Assembly (NCBI GenBank): GCA_050184115.1 | Contig: JBFXAQ010000002.1 | Span: forward strand, 81,290-145,289 | Direction: 5' to 3' | Length of the DNA: 64,000 nucleotides | Source of the DNA: Gammaproteobacteria bacterium | GTDB taxonomy: Bacteria; Pseudomonadota; Gammaproteobacteria; Ga0077536 | Shown: positions 1 through 64,000 of the stretch, piece by piece | Layout: each line of letters starts with the position of its first letter | Numbering within the stretch: position 1 is the stretch's first letter | The notes under the pieces: model-generated | What the model was told of the DNA's origin: nothing | What the model saw: only the letters and a program-made list of their open reading frames with translations | Database searches by the model: none | Position numbers and translations under genes: made by a program

Positions 1-384
1 AAGGTCGGCATGAGCGGTACCGATGTCGGCATCAGCTACTTCCTGCCGCGCTCGGTAGGCCAGTCGGTGGCTGCCGAACTGATGATGACCGGGCGCTTCC
101 TCGAACCCGCGCGGGCCGAGCGCCTCGGCCTCGTCTCGGCGGTAGTCGAAGAAGAGCAGCTGGCCGAGACCGGCCGCGCCATGGCCCGCGACATGCTGGC
201 GAGTTCGCCGCTGGGCCTGCGGCTGACCAAGGAAGGGCTCAACATGGCCATCGACGCGCCCAGCCTGGAAGCTGCCGCGGCGCTGGAAGATCGCGGCCAG
301 ATCCTGTGTGCCTCGGCCGGGCTGTTCAGCGAGGGCATCGCCGCCTTCCTCGAGAAGCGACCGGCCGAGTACGGCGACGGCTGA
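1..384 (+). CDS. Enoyl-CoA hydratase/isomerase (crotonase) family protein, C-terminal part. The gene starts upstream of the window.
   Basis: Translation matches the conserved central and C-terminal crotonase-fold region (…LMMTGRF…A..A…GLV…). The frame is open to the window edge, so the M at 10 is internal. Confidence 0.65.
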   Translation, partial: KVGMSGTDVGISYFLPRSVGQSVAAELMMTGRFLEPARAERLGLVSAVVEEEQLAETGRAMARDMLASSPLGLRLTKEGLNMAIDAPSLEAAAALEDRGQILCASAGLFSEGIAAFLEKRPAEYGDG

Positions 385-387
385 GCC

Positions 388-777
388 ATGCCCCTCGACC
401 CGGCCGTCCGCTACCTGAGCCTCGCCACCTACCGGCGCGACGGCCGCGAGGTGCGCACGCCGGTGTGGTTCGTCGTCATCGACGAGCGCTACTACTGCTT
501 CAGTGCCGACGACGCCGGCAAGATCAAGCGCCTGCGCGGCCGCGATCGGGCGGCGATCGCGGCCTGCGACGCCCGCGGCCGTCTGCGCGGCCCGTGGCAC
601 CCCGCGCGCGGCAACCTGGTCAGCGACCCGGCATTGCAACGGCGCGTCTACGCAGCCCTGCGCGCCCGGTACGGCTGGCAGATGGCACTGCTCGACTGGC
701 TGGCGCGCCTCGGCGGGCGCCTCGGTCGCCGCGCGGTCCTCGAGATCGTACCGGCCGGAGACGACACCCACGCTTGA
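388..777 (+). CDS. Pyridoxamine 5'-phosphate oxidase-like (PNPOx/FMN-binding split-barrel) family protein
   Basis: 129 aa. N-terminal 'RRDGREVRTPVWFVV…YYCFSA' resembles small PPOX-class proteins. ATG is 4 nt after the crotonase stop. Confidence 0.55.
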   Translation: MPLDPAVRYLSLATYRRDGREVRTPVWFVVIDERYYCFSADDAGKIKRLRGRDRAAIAACDARGRLRGPWHPARGNLVSDPALQRRVYAALRARYGWQMALLDWLARLGGRLGRRAVLEIVPAGDDTHA

Positions 778-888
778 TCGGGGCCGCGACGCGAGCAGTT
801 CCAACCTTGATAATTCGGTGTAATAATCTCCCCTAACTATAGGAATTATCTCGTTTCACATCCGAGATCGCCCAAGGGGAGGGACAGG

Positions 889-2748
889 GTGGACATCGAA
901 TCCCGGCTGCGCCGCTGCCTGCCACTCAACCGCCTGCCGCAAGGCCTGCAAAACAAGGCTGTCGCACTCGCCACCCTGCGTCACTACGCGCGCGGCGAGA
1001 CGGTCTACCTCCAGGACGCCAGTGACGACCGCGTGCACTACCTGGTCGCCGGCGGCGTCGAACTGGTCTGGCACGGCCGGGTCACGCGGACCCTGTCGGC
1101 CGCGCACCAGGCGGCGCTCGGCGCCCTCGATCCGCCGGGGCGCAAGCGTTACACCGTGCGCGCCGACCAGCCCACCACCATCGCCTCGTTCCGGCGCATC
1201 GAACTCGACCGCCTGTCCGAGCAGGCCGAACGCGAACGGACGACGAGCGAACTCGAGGTCAGCGAAATCACCAGCGCGCGCTCGTCCGACTGGATGATTC
1301 GACTGTTGCAGTCGGAACTGTTCGCCGCCCTGCCGGCGCGCAACATCCAGCAGATCTTCGCGCGCATGGAATCCCTGACCCAGCACGCCGGTGACGTCAT
1401 CGTCGTCCAGGGCAGCCCGGGCGATTACTACTACGTCATCGAGAGCGGTTACTGCGAGGTAGCGCGGACAATCGCCGGCGGTCGCGGCCAGGTCCAGCTC
1501 GCCGAGCTCGGGCCGGGTGCCGCGTTCGGCGAGGAAGCCCTGATCGCCGGGCGCCCGCGCAATGCCTCGGTGACGATGCTCACCGAGGGGCGCCTGATGC
1601 GCCTGGCGCGGACCGATTTCATCGAACTGATCCTGCGCGAAGTCCTGCATCCGCTCGACCTCGCAGCCGCCATCGCCGCCGTCGACGACGGCGCGGTATG
1701 GCTCGACGTCCGCTACCCGGAAGACCGCGGCAGCGGCAGCTTCGCCGGGGCCGAGAACATTCCGGTCAACATGTTGCGGCTGCACTGCAACCGCCTGCGT
1801 AAGGATTTCCACTACGTACTGTGCGGAGACGATGCCGAGCACACCGCGATCGCGGCCTTCCTGCTCGCCGAGCGTGGTTTCGATGTCGCTTACCTCGACC
1901 TCGGCATCGCCACTGCGCTGGCGCAGGAACCCGCCCTGCTCGAACCGGCCGCGCGGCAACCCAGCGCGACGGTGATCTACCTGCCCGGCAGCGCCGCCGG
2001 GCACGACGCCGCGGACGCCACGATCGTCACGCCAGGCGACAACGACCAGACCGGCATGGCAGCCGGCAGCGATGACAGCCCGCTCGACAACACCATCACC
2101 CGTATCGCGGGTCTGTACACGCACGCGGAGGCTGCACGGAAGATGAACGACACCCTGGAACCCGACAAGTACGCCGACACCGCGAGCGGACGCGCGCTGG
2201 CCGACATCATCGAGGAACTGACCGAACAGCACGACGCGCTCGAGGACCGCGGGGCGGCCGTCGAGGCCACCGGGCACGATCTCGACCTCGACCTGTCACG
2301 GTCGCAAACCGCAGCCGATACCGCCTTCCCCGGGTCCCTGCTCGCCGAATTCGGCGCGCGCATCCAGGCCGAGGTAGAGCGCCAGGTGCAAACCCGCGCC
2401 AGCACCATCGAGGCTGGCTACCGCGACAAGCTCAAGCGCATGCGCGCACTGACGAACGCCGAGATCCGCCACCGCGAAGCCGCCATCCGCCGCACCGTGG
2501 CGCGCGAGAACGACGACAAGGAACAGCTCCTGCGCAGCTACTACAAGAAGCTGATGGCGCTGGCCAACAGCATCAGTCGCCAGAAAGCGCAGCTGGTGGA
2601 GGCGCGTCGCCAGTTCGAGCACAAGCTCGCCTCGGCCGACCAGCTCTACCGTGACATCGAGGACATGCGCCGCATGCTCGACGAGCAGATCAGCTACCTC
2701 GATCAGCAGCCGATCGAGGAGCCGCCGCGCCTGTCGCTGTCCCTGTGA
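889..2748 (+). CDS. Signalling protein with tandem cyclic-nucleotide-binding domains, a rhodanese-like domain and a C-terminal coiled-coil
   Basis: Two cNMP-binding motifs (…GETVYLQDA…; FGEEALIAGRPRNASV…) followed by a rhodanese fold (…LDVRYPEDRGSGSFAGAENIP…VLCGDDAEHTAIAAFLLAERGFDVAYLDLG) and a long charged helical tail. GTG start preceded by GGGAGGG, with an AT-rich promoter-like stretch at about 800-850. Confidence 0.75.
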   Translation: MDIESRLRRCLPLNRLPQGLQNKAVALATLRHYARGETVYLQDASDDRVHYLVAGGVELVWHGRVTRTLSAAHQAALGALDPPGRKRYTVRADQPTTIASFRRIELDRLSEQAERERTTSELEVSEITSARSSDWMIRLLQSELFAALPARNIQQIFARMESLTQHAGDVIVVQGSPGDYYYVIESGYCEVARTIAGGRGQVQLAELGPGAAFGEEALIAGRPRNASVTMLTEGRLMRLARTDFIELILREVLHPLDLAAAIAAVDDGAVWLDVRYPEDRGSGSFAGAENIPVNMLRLHCNRLRKDFHYVLCGDDAEHTAIAAFLLAERGFDVAYLDLGIATALAQEPALLEPAARQPSATVIYLPGSAAGHDAADATIVTPGDNDQTGMAAGSDDSPLDNTITRIAGLYTHAEAARKMNDTLEPDKYADTASGRALADIIEELTEQHDALEDRGAAVEATGHDLDLDLSRSQTAADTAFPGSLLAEFGARIQAEVERQVQTRASTIEAGYRDKLKRMRALTNAEIRHREAAIRRTVARENDDKEQLLRSYYKKLMALANSISRQKAQLVEARRQFEHKLASADQLYRDIEDMRRMLDEQISYLDQQPIEEPPRLSLSL

Positions 2749-2767
2749 GAAGAGCGCGCCGGGGCGC

Positions 2768-3784
2768 TCAGGCGTGGATGGCCTGGACCAGTTCGCTCCA
2801 GCGCGTGAAATTGCCCTCCCCGCCCATGGTCATGTACAGCGACACGCGATCGAGTACGCCGTCGTAGCGTTCGCGTAGCCGGCGACCGACCGCGGTCGGC
2901 TTGTCGACGATGGCGACGTGCTCGAGGAAATCCTCGGGGATCGCCGCCGCCATTTCGTCCATGCGGCCTTCGCGCATGAGCCCGTTGAGCTGGCGCGCGA
3001 GCGCGCCGTGGCCGTGGTACTCCAGTACCGCCGCGTAGCTCGGCGTCGAGCCGTAGAACGACACCTGCCGCCGCACCATGCGCTCCATCTCGTCCATCTC
3101 GGCCTGCGTTTCGCCGGTGATGACGAAAACCGGCGAGTAGAGTTCGAGATCCGCGACGGTGCGACCCTCCTTGCGCGCACCGGCATCGAGCGCCGGCCGC
3201 ACGACGTCGCGCAGGTAGCCGACCGAATGCATGGGATGGACGTGGAAACCGTCGGCGACCTCGCCCGCGGCCTGGCACATGCGCTCGTTGACGCCGGCGA
3301 GGTAGACGGGGATGCGTGGGTGGTCGATCGGACCGCCGGTGAAGAAATCGTTGATCACCTTGAAACGGTAGAACGGCCCGTCGTAGTTCGGCCGCGTACC
3401 GTTCTGGAACGTATCCCAGATGGCTCGTACGCAGCGGATGTAATCGGTGACGCGCGCCGCCGGGTGATCGAAAGGCATGGAGAAGCGGCGTTCGATGTGC
3501 GCCCGGACCTGGGTGCCGAGACCGAGGCGCATGCGGCCGCCCGAATCGCGCTGCAGGTCCCACGCGATCTGCGCCATGGAGAACGGCGAGCGCGCGAAAG
3601 CGACGGCGATATTGGTGCCGATCTCGAGGCGGCTGGTGGCGGCGGCGGCATGGGCGAGCGGCAGGAACGCGTCGCTGCGGGCTTCGAAGGTCCAGGCGCA
3701 ATCGAAGCCCTGGGCTTCGAACTCGCGCGCCTGCGCGGCGACGGTGGCCGGCGCCGCGGCGGCCAGCAGGGTATCGATTTTCAT
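2768..3784 (-). CDS. Luciferase-like (LLM class) flavin/F420-dependent oxidoreductase
   Basis: 339-aa translation from the internal ATG (MKIDTLLAAAAPA…) has the LLM TIM-barrel pattern. The upstream 150 aa of the longer ORF is Arg/Gly-rich junk overlapping the neighbouring gene. GGAG lies 7 nt before the ATG. Confidence 0.7.
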   Translation of the reverse strand: MKIDTLLAAAAPATVAAQAREFEAQGFDCAWTFEARSDAFLPLAHAAAATSRLEIGTNIAVAFARSPFSMAQIAWDLQRDSGGRMRLGLGTQVRAHIERRFSMPFDHPAARVTDYIRCVRAIWDTFQNGTRPNYDGPFYRFKVINDFFTGGPIDHPRIPVYLAGVNERMCQAAGEVADGFHVHPMHSVGYLRDVVRPALDAGARKEGRTVADLELYSPVFVITGETQAEMDEMERMVRRQVSFYGSTPSYAAVLEYHGHGALARQLNGLMREGRMDEMAAAIPEDFLEHVAIVDKPTAVGRRLRERYDGVLDRVSLYMTMGGEGNFTRWSELVQAIHA

Positions 3785-3837
3785 GGTTGGCTCCGTGATG
3801 GATGCAGACGACGGCCGATGTGCGGCCGGGTTTGGAT

Positions 3838-4914
3838 TCAAGCCGCGGTACCACCCTCCACCGGGTAGCCCTGCGCGCGCCAGCGCAGCATGCCGCCGGC
3901 GAGGTTGGCCACGGCGCTCAGGCCGGCGCGCTTGAGCACGACCGTGGCGTGGGCCGAGCGGCCACCGGCGCGGCACACCGCGACGACCGGACGCTCGCGG
4001 TCGATTTCGTCCAACCGCTGCGCGAGTTCGGCCAGCGGGATGAGCCGCGCGCCGCGAATGTGACCGAGCGGCCCGCTGAATTCGTCCGCTTCGCGCACGT
4101 CGATGATCTGGACCTGCTCGCCGCACTCCTCGAGCCAGGGCGGTTCGACCTCCCAGATGCCGGCGAAGGTATAGCGTAGCGGCGCCCAATCCGGCGCCGC
4201 CGCGGGCACCGCCCCGTCGGCCGGCCGGCCGCACTGGAGGTTGGCCGGCAGGGCGACGTCGATCTTGCGCGGATGGGGCAGGCCGAGGTTGGCCATGTAG
4301 CCGATGAAGTCGCTCTCCGAGATATCGCCGCCGAGACGCGGGTTGTAGCGTTTCTCCTCGCCGACACTGGTCATCGTGAGACCGTTGTAGTCGTGGGCCG
4401 GGTAGAGGCGGGTCTGCTCTGGCAGGGCCAGGATCTGCGTGCGCACGGAGCGGTACAGGCGTGCCGGATCGCCTTGTTGGAAGTCGGTGCGCCCGCAGGA
4501 CCGGATCAGCAACGCGTCACCGGTGAAAGCCATGGATTCGTCGTCGAGCACGTAGGTCACGCAACCGTCGGTATGGCCGGGGGTCTCGCGGACCTCGAGG
4601 TAGCGCTCCCCGAACGCCACCCGCTCGCCGTGAGCGAGGTAACGGTCAGCACCCTCGACACCGCTGCGGGCCGAAATGCCGATCATCGCGCCGGTACGTT
4701 GCTTGAGCAGCCAGGCGCTGGTCACATGGTCGGCATGACAGTGGGTGTCGAGCACGCAGCGGAGTTCGAGGCCGAGTTCGCGCAGCAGCGCGCTGTCGCG
4801 TTCGACCTGCTCGAATACCGGGTCGATGATGACGGCCTGGCCGGACGCATCGTCGCCCAGCAGGTAGGTGTAGGTGGAGGATTCCTGGTCGAACAACTGG
4901 CGAAAGACGAGCAT
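3838..4914 (-). CDS. Persulfide dioxygenase (ETHE1-like MBL fold) fused to a C-terminal rhodanese domain
   Basis: N-terminus has the MBL metal-binding motifs (HxHxDH…, …TPGHT…). C-terminus is a rhodanese domain with active-site Cys (…VAVCRAGGRS…). This architecture is known from CstB/Blh-type PDO-sulfurtransferase fusions. Confidence 0.8.
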   Translation of the reverse strand: MLVFRQLFDQESSTYTYLLGDDASGQAVIIDPVFEQVERDSALLRELGLELRCVLDTHCHADHVTSAWLLKQRTGAMIGISARSGVEGADRYLAHGERVAFGERYLEVRETPGHTDGCVTYVLDDESMAFTGDALLIRSCGRTDFQQGDPARLYRSVRTQILALPEQTRLYPAHDYNGLTMTSVGEEKRYNPRLGGDISESDFIGYMANLGLPHPRKIDVALPANLQCGRPADGAVPAAAPDWAPLRYTFAGIWEVEPPWLEECGEQVQIIDVREADEFSGPLGHIRGARLIPLAELAQRLDEIDRERPVVAVCRAGGRSAHATVVLKRAGLSAVANLAGGMLRWRAQGYPVEGGTAA

Positions 4915-5001
4915 GAGAGAGCATCCAGACTGCGCGAAGCGGCAGCGGCGATTCTATGCAAGTCGGCGCCGGCGGGAAACGGCGCGCCGGCCGCTCTCCG
5001 C

Positions 5002-5658
5002 TCAACCGCGTGGTTTGCGCGCGGCGCCGTCTAGCTTGTTGAGGTAACGGTTGAGAGAGAGCAGGAGGTCGAGGCCGCCACCGCCGGCGATGAGTCGCTC
5101 GGCCGTGACCTCGAGACGTTCCTGGTGGCTGCGCGCCATGTAGCGCAGCACTTCGAAAGCCTCGCTGTCGGAGAGGCCGAACCGCTCCATCACGATACCG
5201 ACGGCGATACTGATCGACTTGCGATCCTCGAAGTCCGACGACAGTCGCTCGACCGATTTGAGCAGCTTGCCCATCTCGCTCGACCGCGACACGGCCGTCT
5301 CGACCGCGGCGATGAGCTGCTCCATGCCGACCGGCTTGATCAGGTAGGTCAGCGCGCCGCCGCGTGCGGCCCGCTGGTAGGCCTCGGCCTCGGTCTGGCC
5401 GGTCAGGTGAATGTAGGGCAACGCGTACTCGGCCATCAGTCCGTGGCCGAATTCGACGCCGTCGGCATCGGGCAGACCGATGTCCACGATCGCGAGGTCG
5501 AAAGCCCGCTCGCCGAGATGCTTGCGCGCCTCGGCTGCGCTGTGGGCCGTGGTCACTTCGTAACCGGCCATGCGCAGGGCCTGGGTGACGAAGCGCAGCA
5601 GTGGTTCGTCGTCCTCGACGACGAGAATCGCGGGCACGGACTTCTTCGAATTCGGCAT
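5002..5658 (-). CDS. Response regulator, receiver domain plus ANTAR RNA-binding antiterminator output domain
   Basis: REC domain (…LVVEDDEPL…D…) followed by an ANTAR motif (…ISIAVGIVMERFGLSDSEAFEVLRYMARSHQERLEVTAERLI…). Sits immediately downstream of the PAS kinase. Confidence 0.8.
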   Translation of the reverse strand: MPNSKKSVPAILVVEDDEPLLRFVTQALRMAGYEVTTAHSAAEARKHLGERAFDLAIVDIGLPDADGVEFGHGLMAEYALPYIHLTGQTEAEAYQRAARGGALTYLIKPVGMEQLIAAVETAVSRSSEMGKLLKSVERLSSDFEDRKSISIAVGIVMERFGLSDSEAFEVLRYMARSHQERLEVTAERLIAGGGGLDLLLSLNRYLNKLDGAARKPRG

Positions 5659-5853
5659 GGCTGCTACCACTCGCGCGTCAGTGGGCCCGGGCGGCGACGG
5701 CGGCCGCGAAACCGGCTCGGTCGCGCGGTCGTGGCGGGTGTCGCGTAACGGGTCGGCGAGCGGCGGAGAGGGTCGCCCGGTGGCGCCGGCGGGGCGGGGC
5801 CGGCGCGGCCATCATGCCCAACGCACCGGGGGCGATCAAGGCGCGGCCGGACC

Positions 5854-8800
5854 TCATGTCGCCGGCAATTCCAGCCAGAATGTCGCGCCCTCGCCCGGAC
5901 GACCACGCGCGCCGATGGTCCCGCCCATGGCCTCCGCCAACTGCTTGCTGAGCGCGAGGCCGAGTCCGACCCCCTCGCTCGATGACCGCGCGTATTCCAG
6001 GCGTCGAAACGGGACGAACAGCTGCGCGAGTTCCGTATCGCTGAGGCCCGGTCCGGTGTCGGTCACACTCAGTCGTAGCACGTGCTCGTGAACGCGCTGC
6101 ACCTCGACGGTCACGGCGCCGCCATCGACGTTGTACTTGATGGCGTTGCTGAGCAGGTTGAGCAGGATCTGGCGGATCCGCGTGCGATCGGCAATGGCGT
6201 GGTGCGGTTGCCCGTTCTCCGAACCGCGACGGCGGAGCGTGATGCGACGGAGCATGGCCTGGGACTGGACCATGGAGATGCATTCCATGACCACGCCGTC
6301 GAGATCCACCGCTTCGAGTTCGATGCGCAGCTGGCCCATTTCGATGCGGGTCAGGTCGAGCATCTCGTCGACGATTGCGAGCAGGTGTCGGCCGGCACCG
6401 AGGATCTCGCCGACATTCTCGCGCTGCCCGGACGACAGCGCCGGCTCCGGTTCCACCAGCAGCAACTGGGCGAACCCCAGCACGGCGTTGAGCGGCGTGC
6501 GCAACTCGTGGCTCATGCGCGAAAGAAACTCCGACTTCGTGCGGCTGGCGCTCTCGGCCTCTTCCTTGAGGCGACGCAGTTCGATCACGCTGCGCGCATC
6601 GGTGACGTCCTCGGTGAAGCCCGCGATACGGACCAGTGCGCCATCGTCCGTGCGGATGGGGAACGCCCGGGTGTGCAACCAGCGCGGCTCACCGTCCCGA
6701 CGCACGATGCGGTACTCGACGTCGACCGCGCCCGTTGTGAGCAGGGTGATGCGGGCTCGACGGGTCTGCTCGACATCCGCCTCGTGCAGGGCGTCGAGCC
6801 ACGGCACGGCATCCCGCGCCTGCTCGACGGGATAGCCCCAGATCCGCTGGTAGCCATGACCGACGTAGATGACCTCGCCGCGTCGCGCATCCATCAGCCA
6901 GAACAGATCGCGGGTGTTGTCGGTGATCTGGCGCAACATCGCCTCGCTCGCCGCCAGCGCCATCTCGGCCTGTTTGCGTGGCGTGATGTCCGTCGTCAAT
7001 CCGGCCACCAGCACTGCCGCGGAATTGCTACCCGGGACGACGTGGGCCTTTTCCAGCACCCAACGCTCGCCACCGTCGGGGCGGATGATGCGGTACTCGG
7101 CTTCGTAGTCGCGACCGGTGACGAGTCCTTCGAAACGCGGCGCCATGCGCTCGCGGTCATCCGGATGCACCCACGCGAGCCAGGCCCCGGGGTCACCTCC
7201 AGCGTGCTCGATGTCGCGGCCATAGATCGAGGCGAAACCCGGGCTCACGTACATCGACTCGGGGCGGCCGACCTCGATCAGCCAGAACACGTCGTCGATC
7301 GTTTCCGTGATCCGGCGCAGGCGTTCCTCGCTGTCCTTCAGCGCTTGTTCCGCCGCCTTCTGCGCCGTGATGTCGCGCACGAGGCCGACCATGCGCGCCG
7401 GACGGCCGTCGTCGTGACGCTCGACCCGGGCTTGCGACAGCAAGTTGAGCACGCGACCGCTGGCCAGGCGGGCACGGTGTTCGACGTCGTAGTCCTGCTC
7501 ACCGCGCAGGGCGAGTTCGACCCGCCGCAGGACATAATCGCGGTCGTCCGGATGGACGAACTCCGCGTACGTCTCTGTGTCAATCGTCAGCTCGGCTTGT
7601 TCGATCTCGAACAGGCGGCGCAGCTGGCGCGACCAGTAGATCGCTCCCGTATCGACATCGAGTTCCCACAGGCCGAGCTGACCGGCACGCTGCGCCTCGG
7701 CGAGTCGCCGGCCGTGGCGGTCGAGCGCAGCCTGCTGGGCGACGCTGTCACTGATGTCGCTGAGCACACTGGCGAGGCGGATTCCGCCACCGTCGGGCGT
7801 GCGCACCACATCAGCCTTGTCGTGGATCCAGCGCGGTTCACCGCTGCTATCGACGACGCGGTAACGCGCCTCGAAACCACCGCGGGTGAGAGTGCCGGTA
7901 AACTGCTCACGTACGCCTTCGCGGTCATCCGGGTGTACGACGTCGAGCCAGGACTGCACGGCGCGCGCGGTTGGCCACATGCGCTCGACCCCGGGGCTCG
8001 CATACAGCCATTGGCGCCGTTCGGGGTCGCTCAGCAGGAATCCCTGGCTGCTGCCTTCGGTGATCTGCCTGAGCAGCACTTCCTGCTCGCGCACCGCGCG
8101 CAAGGCGAGCACGGAATCGGTGACGTCCATCGCGAAGGCGATGAACCCGCGCTGCGCGCCGTCCTCGCACAGCGGCTTGAACTCGACGTGGTAGTAGCCC
8201 GGGCCGTCATGCCCGATGCGCCTGCCGATGACGTGGCCGCGCACGGCGACCGGGCGGCCGCCGAGAACCACCTCGAGCGACGAGGCAATCTGCGTCACGA
8301 CTTCGCGCGGGAACAGCGCGTCGAGGCGCCGGCCCGTCAACGTCGCCGCCGCGGCCCCCATCCACTCGACGAAAGTGTCGTTGGCAAAAACCAGACGGGT
8401 CTCCATGTCGTAGACCGCGAGCAGCGCTGGAACGGTGTCGATGATGTTGCGGATCTCGGCCTCGGCGTGGCGTTGGGCGTTCTCGGCGGCGAGCTGTTCG
8501 GTGACGTCCTCCATCAGCGCGACGAAGCCACCGTCGACACGTGCCGCATCGGGGACGAGGTGGACCCGCAACGTCCGCTCGGGATTGGCGAAGTGCGGGT
8601 TGTGCCGCGGGTAGTCGAAACGCAGGAACTCGCCCGCGGCGGCTCGCCGCAGCAGCGGTCCGGTCAATTCGAACACCGGCCCGACGACCTCCTCAACGGC
8701 ACGCCCGACGAACCAGGCACGCGGCTTGCGGTACCACTCCTCGAAACGGCGATTGACGTAGCGGTAGCGCAGATCGCTGTCGATATAGGCGACCAAGGCC

Positions 8801-9624
8801 GGCAGGTGATCGGCAACCGCCTGCATTTCCCACTGTGCCTGCGTCGCCGCGGCCTCCGCACGGCGGCGCTCGGTGATGTCCTCGTAGAGCGCAAACACAC
8901 CGTCGACTCCGCCACCGGCCCGACGATCGGGGACGAGGTGGCAGACCAGGTGCCGATCACCGGCGTCCTCCGGCATGCTGCGGACGAACTCGAAGGACTG
9001 GTCATGTCCGCGCAGCGCCTCGCCGATGTAGGGCGCGATGGTCTCGAAGGTATCGCCGCTGACGACGTCGGCAATCAAGCGCCCGACGAACCACTCACGC
9101 GGGCGCCCCAGCCAGGTCTCGTAGCGGGCGTTGACGAAGCGGTAGCGCCAGTCGCGGTCGTAGTAGGCGATGAACACCGGCAGCCGATCGACCAGCAAGC
9201 CGACATCGTGCAGCAGGTCATCCGGGTTGCGGAACGGCACCGCCGGCCGCGCGGGCTGGACGCCGAGGGAGACGATCAGCCCCGGCCCGTTCGGCAGGGA
9301 ACAGGCGGCGAGCCGAACCTGGAGAATGTCACCGGAGCCGGCCGGCGGTGTCGCCAAGGTGACCTCGACTTCGCGCTCGGCGCCGCCGAGCACGCGCTCG
9401 CAGTCGGCGAGCGGCAAACCGGGCAGCAGCGTGGTCAGCAGCTGGCCCCGAGACACCGCCGGTGTCCGTTGCAGCAGACGCGCGGCGTGCCCGTTGACGC
9501 GCCGGATCCCGAGGTCGGCCGCGACCAGCACCAGGGCGACCGGTGCGGCTTCGAACCAGTCGTCACCGGCGTCGGCCACCTCCCTGAAATGCACCACGCG
9601 CGGCCCGGGCAATTCGCTGTTCAT
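5854..9624 (-). CDS. Soluble multi-PAS sensor histidine kinase (about 7 PAS/PAC repeats, HisKA, HATPase_c)
   Basis: 1256 aa from MNSELPG… (AGGAAG 8 nt upstream). Seven repeats each end in a D[IV]T[DE]…K/R PAC signature. HisKA H-box is SHELRTPLNAVLGF. C-terminal ATPase G-boxes present. No transmembrane segments. Confidence 0.85.
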   Translation of the reverse strand: MNSELPGPRVVHFREVADAGDDWFEAAPVALVLVAADLGIRRVNGHAARLLQRTPAVSRGQLLTTLLPGLPLADCERVLGGAEREVEVTLATPPAGSGDILQVRLAACSLPNGPGLIVSLGVQPARPAVPFRNPDDLLHDVGLLVDRLPVFIAYYDRDWRYRFVNARYETWLGRPREWFVGRLIADVVSGDTFETIAPYIGEALRGHDQSFEFVRSMPEDAGDRHLVCHLVPDRRAGGGVDGVFALYEDITERRRAEAAATQAQWEMQAVADHLPALVAYIDSDLRYRYVNRRFEEWYRKPRAWFVGRAVEEVVGPVFELTGPLLRRAAAGEFLRFDYPRHNPHFANPERTLRVHLVPDAARVDGGFVALMEDVTEQLAAENAQRHAEAEIRNIIDTVPALLAVYDMETRLVFANDTFVEWMGAAAATLTGRRLDALFPREVVTQIASSLEVVLGGRPVAVRGHVIGRRIGHDGPGYYHVEFKPLCEDGAQRGFIAFAMDVTDSVLALRAVREQEVLLRQITEGSSQGFLLSDPERRQWLYASPGVERMWPTARAVQSWLDVVHPDDREGVREQFTGTLTRGGFEARYRVVDSSGEPRWIHDKADVVRTPDGGGIRLASVLSDISDSVAQQAALDRHGRRLAEAQRAGQLGLWELDVDTGAIYWSRQLRRLFEIEQAELTIDTETYAEFVHPDDRDYVLRRVELALRGEQDYDVEHRARLASGRVLNLLSQARVERHDDGRPARMVGLVRDITAQKAAEQALKDSEERLRRITETIDDVFWLIEVGRPESMYVSPGFASIYGRDIEHAGGDPGAWLAWVHPDDRERMAPRFEGLVTGRDYEAEYRIIRPDGGERWVLEKAHVVPGSNSAAVLVAGLTTDITPRKQAEMALAASEAMLRQITDNTRDLFWLMDARRGEVIYVGHGYQRIWGYPVEQARDAVPWLDALHEADVEQTRRARITLLTTGAVDVEYRIVRRDGEPRWLHTRAFPIRTDDGALVRIAGFTEDVTDARSVIELRRLKEEAESASRTKSEFLSRMSHELRTPLNAVLGFAQLLLVEPEPALSSGQRENVGEILGAGRHLLAIVDEMLDLTRIEMGQLRIELEAVDLDGVVMECISMVQSQAMLRRITLRRRGSENGQPHHAIADRTRIRQILLNLLSNAIKYNVDGGAVTVEVQRVHEHVLRLSVTDTGPGLSDTELAQLFVPFRRLEYARSSSEGVGLGLALSKQLAEAMGGTIGARGRPGEGATFWLELPAT

Positions 9625-9782
9625 CGGTCGAGCTTCCTGGCCTGCTGCCGCCGGAGCGGTTCCCGCAGACGGCAGTGGCCGTGTATCATCGCCGCGCGCC
9701 GAGCCGACGGCAACCGACCCCAACGCGTGGGGCGCTGTCGCGAAGCACCCTCGACGCAATCCATGCCTTCAACTTCAGCGCC

Positions 9783-10862
9783 ATGGCATACCCGAACGGA
9801 CTCATCGACGACTGGCGCAACGCCACTTTCCTGATCGCCGACGACATCAGCGCCAACGTCACGCTGATCGTCAAGATCCTGGACCTGGCGGGGTGTCGCA
9901 ACGTGCTTTCGACGACGGATTCGCGCGAGATCGAGAGTCTCGTCGCCGAACACCCGGTCGACCTCCTGTTGCTCGACCTGCACATGCCGCATCTCAACGG
10001 TCTGGAGGTCATCGAACGCCTGCGCCAGCGCTTCGCCGACGCCTGTCCGCCGATACTGGTCCTCACGGCGGAACGCTCGGCCGACACGCGCGTACGGGCG
10101 CTGGAGAACGGCGCCCGCGACTACCTGACCAAGCCCTTCGATCAAGCCGAACTGGTCGCGCGTGCGCGCAACCTGGTGGAAATCGAGAAGCTGCAACAGT
10201 GGATCCGTAACGAGAACCAGATACTCGAACGCCGCGTGGCCGAGCGCACGCGCGCGCTCTACGACACGCGCCTGGAGATCGTGCGACGCCTGGGTCGCGC
10301 CGCCGAGTACCGCGACAACGAGACCGGCAACCACATCCTGCGCATGAGTACGGCGACTGCACTGGTCGGGCAGCATCTCGGCCTGGACGCCGAGCGCTGC
10401 AAGGAGCTGCTCAATGCCTCACCGATGCACGATATCGGCAAGATCGGCATTCCCGACGCCATCCTGCTCAAGCCGGGGCCACTGACGGACGATGAATGGC
10501 AGGTGATGAAGTCGCATACCCTCATCGGCGCCGACCTCCTGCGCGGCGCCGACAGCAGCCTGCTGGAACTCGCCGCGAGCATCGCCGAGCATCACCACGA
10601 GCGCTGGGATGGCAACGGCTATCCGCACGGCCTTGACGGCGAGGCAATCCCCATCGAGGCGCGCATCAGCGCCGTGTGCGACGTCTACGACGCGCTGACC
10701 TCGGCGCGGCCCTACAAGGCACCGTGGAGCGAGGAGCAGGCGATCGCCTACATGCGCGAGCAGCGCGGCCGCCATTTCGACCCGAGCGTGGTCGACGTCT
10801 TCCTCGAACTGCTGCCGCAGGTCCGCGCGCTGCGCGCGCGTTACGGCGACAACCGGGACTGA
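9783..10862 (+). CDS. Response regulator with HD-GYP phosphohydrolase domain (RpfG-like c-di-GMP phosphodiesterase)
   Basis: REC domain followed by HD…GYP signature (…MHDIGKIGIPD…HHERWDGNGYPHGL…). Divergent from the PAS kinase. Confidence 0.8.
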   Translation: MAYPNGLIDDWRNATFLIADDISANVTLIVKILDLAGCRNVLSTTDSREIESLVAEHPVDLLLLDLHMPHLNGLEVIERLRQRFADACPPILVLTAERSADTRVRALENGARDYLTKPFDQAELVARARNLVEIEKLQQWIRNENQILERRVAERTRALYDTRLEIVRRLGRAAEYRDNETGNHILRMSTATALVGQHLGLDAERCKELLNASPMHDIGKIGIPDAILLKPGPLTDDEWQVMKSHTLIGADLLRGADSSLLELAASIAEHHHERWDGNGYPHGLDGEAIPIEARISAVCDVYDALTSARPYKAPWSEEQAIAYMREQRGRHFDPSVVDVFLELLPQVRALRARYGDNRD

Positions 10863-10881
10863 ACGGCCGGCCGCGACGGCG

Positions 10882-11283
10882 ATGATCCGGCTTCTCTACA
10901 TCGAGGACAATCCGGCCAACGCCCGCCTGCTGGAGAAGTTCTTTGCCCTCAAGCAGGACTGGCAGCTGGTGGTGGCGACCTCGGCCGACGCCGGCTTGGC
11001 GCAGGCGCGGGCAATGCCGCCGGACGCCATCCTCATGGACATCAACCTGCCCGGAAAGAGCGGCGCCGAAGCGCTGACCGACGTGCGCGCGGACCCCACG
11101 CTCGGCCGCCTGCCCGTCATCGCGGTGTCTGCCGACGCGCGCCCGGATCACGTCGCGCGCATGATCGAACACGGCTTCGACGCCTACCTGACCAAGCCGG
11201 TCGATTTCGCCGAGCTCGACGCCACCCTCGCGCGGGTGCTCGAACTCGATGTCGATGCGGTGCGCATCACACCGCGAAACTGA
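10882..11283 (+). CDS. Single-domain (CheY-like) response regulator
   Basis: 133 aa consisting of a REC fold only (IEDNPAN…DINLPGKSG…K). Starts 20 nt after the HD-GYP regulator. Confidence 0.8.
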   Translation: MIRLLYIEDNPANARLLEKFFALKQDWQLVVATSADAGLAQARAMPPDAILMDINLPGKSGAEALTDVRADPTLGRLPVIAVSADARPDHVARMIEHGFDAYLTKPVDFAELDATLARVLELDVDAVRITPRN

Positions 11284-11914
11284 GACCGAGCACACGTTCG
11301 AGATCGGCGATGGCCTGCGCCTCTGACACCACCTTGATGGTGGTCATGCCCATGGCACGCGCCGGCCGCAGGTTGACGCCGAGGTCGTCGAGGTAGACCA
11401 CCTCGGCGGGGGGCACCGCCATGCGCTCGCAAGCCAGCGCGTAGATGCGCGGGTCGGGCTTGCGCAGCCCTTCCTTGCTCGATTCGATGACGTGGTCGAA
11501 GCGCGCCATGACGTCGGCGATCTCGGCCGCGTGCGCGGTCGAGTTGGCCATGCCGGGTCCGCGACCGGACTTCACGTTGTTGGTCAGGCACACCACCTTG
11601 TAGTCGGCCTTGCAGCGGTCGAGCACGGCGACCATGCGCGGTCGCACCGCGCCGCCGAGCAGGCCGAGCACGTCGTGGCCGGGAACCTCGTGACCGGCGG
11701 CGGCGGTCTCGGCGCGGAACTGGCAATCGAACTCGTCCTCGTCGATGCGGCTCGATTCGAAGCGCGCCCAGGCGTTGTCCTCGTGGTTGACGGCGTTCAC
11801 GCCGCGAATGAAATCCCGCGGCAGGCCGCGATCGGCCTCGTAACGGTTGAACGCCTCGAACGGCGAAGTCGTCAAGACCCCGCCGAAGTCCCACAGAATC
11901 GCGCGAAAGCTCAT
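11267..11914 (-). CDS. HAD-superfamily hydrolase
   Basis: HAD motif I DxG (AILWDFGGVLT) and a C-terminal …YLDDLGVNL… motif. ATG at the internal M (MSFRAIL) with GGGGGA RBS. The upstream extension of the ORF overlaps the promoter region. Confidence 0.75.
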   Translation of the reverse strand: MSFRAILWDFGGVLTTSPFEAFNRYEADRGLPRDFIRGVNAVNHEDNAWARFESSRIDEDEFDCQFRAETAAAGHEVPGHDVLGLLGGAVRPRMVAVLDRCKADYKVVCLTNNVKSGRGPGMANSTAHAAEIADVMARFDHVIESSKEGLRKPDPRIYALACERMAVPPAEVVYLDDLGVNLRPARAMGMTTIKVVSEAQAIADLERVLGLSFAV

Positions 11915-12009
11915 CGTTGTCCCCCAGGGATCGTTCCGGCGGGCATTTTCGCAGATTCGGCGCGGACGCCGGCACACATTCGACCGATCCCGGCTAAGCT
12001 CTCCGCACC

Positions 12010-12669
12010 ATGCACCTGCCCATCCTCGCCCTCTATCGCGCGACCGCTCCGGGCACCTTCGACGACGGCACCGCAAGCGGGATCTTCAAACAGGCGGTTG
12101 CCGGCGCCGTAACGCTCGGTCGCAACGGTCTCGACGGCGATGTCCAGGTCGACCGTAGCGTCCACGGTGGTGCCGACCAGGCCCTGCACCATTACCCCGC
12201 CGAGCACTATCCGAGGTTGGCGACGGCCTTCCCGCGCGCAGCACGGGATCTCGTGCCAGGTTCGATCGGCGAGAACCTCGCCACGCACGGTCTCGCCGAA
12301 GCTGACGTCTGCCTGGGCGACGTCTTCGCGGTCGGCGCCGTACGCCTGCAGGTCACGGCACCACGTCGGCCGTGCTGGAAGATCGACCGTCGCTACGACG
12401 CCCGCGGCATGGCCGCGTTCATCATCGACGCCGGCCTCACCGGCTGGTACTACCGCGTCCTCGACGGCGGCACACTGGCCGCCGGGGCGCAGATGGCGTG
12501 CATCGAACGACTGCCGTGTGCACCGAGCATCGCCGAGTTCCATGCCACGCTGCGCGCGGTTCGGCCACCGCGGGAAGCCCTGGAGCGATTCGCCGACCTC
12601 GGAGCCCTGCCCGCGGCCTGGCGGCGACGCCTGCGCGAGCGGCTCGACTGGTTGCGGCGCCATCCCTGA
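12010..12669 (+). CDS. MOSC-domain protein (YiiM/YcbX-like; molybdenum cofactor sulfurase C-terminal domain family)
   Basis: 219 aa. Conserved MOSC β-barrel with the invariant Cys (…APRRPCWKID…) and a C-terminal 3-alpha helical tail, as in YiiM. Confidence 0.8.
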   Translation: MHLPILALYRATAPGTFDDGTASGIFKQAVAGAVTLGRNGLDGDVQVDRSVHGGADQALHHYPAEHYPRLATAFPRAARDLVPGSIGENLATHGLAEADVCLGDVFAVGAVRLQVTAPRRPCWKIDRRYDARGMAAFIIDAGLTGWYYRVLDGGTLAAGAQMACIERLPCAPSIAEFHATLRAVRPPREALERFADLGALPAAWRRRLRERLDWLRRHP

Positions 12670-12697
12670 TCCGCACCGCCGTGTACGAGCGGTTATC

Positions 12698-13705
12698 ATG
12701 CGCATCGCCGCGGCCAGCCGCGCAACGCCCGACAGTCGAGAGGTCCCCCGTTCCGTGAATGCAGCAGCGCCCACCGAATCCCCCGCCCGCGCGGCCATTG
12801 TCGACATCCAGCGCGGCCTCGCCGCCTCCGGTTACATCGCGAGCGACGCCATCGCGACCGTGCTCTACCTCGCCCGGGCCCTGTCCAAGCCGGTCCTGGT
12901 CGAGGGCCCGCCCGGGGTCGGCAAGACCGAACTGGCCAACGCGGCATCGCGCCTGTTCGACAAGCCGCTCATTCGCCTGCAATGCTACGAAGGCCTCGAC
13001 GAGTCGCGCGCGCTCTACGAATGGAAGTACGGCAAGCAGCTGCTCTACACGCAGGTGCTGAAAGAGAAGCTCGGCGACCTCATGGCCGGCGCGCAAGGTC
13101 TGAAGGAATCCATCGCCCGGTTGCACGAGTTCGACGACACCTTCTTCAACGAGGAATTCCTCGAACCACGGCCCCTGCTCAAGGCCCTGTGGGCCGAACA
13201 CGGCGCAGTGCTTCTGATCGACGAAATCGACAAGTCCGACCAGGAGTTCGAGGCCTTCCTGCTCGAGCTGCTCGCCGACTACCAGATTTCCATTCCCGAG
13301 ATCGGCACGGTGCGCGCCAAGCATCCGCCGCTGGTCTTCCTGACCTCGAACAACACGCGCGAGATCGGCGATGCGCTCAAGCGCCGCTGCCTGCACCTGT
13401 TCATCCCCTTCCCCGATCACAAGCTCGAGCAGCGCATCATCGAATCCCGCGTACCGGAACTCGAGGCGCGACTGCGCGGCCAGCTGGTCAACTTCGTGCA
13501 GGGGCTGCGCGGGCTCGACCTGAAGAAGGTGCCGGCGGTCAGCGAGACCATCGACTGGGCGCGCACGCTGGTGCTGATGCACGCCAACGAGCTCGACAAC
13601 CAGCTCGTGCGCCAGACCCTGAACGTGTTGCTGAAATTCCAGGACGACATCGAGAACGTCGATGCGGAGATCCCCGCGCTGACGCGGGCGGCCGGTAAGA
13701 ACTGA
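12698..13705 (+). CDS. MoxR-family AAA+ ATPase (CoxD-like)
   Basis: Walker A GPPGVGKT, Walker B LLIDEIDK and sensor/arginine-finger region typical of the MoxR/CoxD subfamily. ATG is 29 nt after the MOSC stop. The upstream part of the 521-aa ORF is an out-of-frame overlap with the MOSC gene. Confidence 0.8.
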   Translation: MRIAAASRATPDSREVPRSVNAAAPTESPARAAIVDIQRGLAASGYIASDAIATVLYLARALSKPVLVEGPPGVGKTELANAASRLFDKPLIRLQCYEGLDESRALYEWKYGKQLLYTQVLKEKLGDLMAGAQGLKESIARLHEFDDTFFNEEFLEPRPLLKALWAEHGAVLLIDEIDKSDQEFEAFLLELLADYQISIPEIGTVRAKHPPLVFLTSNNTREIGDALKRRCLHLFIPFPDHKLEQRIIESRVPELEARLRGQLVNFVQGLRGLDLKKVPAVSETIDWARTLVLMHANELDNQLVRQTLNVLLKFQDDIENVDAEIPALTRAAGKN

Positions 13706-13709
13706 ATTC

Positions 13710-15092
13710 GTGACGCAGGCGCTTACCCACTTCATCAAGGCCCTGCGCGCGGCTGACGTCCGCGTGTCGACGGCCGAGAGCATCGAGGCGGCGGCCACGC
13801 TGGAGGTGGTCGGATTCGGCGAACGCGCGCTGCTCAAGACCGCGCTGTCGCAGGTTCTGGCCAAGAGCATCGACGACAAGGCACGGTTCGACGACTGCTT
13901 CGAAGCCTATTTCAGCTCCCGCGCAGTCAGCACCGATACCGCGCGGGACGACGCGGACGCCGACGCCAGCGAGACCGAATCCGCGGGTGACCAAGCCGGC
14001 GGTAGCGCGGCCGGCAGCGGCGGTGGCGGCAGTGGTGCAGACAGCCTGCTCGCCGCGCTCGAACGCGGCGACGGCGCCGGCCTGCAGCAACGCATGGCGC
14101 AGGCTGCGTTCAACGTGCAGCTGCAGAACATTCGCCTGTTCACCCAACGCGGCATGTACATGCGCCGGATGCTCGAGGACATGGGCATCGAAGCCGTCGA
14201 GGAATTCCTCTACCGGCTGATCAAGGCCGACGATGACGATCCGCGTGCCGAACGCCTGCGTGAGGCCAAGGCACGCTTGACCGAGGACGTCGCCGCCCAC
14301 GTCGACCAGCAGCTCCTGCTCTATACCGCCAACGCCGGTCGCCAGTTGCGCGAGGAGGTGTTGCAGAAGACCCCGCTGGCGCGGGTCGAGATGCGTGATT
14401 TCAAGGTCATGCACGAGCTCGTGCGCAAACTCGCCAAACGCCTCGTCGCCCTGCACGCCCGGCGGCGCGCGGTGGCGCGCCGCGGACGCCTCGACGTCCG
14501 TCACACCATCCGTCGCAATATCGAGTACGACGGCCTGCTGTTCGACACCGTATGGAAGCGCGTGCGCGTCGACCGACCCAAGGTCGTGGCGGTGTGTGAC
14601 GTGTCGGGCTCGGTGGCGCAGGTTGCACGCTTCCTGTTGATGTTCCTCTACAGCGTCAGCGAGGTCATACCCAAGGTCCGCTCGTTCGCTTTCTCGAATT
14701 ATCTCGGCGAAGTCACCGACCTGTTCGACACGCTGCCCGTCGAGGACGCGGTCACCGAGATCCTCAATCGCTGGGGCATGGGCGCGACGGACTACGGCGG
14801 CGCGCTGGCCGAGCTCGAACGCCTGACGCTGGACGACATCGACCATCGCACCACCGTCCTGATCCTCGGCGACGCACGCTCCAACTACAGCGATCCGGGC
14901 GACCGCGCCCTGCGTCGCATCCACGAACGCGCGCGGCGGGTGTTGTGGCTGAACCCCGAACCGAAACAGCTGTGGAACACCGGCGACTCCGAGATGCGCA
15001 AGCTCGGCGCCGCTTGCGACCGCGTCGAACCCTGCCGTTCGCTGCGCCATCTCGAGCGCATCATCTCGGAGATCGCACGCACCGCGGTTTGA
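13710..15092 (+). CDS. VWA-domain protein (CoxE-like), partner of the MoxR ATPase
   Basis: N-terminal CoxE-type helical region, acidic linker, and C-terminal von Willebrand A domain with MIDAS residues (…VAVCDVSGS…). GTG start 5 nt after the MoxR stop. Confidence 0.8.
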   Translation: MTQALTHFIKALRAADVRVSTAESIEAAATLEVVGFGERALLKTALSQVLAKSIDDKARFDDCFEAYFSSRAVSTDTARDDADADASETESAGDQAGGSAAGSGGGGSGADSLLAALERGDGAGLQQRMAQAAFNVQLQNIRLFTQRGMYMRRMLEDMGIEAVEEFLYRLIKADDDDPRAERLREAKARLTEDVAAHVDQQLLLYTANAGRQLREEVLQKTPLARVEMRDFKVMHELVRKLAKRLVALHARRRAVARRGRLDVRHTIRRNIEYDGLLFDTVWKRVRVDRPKVVAVCDVSGSVAQVARFLLMFLYSVSEVIPKVRSFAFSNYLGEVTDLFDTLPVEDAVTEILNRWGMGATDYGGALAELERLTLDDIDHRTTVLILGDARSNYSDPGDRALRRIHERARRVLWLNPEPKQLWNTGDSEMRKLGAACDRVEPCRSLRHLERIISEIARTAV

Positions 15093-15227
15093 GCGCTGTC
15101 GCCACCGGCTCCAACTGCGGGGCCGGGTGAATGACCGGGTCATGAATATTTTCCGGTCCGGCCCTACAATCGGGCATCCCGGGGCGATCATCGCCTCGCC
15201 GTTGAAGAAGCCGGGTAGCCGTTCTCC

Positions 15228-17492
15228 ATGGCGCAGATCGAAACCTACCGCAACGCGCTGAAGCCCGGCCAACGGGTGCTGTGGTACGAGATCGAGGGTA
15301 CGCTCGGCCAGGGCGGCTTCGGCATCACCTACGTCGCCCGGGACACCAACCTCAAGCAACCGGTCGCGCTGAAGGAGTTCCTGCCGAGCGAACTCGCCGT
15401 GCGCGAGGGCGAGTTCGAAGTCCACCCGTTGTCCAACGCTCGCGCCGGGAGCTTCGCCTGGGGCCTGGAGAAATTCATGGACGAGGCGCGCACGCTGGCG
15501 CACTTCGACCACCCCAATATCGTCAAGGTCTACACCGTATTCGAAGCGAACAACACCGCCTACATGGTGATGCGCTACGAGGACGGCCTCAGCCTCGGCA
15601 GCATCTACAGCAAGCGCCGCCGCCTGCCCGAGCGCCTGCTGCAGCACCTCGTACATCCGCTGCTCGATGGCCTCGAAACCGTGCATGACCAGGGTTTCAT
15701 CCACCGTGACATCAAGCCCGACAACATCTACCTGCGCCAGGACGGTTCACCTGTCCTCATCGATTTCGGCTCGGCGCGCATCGCCGTCGGCTCCGAGACG
15801 CGCGCGCTGACCTCGCTGGTGACGCCGGGCTACGCGCCGTTCGAGCAGTACGTGACCGGCAGCGACCGCCAGGGTCCGTGGTCGGACATCTACAGTCTCG
15901 GTGCCACGCTCTACCGTGGTATCGCCGGCATCGCGCCACCCGACGCCACCAACCGCAGCGAGGCGTTGAGCTATACCGGCAAGGACGTCCTGGTGCCCGC
16001 GCTCGAGGTCGGCCACGACCGCTATTCCGAACCGTTCCTGAGTGCTGTCGACGCGGCGCTGGCCTTCCGCTACGACGAACGGCCACAGAACGTCGTCGAG
16101 TGGCGGCGCATGTTCCGCGCGCGTCGCCGCCGCAAGGGCCGTCAACCGCGGGACGTACCGAGCGAGGAAGTCGAGGCGCCGAAAGTGCGTGCGGCCGAGT
16201 TCGCGGCGGTCGACGAAGCCACACCCGCGCGCGCGCCCACCGCGCCGCTCGCCACGGACGACGGCGCGTTGGAGGACGACCTGTTCGACAATCCGTTCAC
16301 CGACCCCGAGCAGGCCGCGCTCGGCGACGCCGCGGAACGCGACGACACGCCGCCCGCGGGTGGCCGGCGGTGGCGCGCCTGGCTGCTCGCCGCGGGCGTG
16401 CTGCTGGCGCTCGGCGCGGCCGCGTGGTTCCTGCGCGATACGACAACGCCAGGCGTGAGGCCGTCGGCGAATGCAGCGGAGGCGCCGGACGAGGCGCGCG
16501 CGCCACCACCAACGGTCGCGGTACCCGCGTCGACGAATCCGCCGGCGGCCACAACGACAACGGCGACCACGACCACCGCCGCAGTCGCCGACGCGAAGTC
16601 GGACGCCGCGACCCAAGCCACCGCAACGGGCGCCTGCGCCGCCGTAACCACCCTGCCGCGGCTGCCGAGCGTGGCCGAACGCCTCGCCGCCGGGGCCGAC
16701 ATCCCGCGGTACGTCGTCGAGACCATCAGCCTGCACGGTCCGGACAATTCCTCGATCGGCGCCGTGCTCGCCGCCGCCGGCGGCGCCATGGAGGCCCGCC
16801 GCGCCACCCTCGCCGCCGCCCATGGCGATGGCAACCAGCTCTCCGCCAACGACATCGAGGCCCTCGCGGAGTTGCTCACCGGCACGCTCCAAGACCAGGG
16901 CCTGCTCGCCACGGCCATTGCCCCGATGCAGTACCTCGACCAGCAACGCCTGGCGCTTGCCGTGCTGCCATGGCGTCTCGGCGAGGTCAGGTTGCGCGGC
17001 GTGCCGGGGGAGTTCCGCGCCGCCAACGAGGCTGTCACCCGTGCCGCCCTGGGCGCGACGCTCCGCGCGAGCCTCGAGCAGGCCCCGCACGCGCATGCAC
17101 TCAAGCGGGCCCTCCTCGACACCCTCCTCGACCCGGCCTTCCATGGCTCCGCTTTTGCCGTGCTCGAACCCGCCGCGCGCCAGGCGCGCTTCGACGTAGT
17201 GCTGAAATGGCAGGATGCCAAGCCTGCATTCGATCCGGCCACGGTCGATATCGACCGCCTTTACATCTACGCCGTCGCCGGTAGCGGCGCGCGGCTGCCG
17301 CTGACTCAACTGGCAAAGGACGCTGCGGCCACGGTCGACGCCGATCTCGATGCCGCCGATTACGCCGCGCAGGTGTTGGACCTCGTCGCGCCGCCCGGCG
17401 TCGACGCCGACGGCGATTGCCGGCGCGACGCCTTGCTTGCGGCCTACCGCTCGGCACGGCAGGCGCTGGCCGCGACCCCGGTCGCGCACTGA
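15228..17492 (+). CDS. Membrane-anchored Hanks-type Ser/Thr protein kinase with a large extracytoplasmic domain of unknown fold
   Basis: Kinase subdomains present: GQGGFG…ALK, HRDIKPDNI, DFG, TPGYAPFE. Followed by a basic/acidic linker, one TM helix (WRAWLLAAGVLLALGAAAWFL), a Pro/Thr-rich stalk (…ATTTTATTTTAAV…) and an Ala-rich domain of about 270 aa. Confidence 0.85.
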   Translation: MAQIETYRNALKPGQRVLWYEIEGTLGQGGFGITYVARDTNLKQPVALKEFLPSELAVREGEFEVHPLSNARAGSFAWGLEKFMDEARTLAHFDHPNIVKVYTVFEANNTAYMVMRYEDGLSLGSIYSKRRRLPERLLQHLVHPLLDGLETVHDQGFIHRDIKPDNIYLRQDGSPVLIDFGSARIAVGSETRALTSLVTPGYAPFEQYVTGSDRQGPWSDIYSLGATLYRGIAGIAPPDATNRSEALSYTGKDVLVPALEVGHDRYSEPFLSAVDAALAFRYDERPQNVVEWRRMFRARRRRKGRQPRDVPSEEVEAPKVRAAEFAAVDEATPARAPTAPLATDDGALEDDLFDNPFTDPEQAALGDAAERDDTPPAGGRRWRAWLLAAGVLLALGAAAWFLRDTTTPGVRPSANAAEAPDEARAPPPTVAVPASTNPPAATTTTATTTTAAVADAKSDAATQATATGACAAVTTLPRLPSVAERLAAGADIPRYVVETISLHGPDNSSIGAVLAAAGGAMEARRATLAAAHGDGNQLSANDIEALAELLTGTLQDQGLLATAIAPMQYLDQQRLALAVLPWRLGEVRLRGVPGEFRAANEAVTRAALGATLRASLEQAPHAHALKRALLDTLLDPAFHGSAFAVLEPAARQARFDVVLKWQDAKPAFDPATVDIDRLYIYAVAGSGARLPLTQLAKDAAATVDADLDAADYAAQVLDLVAPPGVDADGDCRRDALLAAYRSARQALAATPVAH

Positions 17493-17534
17493 CCCGGCGC
17501 GTTACAATTCCGTGACAACGACACGCCCGTCGCG

Positions 17535-17807
17535 ATGGCGCGGGCCCGAGAGGAGACCGTCACCGTGGAGTCACGCAGCGGCGCCGGCGCCATCGAGCGC
17601 TATTCGTTCCTGGTCATGTTCGCCAACGACGGTCTCATCGATGCCGCCGAACTGGCCTTCTGCGAGCGCCTCGCGCTCGCCGACGGCATCGTCGACGACG
17701 ACGAGCGCGAAGTCCTGCGGCGCATCTTCGGCCGCGTCGACCCTGCGCGCCTGGCACCGGAGGTGCGCGCCGAGATCGCCGCTTTCCGCACACGTCACGC
17801 GATCTGA
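17535..17807 (+). CDS. Small hypothetical protein (90 aa) with a TerB-like repeat (DGLIDAAELAF…ADGIVDDDEREVL)
   Basis: ORF with an ATG 42 nt after the kinase stop and 56 nt before the napG-like gene. The motif resembles the TerB/DjlA-N helical repeat. The call is weak. Confidence 0.4.
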   Translation: MARAREETVTVESRSGAGAIERYSFLVMFANDGLIDAAELAFCERLALADGIVDDDEREVLRRIFGRVDPARLAPEVRAEIAAFRTRHAI

Positions 17808-17863
17808 AACGCGCGGCCGTGCCGATACGCCCTGCCGGCGCGGTGTGCTAGCGTAGGCCCGCC

Positions 17864-18532
17864 ATGGCCGACCAACCGACGCCGCGCAATTTCGCCGCCG
17901 ACCGCCGCCGCTTCCTCGCCCGCGGGGTGCAGGCCGCGGGCGCGGTGAGCCTGGTCGGTATGCTGCTCGCCAGTCACGCCCGCCAGGCATCGTCGCGACC
18001 GGTCGCTGCCCTGCGCCCCCCCGGAGCGCTGCCGGAAGACGAGTTTCTCGGCGCCTGCGTGCGCTGTGGGCTGTGCGTGCGCGACTGTCCCTACGACACC
18101 CTGCGACTCGCCACTTTCGGCGAACCACTGGCCACCGGCACACCCTACTTCGTCGCCCGCGACGTGCCCTGCGAGATGTGCGAGGACATCCCCTGCGTCG
18201 TCGCCTGCCCGACCACGGCTCTCGACAAGAACCTGACCGACATCCGCGAGGCGGACATGGGCGTGGCTGTCGTCACCGGGACCGACACCTGCTACAGCAT
18301 CACCGGCGTCGGTCGCTGCACGGGTTGCTACGACGCCTGCCCGATCAAGGACGAAGCCATCACGATGGAGTTGAAACAGGAAGGCGGCCGGGTCTACTTC
18401 GTGCCGACCGTGCACCGCGACCGCTGCACCGGTTGCGGCAAGTGCGAAGCCGACTGCCTCTATCCCGAGGCCGCGATCAAGGTCCTGCCGCGCGCGCTCG
18501 TGCGCCACGATGTCGGTCCCGACCTCGCCTGA
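17864..18532 (+). CDS. NapG/MauM-like periplasmic ferredoxin-type protein (Tat signal, 4x[4Fe-4S] Cys clusters)
   Basis: Twin-arginine signal (RRRFLARG) and four CxxCxxC…CP ferredoxin motifs. Confidence 0.75.
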   Translation: MADQPTPRNFAADRRRFLARGVQAAGAVSLVGMLLASHARQASSRPVAALRPPGALPEDEFLGACVRCGLCVRDCPYDTLRLATFGEPLATGTPYFVARDVPCEMCEDIPCVVACPTTALDKNLTDIREADMGVAVVTGTDTCYSITGVGRCTGCYDACPIKDEAITMELKQEGGRVYFVPTVHRDRCTGCGKCEADCLYPEAAIKVLPRALVRHDVGPDLA

Positions 18533-19370
18533 CGGTGGCGCCGCGCCGCGCGGCCGTCCCTTCTGGCGGCGGCACCGCTGGCTAGTGCTGCGCCGGACTG
18601 CCCAGTTCGGCCTGCTCGGACTGTTCCTGCTCGGCCCCTGGACCGGCATCTGGTGGGTCAAGGGCAACCTCGCCGCGAGCACCTGGTTCGACGTCGTGCC
18701 GCTCAGCGATCCCTTCATCACCCTGCAGAGCTGGCTCGCCGTCGGCCGGGTGACGACGACCGCTCTGCTCGGCGCGGGTCTGGTACTCACCTTCTACTGG
18801 CTGGTCGGCGGCCGCGCGTTCTGTTCCTGGGTGTGCCCGGTCAACGTCATCACCGATGGCGCCCACTGGTTGCGCACGCGGCTGCACCTGCCACCCGGCT
18901 GGCGCCCGCAGCGCAGCCTCAGGCTGTGGTTGATGGCGATGTGCCTGGTCACGGCGGCGCTGAGCGGTGCGCTGGCGTGGGAGCTGGTCAACCCGGTGAC
19001 CCTGGTGCAGCGCGCCCTGGTCTTCGGTGTCGGTACCGGCTGGGCGGTGATGGTGGCCGTGTTCCTGTTCGATCTGCTGGTCAGCCGCCGTGGCTGGTGC
19101 GGGCACCTGTGCCCGGTCGGCGCGTTCTACCGGCTGGTCGGCACGGGCTCGCCGCTACGCGTCGCCGCACACGCCCGCGAGGCCTGCACCGATTGCGGCG
19201 ACTGCTTCGAGGTCTGTCCGGAGCCGCAGGTGATCAGCCCCGCTTTGCGCGGCACGGGCACGCGTATCGTGGTCGCCGGCGATTGCACCAACTGCGGACG
19301 TTGCATCGACGTCTGTCCGGACGACGTTTTCCGCTTCACGCAACGCTACGGCTACCGTCCGCCACGCTGA
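18510..19370 (+). CDS. NapH/MauN-like integral membrane ferredoxin-type protein (quinol dehydrogenase partner of NapG)
   Basis: Four predicted TM helices, CxxxCP motifs on membrane loops, and a C-terminal 2x[4Fe-4S] ferredoxin domain (CTDCGDCFEVCP…CTNCGRCIDVCP). Overlaps the napG-like gene by 23 nt. Confidence 0.75.
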   Translation: MSVPTSPDGGAAPRGRPFWRRHRWLVLRRTAQFGLLGLFLLGPWTGIWWVKGNLAASTWFDVVPLSDPFITLQSWLAVGRVTTTALLGAGLVLTFYWLVGGRAFCSWVCPVNVITDGAHWLRTRLHLPPGWRPQRSLRLWLMAMCLVTAALSGALAWELVNPVTLVQRALVFGVGTGWAVMVAVFLFDLLVSRRGWCGHLCPVGAFYRLVGTGSPLRVAAHAREACTDCGDCFEVCPEPQVISPALRGTGTRIVVAGDCTNCGRCIDVCPDDVFRFTQRYGYRPPR

Positions 19371-21200
19371 ATGCTCGCCCCAGTCGACCTCCTCCTGCGC
19401 GGACTGCCGTGGGTCCTGCTCGCGCTGTGGCTACCGGCCGCACCGGCGCGGGCCGCGTCGACGCCCATCACCGTCCCCGTCACCCTGCCCTACGCGGTGC
19501 TCGAACAGGGCCTCCAAGACCATGTCTTCACGGCCACCGATGGCCGTCTCGAAGTGCTGCGCGACAGCCAAGGTTGCAACCGGCTCAGCGTCGCCCGGCC
19601 TCGCGTTGCCGCCCACGGCGACGGCCGCATAAGCGTGACACTCGACCTCGAAGCACGCGGCGGCACCCCGCTCGGTACGCGCTGCCTGCTGCCGTTCACC
19701 TGGACCGGTACGCTCGATCTCGTCGAGACGCCCTACGTCGAGACCGAGCGGCCGCGGCTCGGCTTCCGCGTCACCGATTCCCACCTCGCGGCCACCAGCG
19801 GCGCCGCCGCGACCGCGCCGACCGTGGTGTGGGACTGGGTCAAGCGTCTCGTACACCCGCGGCTCGAGGCGTTCGTCGTCGACGTCGCTGACCTGCGCGA
19901 GGCCGCGGCGGCGTTGACCGATGCCGCCCTCGCCGACTGGCCCGAGAGCGCCGCGCAGGCCCGCGCCACGCTCACCCTCGACCACCCGATCGGCGGTCCG
20001 CAAGGTCTCGAGCTGGCGCTCGGTTTCGCTCTGTTGGAGCCACCGCCGGCGGCGCGTCGCGCGAGCTTGGACCGGCCGTTCTCCGCGGCTGAACTGGCCG
20101 CTTGGGACGCCGCCTGGCAGGACTGGGATGCCTTCCTCACCTGGACGGTGAAGCAGCTCGCATTGACCACGCCGGTACTGGCCGACGCCCTGCTCGAAAC
20201 CCTGGAGGACGCCCGCTTCGCCCTGCGCGACCTGCTCGCCCGCGATGTCCGCGGCGCCGACCCGGCGCGTGAACTGTTCCACGCCACCTGGTCACGGCTC
20301 GTTCCGCTGCTCGCCACCGCCGGCAACGACGCCGGCACCACGCTGCGCTACCTCGCCTTCATCGGCGCCGGCGATGCCCTGCGCGCGCTCGATCGCGCCG
20401 GCGCCTCGTTCGGGCTGCGTGTCGACCAGGCCGGCCTGCGCGCGCTCGCGCGCAGCCTCGTGCCCGCGGTGGACCCGGCCGAACTCACCTGGGACGAACG
20501 GCCCGACCCGGCACTACGCGAGCTCTACGGCCTGGCGCCCGAACCGGCCTTTGCCGGCGCGAACACCGGCGCGGCGCCGCCAACCTGGTTCGACTGGCTG
20601 CTGCGTCCGGCCGTCGCCGCCACGGACCCGCCAGCGTCCTGGCTGCCGCCGGATGACGACCCCGCCGCCTACCTCGAACGGGTCGACGGCCTGCTCGCCG
20701 AGATCGTCGCCACGGGCGACGGCGCGCAGCGCGTGCCGCCGCGCTTTCTCGAGGTCTACCGTGTGCTGGTGCCCGCAACCGCGTGGCAGGAGAGCTGCTG
20801 GCGGCAGTTCATCGAGCGCGACGGCACGGTCGAGCCGATTCGCTCGGCGGCGGGTTCGGTCGGGCTCATGCAGATCAACCGCCACGTCTGGCGCGGGCTC
20901 TACGACGTCGATCGCCTTGCCGACGACATTGCCTACAACGCCCACGCCGGCAACGAGATCCTGCTGCACTACCTCGTCGACTACGCGCTCAAAAAGAAGG
21001 AACACGAAGCGCGCGGACGGATCGACGATCTCGCACGCGCGACCTACGCGGTCTACAACGGCGGCCCGGGTCACCTGCGTCGCTATCGCCAGGACGACAC
21101 GCGTGCCCCGCTCAGAGCCATCGACGAGGCGTTCTGGAAGAAGTACCAGGCCATGCGCACGCGCGGCGCCACCGCCGTGCGCAGCTGCTACGCGCGCTGA
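19371..21200 (+). CDS. Secreted protein with a C-terminal lytic transglycosylase (SLT) domain and an unrecognised N-terminal domain of about 450 aa
   Basis: Signal peptide (…WLPAAPARAAS). SLT catalytic motif (…WQESCWRQF…SAAGSVGLMQIN…YNAHAGNEILL…). ATG directly abuts the napH-like stop (TGAATG). Confidence 0.7.
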   Translation: MLAPVDLLLRGLPWVLLALWLPAAPARAASTPITVPVTLPYAVLEQGLQDHVFTATDGRLEVLRDSQGCNRLSVARPRVAAHGDGRISVTLDLEARGGTPLGTRCLLPFTWTGTLDLVETPYVETERPRLGFRVTDSHLAATSGAAATAPTVVWDWVKRLVHPRLEAFVVDVADLREAAAALTDAALADWPESAAQARATLTLDHPIGGPQGLELALGFALLEPPPAARRASLDRPFSAAELAAWDAAWQDWDAFLTWTVKQLALTTPVLADALLETLEDARFALRDLLARDVRGADPARELFHATWSRLVPLLATAGNDAGTTLRYLAFIGAGDALRALDRAGASFGLRVDQAGLRALARSLVPAVDPAELTWDERPDPALRELYGLAPEPAFAGANTGAAPPTWFDWLLRPAVAATDPPASWLPPDDDPAAYLERVDGLLAEIVATGDGAQRVPPRFLEVYRVLVPATAWQESCWRQFIERDGTVEPIRSAAGSVGLMQINRHVWRGLYDVDRLADDIAYNAHAGNEILLHYLVDYALKKKEHEARGRIDDLARATYAVYNGGPGHLRRYRQDDTRAPLRAIDEAFWKKYQAMRTRGATAVRSCYAR

Positions 21201-21212
21201 AGCGACGGTCGC

Positions 21213-23158
<1,946 letters not shown>

Positions 23159-24340
23159 TCATAAATCCTCGAGCTGCCAGCTGCCGCCGGCATCGCTCAG
23201 GCGCTGCGCGCATCCCATGGCGGCAGCATCGCCGGCCTGCCCCGGCAGGCCCTGTACCACGCGGTAACCGGCCGCGCGCAGTTCGCGCATCGCCGCGAGC
23301 AGGTCGGCCGCGGTGCCGGCCGGCGCGAAAATGCGCCCCAGCTCGACGCGCGACGTCGTGCTCAGTGCCGCCAGTACCTTGAGGTCGGTGCTGAAACCGG
23401 TCGCCGAACGCGCCCGGCCGAACGACTGGCCGATGTTGTCGTAGCGCCCGCCCCAGGCGATGGCGCGACCGGCCGCCGGCGTGTAGGCGGCGAACATGAT
23501 CCCGGTGTGGTAACGGTAGCCACGCAGCTCCGCGAAATCGAGATGCACCGTGGCCCGCGGCGCCAGTGCCGCGAGCAGTTCGATGAGGCGGGCGACATCG
23601 TCCAGCGCGCGCGTCACCGCCGCCGGTGCGGTGGCCAGTGCGGCGCGCGCCATGGTCATGACGTCGAGGTCGCCGTTGAGTTCGAGCAGTGCGCCGAGGT
23701 GGATGCGGACCGCGCCGGCCACGCCAGCCTCGTCGAGCACCGCCGCCAGGCCGCTGGCATCCTTGAGCAGCAATGCTTCGAGCACGCGTGATTCGGCCTC
23801 GGCGCCGATACGTGCTTCCTCGCAGATGGCGTGGAACAGCCCCATGTGGCCCAGTTCCAGCGTGACATCGTCGATGCCGGCGGTGGCGAGGATTTCCAGC
23901 AGCAGCGCGATGACCTCGGCGTCGCTTTCGATGCCCGCATGACCATAGAGTTCGGCGCCTATCTGCAACGGGTTGCGCGAGCCGGCGAACTTGTCCGGCA
24001 GCGTGTGCAGGACCGGACCGATGTAGCAGAAACGTTGCGGATGTTCGGCCGGCAGTCGATGCGCATCGATGCGCGCGACCTGCGGCGTGATATCGGCGCG
24101 CACGCCCATCATGCGACCGGTCACCTGGTCGATGAGCTTGAAGGTCTGCAGGTCGAGATCCTCGCCGATGCCGGACAGCAAGGAGTCGAGGTACTCGATG
24201 ATAGGCGGCACGACGAGGTCGTAACCCCAACGTTCGAAGACGTCCAGGAGCCGCCGGCGCAGGGCTTCGATACGCCACGCGCGCGGTGGCAACACCTCGT
24301 CGACCCCATCGGGCAGCAGCCAGCGGTTACGCTTGCTCAT
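23159..24340 (-). CDS. hisZ: ATP phosphoribosyltransferase regulatory subunit
   Basis: Class-II aaRS-like HisZ fold. Conserved position upstream of purA, as in many proteobacteria. Confidence 0.85.
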   Translation of the reverse strand: MSKRNRWLLPDGVDEVLPPRAWRIEALRRRLLDVFERWGYDLVVPPIIEYLDSLLSGIGEDLDLQTFKLIDQVTGRMMGVRADITPQVARIDAHRLPAEHPQRFCYIGPVLHTLPDKFAGSRNPLQIGAELYGHAGIESDAEVIALLLEILATAGIDDVTLELGHMGLFHAICEEARIGAEAESRVLEALLLKDASGLAAVLDEAGVAGAVRIHLGALLELNGDLDVMTMARAALATAPAAVTRALDDVARLIELLAALAPRATVHLDFAELRGYRYHTGIMFAAYTPAAGRAIAWGGRYDNIGQSFGRARSATGFSTDLKVLAALSTTSRVELGRIFAPAGTAADLLAAMRELRAAGYRVVQGLPGQAGDAAAMGCAQRLSDAGGSWQLEDL

Positions 24341-24343
24341 GAC

Positions 24344-24556
24344 TCAGTGCACGGCGTAGAGAAGAACCACGCCGCCGATCATGCAGACCAGGCCGGCCAC
24401 GCGCAGGCTGCGGTCGTCCAGGCGCGCCGCGGTGACGAGCGTGCGGCGGAAGCGGGTCGGGTTGAGGAACGGCATGATGCCTTCGAACACCATCATCAAG
24501 GCAAGTGCCGTGAGCAGATCGCCTAGCACGACGGCGGGCGTTGTCGGCCCGCGCAC
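24344..24556 (-). CDS. DUF2065-family small membrane protein (YjeT-like)
   Basis: About 60-70 aa with two hydrophobic helices (…LLTALALMMVFEGIMPFL…LDDRSLRVAGLVCMIGGVVLLY). Sits in the conserved position between hflC and purA/hisZ. Confidence 0.6.
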   Translation of the reverse strand: MRGPTTPAVVLGDLLTALALMMVFEGIMPFLNPTRFRRTLVTAARLDDRSLRVAGLVCMIGGVVLLYAVH

Positions 24557-24568
24557 ACACCGCGGCCG

Positions 24569-25429
24569 CTACTGCCCACGCGGATTGCCGAAATACTTGA
24601 AGAACTCCGAGTCGGGCTCGAGCAGGAGCACGTCGTTCTTGCCGCTGAAGCTCGATTTGTAGGCATTCAGGCTGCGGTAGAAATCGTAGAACTCCGGGTC
24701 GCGGGTGTAGGCCTCGGCGTAGATCTCGGCCGCGCTGGCATCGCCGGCACCACGCAGGTTCTCGGCGTCACGGTAGGCTTCGGCCGAGATCACCGTACGC
24801 TGACGATCGGCATCCGCGCGGATGGTGATCGCTTCCTTGTCGCCGCGAGCACGGAACTCGCGCGCCACGCGCGAGCGCTCCGAGCGCATGCGCTCGTAGA
24901 CGTTGCTCGACACCTCGGTCGGCAGGTCGATGCGCTTGAGGCGCACGTCGACGATCTCCATACCGAGCGCCTCGCCACGCTCGTTGGCCATGTGCGTGAC
25001 CGTCTTCATGATCGCGCCGCGCTCGCCGGAGACCACTTCCTGCACGTTGCGCTTGCCGAATTCGCTGCGCAGGCCATCGTTGATCTTCTGGTAGAGCAGC
25101 AGGCCGGCGCGACGCGGATCGCCGTCAGTCGACTTGTAGAACTGCTCGACGTCGAGAATCCGCCAGCGCGCGAAGGAGTCGACGATGACGTCCTTCTTCT
25201 CGCCGGTGAGGAAGCGCTGTGGTTCGGCGTCGAGCGTCTGCAGGCGTTTGTCGAAGGTGCGTACGTTGTGCAGCAGCGGGACCATGAAATGCAGTCCCGG
25301 ACCGTAGTCGGAGCGCTTGATCTTGCCGAGCTGGAAGAGGATGGCGTACTCGTACTCGTAGACGCGGAAGGTACACATCCACGCCAGGCCGAGCAGCAGG
25401 ACGACGACGGTGAAGATTCGCGCGGCCAT
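24569..25429 (-). CDS. hflC: Protease modulator HflC
   Basis: SPFH/band-7 domain. Starts at MAARIFTVVV…. The stop/start is 2 nt from hflK. Confidence 0.9.
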   Translation of the reverse strand: MAARIFTVVVLLLGLAWMCTFRVYEYEYAILFQLGKIKRSDYGPGLHFMVPLLHNVRTFDKRLQTLDAEPQRFLTGEKKDVIVDSFARWRILDVEQFYKSTDGDPRRAGLLLYQKINDGLRSEFGKRNVQEVVSGERGAIMKTVTHMANERGEALGMEIVDVRLKRIDLPTEVSSNVYERMRSERSRVAREFRARGDKEAITIRADADRQRTVISAEAYRDAENLRGAGDASAAEIYAEAYTRDPEFYDFYRSLNAYKSSFSGKNDVLLLEPDSEFFKYFGNPRGQ

Positions 25430-25430
25430 C

Positions 25431-26582
25431 TCAGCGCACCGCCCGCGTACGTCCGCTGCGGCGGTCGCGCATGCTGTCTTCGGTACCCGGCACGTACGGC
25501 GTGCGCTCCTGGGTCGTGCCGCCCGCGTCGTTCTCGCCGGCCGCCTCACGCTGGCGGTCGAGCAACTTGTCGATCGGCAGGTACATCAGGCTCGAACCCT
25601 GTTCGTTGTCCACGATCACCTTGGTGCTCTCCGACATGACCTCCTCGATGGTTTCGAGGTAGAGGCGCTGGCGGGTGACCGCCGGCGCCTTCTCGTACTC
25701 CGTCAGCAGTTGCTTGAAACGCTTCGCCTCACCATCAGCCTGTGCCACGACACGCTCCTTGTAGGCTTCGGCGTCCAGACGGATGCGCGCCGCCTCGCCC
25801 TGCGCGCGTTCGACGATTTCGTTGCGGTAGGCCTCGGCCTCGTTGATCTTGCGCTGCTCGTCCTCGCGCGCCTTGATGGCGTCGTCGAACGCGGCCTTGA
25901 CCTCTTCCGGCGGTTTGGCCGGCTGCATGTTCACACTCGACACCTCGATGCCGGATTCGTAGTTGTCGAGGATCTCCTGGATCAGCGATTGTGCGCTGAC
26001 CGCGATCTCGGCACGGCCCTCGGTGATGACGAAGTCCAACGTGCTCTGGCCGATGATGTCGCGGATGGCGGCCTCGGTGACCCGTTGCACCGAGACCTCG
26101 GGGTCGGCGATGCGGAACAGGTAGTTCTGCGGTTCGCGGATGCGGTACTGCACTGCGAGTTCCACTTCGACGATGTTCTCGTCGCCAGTCAGCATCGCCG
26201 AGTCGGCAGTGAGCGTCTGGATGCGCTCGACGTTGACCTTGACGACTTCCTCGAACGGCCGCGGCAGGCGAATGTGCGGGCCGGGTGTGAGGGTCGTGAC
26301 GTACTTACCGAAGCGCATGACCACGCCGGCCTCGGCCGGATCGATGCGGTAGACCATCTCCCAGGCCAGCAGAGCCAAGGCCAGGACGCCGACCACCGCC
26401 CACACAGCGGCGTTCTCGCCGTTGTTGCCGCCGCCATCGCCACTGCCCCGGCCGCCGCCGAACAGGCCGCCGAGCTTCTGCTGCATCTTGCGCACGACCT
26501 CGTCCAGATCGGGCGGCCCCTGGTCTTTGCGGCGGTTCCCCCAGGGGTCGCGATCGTCGCCGTCTGGATCGTTCCAGGCCAT
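25431..26582 (-). CDS. hflK: Protease modulator HflK
   Basis: SPFH domain with N-terminal Gly-rich region and single TM segment. AAGAGAA RBS. Confidence 0.9.
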   Translation of the reverse strand: MAWNDPDGDDRDPWGNRRKDQGPPDLDEVVRKMQQKLGGLFGGGRGSGDGGGNNGENAAVWAVVGVLALALLAWEMVYRIDPAEAGVVMRFGKYVTTLTPGPHIRLPRPFEEVVKVNVERIQTLTADSAMLTGDENIVEVELAVQYRIREPQNYLFRIADPEVSVQRVTEAAIRDIIGQSTLDFVITEGRAEIAVSAQSLIQEILDNYESGIEVSSVNMQPAKPPEEVKAAFDDAIKAREDEQRKINEAEAYRNEIVERAQGEAARIRLDAEAYKERVVAQADGEAKRFKQLLTEYEKAPAVTRQRLYLETIEEVMSESTKVIVDNEQGSSLMYLPIDKLLDRQREAAGENDAGGTTQERTPYVPGTEDSMRDRRSGRTRAVR

Positions 26583-26791
26583 TGAATTCTCTTGTCTTGT
26601 GCGGTTGCGCAGGTGAGGGCGCCGATTGTAAGGGGCACACCCTGCATGTTCAATCGCGCGCGGGCCGCGTCAGGCTCGGACGCGCCCCTGCACCAACTTC
26701 GCGCGCCCTGCCCGGCACAGCTGGTTCGTGGCCACACGAACCGTGCTTGCAACGAGCGGGGCCGCTCCGTTATACGGCCGCGCAGCGCCCC

Positions 26792-28123
26792 TCAGACCAG
26801 TTCGCCCGACCCCTCCGGCGCCGACTCGAGCGGCGCCTCTTCGTCGGCAACCTCCGTGACCAGGGCGGCGAATCCGGGCTCGGCGCGCAAACCCTGCCAG
26901 CGGGCTTCGCCGAGACTGGTCTCGACCAGCCAGCCGCCTTCCGGAAGGTTGCTCTCGTCGACCACGGCGCCCCATTCATAGAGTCGCGCGCGCAGGCGTC
27001 CGGCCGCCGCTGCCAGGCGCAGCCAGCGGCGGTTCTTGCGTTCGTCGAGGTGTTCGCCGATGGCGGCGAGCAGGAGATGACAGCCGCGCCCGTCGAGGGC
27101 CGACAGCCACACCCGCCGCACGCGGCCCTGGGCATCGCGCTCGACGGCCGGCTCACGCCCGGCGATGGCATCGATCTTGTTACAGACCTCGATCACCGGC
27201 ACCGCGCCGGCACCGATGCGCGTGAGCACCTCGAGCACGTCGGCCACACGCTGCTCGCGCTCCTCGTCGGCGGCGTCGATCACGTGCAGCAGCAGCGTCG
27301 CGTCGCGCGTTTCTTCCAGCGTCGCCTCGAAGGCGGCGACGAGTTCGGGCGGCAGACGGCGGATGAAGCCGACGGTGTCGCTCAGCACCACCGGGTGCTC
27401 ACCCGGCACGTCGAGCGTGCGCAAGGTCGTGTCGAGCGTGGCGAAGAGCTGGTCGGCGGCGTAGACGTCACCCGCGGTGAGGCGATTGAACAGGGTCGAC
27501 TTGCCGGCGTTGGTATAGCCGACCAGCGCCACCGTCGAGAGCAGGGCGCGCTTGCGCGCCCGCGTGCCCTGCCGGCGCTGACGCTTGACCCGTTCGAGCT
27601 TCTCGTTGATCTGCTTGATGCGTACGCCAATCAGACGGCGATCGGTTTCGAGCTGCGTTTCACCCGGCCCGCGCAGGCCGATGCCACCCTTTTGCCGCTC
27701 GAGGTGCGTCCAGCCGCGCACGAGGCGGGTCGAGAGATGCTTGAGCTGGGCCAGTTCGACCTGCAGCTTGCCTTCGAAAGAGCGCGCGCGCTGGGCGAAG
27801 ATGTCCAGGATGAGGCCGGTGCGATCCAGCACGCGGCATTCGAGATGCCGTTCGAGGTTGCGTTCCTGCGCCGGTGAGAGATCGTGGTTGACGAGCACGA
27901 CCTCGATGTCCCCGGCGCGACAGGCTTCGGCGATCTCGTCGGCCTTCCCGCTGCCGACGAAGAACTTGGCGTCGGGCGTGGTGCGGCGGGCGTGGATGGC
28001 GGCCACCGGCGCGACCGCGGCCGCCCGTGCCAGCTCCGTGAACTCCGCGCTGTCGTCGTCGTCCGGCGCGAACTGCACGTGGACGAGCAACGCCCGCTCG
28101 CCACCCGAGGGACGTTCAAGCAA
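26792..28123 (-). CDS. hflX: GTPase HflX
   Basis: HflX N-domain plus G-domain (GYTNAGKST, DTVGF, NKID). Apparent TTG start 21 nt after the hfq stop. Confidence 0.85.
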   Translation of the reverse strand: MLERPSGGERALLVHVQFAPDDDDSAEFTELARAAAVAPVAAIHARRTTPDAKFFVGSGKADEIAEACRAGDIEVVLVNHDLSPAQERNLERHLECRVLDRTGLILDIFAQRARSFEGKLQVELAQLKHLSTRLVRGWTHLERQKGGIGLRGPGETQLETDRRLIGVRIKQINEKLERVKRQRRQGTRARKRALLSTVALVGYTNAGKSTLFNRLTAGDVYAADQLFATLDTTLRTLDVPGEHPVVLSDTVGFIRRLPPELVAAFEATLEETRDATLLLHVIDAADEEREQRVADVLEVLTRIGAGAVPVIEVCNKIDAIAGREPAVERDAQGRVRRVWLSALDGRGCHLLLAAIGEHLDERKNRRWLRLAAAAGRLRARLYEWGAVVDESNLPEGGWLVETSLGEARWQGLRAEPGFAALVTEVADEEAPLESAPEGSGELV

Positions 28124-28144
28124 GTGCGCGGAGACCCCGGACGG

Positions 28145-28408
28145 TCAAGAGGCGTCGTCGTCCTTGGCGTCGGCATCGTCGGCCTGGTCGGCACGCGGCA
28201 GGCGCACGTTGCGCGCCGGCACCACCGTCGAGATAGCGTGCTTGTAGACCATCTGGCTGACGGAATTCTTGAGCAGGATGACGAACTGGTCGAAGGACTC
28301 GATCTGTCCCTGCAGCTTGATGCCGTTGACCAGGTAGATCGAGACCGGCACGCGCTCACGCCGCAGCGCGTTCAGGTACGGCTCCTGGAGTGATTGTCCC
28401 TTGCTCAT
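28145..28408 (-). CDS. hfq: RNA chaperone Hfq
   Basis: Sm1/Sm2 motifs (…[27 protein letters not shown]…YKHAIST…) and an acidic C-tail. AAGGAGA RBS. Confidence 0.95.
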
Positions 28409-28510
28409 GGCAGTCTCCTTGTTCTTGTTATGGGCATTCGCGGTGTCGGGTGCCGTCGCGAGGGCTGTCCGTGCCGGGGTTCGCGCTGATAAGCCCCGCC
28501 GTACTCTAAA

Positions 28511-29467
28511 TCAGTTCGGCTGCATTGCAAAATCGACCGCCCGCGCGCCCGCCTCGAGCAGGGTATCGAGGACGCCGGGCCCGTCCAACCAGGTGCAGTC
28601 GCGCTCCCGACGCAACCAGGTGAGCTGGCGCTTGGCGAGCTGGCGCGTGTCGACCACGCCGCGTTCGCGCAGGTCGGCAAGACTGTACTCGCCGTCGAGA
28701 TAGCGCCAGGTGGCGCGGTAACCGACCGCGCGCATGGCCGGCATGTCGGCCGACAGCGCCGCCCGCCGCCGCAGCATCGCCACTTCGTTGACGAAGCCGC
28801 GCTCCAGCATGTCGTCGAAACGCCGGGCGATGCGCGCGTGCAACTCGGGGCGCTCGGCCGGCGCGACGATGAACTTCAACGGCCGCGGTGTAAGCCGCTC
28901 GAGCGGCCGCTGCGCCCACAGCGCACTCAGCGGTCGGCCGGTCAGGCGGTGCACTTCCAGTGCACGCAACAGCCGTTGCGGATCGTTCGGGTGGATGCGC
29001 GCCGCGGCTGCCGGATCGACCGCGGCGAGTCGTGCATGCAGCGCGGCCCCGCCCACCTGCGCGAGCTCGTGCGCCAGTTCCGCGCGCAGCGTGGAATCGG
29101 CCGCCGGAAGTTCGGCCAGGCCCTCTTCCAGCGCGCGGAAATAGAGCCCCGTGCCCCCGACCAGGAGCGGAACGCGACCGCGTGCAGCGATGGCCGCGAT
29201 CGCCGCGCGCGCATCGCTGCGAAACTCCGCGGCCGAGTAGGGTTCGGCCGGGTCGCGGATGTCGAGTAAGTGGTGTGGGACCCGCTGCTGCTCGGCCGGC
29301 GTCGGCTTGGCCGTGCCGATATCGAGGCCGCGATAGACCAGCGCCGAGTCGACGCTGACGATCTCGATCGGCAAGCGTGCCGCGAGCGCCAGAGCGAGAC
29401 GCGTCTTGCCGGCGCCGGTAGGCCCCATGAGAAACAACGCCGGACCGTCGTAGCGCACCTCAGCCAT
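28511..29467 (-). CDS. miaA: tRNA dimethylallyltransferase
   Basis: P-loop GPTGAGKT, …[18 protein letters not shown]…. ATG overlaps the mutL 3' end by 8 nt. Confidence 0.9.
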
Positions 29468-31091
29468 GCTCGACGAGACGCGCGAGGGTCGCCGCGTCGA
29501 GCGGACGGGCGCAGGTCGCCAATGCCACGCCCGCGTGACCGGCCGCGCGCGCCAGGTCGTCGAGCAAACGACGGTTGAGCGGTGGCGGGGTATCGAGCGC
29601 GATGCAGGCCGCGGCCACCACCGCCACGCTGGCCGCGTCATCGCCGGGCGCCGTTGCCAGGGCACGTACGAACGCCGCGAGATCGAGCGCAGGCAACACC
29701 GTCGGTGCCGCACGCATCACGCCACCGGCCGGTCCGAGGTCAGCGAATTCGAAACCGAGCGCGGCAAGCCCGGCGCGCGCCGTGAGGGCGCGCACCTGGG
29801 CGACGTCGAGACGCTCGGGTAGCAACAACGGCCGAGGTACCGGTGGCCCGGCGAGGCGCACGGCGAGCACGCGGCGCCAGCATTCGACGAGATCGAACAC
29901 ACGCACCGCGCCAGCGTGTTCGTCGAGGAGAAAGCGTCTGCCGACCAGGGCCAGTGGGCGTCCTGGCCAGGACACCTCGGTGAGCGCCGGCGGCCGAGCG
30001 ACGTCCGCCCGGCGCAGGTAGGCGCGCGGCGGCGGTTCCCCGAGCGGCAGTGGTACGCCCGACGCAGCGGGCACTGGCACCGTACTGCCGGCCAGGGCCT
30101 GACTGACCGCCGTGTGCAGGATGTCGTGGACGGTGCGCAAGTCGGCGAAGCGCACCTCGAGCTTGCCGGGGTGGACGTTGACGTCGACGCTGTCGAGAGC
30201 CACCGTCAGTGCCAGCGCGTAGGCCGGATAACTGCCCGGTGGCACGGTCTCACCGTAGGCCGCGCGCACGGCATGGTGCAGGTTGCGATCGCGGATCACG
30301 CGACCGTTGAGGACGATGAACTGGAGGTCGTTCTGGTTGCCCGCCAGCTCGGCGCCGCCCACCCAGCCGGCCACGGTCACGCCATCCAGTTCGAGCGCGA
30401 CCGGCGAGGCGGCCGCGACGAAGGCCGCGCCAAACACCGCGCGCCAGCGCGGCGCATCGGCGCCCCAGGGCGCGGGCCGTACACGCAGTCCGCGCGAACC
30501 GGGCTGGTCGAGCGAGAAGGCGACGTCCGGGCGAGCGAAGGCGAAGTGACGCATCAGCCGCAGCACGTGCAGGAACTCGGTACGCGGCTGCTTGAGGAAG
30601 CGCCGCCGCGCCGGGATGCGCGCGAACAGTTCGCTGACCTCGATGCGGCAGCCGTGGTTGCCGCGTGCCGGTCGTGGTGCCGGCAGCGCATCTCCGGCGG
30701 CGGCGGCGACCTGCCAGGCATGGCTGTCATCGGCGGTGCGGCTGACGACGGCAACAGCGGCAACGGCCGCGATGCTGGCCAGCGCTTCGCCGCGGAAACC
30801 GAGCGAGGCGATGGTGTCGAGGTCGCGCGCGCTGCTGAGCTTGCTGGTCCAGTGGCGGCTGAAGGCGGCACCGAGTTCGGCGGCGGGGATGCCGCAGCCG
30901 TCGTCACTCACCACGATGCGGCCGACGCCGCCATCAACGAGTGCGACATCGATGCGTTGGGCGCCCGCATCGAGACTGTTCTCGACCAGTTCCTTGACCA
31001 CCGACGCCGGTCGCTCGATCACCTCGCCGGCGGCGATCTGGTTGATCAGGTGTTCGGGCAGCGGCCGGATGGCGGCGCGGGGCGCGGTCAT
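29460..31091 (-). CDS. mutL: DNA mismatch repair protein MutL
   Basis: GHKL ATPase N-terminus (…[27 protein letters not shown]…DDGCGI…) and a C-terminal dimerisation domain. At 543 aa it is at the short end of the family. Confidence 0.85.
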
Positions 31092-31137
31092 GCGGCGAAA
31101 TCTAGCACTTTGCCGACCGCCAGCGCCGGCAGCGCGC

Positions 31138-32523
31138 TCAGGGAATGCGCAGCTCCTGGCCCGTGCGCACCATCTCGGACGACAGGTTGTTGGCGAGCTT
31201 GAGGCTGTTCACGCTGACGTCGTAGCGGCTGGCGATGCCGGAAAGGGTGTCGCCCCGCGCGACCTTGTGACGGCGTACCTCGGCGAGGTGCGTACCGGGC
31301 GGCGGGTTGACACTGAAGTAATGGGCGATGCCGGCGTGGATGGCACCGGCCAGCTTGCGGCGGTAGGCCACGCTGCGCAGGCGCTTCTCCTCCGTCGGGT
31401 TCGAGATGAACGCCGTCTCGACCAGGATGGAGGGAATGTCGGGGGATTTGAGCACCATGAAGCCGGCATGCTGAACCTGCTTGCGGTGCACGGGGCCGAT
31501 CGATTTCAAGGCGCCGAGCACGTGGTTGGCGAGGTCGATGCTGGCCTCGATCGATGCCGTCTGGGAGAGGTCGAGCAACACCGACTTGAGCACCGCGTCC
31601 TTGTCGTCGAGTGACACCCCGCCGATCAGGTCGGAAGCATTCTCGTTGTCGGCCAGCCACTTGGCCGCCTCGCTGCTGGCGCCGCGCTGGGATAGCACGT
31701 AGACGGAGGATCCGCTCACACGCCGGTCGCGGAAGGCATCGGCGTGGATCGAGACAAAGAGGTCGGCCTGCTGGCCGCGGGCATGGTCCATGCGTTCGCG
31801 CAGGTTGAGGTAGCGATCGTTGCCACGGGTCAGCACCGCGCGCATGCCGGGCTGGCGATCGATGATCGCGGCCAGCTCGCGCGCGACCGCCAGGGTGATG
31901 TCCTTCTCGTAGACCCCGCTCGGCCCGATGGCACCGACGTCGGCGCCGCCGTGACCGGCATCGATGGCGACGATGACCTCGCGCAACGGCGCCGCACGGG
32001 GCCGGGCCGGCGCGGCCGGCTTCGCGGTGGCGGTGACGATGACCGCCGACGTCGCCGCCAGGGTCTCGGGCGCTTCGATGGCCGGCGGCGATGTCGGTTT
32101 CGGCGCGGGCGCAGCGGCCGGGGTCACGCTCGGCGCCGATCCTCCCGGTGCAACGAGGTCGAGGACCACGCGGTAGCCGTAGTCGTCGGTCGGTGGTAGC
32201 AGGGCGTCGTCGACCCGCATGGACTGGCCGAGGTCGAGCACCACGCGCAGGCCGTCCTTGCCACGCACGGCGTGGCGCAGGCCACGCAGGTCGGTGAGAC
32301 CGGACGGGATCGCGAGGCGACCGTGGGTGCGGGTAGCCTTGAAATCGATGACGATGCGTTCGGGATTGCGCATCGTGAACACGCTGTAGTCGGCACGCTC
32401 GCTCAGGTCGAAGACCACGCGGGTGCGCGGCGGCTCGCGCCAGGTCCGCACGCCCTTGAGTTCGGCCGCGTCGACCGTGCTGCAGAAAATGCACAGCAGT
32501 ATGAGAAAAGCGAGCCTGCGCAT
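31138..32523 (-). CDS. amiB: N-acetylmuramoyl-L-alanine amidase (AMIN domain, Amidase_3, C-terminal LysM)
   Basis: Signal peptide, AMIN domain, Amidase_3 catalytic core (…IVAIDAGHGG…SIHADA…), and a LysM at the C-terminus (…HKVARGDTLSGIASRYDV…). Occupies the position of amiB in the E. coli tsaE-amiB-mutL order. AmiB versus AmiC cannot be distinguished from sequence alone. Confidence 0.85.
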   Translation of the reverse strand: MRRLAFLILLCIFCSTVDAAELKGVRTWREPPRTRVVFDLSERADYSVFTMRNPERIVIDFKATRTHGRLAIPSGLTDLRGLRHAVRGKDGLRVVLDLGQSMRVDDALLPPTDDYGYRVVLDLVAPGGSAPSVTPAAAPAPKPTSPPAIEAPETLAATSAVIVTATAKPAAPARPRAAPLREVIVAIDAGHGGADVGAIGPSGVYEKDITLAVARELAAIIDRQPGMRAVLTRGNDRYLNLRERMDHARGQQADLFVSIHADAFRDRRVSGSSVYVLSQRGASSEAAKWLADNENASDLIGGVSLDDKDAVLKSVLLDLSQTASIEASIDLANHVLGALKSIGPVHRKQVQHAGFMVLKSPDIPSILVETAFISNPTEEKRLRSVAYRRKLAGAIHAGIAHYFSVNPPPGTHLAEVRRHKVARGDTLSGIASRYDVSVNSLKLANNLSSEMVRTGQELRIP

Positions 32524-32527
32524 GGGC

Positions 32528-32640
32528 TTAGAGGATGTTTCTCAGACTTTCCGCGCATTTTGAGCGAGTTACTCGTACAAATTCAAGTATTCCTTATGAT
32601 CAATCTCTATCCATTTGATTTAAATAAATTCATCTCGATG
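32528..32640. other. Anomalous AT-rich island of about 110 bp (about 30-35% GC against about 70% background). It covers the last 8 codons of tsaE and the amiB upstream region.
   Basis: Sequence: …tttctcagactttccgcgcattttgagcgagttactcgtacaaattcaagtattccttatgatcaatctctatccatttgatttaaataaattcatctcgatg…. Sharp compositional discontinuity on both sides. Confidence 0.7.
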
Positions 32641-33086
32641 TGAAAACGCTCGGCCCAAGCCTCGTCAACGAACACCAGCGACAGTTCGCGCGCGGTCCCC
32701 GCGATGGCGATGTGAATGGCGAGGTCCGCCGGCGGCAGGATGCCGACACCGCGTTCCGGCCATTCGACCAGGATGTCGGCGCTGCCGCTGAAATAGTCCT
32801 CGATACCGATGAACTCGAGTTCCGCGGCATCCGCCAGGCGGTAGAGGTCGAAATGATGGACGGTGACATCGCCCAGCAGGTAGGTCTCGACGAGCGTGAA
32901 AGTGGGACTCTTGACCGCCCCGTCATGACCCAGAGCTCGCACGTAACCACGCGCCAGCGTGGTCTTGCCGGCGGCGAGCGGGCCGTCCAGCGTGACGAAG
33001 CGACCGCGCGGGGCGGTGCGCGCCAGGACCGCCCCGCAGGCCTCCATGTCGTCGCCGGTTTCGGCGCGGTAGTGCGTCGTGCGCAT
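32607..33086 (-). CDS. tsaE: tRNA threonylcarbamoyladenosine biosynthesis protein TsaE
   Basis: Walker A …LDGPLAAGKTTLARG… and TsaE fold. The last 8 codons (…MNLFKSNG*) lie in an anomalous AT-rich segment. Confidence 0.8.
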   Translation of the reverse strand: MRTTHYRAETGDDMEACGAVLARTAPRGRFVTLDGPLAAGKTTLARGYVRALGHDGAVKSPTFTLVETYLLGDVTVHHFDLYRLADAAELEFIGIEDYFSGSADILVEWPERGVGILPPADLAIHIAIAGTARELSLVFVDEAWAERFHIEMNLFKSNG

Positions 33087-33094
33087 GCGCGCAG

Positions 33095-34600
33095 TCAGCG
33101 GGGTGGATTGACCACGGTCCGCAACCAGGGCATCAGGTCGCCGGCGAGGAGGCCGCGCTCGCCGCCTGTCGCGGCCGCGCGGTCGGCGGCCTCGGCATGG
33201 AGGCAGGCGCCGAGCGTCGCCGCCTCCGGCGGGGCGTGACCCTGGGCCAGCAACGCGGCGATCACCCCGCACAGCACGTCGCCCATACCGCCGCTCGCCA
33301 TGCCCGGGTTGCCACCGGCGACCACCGCTGGCAGGTCACCGTCGCTGTGAACGATGGTGCCGGCGCCCTTCAACAGTACCGGCCCGCCGTAACGCGCGGT
33401 CAGCGCGCGCGCCGCGGCGAAACGGTCGCGCGCGATGGCCGCCGTGCCCGTACCGAGCAGGCGCGCCGCTTCACCGGGATGCGGCGTCAGCACCCGACCG
33501 GCACGAAGGTCAGGGTCCGCGGCCAGCAGATTGAGGCCGTCGGCATCGAAGACCACCGGCACGGCGCAGTCACGCGCGACCGCGAACAGTGCCCTGCCCC
33601 ACTCGCCCTGGCCGAGGCCAGGACCGAGCGCGACGACGCTGGCCCGCGCCAGCAGCGGGCGCAACGCCGCACCGTCGGCGACACCGTGGCACATCAGTTC
33701 CGGTCGCGCCGCCGTCACGCTCGCAGCATGCGCCGGATGGGTGGCGAGCGAGACCAGGCCCGCACCGACGCGCAGGGCCGCCTCGCCCGCCAGGCGTGCG
33801 GCGCCGGCAAAGCCCGGCGCGCCACCGACGACGAGGACGTGGCCGAAATCGCCCTTGTGCGCAGTCCGCCGACGCGGTCCGAATGCATGCGCGATGGTCG
33901 CGTAGTCGATGCGCCGCGCGGTCGGCGCCACGGCGGCCAGGCACGCGGGTGCCAGATCGAGGTCGGCGTACACGATGCGGCCGGCGTGGGCCGGACCGTC
34001 ACCCGTGTACAGGCCCTGCTTGAGTCCGATGAAGGTCACCGTGCATTGCGCCTCGACCGCACAGCCGAGGCTGCGGCCGCTGCTGGCGTCGAGCCCGGAG
34101 GGCACGTCGATGGCGAGCACGGGACGCGGGGCGGCGTTGATCGCGGCGATGACGTCGGCCTGGCGGCCAGCGACTTCACGGTCGAGGCCCGTGCCGAAGA
34201 GTGCATCGACGATGACGTCGGCAGCGGCCAGACGCGCGGCGAGCGCTTCACCCCTGCTGGTCGGCACGACTCCGCCGCTCGCCGCCAGGTCGCGCGCCAG
34301 CGCGGCGTCGCCGGTGATGCGCTCCGTGGCGCCGACGAGTTCGATGTCGACCTCGAACCCGTCCGCGCGCGCCAGCGCAGCGATGACGAAACCGTCACCG
34401 CCGTTGTTGCCGGTGCCGCAGACGATGGCCAGCCGCCGCGCCTGCGGCCACTCCGCGCGCAAGGCGTCGAACGCGGCGCGGCCGGCGCGCTGCATGAGAT
34501 CGAAGCCGGCAATCCCCGCGACCTCGATGGCGTGGCGGTCGAGCGCCCGCGTGGCCGCCGCGTCGTAGAGTACAGCGGGGAGTTCGGCCTCGCCGCTCAC
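33095..34600 (-). CDS. nnr: Bifunctional NAD(P)H-hydrate repair enzyme Nnr (YjeF-N epimerase plus YjeF-C dehydratase)
   Basis: YjeF-N (…[14 protein letters not shown]…) and YjeF-C (…[13 protein letters not shown]…[11 protein letters not shown]…) halves. GTG start overlaps the orn stop (GTGA). Confidence 0.8.
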
Positions 34601-35145
34601 GCCGGCAGGCGCAGGAAATGCGCCCGGTAATGGGCGAGTTCGCCGATCGAGTCGCGGATGTCGTCGAGCGCGAGATGGCGCCCCTGCTTGGTGAAGGCGG
34701 GCAGACCCGGCGCCCAGCGCGCCGCCAGCTCCTTCAACGTGCTGACGTCGAGGTTGCGGTAGTGGAAGAACTCGGCCAGTTCCGGCATGTAACGGTAGAG
34801 GAAGCGCCGGTCCTGGCAGATGCTGTTGCCGCACATCGGCGAGGTCCGTGGCGGCACCCAGCGGCGCAGGAAGTCCAGGGTCGCGGCCTCGGCGTCGGCC
34901 GTCGACTGCGTGCTCGCGCGTACGCGCGCGGTCAGACCGGACTCGCCGTGCTGGCGCGTGTTCCAGTCGTCCATCGCGGCGAGCACGTCGTCGCCGTGAT
35001 GGATGGCGACGAGCGGTCCTTCGACCTGTTCGGTGAGGTGGGCGTCGGTGACGATGGTCGCGATCTCGATGATGACGTCGCGCTCGGGTTCGAGGCCGGT
35101 CATCTCGAGATCGATCCACACGAGGTTCTGGTCGGAATACTGCAT
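34597..35145 (-). CDS. orn: Oligoribonuclease
   Basis: DEDDh exonuclease motifs (…[11 protein letters not shown]…, …[14 protein letters not shown]…, …H…D). 182 aa from MQYSDQNL with GGAG RBS. Confidence 0.9.
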
Positions 35146-35191
35146 GGGACGTGCTCCGGGCGGTGACGGCCGCTGTCGATGCGAGTGTCGC

Positions 35192-35788
35192 TCAGTAGTC
35201 GTGGCGGCTGGCGAGTGCGCGCGACAGGGTCGAGCTGTCGACGAACTCGAGTTCGCCGCCGATCGGCACGCCGTGGGCAATGCGCGTAGCGCGCACGCCG
35301 TGCTCGGTGGCAACTTCCTTGAGGTAGTGCGCGGTGGCCTCGCCCTCCATGGTCGTGCCGGTGGCGACGATCAGTTCGGTGACCTCGCCGTCACGCAGGC
35401 GCTGCTCGAGCAGCGGGATACCGATGCTGGCCGGCGTCATGCCGTCAATTGGCGACAGCCGTCCCATGAGGACGAAATAGCGGCCGCGGAAGTCGGCGGC
35501 CTGCTCGATGGCCGCGACATCGAGCGGGTTCTCGACCACGCACACCACGCTGCCGTCGCGGTTGGGATTGCGGCAGAGCTGGCACAACTCTTCTTCGCAG
35601 AACGTGCGACAGCGTGCGCAATGGCCGATGCGCTCGGCCGCGAGGCGCAGCACCTCGGCCAGGCGCAGGGCCTTGTCGCGCTGCTGTTCGAGCAGGTGGA
35701 AGGCGATGCGCTGAGCGGACTTCGGGCCGATGCCGGGCAGGTACTGCAGGACGGTGATCAGTTCGGCGAGCAGCGGCGACGGATGCAT
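35192..35788 (-). CDS. recR: Recombination protein RecR
   Basis: HhH, C4 zinc finger (CxxC…CxxC), Toprim and Walker-B-like regions. 198 aa. Confidence 0.9.
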
Positions 35789-35807
35789 GGGCGACGTTCG
35801 CGGTGGA

Positions 35808-36131
35808 TCAGAACGGCAACTTCATGCCCGGCGGCAGCTCGAGCCCGGCGGTCACGCCGGCCAGCTTGTCCTTGCTCAGCACCTCGACGCGACGGTTGGC
35901 GTCGTTGACCGCGGCGGCGACGAGGTCTTCGAGCATGCCGCGGTCTTCGCTCAGCAACGCCGGTTCGATACGCACCGCGCGGACTTCGTGACGGCCGTTC
36001 ATGGTCACCTTGACCATGCCGGCGCCCGCTTCGCCGGTGACCTCGGTCCGCGCGATCTCTTCCTGCAGGCGCTGAACCTCGGCCTGCATCTTCTGCGCCT
36101 GCTTCATCAGGTCGCCGAGCGCACCTTTCAT
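35808..36131 (-). CDS. ybaB: Nucleoid-associated protein YbaB/EbfC
   Basis: 107 aa. Conserved …LMKQAQKMQ…[14 protein letters not shown]… region. AGGAGA RBS. Canonical dnaX-ybaB-recR order. Confidence 0.9.
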
Positions 36132-36188
36132 GACCTTCGTTCTCCTGTTCGGGGCGGGGCGGCGCGGCGGCGCCGGTCACGCGTGGAT

Positions 36189-37859
36189 TCAACGCGCCGA
36201 AACGTCTTCGATCGTGGCATCGAAGGTAGCGCGCAAGGCTTGTACGTGCGGGTCGCCGTCGATGGTCAACTCGGCCTGGCGCTGGCGCTCGGCCTGTTCG
36301 GCGCTGCGCTGCTGGCTCGGCGTCTGCAATTCGCCGCCCGCGTCGACCCGCACCTCGATACGCACCGCGTGGCCGAGGTGCTCGGCGAGCGCGGTCTGCA
36401 GGTTGTCGACGTGGCGACGCTGGGCGAGCTTCTCGAACTGCGGCGCGATGACGAGTTCCAGCGCGCGACCGTCGTAACCCGCCAGCGCGCTGTTGCGAGC
36501 GAGCTCGCGGGCGAGCCCGACCAGCGCCAGGTCGTCGACCGTGCGCGCCCAGTCGAGCGACACGGGCGCGCCGCGCGGCGCGGCGGCCGCGCTGGCGACG
36601 TCGTCGGCCGCGCCCTCGTCGGCGGCCGGGGCCATCGGCAGCGACGCCGCGGTCGCCACGACGGCCTCGGCCGGCATCGTGGCGCGTGCGCTGTCGACTG
36701 CCGCCGAGGTCGTGGGCGGCGCACTGGCGGGCGCCGCGCGCGGCGTCGCCTGCGGGGCGGCGGCCACCGGCGGCGGCGCCGCGGGCCGGAAGGCGAGCAT
36801 GCGCAAGAGCACCATCTCGAAGCCGGATTCCGGCTCCGGGGCGTATTGCAGGTCGCGCCGGCCGTTCAGCGCAATCTGGTAGAACAACTGGCATTCGTCG
36901 GCGGCGACGCGAGTCGCCAACTCGATCACCCGCGGGTCGCTCTCGACCTCCGCGGCCGCGTCCGCAAGGGCGTGTACAACTGCGATACGCCGCAGCAGCG
37001 AGAGCATCTCGGCCAGCACCTGGACATAGTCCGGCGCGTACTCGGCCAGTTCGCGCGCGCATTCGATCACCGCCCTGCCCTCGCCCGCCGCCACTGTTTC
37101 GACCAGCCCGAGCACGCGGCCCTGGTCGATGGTGCCGAGCATCTGCGCGACCTCGGCCGTGACGATGCGGCCGCCGCCGTGGGCGATGGCCTGGTCGAGC
37201 AGGCTGAGCGAGTCACGCACGCTGCCGCCGGCGGCCTGCGCCACCAGCGCGAGTGCGGGTTGGTCGTACTCGACGCCTTCGGCATCGAGCACTCGACCGA
37301 GGTGCTCGGCGAGCTGGGCGACCGAAAGCCGCGTCAGGTTGAACTGCAGGCAGCGCGACAGGATGGTGACCGGCAGCTTCTTCGGATCGGTCGTCGCGAG
37401 CAGGAACTTGACGTGCGGCGGCGGCTCCTCGAGCGTCTTCAAGAGCGCGTTGAAGGAGTGGTTGGAGAACATGTGCACCTCGTCGATGAGGTACACCTTG
37501 TAGCGGGCGCGGGTCGGCGCGTAGGGCACGTTGTCGAGCAGTTCGCGGGTCTCGTCGACCTTGGTGCGCGAGGCGGCGTCGACTTCGATGAGATCGACGC
37601 AGCGACCGCTGTCGATCTCCTGGCAGGACGAGCATTCCCCGCAGGGCTGGCTGGAGACGCCACGCTCACAGTTGAGCGCCTTGGCGAAAACCCGCGCGAG
37701 CGTCGTCTTGCCGACGCCGCGGGTGCCGGTGAAGAGGTAGGCGTGATGCAGCCGGTCGCCGTCCAGCGCGTTGACCAGCGCCTTCAGCACGTGGCCCTGG
37801 CCGAGGACCTCGCCGAAGCTGCGCGGTCGCCATTTGCGGGCGAGTACCTGGTAGCTCAT
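36189..37859 (-). CDS. dnaX: DNA polymerase III subunits tau/gamma
   Basis: AAA+ clamp-loader motifs (GTRGVGKTT, DEVHM, SRC), a zinc module (CGECSSC), and an Ala/Pro-rich linker plus tau C-terminal domains. 556 aa from MSYQVLARKW. Confidence 0.9.
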   Translation of the reverse strand: MSYQVLARKWRPRSFGEVLGQGHVLKALVNALDGDRLHHAYLFTGTRGVGKTTLARVFAKALNCERGVSSQPCGECSSCQEIDSGRCVDLIEVDAASRTKVDETRELLDNVPYAPTRARYKVYLIDEVHMFSNHSFNALLKTLEEPPPHVKFLLATTDPKKLPVTILSRCLQFNLTRLSVAQLAEHLGRVLDAEGVEYDQPALALVAQAAGGSVRDSLSLLDQAIAHGGGRIVTAEVAQMLGTIDQGRVLGLVETVAAGEGRAVIECARELAEYAPDYVQVLAEMLSLLRRIAVVHALADAAAEVESDPRVIELATRVAADECQLFYQIALNGRRDLQYAPEPESGFEMVLLRMLAFRPAAPPPVAAAPQATPRAAPASAPPTTSAAVDSARATMPAEAVVATAASLPMAPAADEGAADDVASAAAAPRGAPVSLDWARTVDDLALVGLARELARNSALAGYDGRALELVIAPQFEKLAQRRHVDNLQTALAEHLGHAVRIEVRVDAGGELQTPSQQRSAEQAERQRQAELTIDGDPHVQALRATFDATIEDVSAR

Positions 37860-37904
37860 CGGTCGGCGGCGTCGTTCGGACTCGTCGGCGCGGCGCGCCG
37901 TGGG

Positions 37905-38024
37905 AAAAGGCGGCGGCCGTATCAGCCACACCCCGGCACCCGCAGATACCGTTACCGCTGCTCCCTTCCGGGCCTGACGGGGTTTACGGCGCTACGCCGC
38001 GGGGGGACCGAAACGGCCACCATT
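37905..38024 (-). ncRNA. ffs: Signal recognition particle RNA (4.5S RNA), small bacterial type
   Basis: Minus-strand sequence contains the universally conserved domain IV element 'GUCAGGCCCGGAAGGGAGCAGC' (compare E. coli GUCAGGUCCGGAAGGAAGCAGC). The two arms pair (5' GGUGGCCGU… / …ACGGCCGCC 3'). A CCGCCUUUUCC tail follows. Located immediately upstream of dnaX, as in many gammaproteobacteria. The ends are approximate. Confidence 0.65.
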
Positions 38025-38081
38025 GATTCGAGGGGCGCAGTGTACACCACGGCGCGGCGACCGTGCGCCTGCCGTCGCCGC

Positions 38082-38549
38082 TCAGGTCCGCGTGAGCGGC
38101 AGCGCGGTCTTCTTCGCCACCGTGCGCAGGGTGAAGCTCGACTTGACCCGCGCCACCCCGGGCAGCTTGGTCAGGTACTGGTGGTGGATGCGCTCGTAGT
38201 CGACGGTGTCACGGGCCACCACCCGCAGCAGGTAGTCGTACTCACCAGTGACGAGATAGCACTCCATCACCTCCGGCACCTCGCGCACCGCGGCCTCGAA
38301 ACGGTCGAGGTCCTGCTGCTGCTGGCTGACCAGGGTGATCTCGGCGAAGACATTGCCCGGGATGCCAACCGCCACCGGGTCCACGAGCATGGTGTAGCGG
38401 TCGATGACCCCGCCCTCCTCGAGCAGGCGCACGCGCCGCAGGCAGGCCGATTCCGACAGGTGCACGCGTTCGGCGAGCTGGACGTTGGTCATGCGCCCGT
38501 CCGCCTGGAGAGCGGCCAGGATGGCGCGATCCGTGGCATCGATTTTCAT
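38082..38549 (-). CDS. Lrp/AsnC-family transcriptional regulator
   Basis: HTH_AsnC N-terminus (…ILAALQADGRMTNVQLAERVHLSESACLRRVRLLEE…) and RAM domain C-terminus. 155 aa from MKIDATD. Divergent from ald. Confidence 0.85.
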   Translation of the reverse strand: MKIDATDRAILAALQADGRMTNVQLAERVHLSESACLRRVRLLEEGGVIDRYTMLVDPVAVGIPGNVFAEITLVSQQQQDLDRFEAAVREVPEVMECYLVTGEYDYLLRVVARDTVDYERIHHQYLTKLPGVARVKSSFTLRTVAKKTALPLTRT

Positions 38550-38550
38550 C

Positions 38551-38569
38551 GTTCGAATTAAATTCGAAC
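38551..38569. promoter_or_regulatory. Perfect 9-1-9 palindrome GTTCGAATT-A-AATTCGAAC abutting the lrp-family start codon, within the lrp/ald divergent intergenic region
   Basis: Read directly from sequence. Located 2-20 nt upstream of the regulator ATG. AT-rich TTCGAA-containing half-sites recur further into the intergenic region. Typical of Lrp/AsnC autoregulatory operators. Confidence 0.5.
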
Positions 38570-38717
38570 GATTGTCGACTTTCCAGCAGTTATTTCGAAA
38601 TCGACCGCCATCCGCCGTCGAATACGCAAGCCAATTTCGTCCGGGCCGGCCTACAGTAGCCACTCATCGGCAGCGCGTCGGGCGCTCCCTGCCAGCCACT
38701 CCCAGGAGGACCGGGCC

Positions 38718-39836
<1,119 letters not shown>

Positions 39837-40860
39837 GCCTGCGCGTGCTCGGCGCGACGGCGATCGGCGAAGCCGGCGAGGAGCCAGGCGAGGTCCTGGC
39901 GATAGGTCGCCGTCTCGCCGCCGCGCAGGGCCGCGGCCACCATGCGGCGCAGCAGCTTGGACAGCTCGGCGGCGGCCATGCGCAGCGCGAGACCGTCGCC
40001 GCGCCGGATGAACTTGTAGTAGAAGCCACCGCGCCCGCGCAGGTAGCGCTGGCGCAGTGCGGCGATGTCCGGCTCGCTGCGCCGGCCGTGGTGGTGGTAG
40101 ACGACCACCCCGGGTTCGTAGCTCAGGCGGTAGCCGGCGCGAAACGCGCGGTAGACGACATCGGCGTCGTTGCCCGAACCGACCGGCGCCCCCGGTCCTA
40201 CCAGCGGATCGAAGTGCCCGAGCGCGTCGAGGCAAGCCCGGCGCAGGGCCATGTTGCAGCCGATGAGCAGGGTGAACTGGCGGCGCGGCGAAGTCAGCAG
40301 GACGCGCTCGCGGCCACTGCGCGTGGTCAGCGCGGCATCGCCCGCGTCGTGGAGTTCGACCCGCCCGCCGAAGCCGTCCAACGCCGGGTCGGCGTCGAAG
40401 ACAGCGCGGATGTCGTCGAGCCAGCTCGCCGGCAGCAGGCAGTCGTCGTCGGTGAACGCGATGACGTCGCCGCGGGCGACCGTGAGCGCATGGTTCAGCG
40501 CCAGCGGCTTGCCCGGGGTCGCTTCGGTCAGCGCGGTCAACGGCAGCCCGGCACGCCCCGACCACGCCTCGAGCAGCGCCGGCGTGGTGTCGCGCGAGCC
40601 GTTGTCGACCACGATCAGCTCCCACTCGAGGCCGTCGCCGGGCTGCAGTTTCCCGGCGCTCTCGAGCAGGGCCGCGAGGGACGCGGCACGATCGCGGGTC
40701 GCGACGATGACACTGATGTACATGGTTTCGCCGTTCGTTGCGGGGCATCGCACGGCCGGCGCGGGCGCCGCCGTCGGCTTGACCGGCTGGTGGTCAGATC
40801 GTAGCGTGCGCTGGCCCTGCCGCGCGCAGAATCCTAACACCCCTCCAAGGAGCCCGGCGC

Positions 40861-42948
40861 ATGCCCTATCGCATCTCCGTCGACACCGGTGGCACGTTCA
40901 CCGATGTCGTCGTCACTGACGAACGTGGCCGATTCACCGTTGGCAAGGCGCTCACCGACAAGAAGCGCGCCTTCGCCAGCATCGCTGCGGGACTGGCCGT
41001 CGCCGCCGAGGAACTCGGTCTCGAGGTGCCGGCCCTGCTGGCCGAGACCAGTGTCTTCCTCTACGGCACCACGCGCGGCACCAACGGCATCGTCGAGCGC
41101 AAGATCGCGCGCACGGCCTTCCTGACCACGCAGGGCTTCCCCGACATCCTGTTGCTGAAGGAAGGCGGCAAGTCCGAGCCGCACAACCTGCGCATGGAGT
41201 ACCCGGACCCGTACGTCCCGCGCCGCCTGACCTTCGAGGTACCCGAACGCGTCAACGCCGAGGGCGGTATCGAGACGGCGCTGGACGAGGCCGCGGTGCG
41301 CGAACTGCTGGCGGGTTTCCCCGCGCGCGGCATCGAGGCCGTGGCGGTGTGCCTGCTGTGGTCGATCGCGAACCCGGCGCACGAACTGCGCGTGGGCGAA
41401 TTGATTGCCGAGTGCCTGCCCGGGGTGCCGTACACGCTCTCGCACCAGTTGAACCCCATCCTGCGCGAGTACCGGCGGGCGTCATCGACGGCCATCGACG
41501 CCTCGCTGAAACCACTGATGCAGGAATACCTGACGACCCTCGAATCCGACCTGCGCGCGGCGGGTTACGCCAACGACATCCTGGTCAGCACCTCCTTCGG
41601 CGGCGTGATGCACCTCGCCGACGTAGTGAAAAAGCCGATCTTCCTCGTCAAGTCCGGCCCGGCGATGGCGCCGGTGGCAGGGCAGGCCTACGTCGAGGCG
41701 GAAGGCCTGCCGAGCGACATCATCGTCTGCGACGCCGGTGGCACGACCTTCGACGTCAGCCTCGTGCGCGACGGCGAGGTCGAGTTCTCGCGCGACACCT
41801 GGCTCGGGCCGCAATGGACGGGCGACAACCTCGGCATGGCCTCGGTGGCGGTGCATTCCATCGGCGCCGGCGGCGGCTCGATCGCCTGGGTCGACTCGGG
41901 CGGCCTCCTGCGCGTCGGCCCGCACTCGGCCGGCTCGGAACCGGGCCCGGCCTGCTACGGCCGCGGCGGCGAAGAACCGACGGTGACCGACGCCGCGGTG
42001 GTGCTCGGTTACATCGACCCGGCGCACTTCCTCGGCGGGCGCATGGCACTCGACGAGGACGCGGCGAAGCGCGTCGTCGGCAAGCTGGCGGAGACCCTGA
42101 ACGAATCGGTCGAACGGACCGCCTTCGCCATCCTCACGGTCGCCAACGAGAACATGATCGAGGCCATCAAGGAGCTGACCATCAACGAGGGCATCAACCC
42201 GTCGGAGTCCACGCTCATCGGCGGCGGCGGCGCGGGCGGACTCAACATCGTCCCCATCGCCGCCGAACTCGGCTGCCGCACGGTACTGGTACCGCGCACC
42301 GCCGGCGCCCTGTCGGCCTCCGGCATGCAGTTCTCGGACATCGTCACCGAGGCCGGGGCGAGCAAGCTCACCGCCACCGACCAGTTCGACTACGACGGTG
42401 TGAACGCTGCACTGGCGAGCATCGACGCGCAGCTCGACACCTTCGCTGCACGGCTGCGCGAACGCGGCTTCACGGACGTGCGCACGCGCTACTTCGTGGA
42501 AGCACGCTACCGCTTCCAGGTGTGGGAGCTCGAGATCGAGGTCGGACGCAACCGCTTCGAGGGCGAGGCCGACGTCGCGGCGCTCATCGAGGCCTTCCAC
42601 CAGATGCACGAGCGGGTGTTCGCCATCACCGACCCCGGCCAGGCGGTCGAGTGTCTCAACTGGCGCGGACGGCTGGTGGCGAACGTCAAGGCACCGACCC
42701 TGGAGCCGAGCCGCGCCGGCAAGACGGTCAGGGCCGAGCCCGACCGCCGCCGCCCGGCCTACTTCGCCGGTGGCCTCGTCGAGACCGCCATCTACCTCGG
42801 CGACCAGCTCGCGCCGGATGCCGTCATCGAGGGTCCGGCGATCATCGAGGAGCCGACCTCGACCCTGGTCGTCAACCCGGGAGCCACGGCACGGGTCAGC
42901 GCCGGCGGCCGTTACATCCTCACCCCGCCCGCGGAGGCCGCGCTATGA
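40861..42948 (+). CDS. hyuA: Hydantoinase/oxoprolinase family protein, A subunit (HyuA/OplA/acetone-carboxylase-beta-like)
   Basis: N-terminal ASKHA-fold signature (…RISVDTGGTFTDVVV…), 695 aa. AAGGAG RBS. Confidence 0.85.
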   Translation: MPYRISVDTGGTFTDVVVTDERGRFTVGKALTDKKRAFASIAAGLAVAAEELGLEVPALLAETSVFLYGTTRGTNGIVERKIARTAFLTTQGFPDILLLKEGGKSEPHNLRMEYPDPYVPRRLTFEVPERVNAEGGIETALDEAAVRELLAGFPARGIEAVAVCLLWSIANPAHELRVGELIAECLPGVPYTLSHQLNPILREYRRASSTAIDASLKPLMQEYLTTLESDLRAAGYANDILVSTSFGGVMHLADVVKKPIFLVKSGPAMAPVAGQAYVEAEGLPSDIIVCDAGGTTFDVSLVRDGEVEFSRDTWLGPQWTGDNLGMASVAVHSIGAGGGSIAWVDSGGLLRVGPHSAGSEPGPACYGRGGEEPTVTDAAVVLGYIDPAHFLGGRMALDEDAAKRVVGKLAETLNESVERTAFAILTVANENMIEAIKELTINEGINPSESTLIGGGGAGGLNIVPIAAELGCRTVLVPRTAGALSASGMQFSDIVTEAGASKLTATDQFDYDGVNAALASIDAQLDTFAARLRERGFTDVRTRYFVEARYRFQVWELEIEVGRNRFEGEADVAALIEAFHQMHERVFAITDPGQAVECLNWRGRLVANVKAPTLEPSRAGKTVRAEPDRRRPAYFAGGLVETAIYLGDQLAPDAVIEGPAIIEEPTSTLVVNPGATARVSAGGRYILTPPAEAAL

Positions 42949-44750
42949 ACAAGCCCGAGAACGAAGCCCAGGTCGCCTACGAGATGGACCCGGTGTTGAT
43001 GGCGGTCTTGTCGAACCGCCTCAACGCGATCGTGCGCGAGATGTCGAACACCCTGCTGCGCACCGCGCGCTCGGCGGTGCTCGCGGTGGTGCGCGACTTC
43101 TCCTGCTCCATCGTCACCGCCGACAACCAGTTGCTGTGCCCGGGCGAAGGCCTGCCGGTGCACATCTTCGGCAGCGCGCTGCAGTCGCAGTCGATGTGCG
43201 ACACGCACAAGGATCTCGCGCCGGGCGACGCCTTCCTGCACAACGATCCCTACATGGGCAACACCCACCCGGCCGATCACATGATCATGTGCCCGGTGTT
43301 CGTCGACGGCGTGCACCTGTTCACCACCTGCGCCAAGGCCCACCAGGCCGATTGCGGCAACTCCATCCCGAGCACCTACCACGCCTACGCCCGCGACATC
43401 TACGAGGAAGGTGCGCTGATCTTCCCCTGCGTGCGCGTGCAGAAGGACTACAAGGACGTCGACGACATCATCCGCATGTGCCGCCGGCGCATCCGCGTAC
43501 CGGAACAGTGGTACGGCGATTACCTCGCCACCGTCGGCGCCGCGCGCATCGGCGAACGGCGCCTCGCGGAGCTGACCCGGCGCTACGGCATCGACACCAT
43601 CCGCCAGTTCGTGCAGGACTGGTTCGCCTATTCCGAGAAACGCATGATCGAGGCCATTCGCCAGCTGCCGGCCGGGCGGCTCGAGAACGTCACGGTCTAC
43701 GACCCGCTGCCGCCGGTGCTGCCGGACGGCCTGCCGATCAAGGTCGCCATCGACATCGACCCGGACGGCGGGCGCATCGAGGTGGATCTCAGCGACAACC
43801 CCGACAACCTCGATTTCGGTCTCAACGAATCGGTCGCCTGCGCGACCAGCAACGCGCTCTGCGGCGTCTTCAACTGCCTCGACCCCGACGTCCCGCACAA
43901 CGAGGGCAGCTTCCGCCGCCTGTCGGTGAAACTGCGCAAGGGCTGTGTCACCGGCATTCCCGAGTTCCCGCATTCGTGCTCAATGGCGACGACCAACATC
44001 GGCGACCGCATCGTCAACGCCACGCAGGCCGCCTTCGCCGGCATCGGCGACGGCCACGGGCTGGCCGAAGGGGCGGTCGGCATGGGCGCCGGTGCCGGCG
44101 TCATCTCGGGCAAGGACTGGCGCCTCGGCGGCAGCCCCTACATCAACCAGGAATGGCTGGTGGTCAACGGCGGCCCGGCCACGCCGGAGACCGACGGCTG
44201 GCTCAACTACGGCCTGCCGGTCGCCGCCGGCCTCATGTACCGCGGCTCGGTCGAGGTCGACGAATCGAAGTACCCGATGCTGTTCAAGTCGCTGCGCGTG
44301 GTCGCCGGCGGTGGTGGCGCCGGCCGCTTCCGCGGCGCGCCCGGCGCCGAGGTGATCTACGGCCCGCGCCGCGACCCGATGACGGTGGTGGTGTCCTGCG
44401 ACGGCCAGGTCAACCCGCCGCAGGGCGTGCGCGGCGGCCGCGACGGACCGGCCGCCGCAACCTTCAAGGTCAGGCCGGACGGCCAGGAAGAGAAGCTGCC
44501 GGGTGTGGTCGAGTGCCGCCTCGCGCCGGGCGAATGGGTCCGCGGGGTCGACGCCGGCGGCGGTGGCTACGGTTCGCCGCTGGAACGCGATCCGGCGCGG
44601 GTGCTGAAGGACGTGCTCGAGCGCTGGGAGACCATCGAGCGTGCCCGGGATGTCTACGGGGTGGTCTTCTCGGGTCATGCCGACGACGAGAGCCTCGTCA
44701 TCGACATGGCCGCAACCCGCGCGCGTCGGGCGGAACTCGCCGCAGCCTGA
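42945..44750 (+). CDS. hyuB: Hydantoinase/oxoprolinase family protein, B subunit (HyuB/OplB-like)
   Basis: 601 aa from MNKPENE…. The ATG overlaps the hyuA stop (ATGA). Conserved HyuB blocks (…DPYMGNTHPADH…, …GGGGYGSPLERDP…). Confidence 0.85.
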   Translation: MNKPENEAQVAYEMDPVLMAVLSNRLNAIVREMSNTLLRTARSAVLAVVRDFSCSIVTADNQLLCPGEGLPVHIFGSALQSQSMCDTHKDLAPGDAFLHNDPYMGNTHPADHMIMCPVFVDGVHLFTTCAKAHQADCGNSIPSTYHAYARDIYEEGALIFPCVRVQKDYKDVDDIIRMCRRRIRVPEQWYGDYLATVGAARIGERRLAELTRRYGIDTIRQFVQDWFAYSEKRMIEAIRQLPAGRLENVTVYDPLPPVLPDGLPIKVAIDIDPDGGRIEVDLSDNPDNLDFGLNESVACATSNALCGVFNCLDPDVPHNEGSFRRLSVKLRKGCVTGIPEFPHSCSMATTNIGDRIVNATQAAFAGIGDGHGLAEGAVGMGAGAGVISGKDWRLGGSPYINQEWLVVNGGPATPETDGWLNYGLPVAAGLMYRGSVEVDESKYPMLFKSLRVVAGGGGAGRFRGAPGAEVIYGPRRDPMTVVVSCDGQVNPPQGVRGGRDGPAAATFKVRPDGQEEKLPGVVECRLAPGEWVRGVDAGGGGYGSPLERDPARVLKDVLERWETIERARDVYGVVFSGHADDESLVIDMAATRARRAELAAA

Positions 44751-44800
44751 ACGTGCACGACAGCCGCGGTGCACCCGTGCCGTGGCTGCACCGGCCCAGC
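44751..44800. terminator. Hairpin between the convergent hyuB copies (stem CGGTGCA/TGCACCG, loop of about 13 nt). Possible bidirectional terminator.
   Basis: Inverted repeat read from the sequence at the centre of the large hyuB palindrome. No U-tract. Confidence 0.35.
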
Positions 44801-46597
44801 TCAGCGCATGGCTGCGCGCCGTGCCAGAGTCGCGGCGACATCGACGGCGAGCGTGTCGCTGTCGACGTCGCCCAGCAGCTCCACGCCGTAGATCGCCTGC
44901 GCACGTTCTACGGTCTCCCATTTCTCGCGCACGTCGCGCAGCACGCGCGCCGGATCGCGTTCCAGCGGCGAACCGTAGCCACCGCCCCCCGCTTCGACCC
45001 CGCGCACGCACTCGCCCGCAGCCAGCGTCAGCTCGACCGTGCCGGGCAGCTGTTCCTCGCGGCCATCGGCATGCACCTTGTAGGTCCTTGCGCCCGGTCC
45101 GTCGTGGCCGCCGCGCACGCCCTGCGGCGGGTTGACCTGGCCGTCGCACATCGTCACCACCGTCATCGGGTCGCGGCGCGGCCCATACATGACGTCGGCG
45201 CCAGGCGCGCCGCGGAAGCGGCCGGCCCCGCCGCCGCCTGCGCGCACGCGCAGGTGTCGAACCAGGATGGGGTGCTTGGATTCCTCGACTTCGACCGAGC
45301 CGCGATAGATGAGACCCCCGGCCACCGGCAGGCCGTAGTTGAGCCAGCCGTCGCTGACCGGGGTGCCTGGCCCGCCGTTGACCACCAGCCATTCTTGGTT
45401 GATGTAGGGTTTGCCGCCCGTGCGCCAGTCCCTGCCCGAGATGACCGCGGCCGCGGGGCCGATGCCCATCGCCCCTTCGGCCAGGCCGTGGCCTTCACCG
45501 ATGCCCGCGAAGGCCGACTGCACGGCATTGACGATGCGGTCGCCGATGTTGGTCGTCGCCATCGAACAGGAATGCGGGAACTCCGGAACGCCGGTGACGC
45601 AACCGTCGCGCAGCTTGACCGTCAGCCGTGCGAAGGAACCGGCGTTGTGTGGCACCGTGGGGTCGATGCAGTTGAACACGCCGCACAGCGCGTTGCTGGT
45701 CGCACAGGCCACCGATTCGTTCAGACCGAACGCCAGGTTGTCGGCATTGTCGGTGAGATCGACCTCGATGTGGCCGGCGTCCGGGTCGACCGTCACCGCG
45801 ACTTTGATCGGCAAACCGTGTGGGATCGCCGGTGGCAACGGATCGTAGACGCTGGTGCTTTCCAGGCGCCCTGCCGGCAGCTCGCGGATGGCCTCGACCA
45901 TGCGCTTCTCGGAGTAGGCGAACCAGTCCTCGACGAAGCGCCGGATGGTGTCGACGCCGTAGCGCCGGGTCAGTTCGACCAGCCGCCGCTCGCCGATGCG
46001 CGCGGCACCGACGGTGGCGAGGTAGTCGCCGTACCACTGCTCGGGCACGCGGATGCGCCGCCGGCACATGCGGATGATGTCGTCGATGTCCTTGTAGTCC
46101 TTCTGCACCCGTACGCAGGGAAAGATCAAGGCACCTTCCTCGTAGATGTCGCGCGCCGTTGCGTGGTAGGTGCTGGGGATGGAGTTGCCGCAGTCGGCCT
46201 GGTGGGCCTTGGCGCAGGCCGTGAACAGGTGCACACCGTCGACGAACACCGGCACCATGAACATGTGGTCGGCCGGGTGGGTGTTGCCCATGTAGGGGTC
46301 GTTGTGCAGGAAGGCGTCGCCCGGCGCGAGGTCGTCGTGCAACTCGCACATCACCTTCGTCTGCAGGTTGGAGCCGAAGATGTGCACCGGCACCCCCTCG
46401 CCCGGGCACAGCAGGCGGTTGTCCGCGGTCACCAACGAGCATGAGAAATCGCGTACCACCGCGAGCACCGCCGAGCGCGCGGTGCGCAGCAGGGTGTTGG
46501 TCATCTCGCGCACGATGGCGTTGAGGCGGTTCGACAAGACCGCCATCAGCATGGGGTCGAGTTCGTAGCCGATGCCTTCGTTGTTCTGGTCGTTCAT
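44801..46597 (-). CDS. Second hydantoinase/oxoprolinase B-subunit paralog (about 85% aa identity to the upstream hyuB), convergent and without its own A subunit
   Basis: 598 aa starting MNDQNNEGIGYELDPMLMAVLSNRLNAIVREM…, near-colinear with HyuB at 42945-44750. GGAGG RBS 8 nt upstream. Confidence 0.85.
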   Translation of the reverse strand: MNDQNNEGIGYELDPMLMAVLSNRLNAIVREMTNTLLRTARSAVLAVVRDFSCSLVTADNRLLCPGEGVPVHIFGSNLQTKVMCELHDDLAPGDAFLHNDPYMGNTHPADHMFMVPVFVDGVHLFTACAKAHQADCGNSIPSTYHATARDIYEEGALIFPCVRVQKDYKDIDDIIRMCRRRIRVPEQWYGDYLATVGAARIGERRLVELTRRYGVDTIRRFVEDWFAYSEKRMVEAIRELPAGRLESTSVYDPLPPAIPHGLPIKVAVTVDPDAGHIEVDLTDNADNLAFGLNESVACATSNALCGVFNCIDPTVPHNAGSFARLTVKLRDGCVTGVPEFPHSCSMATTNIGDRIVNAVQSAFAGIGEGHGLAEGAMGIGPAAAVISGRDWRTGGKPYINQEWLVVNGGPGTPVSDGWLNYGLPVAGGLIYRGSVEVEESKHPILVRHLRVRAGGGGAGRFRGAPGADVMYGPRRDPMTVVTMCDGQVNPPQGVRGGHDGPGARTYKVHADGREEQLPGTVELTLAAGECVRGVEAGGGGYGSPLERDPARVLRDVREKWETVERAQAIYGVELLGDVDSDTLAVDVAATLARRAAMR

Positions 46598-46802
46598 AGC
46601 ACGGCCTCCGTGGGCGGAATGGGGACAGTACGACTAGCGGCGCCGCCCCCCGCTACGGACCCCGTAACGGCGACGGGCGTCGCGGAGGACTCCGGAACCG
46701 ATTGTCGCACGACCACTGGCGGCGTCACCCCGCGGGCACCCGGCGAGCGGTGCTTGGAGACGGCGCGGCCCCGTGCAACGGCGGCGACGTGCTTGCGGGC
46801 GG

Positions 46803-48914
46803 TCAATCACCGGGCGCGCCGCGGCCGCGGTTGCGTCCGGCGCCCGTCATCGTCGCCACCAGCTGCCGCCACGCCGGCAGGTCTTCCAGCGCCTCGACCG
46901 TCACGCCGAGCTTGCGCCGCCAGTTGGGATACTCGTCGTAGGTGCCGGGCACGTTGACCGGCGTGTCCTCGCCGCTGACGTCGTCGAGTTGGACCACTGC
47001 GAGCATGGCCGCGCTGCGCGCGACGAGTTCGTGCAGCAGGCCGGTGACGGCAGCGGCATCGTTGCCCGGATCGCCAAGGCCGAGTTCCGCGGCGAGCGCC
47101 AGCAGGCCGGCGCGTTCTGCCTCGCGCCGGCCGCGTTCGGCGTCGCCGAAATCCGCGTCCGGGTAGAGCGCCAGCGCCTCGCGCCGCGCGATGTCGGCGC
47201 CCGACCACAATTCGGCGACGGTCGGCATATCGTGGGTGACGACGGTGGCGAGCGCCTGCGCGGGGTACTCGTGGGGGCGCTTGAAGCTGCCGTCGCCGTC
47301 CCAGTGGCGTTCGAACAGCAGCACGCGGTAGGACAGCACGCCGCGCGCGGCGAGGGCCTCGCGCAAACCCTCGGGAACCGAGCCGAGATCCTCGCCCACC
47401 ACCAGGCAATGCTGGCGCACGCTCTCCAGCGCGAGCACCGCGGCGAGGCAGTCGAAGGGCTGGCGCAGGTAGGCGCCGTCCTCGCCGCGTCGCCCCGCCG
47501 GGATCCAGAACAGGCGGCGCAGCGCCATGACATGGTCGATGCGCAGTGCGCCGGCGTGGCGCATGTTGGCGGCCAACAACTCGGCGAAGGGGCGGTAGGC
47601 GCGCTCGGCCAGTTCGCGCGGATTCCACGGCGGCAGCCCCCAGTCCTGGCCGTTGTGGTTGAGCAGGTCGGGCGGCGCGCCGACGCTGGCGCCATGGGCG
47701 ACGAGACCACCGGCCGCCCAGCACTCGCTGCCCACCGGCGACGCCCCGACGGCGACGTCGCGGTAGAGACCGATTTCCATGCCGCCTGCGCGCGCGACCG
47801 CGGCCACCGCGGCCAGTTGCTCGTCGGCCTGCCATTGCAGCCACGCGACAAATTCGACCTCGGCCGCGTGCTCGCAGCGCCATGCCGCGACTTCGGCGCC
47901 GCGCGGATCGCGCCATGCGGCCGGCCAGCGGCGCCAGTCCGTGCTGCGGCCGTTGACGTGGCAGGCGAGGCGCAGCGCCTCACCGGTGGCGAAGTCCTCG
48001 AGCCAGTGCGCCGCGGCGCGAAACGCCTCGAACGCTGCACGGCGCGCCGGCGATGCCGCCACGCGGAAGCACTCGAAGCCGGCGCGCAGCACCGGCAGCT
48101 TGAGCGCCGCGATCGCCGCATGGTCGACCAGTGGCTCGGCCCGCGCCGCCGCCAGGCGCGACTGGAATTCCGCCTCCGCCATCAGCGCCCGTGCCAACGG
48201 CGAGGCCTGCACGTCGGGCACCGCCGTGACATCGAGGTAGAGCGGATCGAGTGCATAGCGCGACGCCGGCGCGTAGGGGCTGGCCTCGTGCGGCTCGGCG
48301 AGGTGGCGCGCGTGCAGCGGGTTGACGCCGACCAGGGCGGCACCGGCGCGCGCCGCGCTGGCGACGACGCGCGCCAGGTCGGTGAAGTCGCCCATGCCCC
48401 AGTTGCTCGCCGAGCCCAGGCTGTAGACCTGCACGGCGAGCCCCCAGCGGCGCGCGCCGCGCGCCAGCGTGTCCGGCAGCCAGGCCCGCGCCGGCGCGGC
48501 GATGACGCAGCAGCGCGTGCCGTGCGCCGGCAGGTGGAGCTGGTGGTAACCGGGTGGCAGGACCAGCCCGGTCTCGAGGCGACAGGTGACCGTGTCCGCG
48601 CCGGCGGCGTCCCCTGTCGCGATCGCGGTCGTCGTGCCCGCGTGGCAGGCCCCGCCCTCCTCGACCACTTCCCAGGCCACGACGGCGCCGGCCGCGGTGG
48701 CCGGCAGCCGGCACGCGAGGGCGAGGGGCTCGCCCACGGTCACGCAGGCGGCGGCGGGCAGCACGGCCGCGCCACCATCGCCGTCGCTCGTGGCCAGCGC
48801 GGCGAGCAGCGCGCGGGCGGTGTCCTCGCCCAGCACGCGGTGCATGCCGAGGCCGTCCCAGTAGTCCGGTTCGAGGCCGGCGGCGAACGCCGCGGCACGC
48901 CAGTCCTCAACCAT
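46803..48914 (-). CDS. malQ: 4-alpha-glucanotransferase (amylomaltase)
   Basis: GH77 catalytic regions (…YSLGSASNWGMGDF…, …GVNPLH…). 703 aa from [10 protein letters not shown]…. The 213-aa N-terminal extension of the ORF overlaps glgX in another frame and is rejected. Confidence 0.85.
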   Translation of the reverse strand: MVEDWRAAAFAAGLEPDYWDGLGMHRVLGEDTARALLAALATSDGDGGAAVLPAAACVTVGEPLALACRLPATAAGAVVAWEVVEEGGACHAGTTTAIATGDAAGADTVTCRLETGLVLPPGYHQLHLPAHGTRCCVIAAPARAWLPDTLARGARRWGLAVQVYSLGSASNWGMGDFTDLARVVASAARAGAALVGVNPLHARHLAEPHEASPYAPASRYALDPLYLDVTAVPDVQASPLARALMAEAEFQSRLAAARAEPLVDHAAIAALKLPVLRAGFECFRVAASPARRAAFEAFRAAAHWLEDFATGEALRLACHVNGRSTDWRRWPAAWRDPRGAEVAAWRCEHAAEVEFVAWLQWQADEQLAAVAAVARAGGMEIGLYRDVAVGASPVGSECWAAGGLVAHGASVGAPPDLLNHNGQDWGLPPWNPRELAERAYRPFAELLAANMRHAGALRIDHVMALRRLFWIPAGRRGEDGAYLRQPFDCLAAVLALESVRQHCLVVGEDLGSVPEGLREALAARGVLSYRVLLFERHWDGDGSFKRPHEYPAQALATVVTHDMPTVAELWSGADIARREALALYPDADFGDAERGRREAERAGLLALAAELGLGDPGNDAAAVTGLLHELVARSAAMLAVVQLDDVSGEDTPVNVPGTYDEYPNWRRKLGVTVEALEDLPAWRQLVATMTGAGRNRGRGAPGD

Positions 48915-50964
48915 GACCCGGCTCCACGCGCGAACGCAGCACGACGACCGCTTCGGGTGGCACCGGCAGGCGCGCGCCGGTGAGCGCCAGGCCACTCGCG
49001 CTGCTGTCGAGTACGAGCGTCCAGGCCGCGCCGGGCGCCGGTGGCAGGACGAATTCGATGGCCTGCGCGTGCGGATTGAACAGCACGGCCAGCGCCGCGT
49101 CGTCGCCGTCGTCGCGCCCGGGACGCATGCCGAAGGCGCGGCCGTCGAGCGTGTCCCAGGCCGGTGCGTCGAGCGCCGCGCCGTCGGGCCCGAACCAGTG
49201 CACGTCGGCTTCGCCGTTGTACAGCACGCCGTCCGCCAGCCAGCGCGTGCGCCGCAGGGCGCCGTGCGCGCGCCGCAGGGCGGCGAGCTCGCCGACGAAG
49301 GCACCGAGGGTGTCGTCGCAACGACTCCAGTCGATCCAGCCGAGCGCGTTGTCCTGGCACCAGGGATTGTTGTTGCCGTGCTGGCTGCGTGCGCCGTCGT
49401 CACCGGCCGGCAGCATCGGCACGCCCTGCGAGAGGTACAGCGTGGCGAGCATGGCGCGGACGAGGCGTGCGCGGCGCGCGACGATGGCGGGATCGTCGCT
49501 CGGCCCCTCCACGCCGCAGTTGGTGCTGCGGTTGCTGTCCGTGCCGTCGGCATTGTCCTGGCCGTTGGCCTCGTTGTGCTTGTGCGCGTAGGCGACGAGG
49601 TCGGCGAGGGTGAAACCGTCGTGGGCGGTGACGAAGTTGATGCCGGCGTGTGGGCTCGCGCGGTTGTGGGCGAAGAGGTCGGCCGAGCCGGCGAGGCGTC
49701 GTGCCAGTTCGCCGCGGCTCGCCTGGCCGGTCAGCCAGTAGTCGCGCACGGCATCGCGGTAGCGATCGTTCCACTCGGCGAAGGGCGGCGGAAAGGCACC
49801 GGTCGCCCAGGTCGCGATGTCCCAGGGCTCGGCGATGAGCTTGAGCCCGGCCAGCGCCGGCTCCTGGCGCAGGCAGTCGAAGAAGCTCGCGCGCGGTTCG
49901 AAGCCGTGGGCGTTGCGGCCGAGCGCGGTCGCGAGGTCGAAGCGAAAACCGTCGACGTGCATGTCCTCGGCCCAGAAGCGCAGCGAATCCATCACCAGTT
50001 GCAGCACGCGCGGGTGGTCAAGGTTGAGGGTGTTGCCGCAGCCGCTGAGGTCGATGTCGCGCGCCGGGTCGTGCGGGTCGAGGCGGTAATAGCTCGCGTT
50101 GTCGAGCCCGCGGAAGGCGTAGGTCGGACCGTCGAAACCGCCCTCGGCGGTGTGGTTGTAGACGACGTCGAGGATGACCTCGAGACCGGCCGCGTGCAGC
50201 GCCCGCACCATGTCACGGAAAGCCGTGCGCGGCTCGGCGCCGCCGGCATAGCGCGCGCTCGGTGCGAAATAGCCGAGTGTGCTGTAGCCCCAGTAGTTGA
50301 CCGCACCGCGTGCGGCCAACATGGGCTCGTCGACCATGGCCTGGATCGGCAGCAGCTCGACGGCCGTCGCGCCCATGGCGCGCAGCCGCGCGATGGCAGC
50401 CGGATGGGCGAGACCGGCATAAGTACCACGCAGGGCCGTCGGCACCGCCGGATCGAGCATGGTGAAGCCCTTGACGTGAGCCTCGCAGATCACGGTGTCA
50501 CGCCACGGCGTCGCCGGTCGACGATCGCCCTGCCAATCGAAGTCCTGCTCGTCGACGACCATCGCGCGCCAGGCGCAGGCCGCGTTGTCGCGGCCATCCG
50601 CGCGGCCGGGCCGGCGCGGGTCGGCGCCGCGGTGACGTTCGCTCCAGGCGTAAGGGCCGACCAGCGCGCGGGCATAAGGATCGAGCAGCAGCTTGTGCGG
50701 GTTGTGGCGATGCCCGGCGTGGGGGGCATACGGGCCGTGCACGCGGTAGCCGTAGACGGTGCCCGGACCGGCCTGCGGCAGGTAGGCATGCCAGACGTCG
50801 TCACTGCGCGCGCCGAGCGCGATACGGGCGCGCTCGGGGCCTGCGGCGCCTTCGAACAGGCACAGCTCGACGCGTTCGGCGTGGGCGGCGAAGAGCGCGA
50901 AGTTGACCCCCTCGCCGTCCCAGTGCGCGCCGAGCGGCCAGGGTCGGCCCGGTGCGCTCAGCAT
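48907..50964 (-). CDS. glgX: Glycogen debranching enzyme
   Basis: CBM48 plus GH13 (…[10 protein letters not shown]…, …GFRFDLA…, …EPWD…). 685 aa. Confidence 0.9.
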
Positions 50965-53114
50965 GCGCGCTGCAGCCAGACGCAGGCGAGCGGCGGCAGG
51001 GTCAGCTCGATCGACCAGGCAGCGCCGTGCGCGGGCCGTGCCGCGGCGACGAGCCCGTCGCCGTTACCGACATCCGAACCGCCGTAGAAGCGCGAGTCGG
51101 TATTGAGGATTTCGCGGTAGGCGCCGGGCGCGGGGACGCCGAGCCGGTAGCCCTTGCGCACCACCGGCGTGAAGTTGCACAGCGCGATGACGACGGCATC
51201 GTCGGCGCCGCCGTGACGGCGGAAGGCGAGGACGCTGCTGGCGGCATCGTCGCAGTCGATCCAGGCGAAGCCCTCGGGCGCGGCATCGTTGGCGTGCAAT
51301 GCCGGCAGCTCGCGGTAGAGGCGGTTGAGGTCGCCGACCAGGCGGGCGACGCCGGCATGCTCGGGCGCGGCCGCGGCCTGCCAGTCCAGTTCGCCGTCGT
51401 GGTGCCACTCGGCCGGCTGGGCGAACTCGCCGCCCATGAAGAGCAGCTTCTTGCCGGGGTGCGCCCACATGAAGGCATAGTAGAGCCGGAGATTGGCGAA
51501 TTGCTGCCAGCGATCGCCCGGCATCTTGCCGATCAGCGAGCCCTTACCATGCACCACTTCGTCGTGCGACAGGGGCAGCACGAAACGCTCGCTGAACGCA
51601 TAGAGCAGGCCGAAGGTCAGCTCGTCGTGGTGATAGCGGCGGTGCACGGGTTCGCGGTGCAGGTAGGCCAGGGTGTCGTGCATCCAGCCCATGTTCCACT
51701 TGTAGGCGAAGCCGAGCCCGCCCTCGCCCACCGCGCGCGACACCCCGGGCCAGGCGGTCGACTCCTCGGCGATGGTCAGGGCGCCGGGATGTCGTTCGGC
51801 GACCGCCGCGTTGAGGCGTTCGATGAAGGCCACGGCCTCGAGGTTCTCGCGCCCGCCGTGGCGGTTGGGGATCCACTCGCCGGGTGCCCGGCTGTAGTCG
51901 AGGTAGAGCATCGACGCCACCGCGTCGACGCGCAGGCCGTCGACGCCGTAGCACTCGAGCCAGAACAGGGCGTTGGCGATGAGGAAATTGGCGACCTCGT
52001 GGCGACCGTAGTTATAGATGAGCGTGTCCCAGTCGCGGTGCACGCCCTGGCGCGGGTCGGCGTGCTCGTAGAGGCAGGTGCCGTCGAAGTTGGCGAGCCC
52101 GTGGTCGTCGTCGGGGAAATGCCCCGGCACCCAGTCGAGCAGCACGCCGAGCCCGGCTTCGTGGCAGCCGGCGACGAAGCGCGCGAAGCCGGCGCCATCG
52201 CCGTGACGGGCGGTCGGCGCGTAGAGCCCGGTCGGCTGGTAGCCCCAGGAACCGTCGAAGGGATGCTCCATCACGGGCAGCAGCTCGACATGGGTGAAAC
52301 CGAGGGCGCTGGCGTAGGGTATGAGCCGCGCGGCAAGGGCATCCCAGTCGAGCATGCCGCCGTGCTCGTCGCGTTGCCACGAACCCGCGTGGACTTCGTA
52401 GATCGACAGCGGCCGGTCGGGGTCGGCGCTCGCCGCCAACGGTGGCGGGGCCTGCGGCAGGTCGGCGACGATCGAGGCGGTCGCGGGGCGCAATTCGGCC
52501 GCGAAAGCGAGCGGATCGGCCTTGAGGGTGCGCCGCCCATCGCCGGCCAGTACTTCGTACTTGTAGCGCGCACCGACACCGACCGCGGGGATGAAGAGTT
52601 CCCACACGCCGCATTCCGGCCGCCGCCGCATCGGGTGGTGGCGGGCGTCCCAGTGGTTGAAATCACCGACGACGGCAACGCGCCTGGCAGCCGGCGCCCA
52701 CACCGCGAAGCGGCAGCCGGTGACGCCGTCGCGGCAGTCGGGATGCGCGCCGAGTACCTGCCACAGGGCGAAGTGACGGCCCTCGGCTATGAACCAGGCG
52801 TCGAGTTCGCCAAGCAGCGGGCCGAAGCGGTAGGGGTCGTCTTCGACCACCGTGGTATCGCCGTAGCGGACCTGCAGGCGATAGCGCGTGGTCACCGCGA
52901 GATCGGCGACCGCACCGTGGAAGACCCCGGCCGGATGTATGCGATCGAGCGCTGCGAGTGGAGCATCGCCGGCATCCAGCACCGTGACGGCAGCGGCGCC
53001 CGGGCGCAGGGTTGTCACGGTGACCACTTCACCGCGACGGTGACAACCGCGCACGGCAAAAGGATCGGCATCGCGCGCCGCGACCAGCGCGTCGATGTCT
53101 GTCCTGCCGAGCAT
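50958..53114 (-). CDS. glgB: 1,4-alpha-glucan branching enzyme
   Basis: GH13 branching enzyme (…DWVPGHF…, …[10 protein letters not shown]…, …EESTAWP…). 718 aa. Confidence 0.9.
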
Positions 53115-53143
53115 GCCGTCCTGCGCGAGCGCCCCGCCGCGCC

Positions 53144-55588
<2,445 letters not shown>

Positions 55589-55630
55589 CACATTCGCTCC
55601 TCGTGCGCGTTGCAATGTGCCGCCGGCGCG

Positions 55631-57073
55631 TCAGGCCGGTGACACGGTATCGGCCTGCGGCCGCAGTTCCCGGTACAGCGCGAGATAACGCGCGGCCGCT
55701 CGCGCCCAGCCGAAATCGGCACGCATGGCGCGCGCCTGCATGGCCCGCCAGCGCGCCGGTTCGTCCCAGGCTTGCAAGAGCTGCGCCAGCGCTCCCGCCA
55801 GCGCGTCGACCGTGGCGGCATCGAAGACGAAACCGCTGCCCACGTCCCCGCCCTGCACGGTATCGGCCAGCCCACCCGTACGCCTGACCAGCGGCAGCGC
55901 GCCGTAGAGCATGGCATACATCTGCGTCAGCCCGCAGGGCTCGAAACGCGATGGCACGGCGATCGCGTCGGCGCCGGCGAACAGTCGGTGGGCATAGGCC
56001 TCGTCGTAGCCCAGGCGCACCGAAACGGTGCCGGGGTGGGCACTGGCGAGCGCCTGCCAGGCAGCCTCCTCGGCCGCGTCGCCGCTGCCGAGCAGGACCA
56101 GGCGGCCGTCCGCGGCGAGCAGTGGCGCAACAGCCGCTCGCAACAGATCGAGTCCTTTCTGCGCGGTCAGACGGCTGACCACGCCGAGCACCGGGCCGGC
56201 GGCGTCCGCGCGCAACCCGGCCTCGGCCAACAGCGCTGCCCGGCAGGTCGCCTTGCCGGCGACCTCGTCCGGCGCGAACGGCGCAGCCAACGCGTCGTCG
56301 TGTGCCGGGTCCCACACCCGCGTATCGATACCGTTGAGTATGCCGACCAGCGCACCGGCGCGCGCCCGCAGGATGCCTTCCATGCCACAACCGAACTCGG
56401 CGGTCTGGATCTCGCCGGCATAGGTCGGGCTGACGGTGGTGATGCGATCGGCGAAATGCAGCCCCGCCTTCATGAAGTTGACGCCGCCGTGGTACTCGAC
56501 GCCGTCGATGGCGAAGAAGTGCTGCGGCAGGCGCAGCGACGGGAACACCTCGGCCTCGAAATGCCCCTGGTAGCTCAGGTTGTGCACGGTGAAGACGCTG
56601 GCCGGACGGTCGCCGCCACGGGCGGCGAGGTAGGTCGGGGCCAGCGCGGCGTGCCAGTCGTGGGCGTGGACCACGTGCGGCCGCCAGCGCCCGATGCCGC
56701 CGTCGGCGAAACGCGCCGCGACCAATCCCAGCAAAGCGAAACGCTGGGCGTTGTCCGGCCAGTCGTGACCGTCTGCGTCGAGATAGGGGTTGCCCGCGCG
56801 GTCGTAGTAACCGGGCGCGTCGATCAGCCACGTCGGCACATCACCGAGGCGGCAAGGCACGACGCCGACATCGGCACAGCCGAGCAGTGCGCCGAGCGCG
56901 ATGCGACGCCGCGGCGCCCGCGCCGCGGTCAGCAGCGCGGGGAAGGCCGGTAGCAGCAGGCGGACGTCGGCGCCCAAGCCGCGCAGGGCCGGCGGCAGGC
57001 CGGCATTGACGTCGGCCAGCCCGCCCGTCTTCAGCGCAGGGTGCACCTCGGTGCTGACATAGAGCACGCGCAT
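55631..57073 (-). CDS. glgA: Glycogen synthase
   Basis: GT5: MRVLYVSTEVHPALKTGGLADV…. 480 aa. Confidence 0.9.
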   Translation of the reverse strand: MRVLYVSTEVHPALKTGGLADVNAGLPPALRGLGADVRLLLPAFPALLTAARAPRRRIALGALLGCADVGVVPCRLGDVPTWLIDAPGYYDRAGNPYLDADGHDWPDNAQRFALLGLVAARFADGGIGRWRPHVVHAHDWHAALAPTYLAARGGDRPASVFTVHNLSYQGHFEAEVFPSLRLPQHFFAIDGVEYHGGVNFMKAGLHFADRITTVSPTYAGEIQTAEFGCGMEGILRARAGALVGILNGIDTRVWDPAHDDALAAPFAPDEVAGKATCRAALLAEAGLRADAAGPVLGVVSRLTAQKGLDLLRAAVAPLLAADGRLVLLGSGDAAEEAAWQALASAHPGTVSVRLGYDEAYAHRLFAGADAIAVPSRFEPCGLTQMYAMLYGALPLVRRTGGLADTVQGGDVGSGFVFDAATVDALAGALAQLLQAWDEPARWRAMQARAMRADFGWARAAARYLALYRELRPQADTVSPA

Positions 57074-57091
57074 GGTGGCGGGATGGCGCGC

Positions 57092-58366
57092 TCAACCGCC
57101 GGTCAGGCGGTCGATCATGTCCTGGGTGACCAGCGTGATGCCCTGTTCGCTGACGTGGAAGCGTTCGGTGTCGAGGGCCGGGTCCTCCCCGATGACCAGT
57201 CCTTCGGGGATGCGTACGCCGCGATCGACCACCACGCGCGTCAGCCGTGCATGGCGACCGACATCGACCTCGGGCAGCAGTACCGCGCCGTCGATATGAC
57301 AGAACGAATTGACCCGCACCTTGGAGAACAGCACCGAGCGGGCGACGCGCGATCCCGACACGATGCAGCCGCCGGAGACGATCGAATCCACCGCCATGCC
57401 CCGTCGCTCCGCGTCGTCGAAGACGAACTTGGCCGGCGGCAGCTGTTCCTGGTAGGTCCAGATCGGCCAGTACGGGTCGTACATGTCGAGCGCGGGTTCG
57501 GGCATGGTGAGATCGATGTTGGCCGCCCAGTAGGAATCGATCGTGCCGACGTCGCGCCAGTAGGCTTCGCCGGAACCGTCCGGCGGGATCACGCTGGACA
57601 GCTCGAACGGATGCGCGCAGGCGAGCCGCTGACGCACCACCTCGGGAATGATGTCCTTGCCGAAATCGTGGCTGGAGGCGGGGTTCTGGATGTCCTGCTC
57701 GAGCAGGTCGAAGAGGAAGCCCGTATTGAAGACGTAGATGCCCATCGAGGCCAGCGCGCGATCGGGCTTGCCCGGCATGGCCGGCGGGTCGGCCGGCTTC
57801 TCGACGAAATCGATGATCTGGTGCGAGCGGTCGACGTGCATGACGCCGAAGCCGCGCGCCTCCTCGCGCGGTACCTCGATGCAGCCGACCGTGCACTGCG
57901 CACCGTGATCGACGTGGAATTGCAGCAAGCGGCTGTAATCCATCTTGTAGATATGGTCGCCGGCCAGGACCACGATGAAGTCCGACTGGTGGTCGTTGAC
58001 GATGTCGATGTTCTGGTAGACGGCGTCGGCCGTGCCGCGGTACCAGGATTCGTCGCGCGTGCGCTGCTGCGCCGGCATCAGCTCGACGAACTCGTTGGCC
58101 TCCCAGCGCAGGAAGCTCCAGCCGCGCTGCAGGTGGCGCAGCAGGCTGTGCGATTTGTACTGGGTGATGACGCCGATGCGCCGGATGCCGGAATTGATGC
58201 AATTCGACAGGGTGAAGTCGATGATGCGGAACTTGCCACCGAAATAGAGCGCGGGCTTGGTGCGCCAGGCAGTGAGATCGCGCAGGCGCGTCCCGCGGCC
58301 ACCGGCGAGGACCAGGGCCACGGCGCGACGCGGCAGGGGCAGACGGGTGAAACTGTCTCGGGTCAA
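57092..58366 (-). CDS. glgC: Glucose-1-phosphate adenylyltransferase
   Basis: …[11 protein letters not shown]…, PAKFVFDD. 424 aa. Apparent TTG start with GGAGAC 5 nt upstream. First gene of the glg operon. Confidence 0.9.
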
Positions 58367-58480
58367 GTCAGCGAGTCTCCGGGAGCGCGGATGCCGCGCG
58401 GGTTGCGCGACGACGCGAGGAGATTACCAGCTCACCCGGTGACGCGCGCGATCCCGATCAAGCCGCGCGGCCGGACGTAC

Positions 58481-58774
58481 TCACTCGCAGAACGTGTCGT
58501 AGAGGAAACCCATCAGGCGGCTCAAGCGTCCGCTCGGCAGGACGTAGTAGATGGTCTGGCCGTCGCGCCGTGTCTGCACCAACCCTTCGCGCCGCAGGAG
58601 AGCAAGCTGCTGGGAGATGTTGGGTTGGGACTGGCCGAGGCGTTGGGCGAGTTCGCCGACCGATTTCTCACCGTCGACCAGCTGGCACAACAGCAACAAG
58701 CGGGTGCGATGGGACAGCGTCTTCATGAGCGCCGCGACCTCGTCCGCACGCCCTTCCATGTCTTTTATATTCAT
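58481..58774 (-). CDS. ArsR/SmtB-family transcriptional regulator (BigR/SqrR-like position)
   Basis: 97 aa winged HTH (…LSHRTRLLLLCQLVDGEKSVGELAQRLGQSQPNISQQLALLRREGLV…) with a Cys in the alpha2 region. Divergent from the MBL-fold gene. Coordinates taken from the ORF track. Confidence 0.8.
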   Translation of the reverse strand: MNIKDMEGRADEVAALMKTLSHRTRLLLLCQLVDGEKSVGELAQRLGQSQPNISQQLALLRREGLVQTRRDGQTIYYVLPSGRLSRLMGFLYDTFCE

Positions 58775-58865
58775 GAGTCAATATATAAGTATAATTACAT
58801 ATACAGGTCAACCAGGCGCGCGGGTATGCTCGTCCCATACCGTTGGCGCAGGAAGGAGCAAGTCC
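58775..58865. promoter_or_regulatory. Divergent promoter/operator region between the ArsR-family regulator and the MBL-fold hydrolase. Contains an AT-rich imperfect dyad (…CAATATATAAGTATAATTACATATACAG…).
   Basis: A 25-nt AT-only stretch in an otherwise 70% GC context, with dyad symmetry (TATATAAG / TACATATA) centred on TATAAT. Strong AGGAAGGAG RBS for the hydrolase. Confidence 0.5.
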
Positions 58866-59729
58866 ATGAACCCCGAAGTCCGAGGCTTTTTCGACAAGGC
58901 CACCTACACCATCAGCTACGTCGTCAGCGACCCGGCAACGGGCCACGCCGCGATCGTCGATTCCGTGCTCGACTTCGATCCGAAGTCCGGGCGTACCAGC
59001 ACGGCCTCGGCCGACGAACTCATCGCCTACATCCGCGATCGCCACCTCACGGTGGACTGGATCCTGGAGACCCACGCCCACGCCGACCACCTCTCCGCCG
59101 CACCCTACCTCAAGGATACCGTCGGCGGGCAGGTCGCCATCGGCGAGCACATCAAGACCGTGCAGGAGACGTTCAAGGGCGTGTTCAACGAGGACGACCG
59201 CTTCAAGACCGACGGCTCGCAGTTCGATCGCCTGTTTGCCGACGGCGACACCTTCGCGATCGGCAAGCTCGAGGCGCGCGTGCTGCACACGCCCGGCCAC
59301 ACCCCGGCCTGCATCAGTTATCTCATCGGCGATGCCCTGTTCGTCGGCGACACCCTGTTCATGCCCGATTACGGCACGGCGCGCTGCGACTTCCCCGGCG
59401 GCGATCCGGCCGTGCTCTACCGTTCGATCAAGAAGCTGTTCGAACTGCCGGACGAGACGCGCATGTTCATGTGCCACGACTACATGTCGCCTACCCGCGA
59501 TTTCCACGCCTGGGAGACCAGCGTTGGCGAGGAGCGCCGCCACAACGTGCACGTCCACGAGGGCATCGGCGAAGACGATTTCGTGAAGGTACGCACCGCA
59601 CGCGACAAGACCCTTGACATGCCGGTGCTGATCCTGCCCTCGGTGCAGGTCAACATGCGCGCCGGCCACAAGCCGCCGCCGGAAGAAAACGGCGTGTCCT
59701 ACCTCAAGCTGCCGATGGACCTGCTCTGA
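58866..59729 (+). CDS. MBL-fold metallo-hydrolase (Blh/persulfide-dioxygenase-like)
   Basis: 287 aa. HxHxDH (ETHAHADH), …HTPGHTPACISY…. The classic partner of BigR-type ArsR regulators. Confidence 0.8.
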   Translation: MNPEVRGFFDKATYTISYVVSDPATGHAAIVDSVLDFDPKSGRTSTASADELIAYIRDRHLTVDWILETHAHADHLSAAPYLKDTVGGQVAIGEHIKTVQETFKGVFNEDDRFKTDGSQFDRLFADGDTFAIGKLEARVLHTPGHTPACISYLIGDALFVGDTLFMPDYGTARCDFPGGDPAVLYRSIKKLFELPDETRMFMCHDYMSPTRDFHAWETSVGEERRHNVHVHEGIGEDDFVKVRTARDKTLDMPVLILPSVQVNMRAGHKPPPEENGVSYLKLPMDLL

Positions 59730-59923
59730 CCGGCAGTCCCCCGCCGCGGCCCCCGGAGACCTCCCCTCCCCCTCCCCGCCGGGGGCCGCGGCGCCCCTCG
59801 ACAGGCGCGCGCGATGCTGGCGGCGACCCCGCCAGGCCGCCCGAGGAACGCGGACGGACACGGCCGAATGGGCCCGCACGCTAGACTGTGGCTCCCGCAG
59901 CAGGTATCCCTGGGAGTGTCACG

Positions 59924-60637
59924 ATGACCTATCCGCCGGTATATCCTCACGACCCGATCCAATCCGTCGCGCATGACGTCTTCGTCGTCCGTGGTGCGAT
60001 CCGCATGAACGCGCTCATGCGCATCACCCGCAACATGGTCGTCCTGCGCCATGGCGCGGAACTCACGCTGGTCAATCCACTGCGCCTGGACGCGGCCGGC
60101 GAGCGCGCCCTGCGCGAACTCGGCACGGTGCGACGGGTGATGCGCCTCGGCTGCTTCCACGGCATCGACGATCCCTACTACGTGGATACCTTCAAAGCCG
60201 AGTTCTGGGCCCAGCCGGGCGGCACCGTGCACCCGCGGCCGCCCATCGACCAAGCCCTCGCCGAGGACGTCACCCTGCCCTTCGCGGGAGCCCGCCTGTT
60301 CTGTTTCCGCGGTACGCCGCAGCCGGAGGCGGCGTTGCTGATCGAAGGCCCGCGCCTGCTTCTCACCACCGATGCCATCCAGCATTACGGCGACTATCGT
60401 CACAACAACCTGCCGGCCAGGATGGTGATGCCGTTCATCGGTTTCCCACGCACCACCATCGTCGGCCCGATGTGGCTGAAGGCGATGACCCCGCCCGGCG
60501 GGTCGTTGGAGGGTGAGTTCCGCCGCTTGCTCGAGTTCGACTTCGACGCCCTGGTCGCCGCCCACGGCAGCCATCTCGCCAGCGGCGCCCGCGCAGCCGT
60601 TGCCCGCGCCGTCGAACGGGCCTTCGCCGGGCGGTGA
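59924..60637 (+). CDS. Hypothetical protein (DUF4336-like, possibly a distant MBL-fold relative)
   Basis: ORF with an ATG preceded by GGGAG. No catalytic motif recognised with confidence. Confidence 0.5.
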   Translation: MTYPPVYPHDPIQSVAHDVFVVRGAIRMNALMRITRNMVVLRHGAELTLVNPLRLDAAGERALRELGTVRRVMRLGCFHGIDDPYYVDTFKAEFWAQPGGTVHPRPPIDQALAEDVTLPFAGARLFCFRGTPQPEAALLIEGPRLLLTTDAIQHYGDYRHNNLPARMVMPFIGFPRTTIVGPMWLKAMTPPGGSLEGEFRRLLEFDFDALVAAHGSHLASGARAAVARAVERAFAGR

Positions 60638-60768
60638 GTGGCACCGATGATGCTCGCGCCGTGCCCACGTCGTGCCGGAGGGCGTGTTCTCCGGCATGCG
60701 CATGGCCACCCGTTGCGGTCCACGGCAGGACCGGCGGCGTCTCCCCGGCCTGACGGCCCGTATCGCGC

Positions 60769-61434
60769 GTGGAATTCGGCGCCAGCCTGCTGACCCTGCC
60801 GTGGGCCGTACCCGGCTGGGTGGCCTGCCTGCTCTGCGCGTCGTATGCCACGTGGCGCGCGCCGTGGCGCTGGCTCGGCCGCGGCAATGCCGCCCTGCGT
60901 CTCGCCACGGCCATCACGGCAGTGGTCGCGTTGTGGCAGATCCGCGCCGCGCCCGGGGGCGAACCCGCCTTTCACCTGCTCGGCGCGACCCTCGTCACCC
61001 TCGCCTTCGGCTGGGCACTGGCGCTGCTGGCACTGCTTGGCGCGCTGGCCGTGCTGACGGCTGCCAAGACCGGGGCCTGGGCTGCCTGGGGCATGAACGG
61101 TGTCGTGCTGGTGGTACTCCCGGTCGCGGTCAGCTACGTGTGGGCACGCCTCGGCGAACGCTGTTTCCCCCGTCACTTCTTCGTCTACGTCTTCTCGGCC
61201 GGCTTCCTCGGCGGCGCGCTGGCCGTGCTCGCCAATGCGATTGCCGCCGGACTCGTGTTGTATGCCGCGGGCGAGATGTCGCGCAGCGCGCTGACGGCCA
61301 ACTACCTGCCGACCGCCGTCTTGCTGCTGTTCCCCGAGGCCTTCGTCACCGGCGGCGCGGTGACCCTGGCCGCGGTCTACCGCCCGGAGTGGCTCGCTTC
61401 GTTCAGCGATGCACGATACGTCGACGGCCAATGA
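60769..61434 (+). CDS. Hypothetical integral membrane protein (about 6 predicted TM helices)
   Basis: Hydrophobic Ala/Leu-rich segments throughout. The only in-frame start is a GTG. No family recognised. Confidence 0.45.
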   Translation: MEFGASLLTLPWAVPGWVACLLCASYATWRAPWRWLGRGNAALRLATAITAVVALWQIRAAPGGEPAFHLLGATLVTLAFGWALALLALLGALAVLTAAKTGAWAAWGMNGVVLVVLPVAVSYVWARLGERCFPRHFFVYVFSAGFLGGALAVLANAIAAGLVLYAAGEMSRSALTANYLPTAVLLLFPEAFVTGGAVTLAAVYRPEWLASFSDARYVDGQ

Positions 61435-61439
61435 GACCG

Positions 61440-61610
61440 CGCGCCGGGGTCAGACCCTGAGCGCCAGGTGACTGATTTCGCGCGCCGTGCCCCCGCCCCC
61501 GGGGTCTGACCCTGGGGAAAACAGGAACGGGCATGGAATCAACCGGTTAACGCCTGGGGTCTGACCCCGCGCCGCGAACGCCTGGGGTCTGACCCCGCGC
61601 CGCGGGCGGC
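61440..61610. repeat. Cluster of REP-like palindromic units GGGGTC-N-GACCCC in both orientations (four copies), including a perfect tandem duplication of a 28-nt unit (AACGCCTGGGGTCTGACCCCGCGCCGCG x2)
   Basis: Read directly. Lies in the convergent intergenic region between the membrane-protein gene and the SDR gene. Coordinates are approximate within a few nt. Confidence 0.55.
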
Positions 61611-61615
61611 GCGGC

Positions 61616-62398
61616 TCAGGCGCGCGCCGTCGAGCCGCCGTCGACGCAGAGCACGGTGCCGGTGCAGTAGGAAGCCTCGTCGGAGGCAAGGTAGAGGCAG
61701 GCGTAGGCCACTTCTTCCGGCGTTGCCGGCCGCCCCATGGGCGAGATGAGCTTGGGGTTCTCGGGCGAGAACAGCATGGGGATGACGCTCTCGACCATCT
61801 GGGTCTGCACGAAGCCGGGCGCGACCACGTTGCAGCGGATGTTGTCGTCGACGTACGCCACCGACATCGACCGGGTGAGGTTGATGATGGCGCCCTTGGT
61901 CGCTGTGTAGGTGTGCGCATCGGGCGCGCCGCCGAGACCGAAGATGCTGGCGACGTTGACGATCGAACCCTTGTGCGCCGCCTTCATGTGCTTCAGCGCG
62001 ATGCGGCTGACATAGAACAGGCTGTCGAGATTGAGCGCCATCACTTCGCGCCACTTGTCGACCGGGGTGGTGTCGATGGGATCCATCGAGCCTGCGCTGG
62101 TCTCGCGCAGGTTGTAGCCCACGCCAGCAGCGTTGAGCAGGATGTCGATGCGCCCGTAGCGGGTCACGCATTCGTTCACCGCGCCCTCGGCCAGCGCCGG
62201 CTCAGCGAGGTCGGCGCTGAACACGCTGCCCTGTCCACCGGCGGCTTCGACCTGGCGCAGCGTTTCATCCAGGTTGGCCTGGGTGCGCGAGACGCCGAAC
62301 ACCGTCGCCCCCTCGCGCGCGAACAGCACCATGCAGGCCCGGCCGATGCCGGTACCCGCGCCCGTGACCATGGCAATCTTGCCGTCGAGACGCCCCAT
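61616..62398 (-). CDS. Short-chain dehydrogenase/reductase (SDR) family oxidoreductase
   Basis: TGAGTGIG cofactor motif, NAAG, catalytic S…YxxxK (…YTATKGAI…). GGGGGAGAA RBS. Confidence 0.85.
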   Translation of the reverse strand: MGRLDGKIAMVTGAGTGIGRACMVLFAREGATVFGVSRTQANLDETLRQVEAAGGQGSVFSADLAEPALAEGAVNECVTRYGRIDILLNAAGVGYNLRETSAGSMDPIDTTPVDKWREVMALNLDSLFYVSRIALKHMKAAHKGSIVNVASIFGLGGAPDAHTYTATKGAIINLTRSMSVAYVDDNIRCNVVAPGFVQTQMVESVIPMLFSPENPKLISPMGRPATPEEVAYACLYLASDEASYCTGTVLCVDGGSTARA

Positions 62399-62552
62399 CA
62401 GTCGTTCTCCCCCGTCGTGTGCCGCGCTGAGAGCGGCGGATGATTCGCGAGCCGCGCCGCGGATCGGCGCAGCGGTGTTTCGTGCTGGCGGTCAGCGACC
62501 ACGGGCAGGCCCGCGTCCGTACGCGGCGAAGGATCTTGCCGCGGGCCGGGAC

Positions 62553-63158
62553 TCACTCCTCGCGCACGCGTCCGAGCACGCGCAGGAGATCCTCGTGCAA
62601 CTCGAACCACACGGTGTGGTAGCTGTCGAGGCGGGCATCCGAAACCCACTCGACGGCGCCGTCCTCGGCCTTCTCCAGCGCCTCGCCGAGCTTGCGCTTG
62701 TAGACGCCGAAACGGGCATCGCCACGGATCAAGGCGTCCAGCACCGGCTCGAACTTCTCGTGCAGGTCGCCGAGCTGGCCGATGACTTCCTCGTCGTAGT
62801 CCTTGTCGGAGTGGTCGTTGGCGACGGTCTTGCCGCCGAGTTCCATCGTCTGCCAGCGCGTGATGACCTGCTTGAGTTCGCGGTTGATGATCTCGAAGCG
62901 CTCGTAGGCGGCGACGAAATCGGCGTTCGCGCGCAGGCCGCCGCAGAAGCGCGAGTACTCGGCAGAGACGATCATCTGCCCGGCCGGGGTCAGCAGGTAC
63001 TTGCCGTCGACCTCGGCCAGGCGCCCGGCGGCGCAGGCGGCGCCGAGCGCGGCAGTGGCCGTGGCGGCCGGCAGGCCGGCGATCGCAGCGATGTCGGCGG
63101 CGCTGCCGTGCTTGCGGATCGCCGCGGCGTGCATGAGGAGATGCAGTTCGGTTGCCAT
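62553..63158 (-). CDS. Hypothetical protein (201 aa)
   Basis: ORF co-oriented with the SDR gene and lying between it and the upstream unknown gene. No recognised motifs. Confidence 0.45.
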   Translation of the reverse strand: MATELHLLMHAAAIRKHGSAADIAAIAGLPAATATAALGAACAAGRLAEVDGKYLLTPAGQMIVSAEYSRFCGGLRANADFVAAYERFEIINRELKQVITRWQTMELGGKTVANDHSDKDYDEEVIGQLGDLHEKFEPVLDALIRGDARFGVYKRKLGEALEKAEDGAVEWVSDARLDSYHTVWFELHEDLLRVLGRVREE

Positions 63159-63170
63159 GGTTCGCCCTCC

Positions 63171-64000
63171 TCAGTTCTTGTTGCGCAGCGCTTCGATGTC
63201 GGCGCGCGAGAGACCGGCGCCCTTGCCCCCGAGCAGGCGCGAGTTGGCCTGCTCGAAGCCGAACAGCTCGTCGGCGAGCGGCGTGTCGTAGTGGTATTTG
63301 ACCCAGTCGCCACAGAGGAAGCGGTAGGGTTCCTGGCAGGCTTTCGGCACGAACTCGCGGCTGCGCCGGTTGTACTCTTCCTGCGTGAGCACACCCTGGC
63401 TGGTGCGGTAACGGTCGTTCTTGGCCGGCAGGTTGGTCACCCCCGGCGCCATGCCGCCGACCGAGGCGGTGTAGTCGCCGTCGTTCAGCAGGCTGTAGGG
63501 GAAGTACGACAACGCCCGGCGCGGCTGGCCGGTGTGCATCATCATGGTGTACTCGTGCATGCGCTGGCTCGGGCAGGAGATGTAGCCGACCAGCTCGCCG
63601 AGAAAGAGGTTGCCGTACTCGTCGTTCAACAGTGGGCGGAAGCGCTCGGCGCGTTCGTCGATCAGCAGCCAGTCGTCCTTGTCGTAGACCCCGGCGATGT
63701 GGGCGAACTCCTTGCCGACGCCGAAGTAGACCAGCGCGCCGGCATCGAGCTGCTGGTCGCGCGTCCAGCCGGACATTTCCGCCCACAGCTTCGTGGTTGC
63801 TTCCTTGATACGCGCGGTGAGGTCGTCGAAGGTCGCGGTGAGTTCCTCCGGGCTGCCCATGCCGACCGGGATATGACCTTCGCTGAGGTTGTCGGCCGAA
63901 TACAGGCCGACGGCGACGATGTGTTCGGCCTTGAGTTCGGGCTCGGACTCGAACGAGCCCCAGTCGTCGAGCAGGTTGATGTGACAGCCCTCGATGATCA
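63171..64000 (-). CDS. Hypothetical protein, 3' part (reading frame stays open to the window edge)
   Basis: The minus-strand frame continues upstream of the annotated M (…IIEGCHINLLDDWGSFESEPELKAEHIVAVGLYSADNLSEGHIPVGMGSPEEL…), so the true start is outside the window. Family not recognised. Confidence 0.5.
   Translation of the reverse strand, partial: IIEGCHINLLDDWGSFESEPELKAEHIVAVGLYSADNLSEGHIPVGMGSPEELTATFDDLTARIKEATTKLWAEMSGWTRDQQLDAGALVYFGVGKEFAHIAGVYDKDDWLLIDERAERFRPLLNDEYGNLFLGELVGYISCPSQRMHEYTMMMHTGQPRRALSYFPYSLLNDGDYTASVGGMAPGVTNLPAKNDRYRTSQGVLTQEEYNRRSREFVPKACQEPYRFLCGDWVKYHYDTPLADELFGFEQANSRLLGGKGAGLSRADIEALRNKN

Follow-up and report, generated by a model that had tools for sequence, protein, structure and literature searches.

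The two hyuB genes that face each other tail to tail in this gammaproteobacterial contig are probably the remnant of an old inverted duplication of a whole hyuA-hyuB operon, in which the second beta gene (hyuB2) presumably borrows the remaining HyuA. The evolutionary steps, namely the duplication and the loss of hyuA2, are shown by comparison with relatives.

One hyuA and two convergent hyuB genes

The window, a stretch of 64 kb, contains a single hyuA and two collinear, intact and convergent hyuB genes (Table 1), a layout that the first-pass annotation had described and that was borne out by ORFs, Pfam and tblastn. A second hyuA was not found within the window, even at tblastn E<=1. The three genes bear consecutive NCBI accessions on one contig of 596,660 bp. 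The hyuB1 ATG overlaps the hyuA TGA as ATGA, an overlap confirmed by direct reading and in keeping with the translational coupling proposed for the pair. Hyd clusters have been described as two-gene hydAB units (PMC5214803). Taken alone, hyuA-hyuB1 fits this pattern, whereas the locus departs from the rule of one alpha per beta, having a second intact hyuB and no second hyuA in 64 kb. The distance between the two hyuB stop codons is exactly 50 bp, and malQ is the final gene of a minus-strand run, glgA-glgP-glgB-glgX-malQ, which ends just upstream of hyuB2.

Table 1. Features of the hyu locus and its neighbours (window coordinates).
Feature	Position	Strand	Product or content	Remark
lrp/asnC regulator	38082-38663	-	Pfam	conserved neighbour upstream of hyuA-hyuB1
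ald, alanine dehydrogenase	38718-39836	+	Pfam	conserved neighbour upstream of hyuA-hyuB1
hyuA	40861-42948	+	ATP-binding alpha subunit, 695 aa	sole hyuA in window
hyuB1	42945-44750	+	beta subunit, 601 aa	translationally coupled to hyuA; ancestral syntenic copy
spacer, 50 bp	44751-44800	.		separates hyuB1 and hyuB2 stop codons
hyuB2	44801-46597	-	second beta subunit, 598 aa	intact, without own hyuA
putative hyuA2 3'-end relic	46598-46650	-	includes GGAGG ribosome-binding site and ATGA stop/start overlap	
remainder of 205-bp gap between malQ stop and hyuB2	46651-46802	-		no feature recognised
malQ, 4-alpha-glucanotransferase	46803-48953	-	Pfam Glyco_hydro_77 and MalQ_N	start coordinate approximate

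Self-alignment of 42.9-46.6 kb, which had been suggested as a check, revealed two inverted arm pairs, 42973-44282/45263-46572 (1310 nt, 85%) and 44292-44731/44814-45253 (440 nt, 78%), and their similarity is far beyond chance. The encoded proteins are 81% identical (484/598) rather than about 85% as first estimated, and the genes are 82% identical over the codon alignment, with 18% of positions differing. Identical nucleotide runs are present as claimed (11 of at least 25 nt), but they are not long, the maximum being 44 nt. The proposed comparison of substitution rates between the copies gave a dS of 0.47 and a dN/dS of 0.28.

Judged by domains and motifs, HyuA and HyuB can be assigned to the ATP-dependent hydantoinase/oxoprolinase/lactamase family, and ATP-dependent hydrolysis of cyclic amides by an (alpha-beta)2 heterotetramer is predicted; the domains and motifs of the Hyd alpha-beta family were found in the alpha subunit and in both beta subunits. 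HyuA matches Pfam Hydant_A_N (E 8e-43), Hydantoinase_A (E 8e-79) and Hydant_A_C (E 5e-17). The phosphate-binding motifs for ATP have been defined as DxGGTxTD and DxGGT (PMC8453981), and they are readable in HyuA as DTGGTFTD (40872-40908) and DAGGT (41721-41757), within repeat family D1. Pfam Hydantoinase_B spans profile positions 1-519 of 519 in both HyuB1 (E 1e-123) and HyuB2 (E 3e-125). The Asp-His-Asp-His metal tetrad, aligned to D41/H99/D102/H124 of CapB, appears as D51/H108/D111/H133 in HyuB1 and as D50/H107/D110/H132 in HyuB2, which also keeps Y144, and the tetrad is invariant in all 26 relatives. The pockets of HyuB1 and HyuB2 differ slightly at positions 70, 431 and 484, which also vary between the 'primary' and 'extra' hyuB copies of related loci. 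The high identity seen where B meets B or A meets B is a trait of the whole family and hence non-specific.

The spacer carries a G+C-rich hairpin of 12 bp (44761-44788; fold -32.6 kcal/mol, z = -2.0), and a consensus scan of the spacer found no canonical intrinsic terminator. The hairpin is probably a shared stop without a U-tract, at which both convergent transcripts would end. As had been noted earlier, hyuB2 has its own ribosome-binding site and an upstream region of about 200 bp: the region measures 205 bp up to the malQ stop codon and contains a GGAGG Shine-Dalgarno sequence, and an ATGA is retained at the start codon. Within 46651-46802, scans found no sigma-70-like promoter or terminator, no Rfam match and no hyuA similarity beyond the relic, and folding was no better than that of shuffles (z +1.6). 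Transcription of hyuB2 would probably come from malQ read-through or from an unrecognised promoter in the gap.

The duplicated operon in related genomes

The order lrp-ald-hyuA-hyuB1 is also present in three related loci (L028, L032 and L033), and hyuA-hyuB1, with this conserved synteny, is the original copy. Window HyuB1 is 95.8% identical to the single hyuB product of L028 and 92-93% to those of L026, L032 and L033, and these sequences (for L026, the left copy) form a B1 clade with 100% bootstrap. HyuB2 groups in a B2 clade, also with 100% bootstrap, with the right copy of L026 and with L030 and L034, to which it is 84-85% identical (dN/dS 0.155-0.159); hyuB2 is the beta gene of a second, convergent operon copy. 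The B2 lineage evolves faster than B1, with ortholog identities of 85% and 93%, respectively. A recent segmental inverted duplication, as first considered, is at odds with a dS of 0.47, which is not near zero, and with the monophyletic orthologs that each lineage possesses.

Both operons are seen in L026, where hyuA1-hyuB1 and hyuB2-hyuA2 converge on either side of a 7-kb cassette. Each half of this arrangement recurs in another MAG, at L030 and at L027, and L033 connects the left operon of L026 with the lrp-ald locus. The contigs of L026 and L030 break inside hyuA, so that the sequence is visible only up to hyuA2. In L034 the B2 ortholog lies 151 nt from the contig start; these nucleotides read ...CTGACCCCGCCCGAGGAG..., resembling the 3' end of hyuA, and they contain an ORF of 41 aa that shares 4 nt with the start of hyuB. 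Wherever the sequence upstream of a B2-lineage ortholog is available, in three cases, it is hyuA sequence.

In the window, the 53 nt upstream of hyuB2 can be aligned, in exact register, to the final 53 nt of hyuA. Read directly, ...CCGCCCACGGAGGCCGTGCTATGA stands against ...CCGCCCGCGGAGGCCGCGCTATGA, and the translation of the relic, PPTEAVL*, against PPAEAAL* of HyuA. The local alignment score is 32 versus 21.2 +/- 3.2 for shuffles and equals the best of 300 shuffles. This stretch is short and convincing only through its exact register, by which it appears to be the leftover 3' end of hyuA2. The rest of hyuA2 has been deleted in the window lineage, with the leftover still supplying the ribosome-binding site and ATGA. 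Judged by the segment that distinguishes the two hyuA copies of L026, the hyuA of the window is of A1 type.

The single-versus-double hyuB check that had been recommended returned both states among relatives. Between tsaE and glgA, L028 has the gene order of the window, including that of the glg-malQ genes, but it has only hyuB1, which directly faces malQ, and no hyuB2; this lineage is therefore losing the second operon copy step by step. The series runs from both operons in L026, through hyuA2 gone in the window, to hyuA2 and hyuB2 gone in L028. The exact 50-bp tail-to-tail layout was absent from every other sampled locus.

Partner and origin of hyuB2

On the operon-duplication reading, HyuB2 would still function as the metal-dependent beta subunit in an ATP-dependent hydrolase of cyclic amides, of the caprolactamase/oxoprolinase/N-methylhydantoinase type, and the single remaining HyuA would perform ATP-dependent activation for it too. 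The outcome would be a pair of isoenzymes, (A-B1)2 and (A-B2)2, or else an A-B1-B2-A tetramer of mixed composition. It is plausible that one HyuA serves two HyuB subunits: in L026 the HyuA copies are homogenised (95% aa), whereas the B copies are only 83% identical, and the tandem hyuA-hyuB-hyuB' operons, the conserved solo hyuB genes and the A-B-B-A structure of CapAB described below point the same way. Against the importance of hyuB2 stands its dispensability in the close relative L028. The earlier idea of a spare B subunit is still plausible.

An unlikely but arguable alternative is that HyuB2 partners a different HyuA encoded outside the window, its position beside hyuA-hyuB1 being functionally meaningless. 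There may be another hyuA in the genome beyond the 64 kb. The clade has many solo hyuB genes with no hyuA in their vicinity, syntenically conserved at 8 or more loci, including L005, L007, L021, L038 and L049, so that pairing in trans must be possible, and two separate hyuAB operons (L006, L020) occur in a single MAG. Nevertheless, no second hyuA occurs in 64 kb, the lineage's own hyuA2 was demonstrably lost, and the near identity of the L026 HyuA copies suggests that they are interchangeable.

It is improbable that hyuB alone was duplicated anciently, with a breakpoint about 50 nt inside hyuA and with the hyuA2 of L026, L030 and L034 added later. Such an origin would agree with the mere 53 nt of hyuA-like sequence before hyuB2 and with the L026 hyuA copies, which at 93% overall identity appear younger than the B copies. 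However, these copies form a mosaic, in which a 330-nt segment has a dS of 0.50 (dN 0.097) between tracts with a dS of 0.02-0.12. The value of 0.50 matches that of B1/B2, which argues that hyuA and hyuB were duplicated together as a whole operon, as does the hyuA sequence preceding every inspectable B2 ortholog. The low-dS tracts are read as the conversion signature of an old duplicate, not as a young copy. In the L026 quartet, 98 sites support orthology, 49 within-genome grouping and 9 other patterns, and these are strongly clustered (39 runs versus 66 +/- 5). From these patterns, recombination between inverted copies is real in this nearest relative, taking the form of patchy gene conversion, and conversion within the window's own hyuB pair is only suggestive. 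Of the recombinogenic, cruciform-prone palindrome postulated earlier, the recombination is thus seen in the nearest relative, while cruciform formation seems unlikely at 82% identity. With the conversion in L026 and the stepwise loss, the locus shares the general pattern of duplicated operons, that is differential loss and intrachromosomal conversion between inverted repeats.

Still less probable is a stranded, functionless hyuB2 heading to a pseudogene. Its partner gene is lost, the gene has vanished wholly from the collinear L028, no promoter was predicted for it, its GC3 is lower than that of hyuB1 (0.885 vs 0.920), and the B2 lineage is the faster one. Nevertheless, this rate belongs to the whole lineage and not to the orphan, the ORF of 598 codons is intact, and every catalytic residue is kept. 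In a three-taxon branch decomposition, the omega of window hyuB2, which averages over the time before and after hyuA2 loss, was 0.155, equal to those of orthologs still having hyuA2 (0.154 and 0.162). Omega and the kept metal tetrad and Tyr145 thus indicate that hyuB2 is under selection, and the pseudogene anticipated as a possible refutation was not encountered. A recent inverted duplication can be practically discounted, and so can an assembly artefact (fold-back or chimera), also raised earlier, despite the MAG origin of the contig and the unique layout. A fold-back would give identical arms, whereas the nucleotide divergence here is 18% and identical runs do not exceed 44 nt; hyuB2 has its own orthologs elsewhere, the accessions are consecutive and both flanks are collinear with a single 849-kb contig (L028).

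Known relatives and meaning for the enzyme family

The best solved relative of both subunits is the caprolactamase CapAB of Pseudomonas jessenii (HyuA vs 6YRA_A E 4e-124; HyuB1 E 3e-65), which has the same domain content, with ATP motifs in A and the metal tetrad and Tyr in B (PDB 6YRA). In CapAB, as in the known enzymes of this family, four subunits are arranged A-B-B-A around a dimer of B (PMC8453981; PMC5214803), and such an assembly is expected for the window enzyme. The proteins are not CapAB equivalogs, scoring 561.6 (HyuA), 267.4 (B1) and 271.9 (B2) against a cut-off of 1000 bits (NCBIfam NF050156/NF050157). The pocket is more polar than that of CapB (Glu403 vs Val386, Gly353 vs Met339), and the substrate is therefore probably different. 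In addition, the gene order is A-B rather than B-A as in the cap genes, and two beta genes accompany one alpha gene, unlike in CapAB/Hyd.

Acetophenone carboxylase (Apc), of the same superfamily, is the one characterised enzyme whose complex contains two diverged paralogs of a core subunit type. Its alpha and alpha' subunits are of the ATP-binding HyuA type and 30% identical (PMC5214803). The analogy drawn in the first-pass annotation concerns the wrong subunit, since Apc duplicates the HyuA type and the window the HyuB type (81% identical). Accordingly, window HyuA matches both chains B and b of 5L9W and HyuB only chain A. Apc was rejected: it has two HyuA-type subunits, one HyuB-type beta, a small Cys4 gamma and an epsilon, whereas the window has a single HyuA with two HyuB. 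The neighbours of hyuA-hyuB1 are a GT2 gene and hyuB2, not genes for gamma or epsilon, and NCBIfam ApcA, ApcC and ApcD scores were 184, 298 and 115-129 against cut-offs of 1250-1500. Acetone carboxylase (Acx alpha-beta-gamma) was rejected as well, the B proteins having about 600 aa versus about 776 for its HyuB-type alpha, with no gamma gene; the match of HyuB1 to 5M45_A/5SVB_A is confined to residues 13-226 (E 5e-17).

Further parallels are found in related uncultured Gammaproteobacteria, where, as in the window, two intact hyuB genes occur per hyuA or hyuB lies without a nearby hyuA. Tandem hyuA-hyuB-hyuB' operons with a single hyuA are present at L003, L008, L009 and L037 (hyuB paralogs 75-78% identical), and the metal site is kept in every tandem or solo copy. 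These tandem duplications are separate events, as their first copies and their second copies group apart from window B1 and B2, in clades of their own. The tandem and solo loci are co-oriented or unlinked, not convergent, and none has a hyuA relic. No published description of such operons or solo genes was found in the literature. Tentatively, and with the odds against it, this clade may routinely pair one HyuA with two or more diverged HyuB, as alternative A2B2 isoenzymes or as a mixed A-B-B'-A tetramer resting on a B-B' heterodimer core. The convergent pair, the tandem operons and the conserved solo genes would then be expressions of one usage, and distinct substrate ranges would follow from positions 70, 431 and 484 of the pocket. 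Such a subunit composition is not known to have been reported in the family.

As it stands, the locus is mostly a case of ordinary paralog evolution, namely a well-documented operon duplication after which one gene evolved in concert, the other diverged and copies were lost step by step; it is of use as an annotation note, unsurprising in itself, and hints mildly that two different B subunits can share one A subunit. If one HyuA does serve two HyuB, the alpha:beta pairing rule would need revision for a family that includes 5-oxoprolinase, N-methylhydantoinase, caprolactamase and ketone carboxylases, and solo hyuB genes would be wrongly scored as incomplete by annotation pipelines built around hydAB pairs. 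Combining different beta subunits with one shared ATP-activating subunit could then provide a modular route to new lactam-hydrolysing biocatalysts for nylon monomers and valerolactams.

Layout of the hyu locus and its relatives

The window contains one alpha-subunit gene, hyuA, and two beta-subunit genes facing each other tail to tail, as the first-pass annotation had correctly described. The TGA of hyuA overlaps the ATG of hyuB1 (ATGA), 50 bp lie between the stop codons of hyuB1 and hyuB2, and in the 64 kb no further hyuA was detected by tblastn down to E = 1. HyuA and both HyuB proteins carry consecutive NCBI accessions (MGE0483788 to MGE0483790) on one 596,660-bp MAG contig; HyuB2 is absent among the homology matches because its protein cluster has a 45-aa fragment as representative. 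Self-alignment resolved two pairs of inverted arms. The spacer between the hyuB genes harbors a G+C hairpin, and similarity of the spacer to the 3' end of hyuA (inverted repeat I6; 31 nt, 77%) was judged to be chance or part of this hairpin; lying on the wrong side of hyuB2, it does not represent a relic of hyuA2, the partner gene of hyuB2 that the window has lost.

Coordinates of features in the window and in the hyu loci of relatives (L handles)
Feature	Sequence	Position	Strand	Length	Basis or remark
hyuA	window	40861-42948	+	695 aa	ORF list and translation; Pfam Hydant_A_N, Hydantoinase_A, Hydant_A_C
hyuB1	window	42945-44750	+	601 aa	ORF list and translation; Pfam Hydantoinase_B full-length
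hyuB2	window	44801-46597	-	598 aa	ORF list and translation; Pfam Hydantoinase_B full-length
Inverted arms	window	42973-44282 / 45263-46572		1310 nt	repeat search, 85%
Inverted arms	window	44292-44731 / 44814-45253		440 nt	repeat search, 78%
G+C hairpin	window	44761-44788		12 bp	within the 50-bp spacer
Family-2 glycosyltransferase	window	39797-40840	-		ald-hyuA gap
Longest malQ ORF	window	46803-49553	-	916 aa
glgX	window	48907-50964
Sensor histidine kinase	window	5854-9759	-	1301 aa	many PAS domains
Ser/Thr protein kinase	window	15228-17492	+	754 aa
Partial hyuA genes	L026	1-1147; 11759-12905			contig ends
Tandem operon	L003	5916-11676
Tandem operon	L008	83-5831
Tandem operon	L009	5881-11652
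Tandem operon	L037	3917-9626
Split first hyuB of a tandem pair	L015	1-1649			first hyuB split
Split first hyuB of a tandem pair	L054	3-1327			first hyuB split
Convergent solo hyuB and hyuB-hyuA operon	L031	10001-15825
Convergent solo hyuB and hyuB-hyuA operon	L035	1532-4042

On the 5' side of hyuA are dnaX (-), an lrp/asnC regulator (-), ald encoding alanine dehydrogenase (+) and the glycosyltransferase gene, while the glycogen cluster glgA-glgP-glgB-glgX-malQ lies upstream of hyuB2 on the same strand. The gap from the malQ stop codon to the hyuB2 start measures 205 bp, in which a promoter and terminator scan found neither a sigma-70-like promoter nor a terminator-like site, and there was no Rfam match or unusual fold. 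The longest malQ ORF and glgX share about 650 nt, so that the true malQ start probably lies near 48.95 kb; the Pfam domains of the long ORF start at residue 265. The two kinase genes of the window are unrelated to the hyuB pair.

All relatives come from uncultured Gammaproteobacteria. The 849-kb contig L028 is collinear with the window on both sides of the hyu locus (tsaE, nnr, rnt, recR, ybaB, dnaX, lrp, ald and hyuA-hyuB on one side; malQ, glgX, glgB, glgP and glgA on the other), and its single hyuB, 95.8% identical to B1, faces malQ across 22 bp. L032 and L033 likewise keep lrp-ald-hyuA-hyuB1 without an adjacent B2; hyuB1 is therefore the ancestral syntenic copy. The glycosyltransferase gene shares 40 nt with the 3' end of ald, and its ORF begins at a distance of 20 nt from the hyuA ATG. 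The collinear loci L028 and L033 lack it and have an ald-hyuA gap of 239-267 bp, so that lineage-specific genes flank hyuA-hyuB1 on both sides and the promoter region is rearranged.

Both paralogs occur in L026, the closest MAG holding them, in the form of two convergent operons: hyuA1 and hyuB1 run forward, followed by a 572-aa gene, a TonB-dependent receptor gene, a 254-aa gene and an acetyltransferase gene, after which hyuB2 and hyuA2 point back towards them. The 7-kb cassette between the two operons, with its two genes lacking a Pfam match, is found nowhere in the window. L026 hyuB1 is 93% identical to window B1 and L026 hyuB2 85% identical to window B2. L027 and L030, which belong to other MAGs, repeat the left and right halves of L026, and L033 connects the left half with lrp-ald. 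L034 supplies a further B2-lineage ortholog (84%) starting 151 nt from the contig start; this 151-nt stretch is similar to the 3' end of hyuA and holds a 41-aa ORF that shares 4 nt with the start of hyuB. In a neighbor-joining tree with bootstrap computed in numpy, the B1 and B2 clades each received 100%, in agreement with an earlier, smaller tree. A metagenome scan revealed no other copy of the exact tail-to-tail layout.

Age and origin of the second hyuB

An assembly artefact, one explanation offered earlier, is dismissed: a fold-back would yield identical arms, whereas these differ at 18% of sites, which leaves no reason for assembler confusion, the flanks are collinear with L028, and B2 has independent orthologs. 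A recent segmental duplication is not supported either. The copies are indeed inverted homologs with identical stretches, but the longest such run is only 44 nt, and identity is 81% for the protein, rather than the proposed 85% or so, and 82% for codon-aligned nucleotides. The suggested dN/dS comparison gave dS 0.47, dN 0.13 and a ratio of 0.28 (Nei-Gojobori); together with a third-position identity of only 70%, this dS indicates that the duplication is not recent.

Evidence from L026 points to duplication of the whole operon. Its partial hyuA1 and hyuA2 are 93% identical overall and form a mosaic, with dS of 0.02 over codons 1-60, 0.50 over codons 61-170 and 0.12 over codons 171-382. Since the unconverted segment has diverged as much as B1 and B2 (dS 0.47-0.50), the comparison indicates that hyuA and hyuB were duplicated together, with later homogenisation of hyuA through gene conversion; the mosaic clearly exemplifies conversion between operon copies in inverted orientation. 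The window hyuA is of A1 type within the unconverted segment. The L026 contig ends inside hyuA on both sides, where the inverted copies reach 100% identity. The C-terminus of L030 hyuA2 is A1-type (…PPAEGQV*), as against …PPAELTL* in L026 hyuA2. The first-pass annotation had called such structures recombinogenic; cruciform extrusion would be unlikely at 82% identity, and recombination between inverted copies is borne out by L026.

A quartet analysis of site patterns among the four hyuB genes, two each from the window and L026, gave 98 sites supporting orthology, 49 within-genome similarity and 9 other, strongly clustered (39 runs versus 66 +/- 5 expected). Base composition was rejected as the cause of within-genome similarity, GC3 being the same in both genomes. 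The clustered 'concerted' sites come mostly from the L026 pair, the tracts for the most part reflecting conversion there. Window B2 has the B1-type state at 23 of 88 diagnostic sites, with one cluster at codons 154-232, a count confounded by the branching order of the B2 clade. Six consecutive lineage-diagnostic sites at these codons are in the B1-lineage state; window hyuB1 shows the B2-type state at only two of 60. Codons 154-232 may represent a B1-to-B2 conversion tract, subject to the same confounding, and the evidence for gene conversion within the window pair is suggestive only.

The 53 nt directly 5' of the hyuB2 start codon align in register with the final 53 nt of hyuA, contain GGAGG and the ATGA overlap, and translate to …PPTEAVL*, compared with …PPAEAAL* in HyuA. 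By its alignment score alone the match is marginal (z 3.4), but a remnant of hyuA2 is made credible by the lack of any offset and by the preserved stop/start overlap. A longer remnant was sought in 46598-46900, where the last 53 nt alone align; a 70-nt, 74% hyuA match inside malQ was treated as chance similarity of G+C-rich sequence. The hyuB pair is real and largely ordinary, the outcome of an operon duplication, partly concerted evolution and loss in steps: L026 keeps both operons, the window has lost hyuA2, and L028 both hyuA2 and hyuB2. This evolutionary account is considered likely.

Selection on hyuB2 and its predicted role

Decay of hyuB2 into a pseudogene is not supported by its sequence. 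The metal ligands D41/H99/D102/H124 of CapB, essential in the caprolactamase CapAB (PMC8453981), correspond to D51/H108/D111/H133 in B1 and D50/H107/D110/H132 in B2, and both keep the proposed acid/base tyrosine. Against their orthologs, dN/dS is 0.155-0.159 for hyuB2 and 0.08-0.11 for hyuB1. Decomposition of the three B2-lineage distances assigned dN 0.053, dS 0.343 and omega 0.155 to the window branch, 0.050, 0.325 and 0.154 to L026, and 0.064, 0.396 and 0.162 to L034, suggesting that the orphaned hyuB2 is constrained as strongly as copies still accompanied by hyuA2. The B2 lineage evolves faster overall and has lower GC3 (0.885 vs 0.920), which would agree with lower expression.

Among enzymes of solved structure, CapAB (6YRA) and a fused N-methylhydantoinase (7HK5) come closest; acetophenone and acetone carboxylases are more distant. 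The alpha/alpha' precedent drawn from acetophenone carboxylase does not apply, as its duplicated subunit is of HyuA type, unlike that of the window. NCBIfam scores fall far under every equivalog cut-off, so no substrate can be assigned. In CapAB, ATP binding and lactam activation take place in A, a tunnel leads the intermediate to the metal site of B, and the subunits assemble as A-B-B-A around a core formed by a B-B dimer (PMC8453981). Such a core is predicted for all Hyd (ATP-dependent hydantoinase/oxoprolinase/lactamase) enzymes, whose clusters are described as two-gene hydAB units (PMC5214803). Given this architecture, HyuB2 could pair with the shared HyuA as its own (A-B2)2 enzyme or, alternatively, join a mixed A-B1-B2-A tetramer. 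The 96% B1/B2 identity in the B-B interface region, versus 80%, was discarded as heterodimer evidence, being non-specific in a region conserved family-wide.

B1 and B2 carry different residues at three of the 14 CapB pocket positions that could be mapped (L70V, M431I, S484M), and these three also separate copy classes among 26 relatives: L/M/S in 'primary' hyuA-adjacent copies (window B1; first copies of L003, L006, L008 and L009), V/I/M in the B2 lineage, A/I/S in tandem second copies, and V/I/S or V/M/M in solo copies. Exceptions among the hyuA-adjacent copies are those of L016 and L017 (L/M/A) and L014 (A/I/N). Homogenised hyuA beside diverged hyuB in L026 is in keeping with A subunits that can replace one another and B subunits that differ in function; such interchangeability would explain why hyuA2 loss was tolerated. 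The earlier idea of a spare B subunit is plausible; that HyuB2 functions with the shared HyuA is put forward tentatively, and the evolutionary account and this function taken together are somewhat favored.

Extra and solo hyuB genes in the clade

Tandem hyuA-hyuB-hyuB' operons with one hyuA per locus occur in L003, L008, L009 and L037, with 59-113 nt between the B genes, and partially in L015 and L054. The second copies group in a clade of their own (98% bootstrap), indicating a tandem hyuB duplication separate from, and older than, that of the window. In L015 and L054 the first hyuB is split at one point into two frames and the second is intact; the split either stems from a sequencing error or marks the gene as a frameshifted pseudogene.

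About half of the sampled hyuB loci have no hyuA within 6-8 kb. Many solo hyuB genes lie in a conserved block, at about 3.3-8 kb in each of L005, L007, L021, L038 and L049 (variants in L013, L023 and L051), with a two-component system (response regulator, histidine kinase), an M48 peptidase and a divergent GST upstream and Hsp20, an alpha/beta hydrolase and a rhodanese downstream; the metal tetrad is kept in all solo hyuB of the block. L031 and L035 show another tail-to-tail layout with an extra B gene: a solo hyuB with 83% identity to B2 faces a distinct convergent operon in which hyuB precedes hyuA (626 aa and 698 aa; identity only 48-49%).

No publication reporting two HyuB subunits for one HyuA came up in the literature search, nor was a description of extra or unlinked beta genes in this clade found in the searchable literature. 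The tandem operons and syntenic solo hyuB establish extra and unlinked beta genes as a stable trait of the clade. As far as gene content can tell, the mildly novel part would be the complement of one alpha to two beta genes, which recurs in the clade in other layouts.
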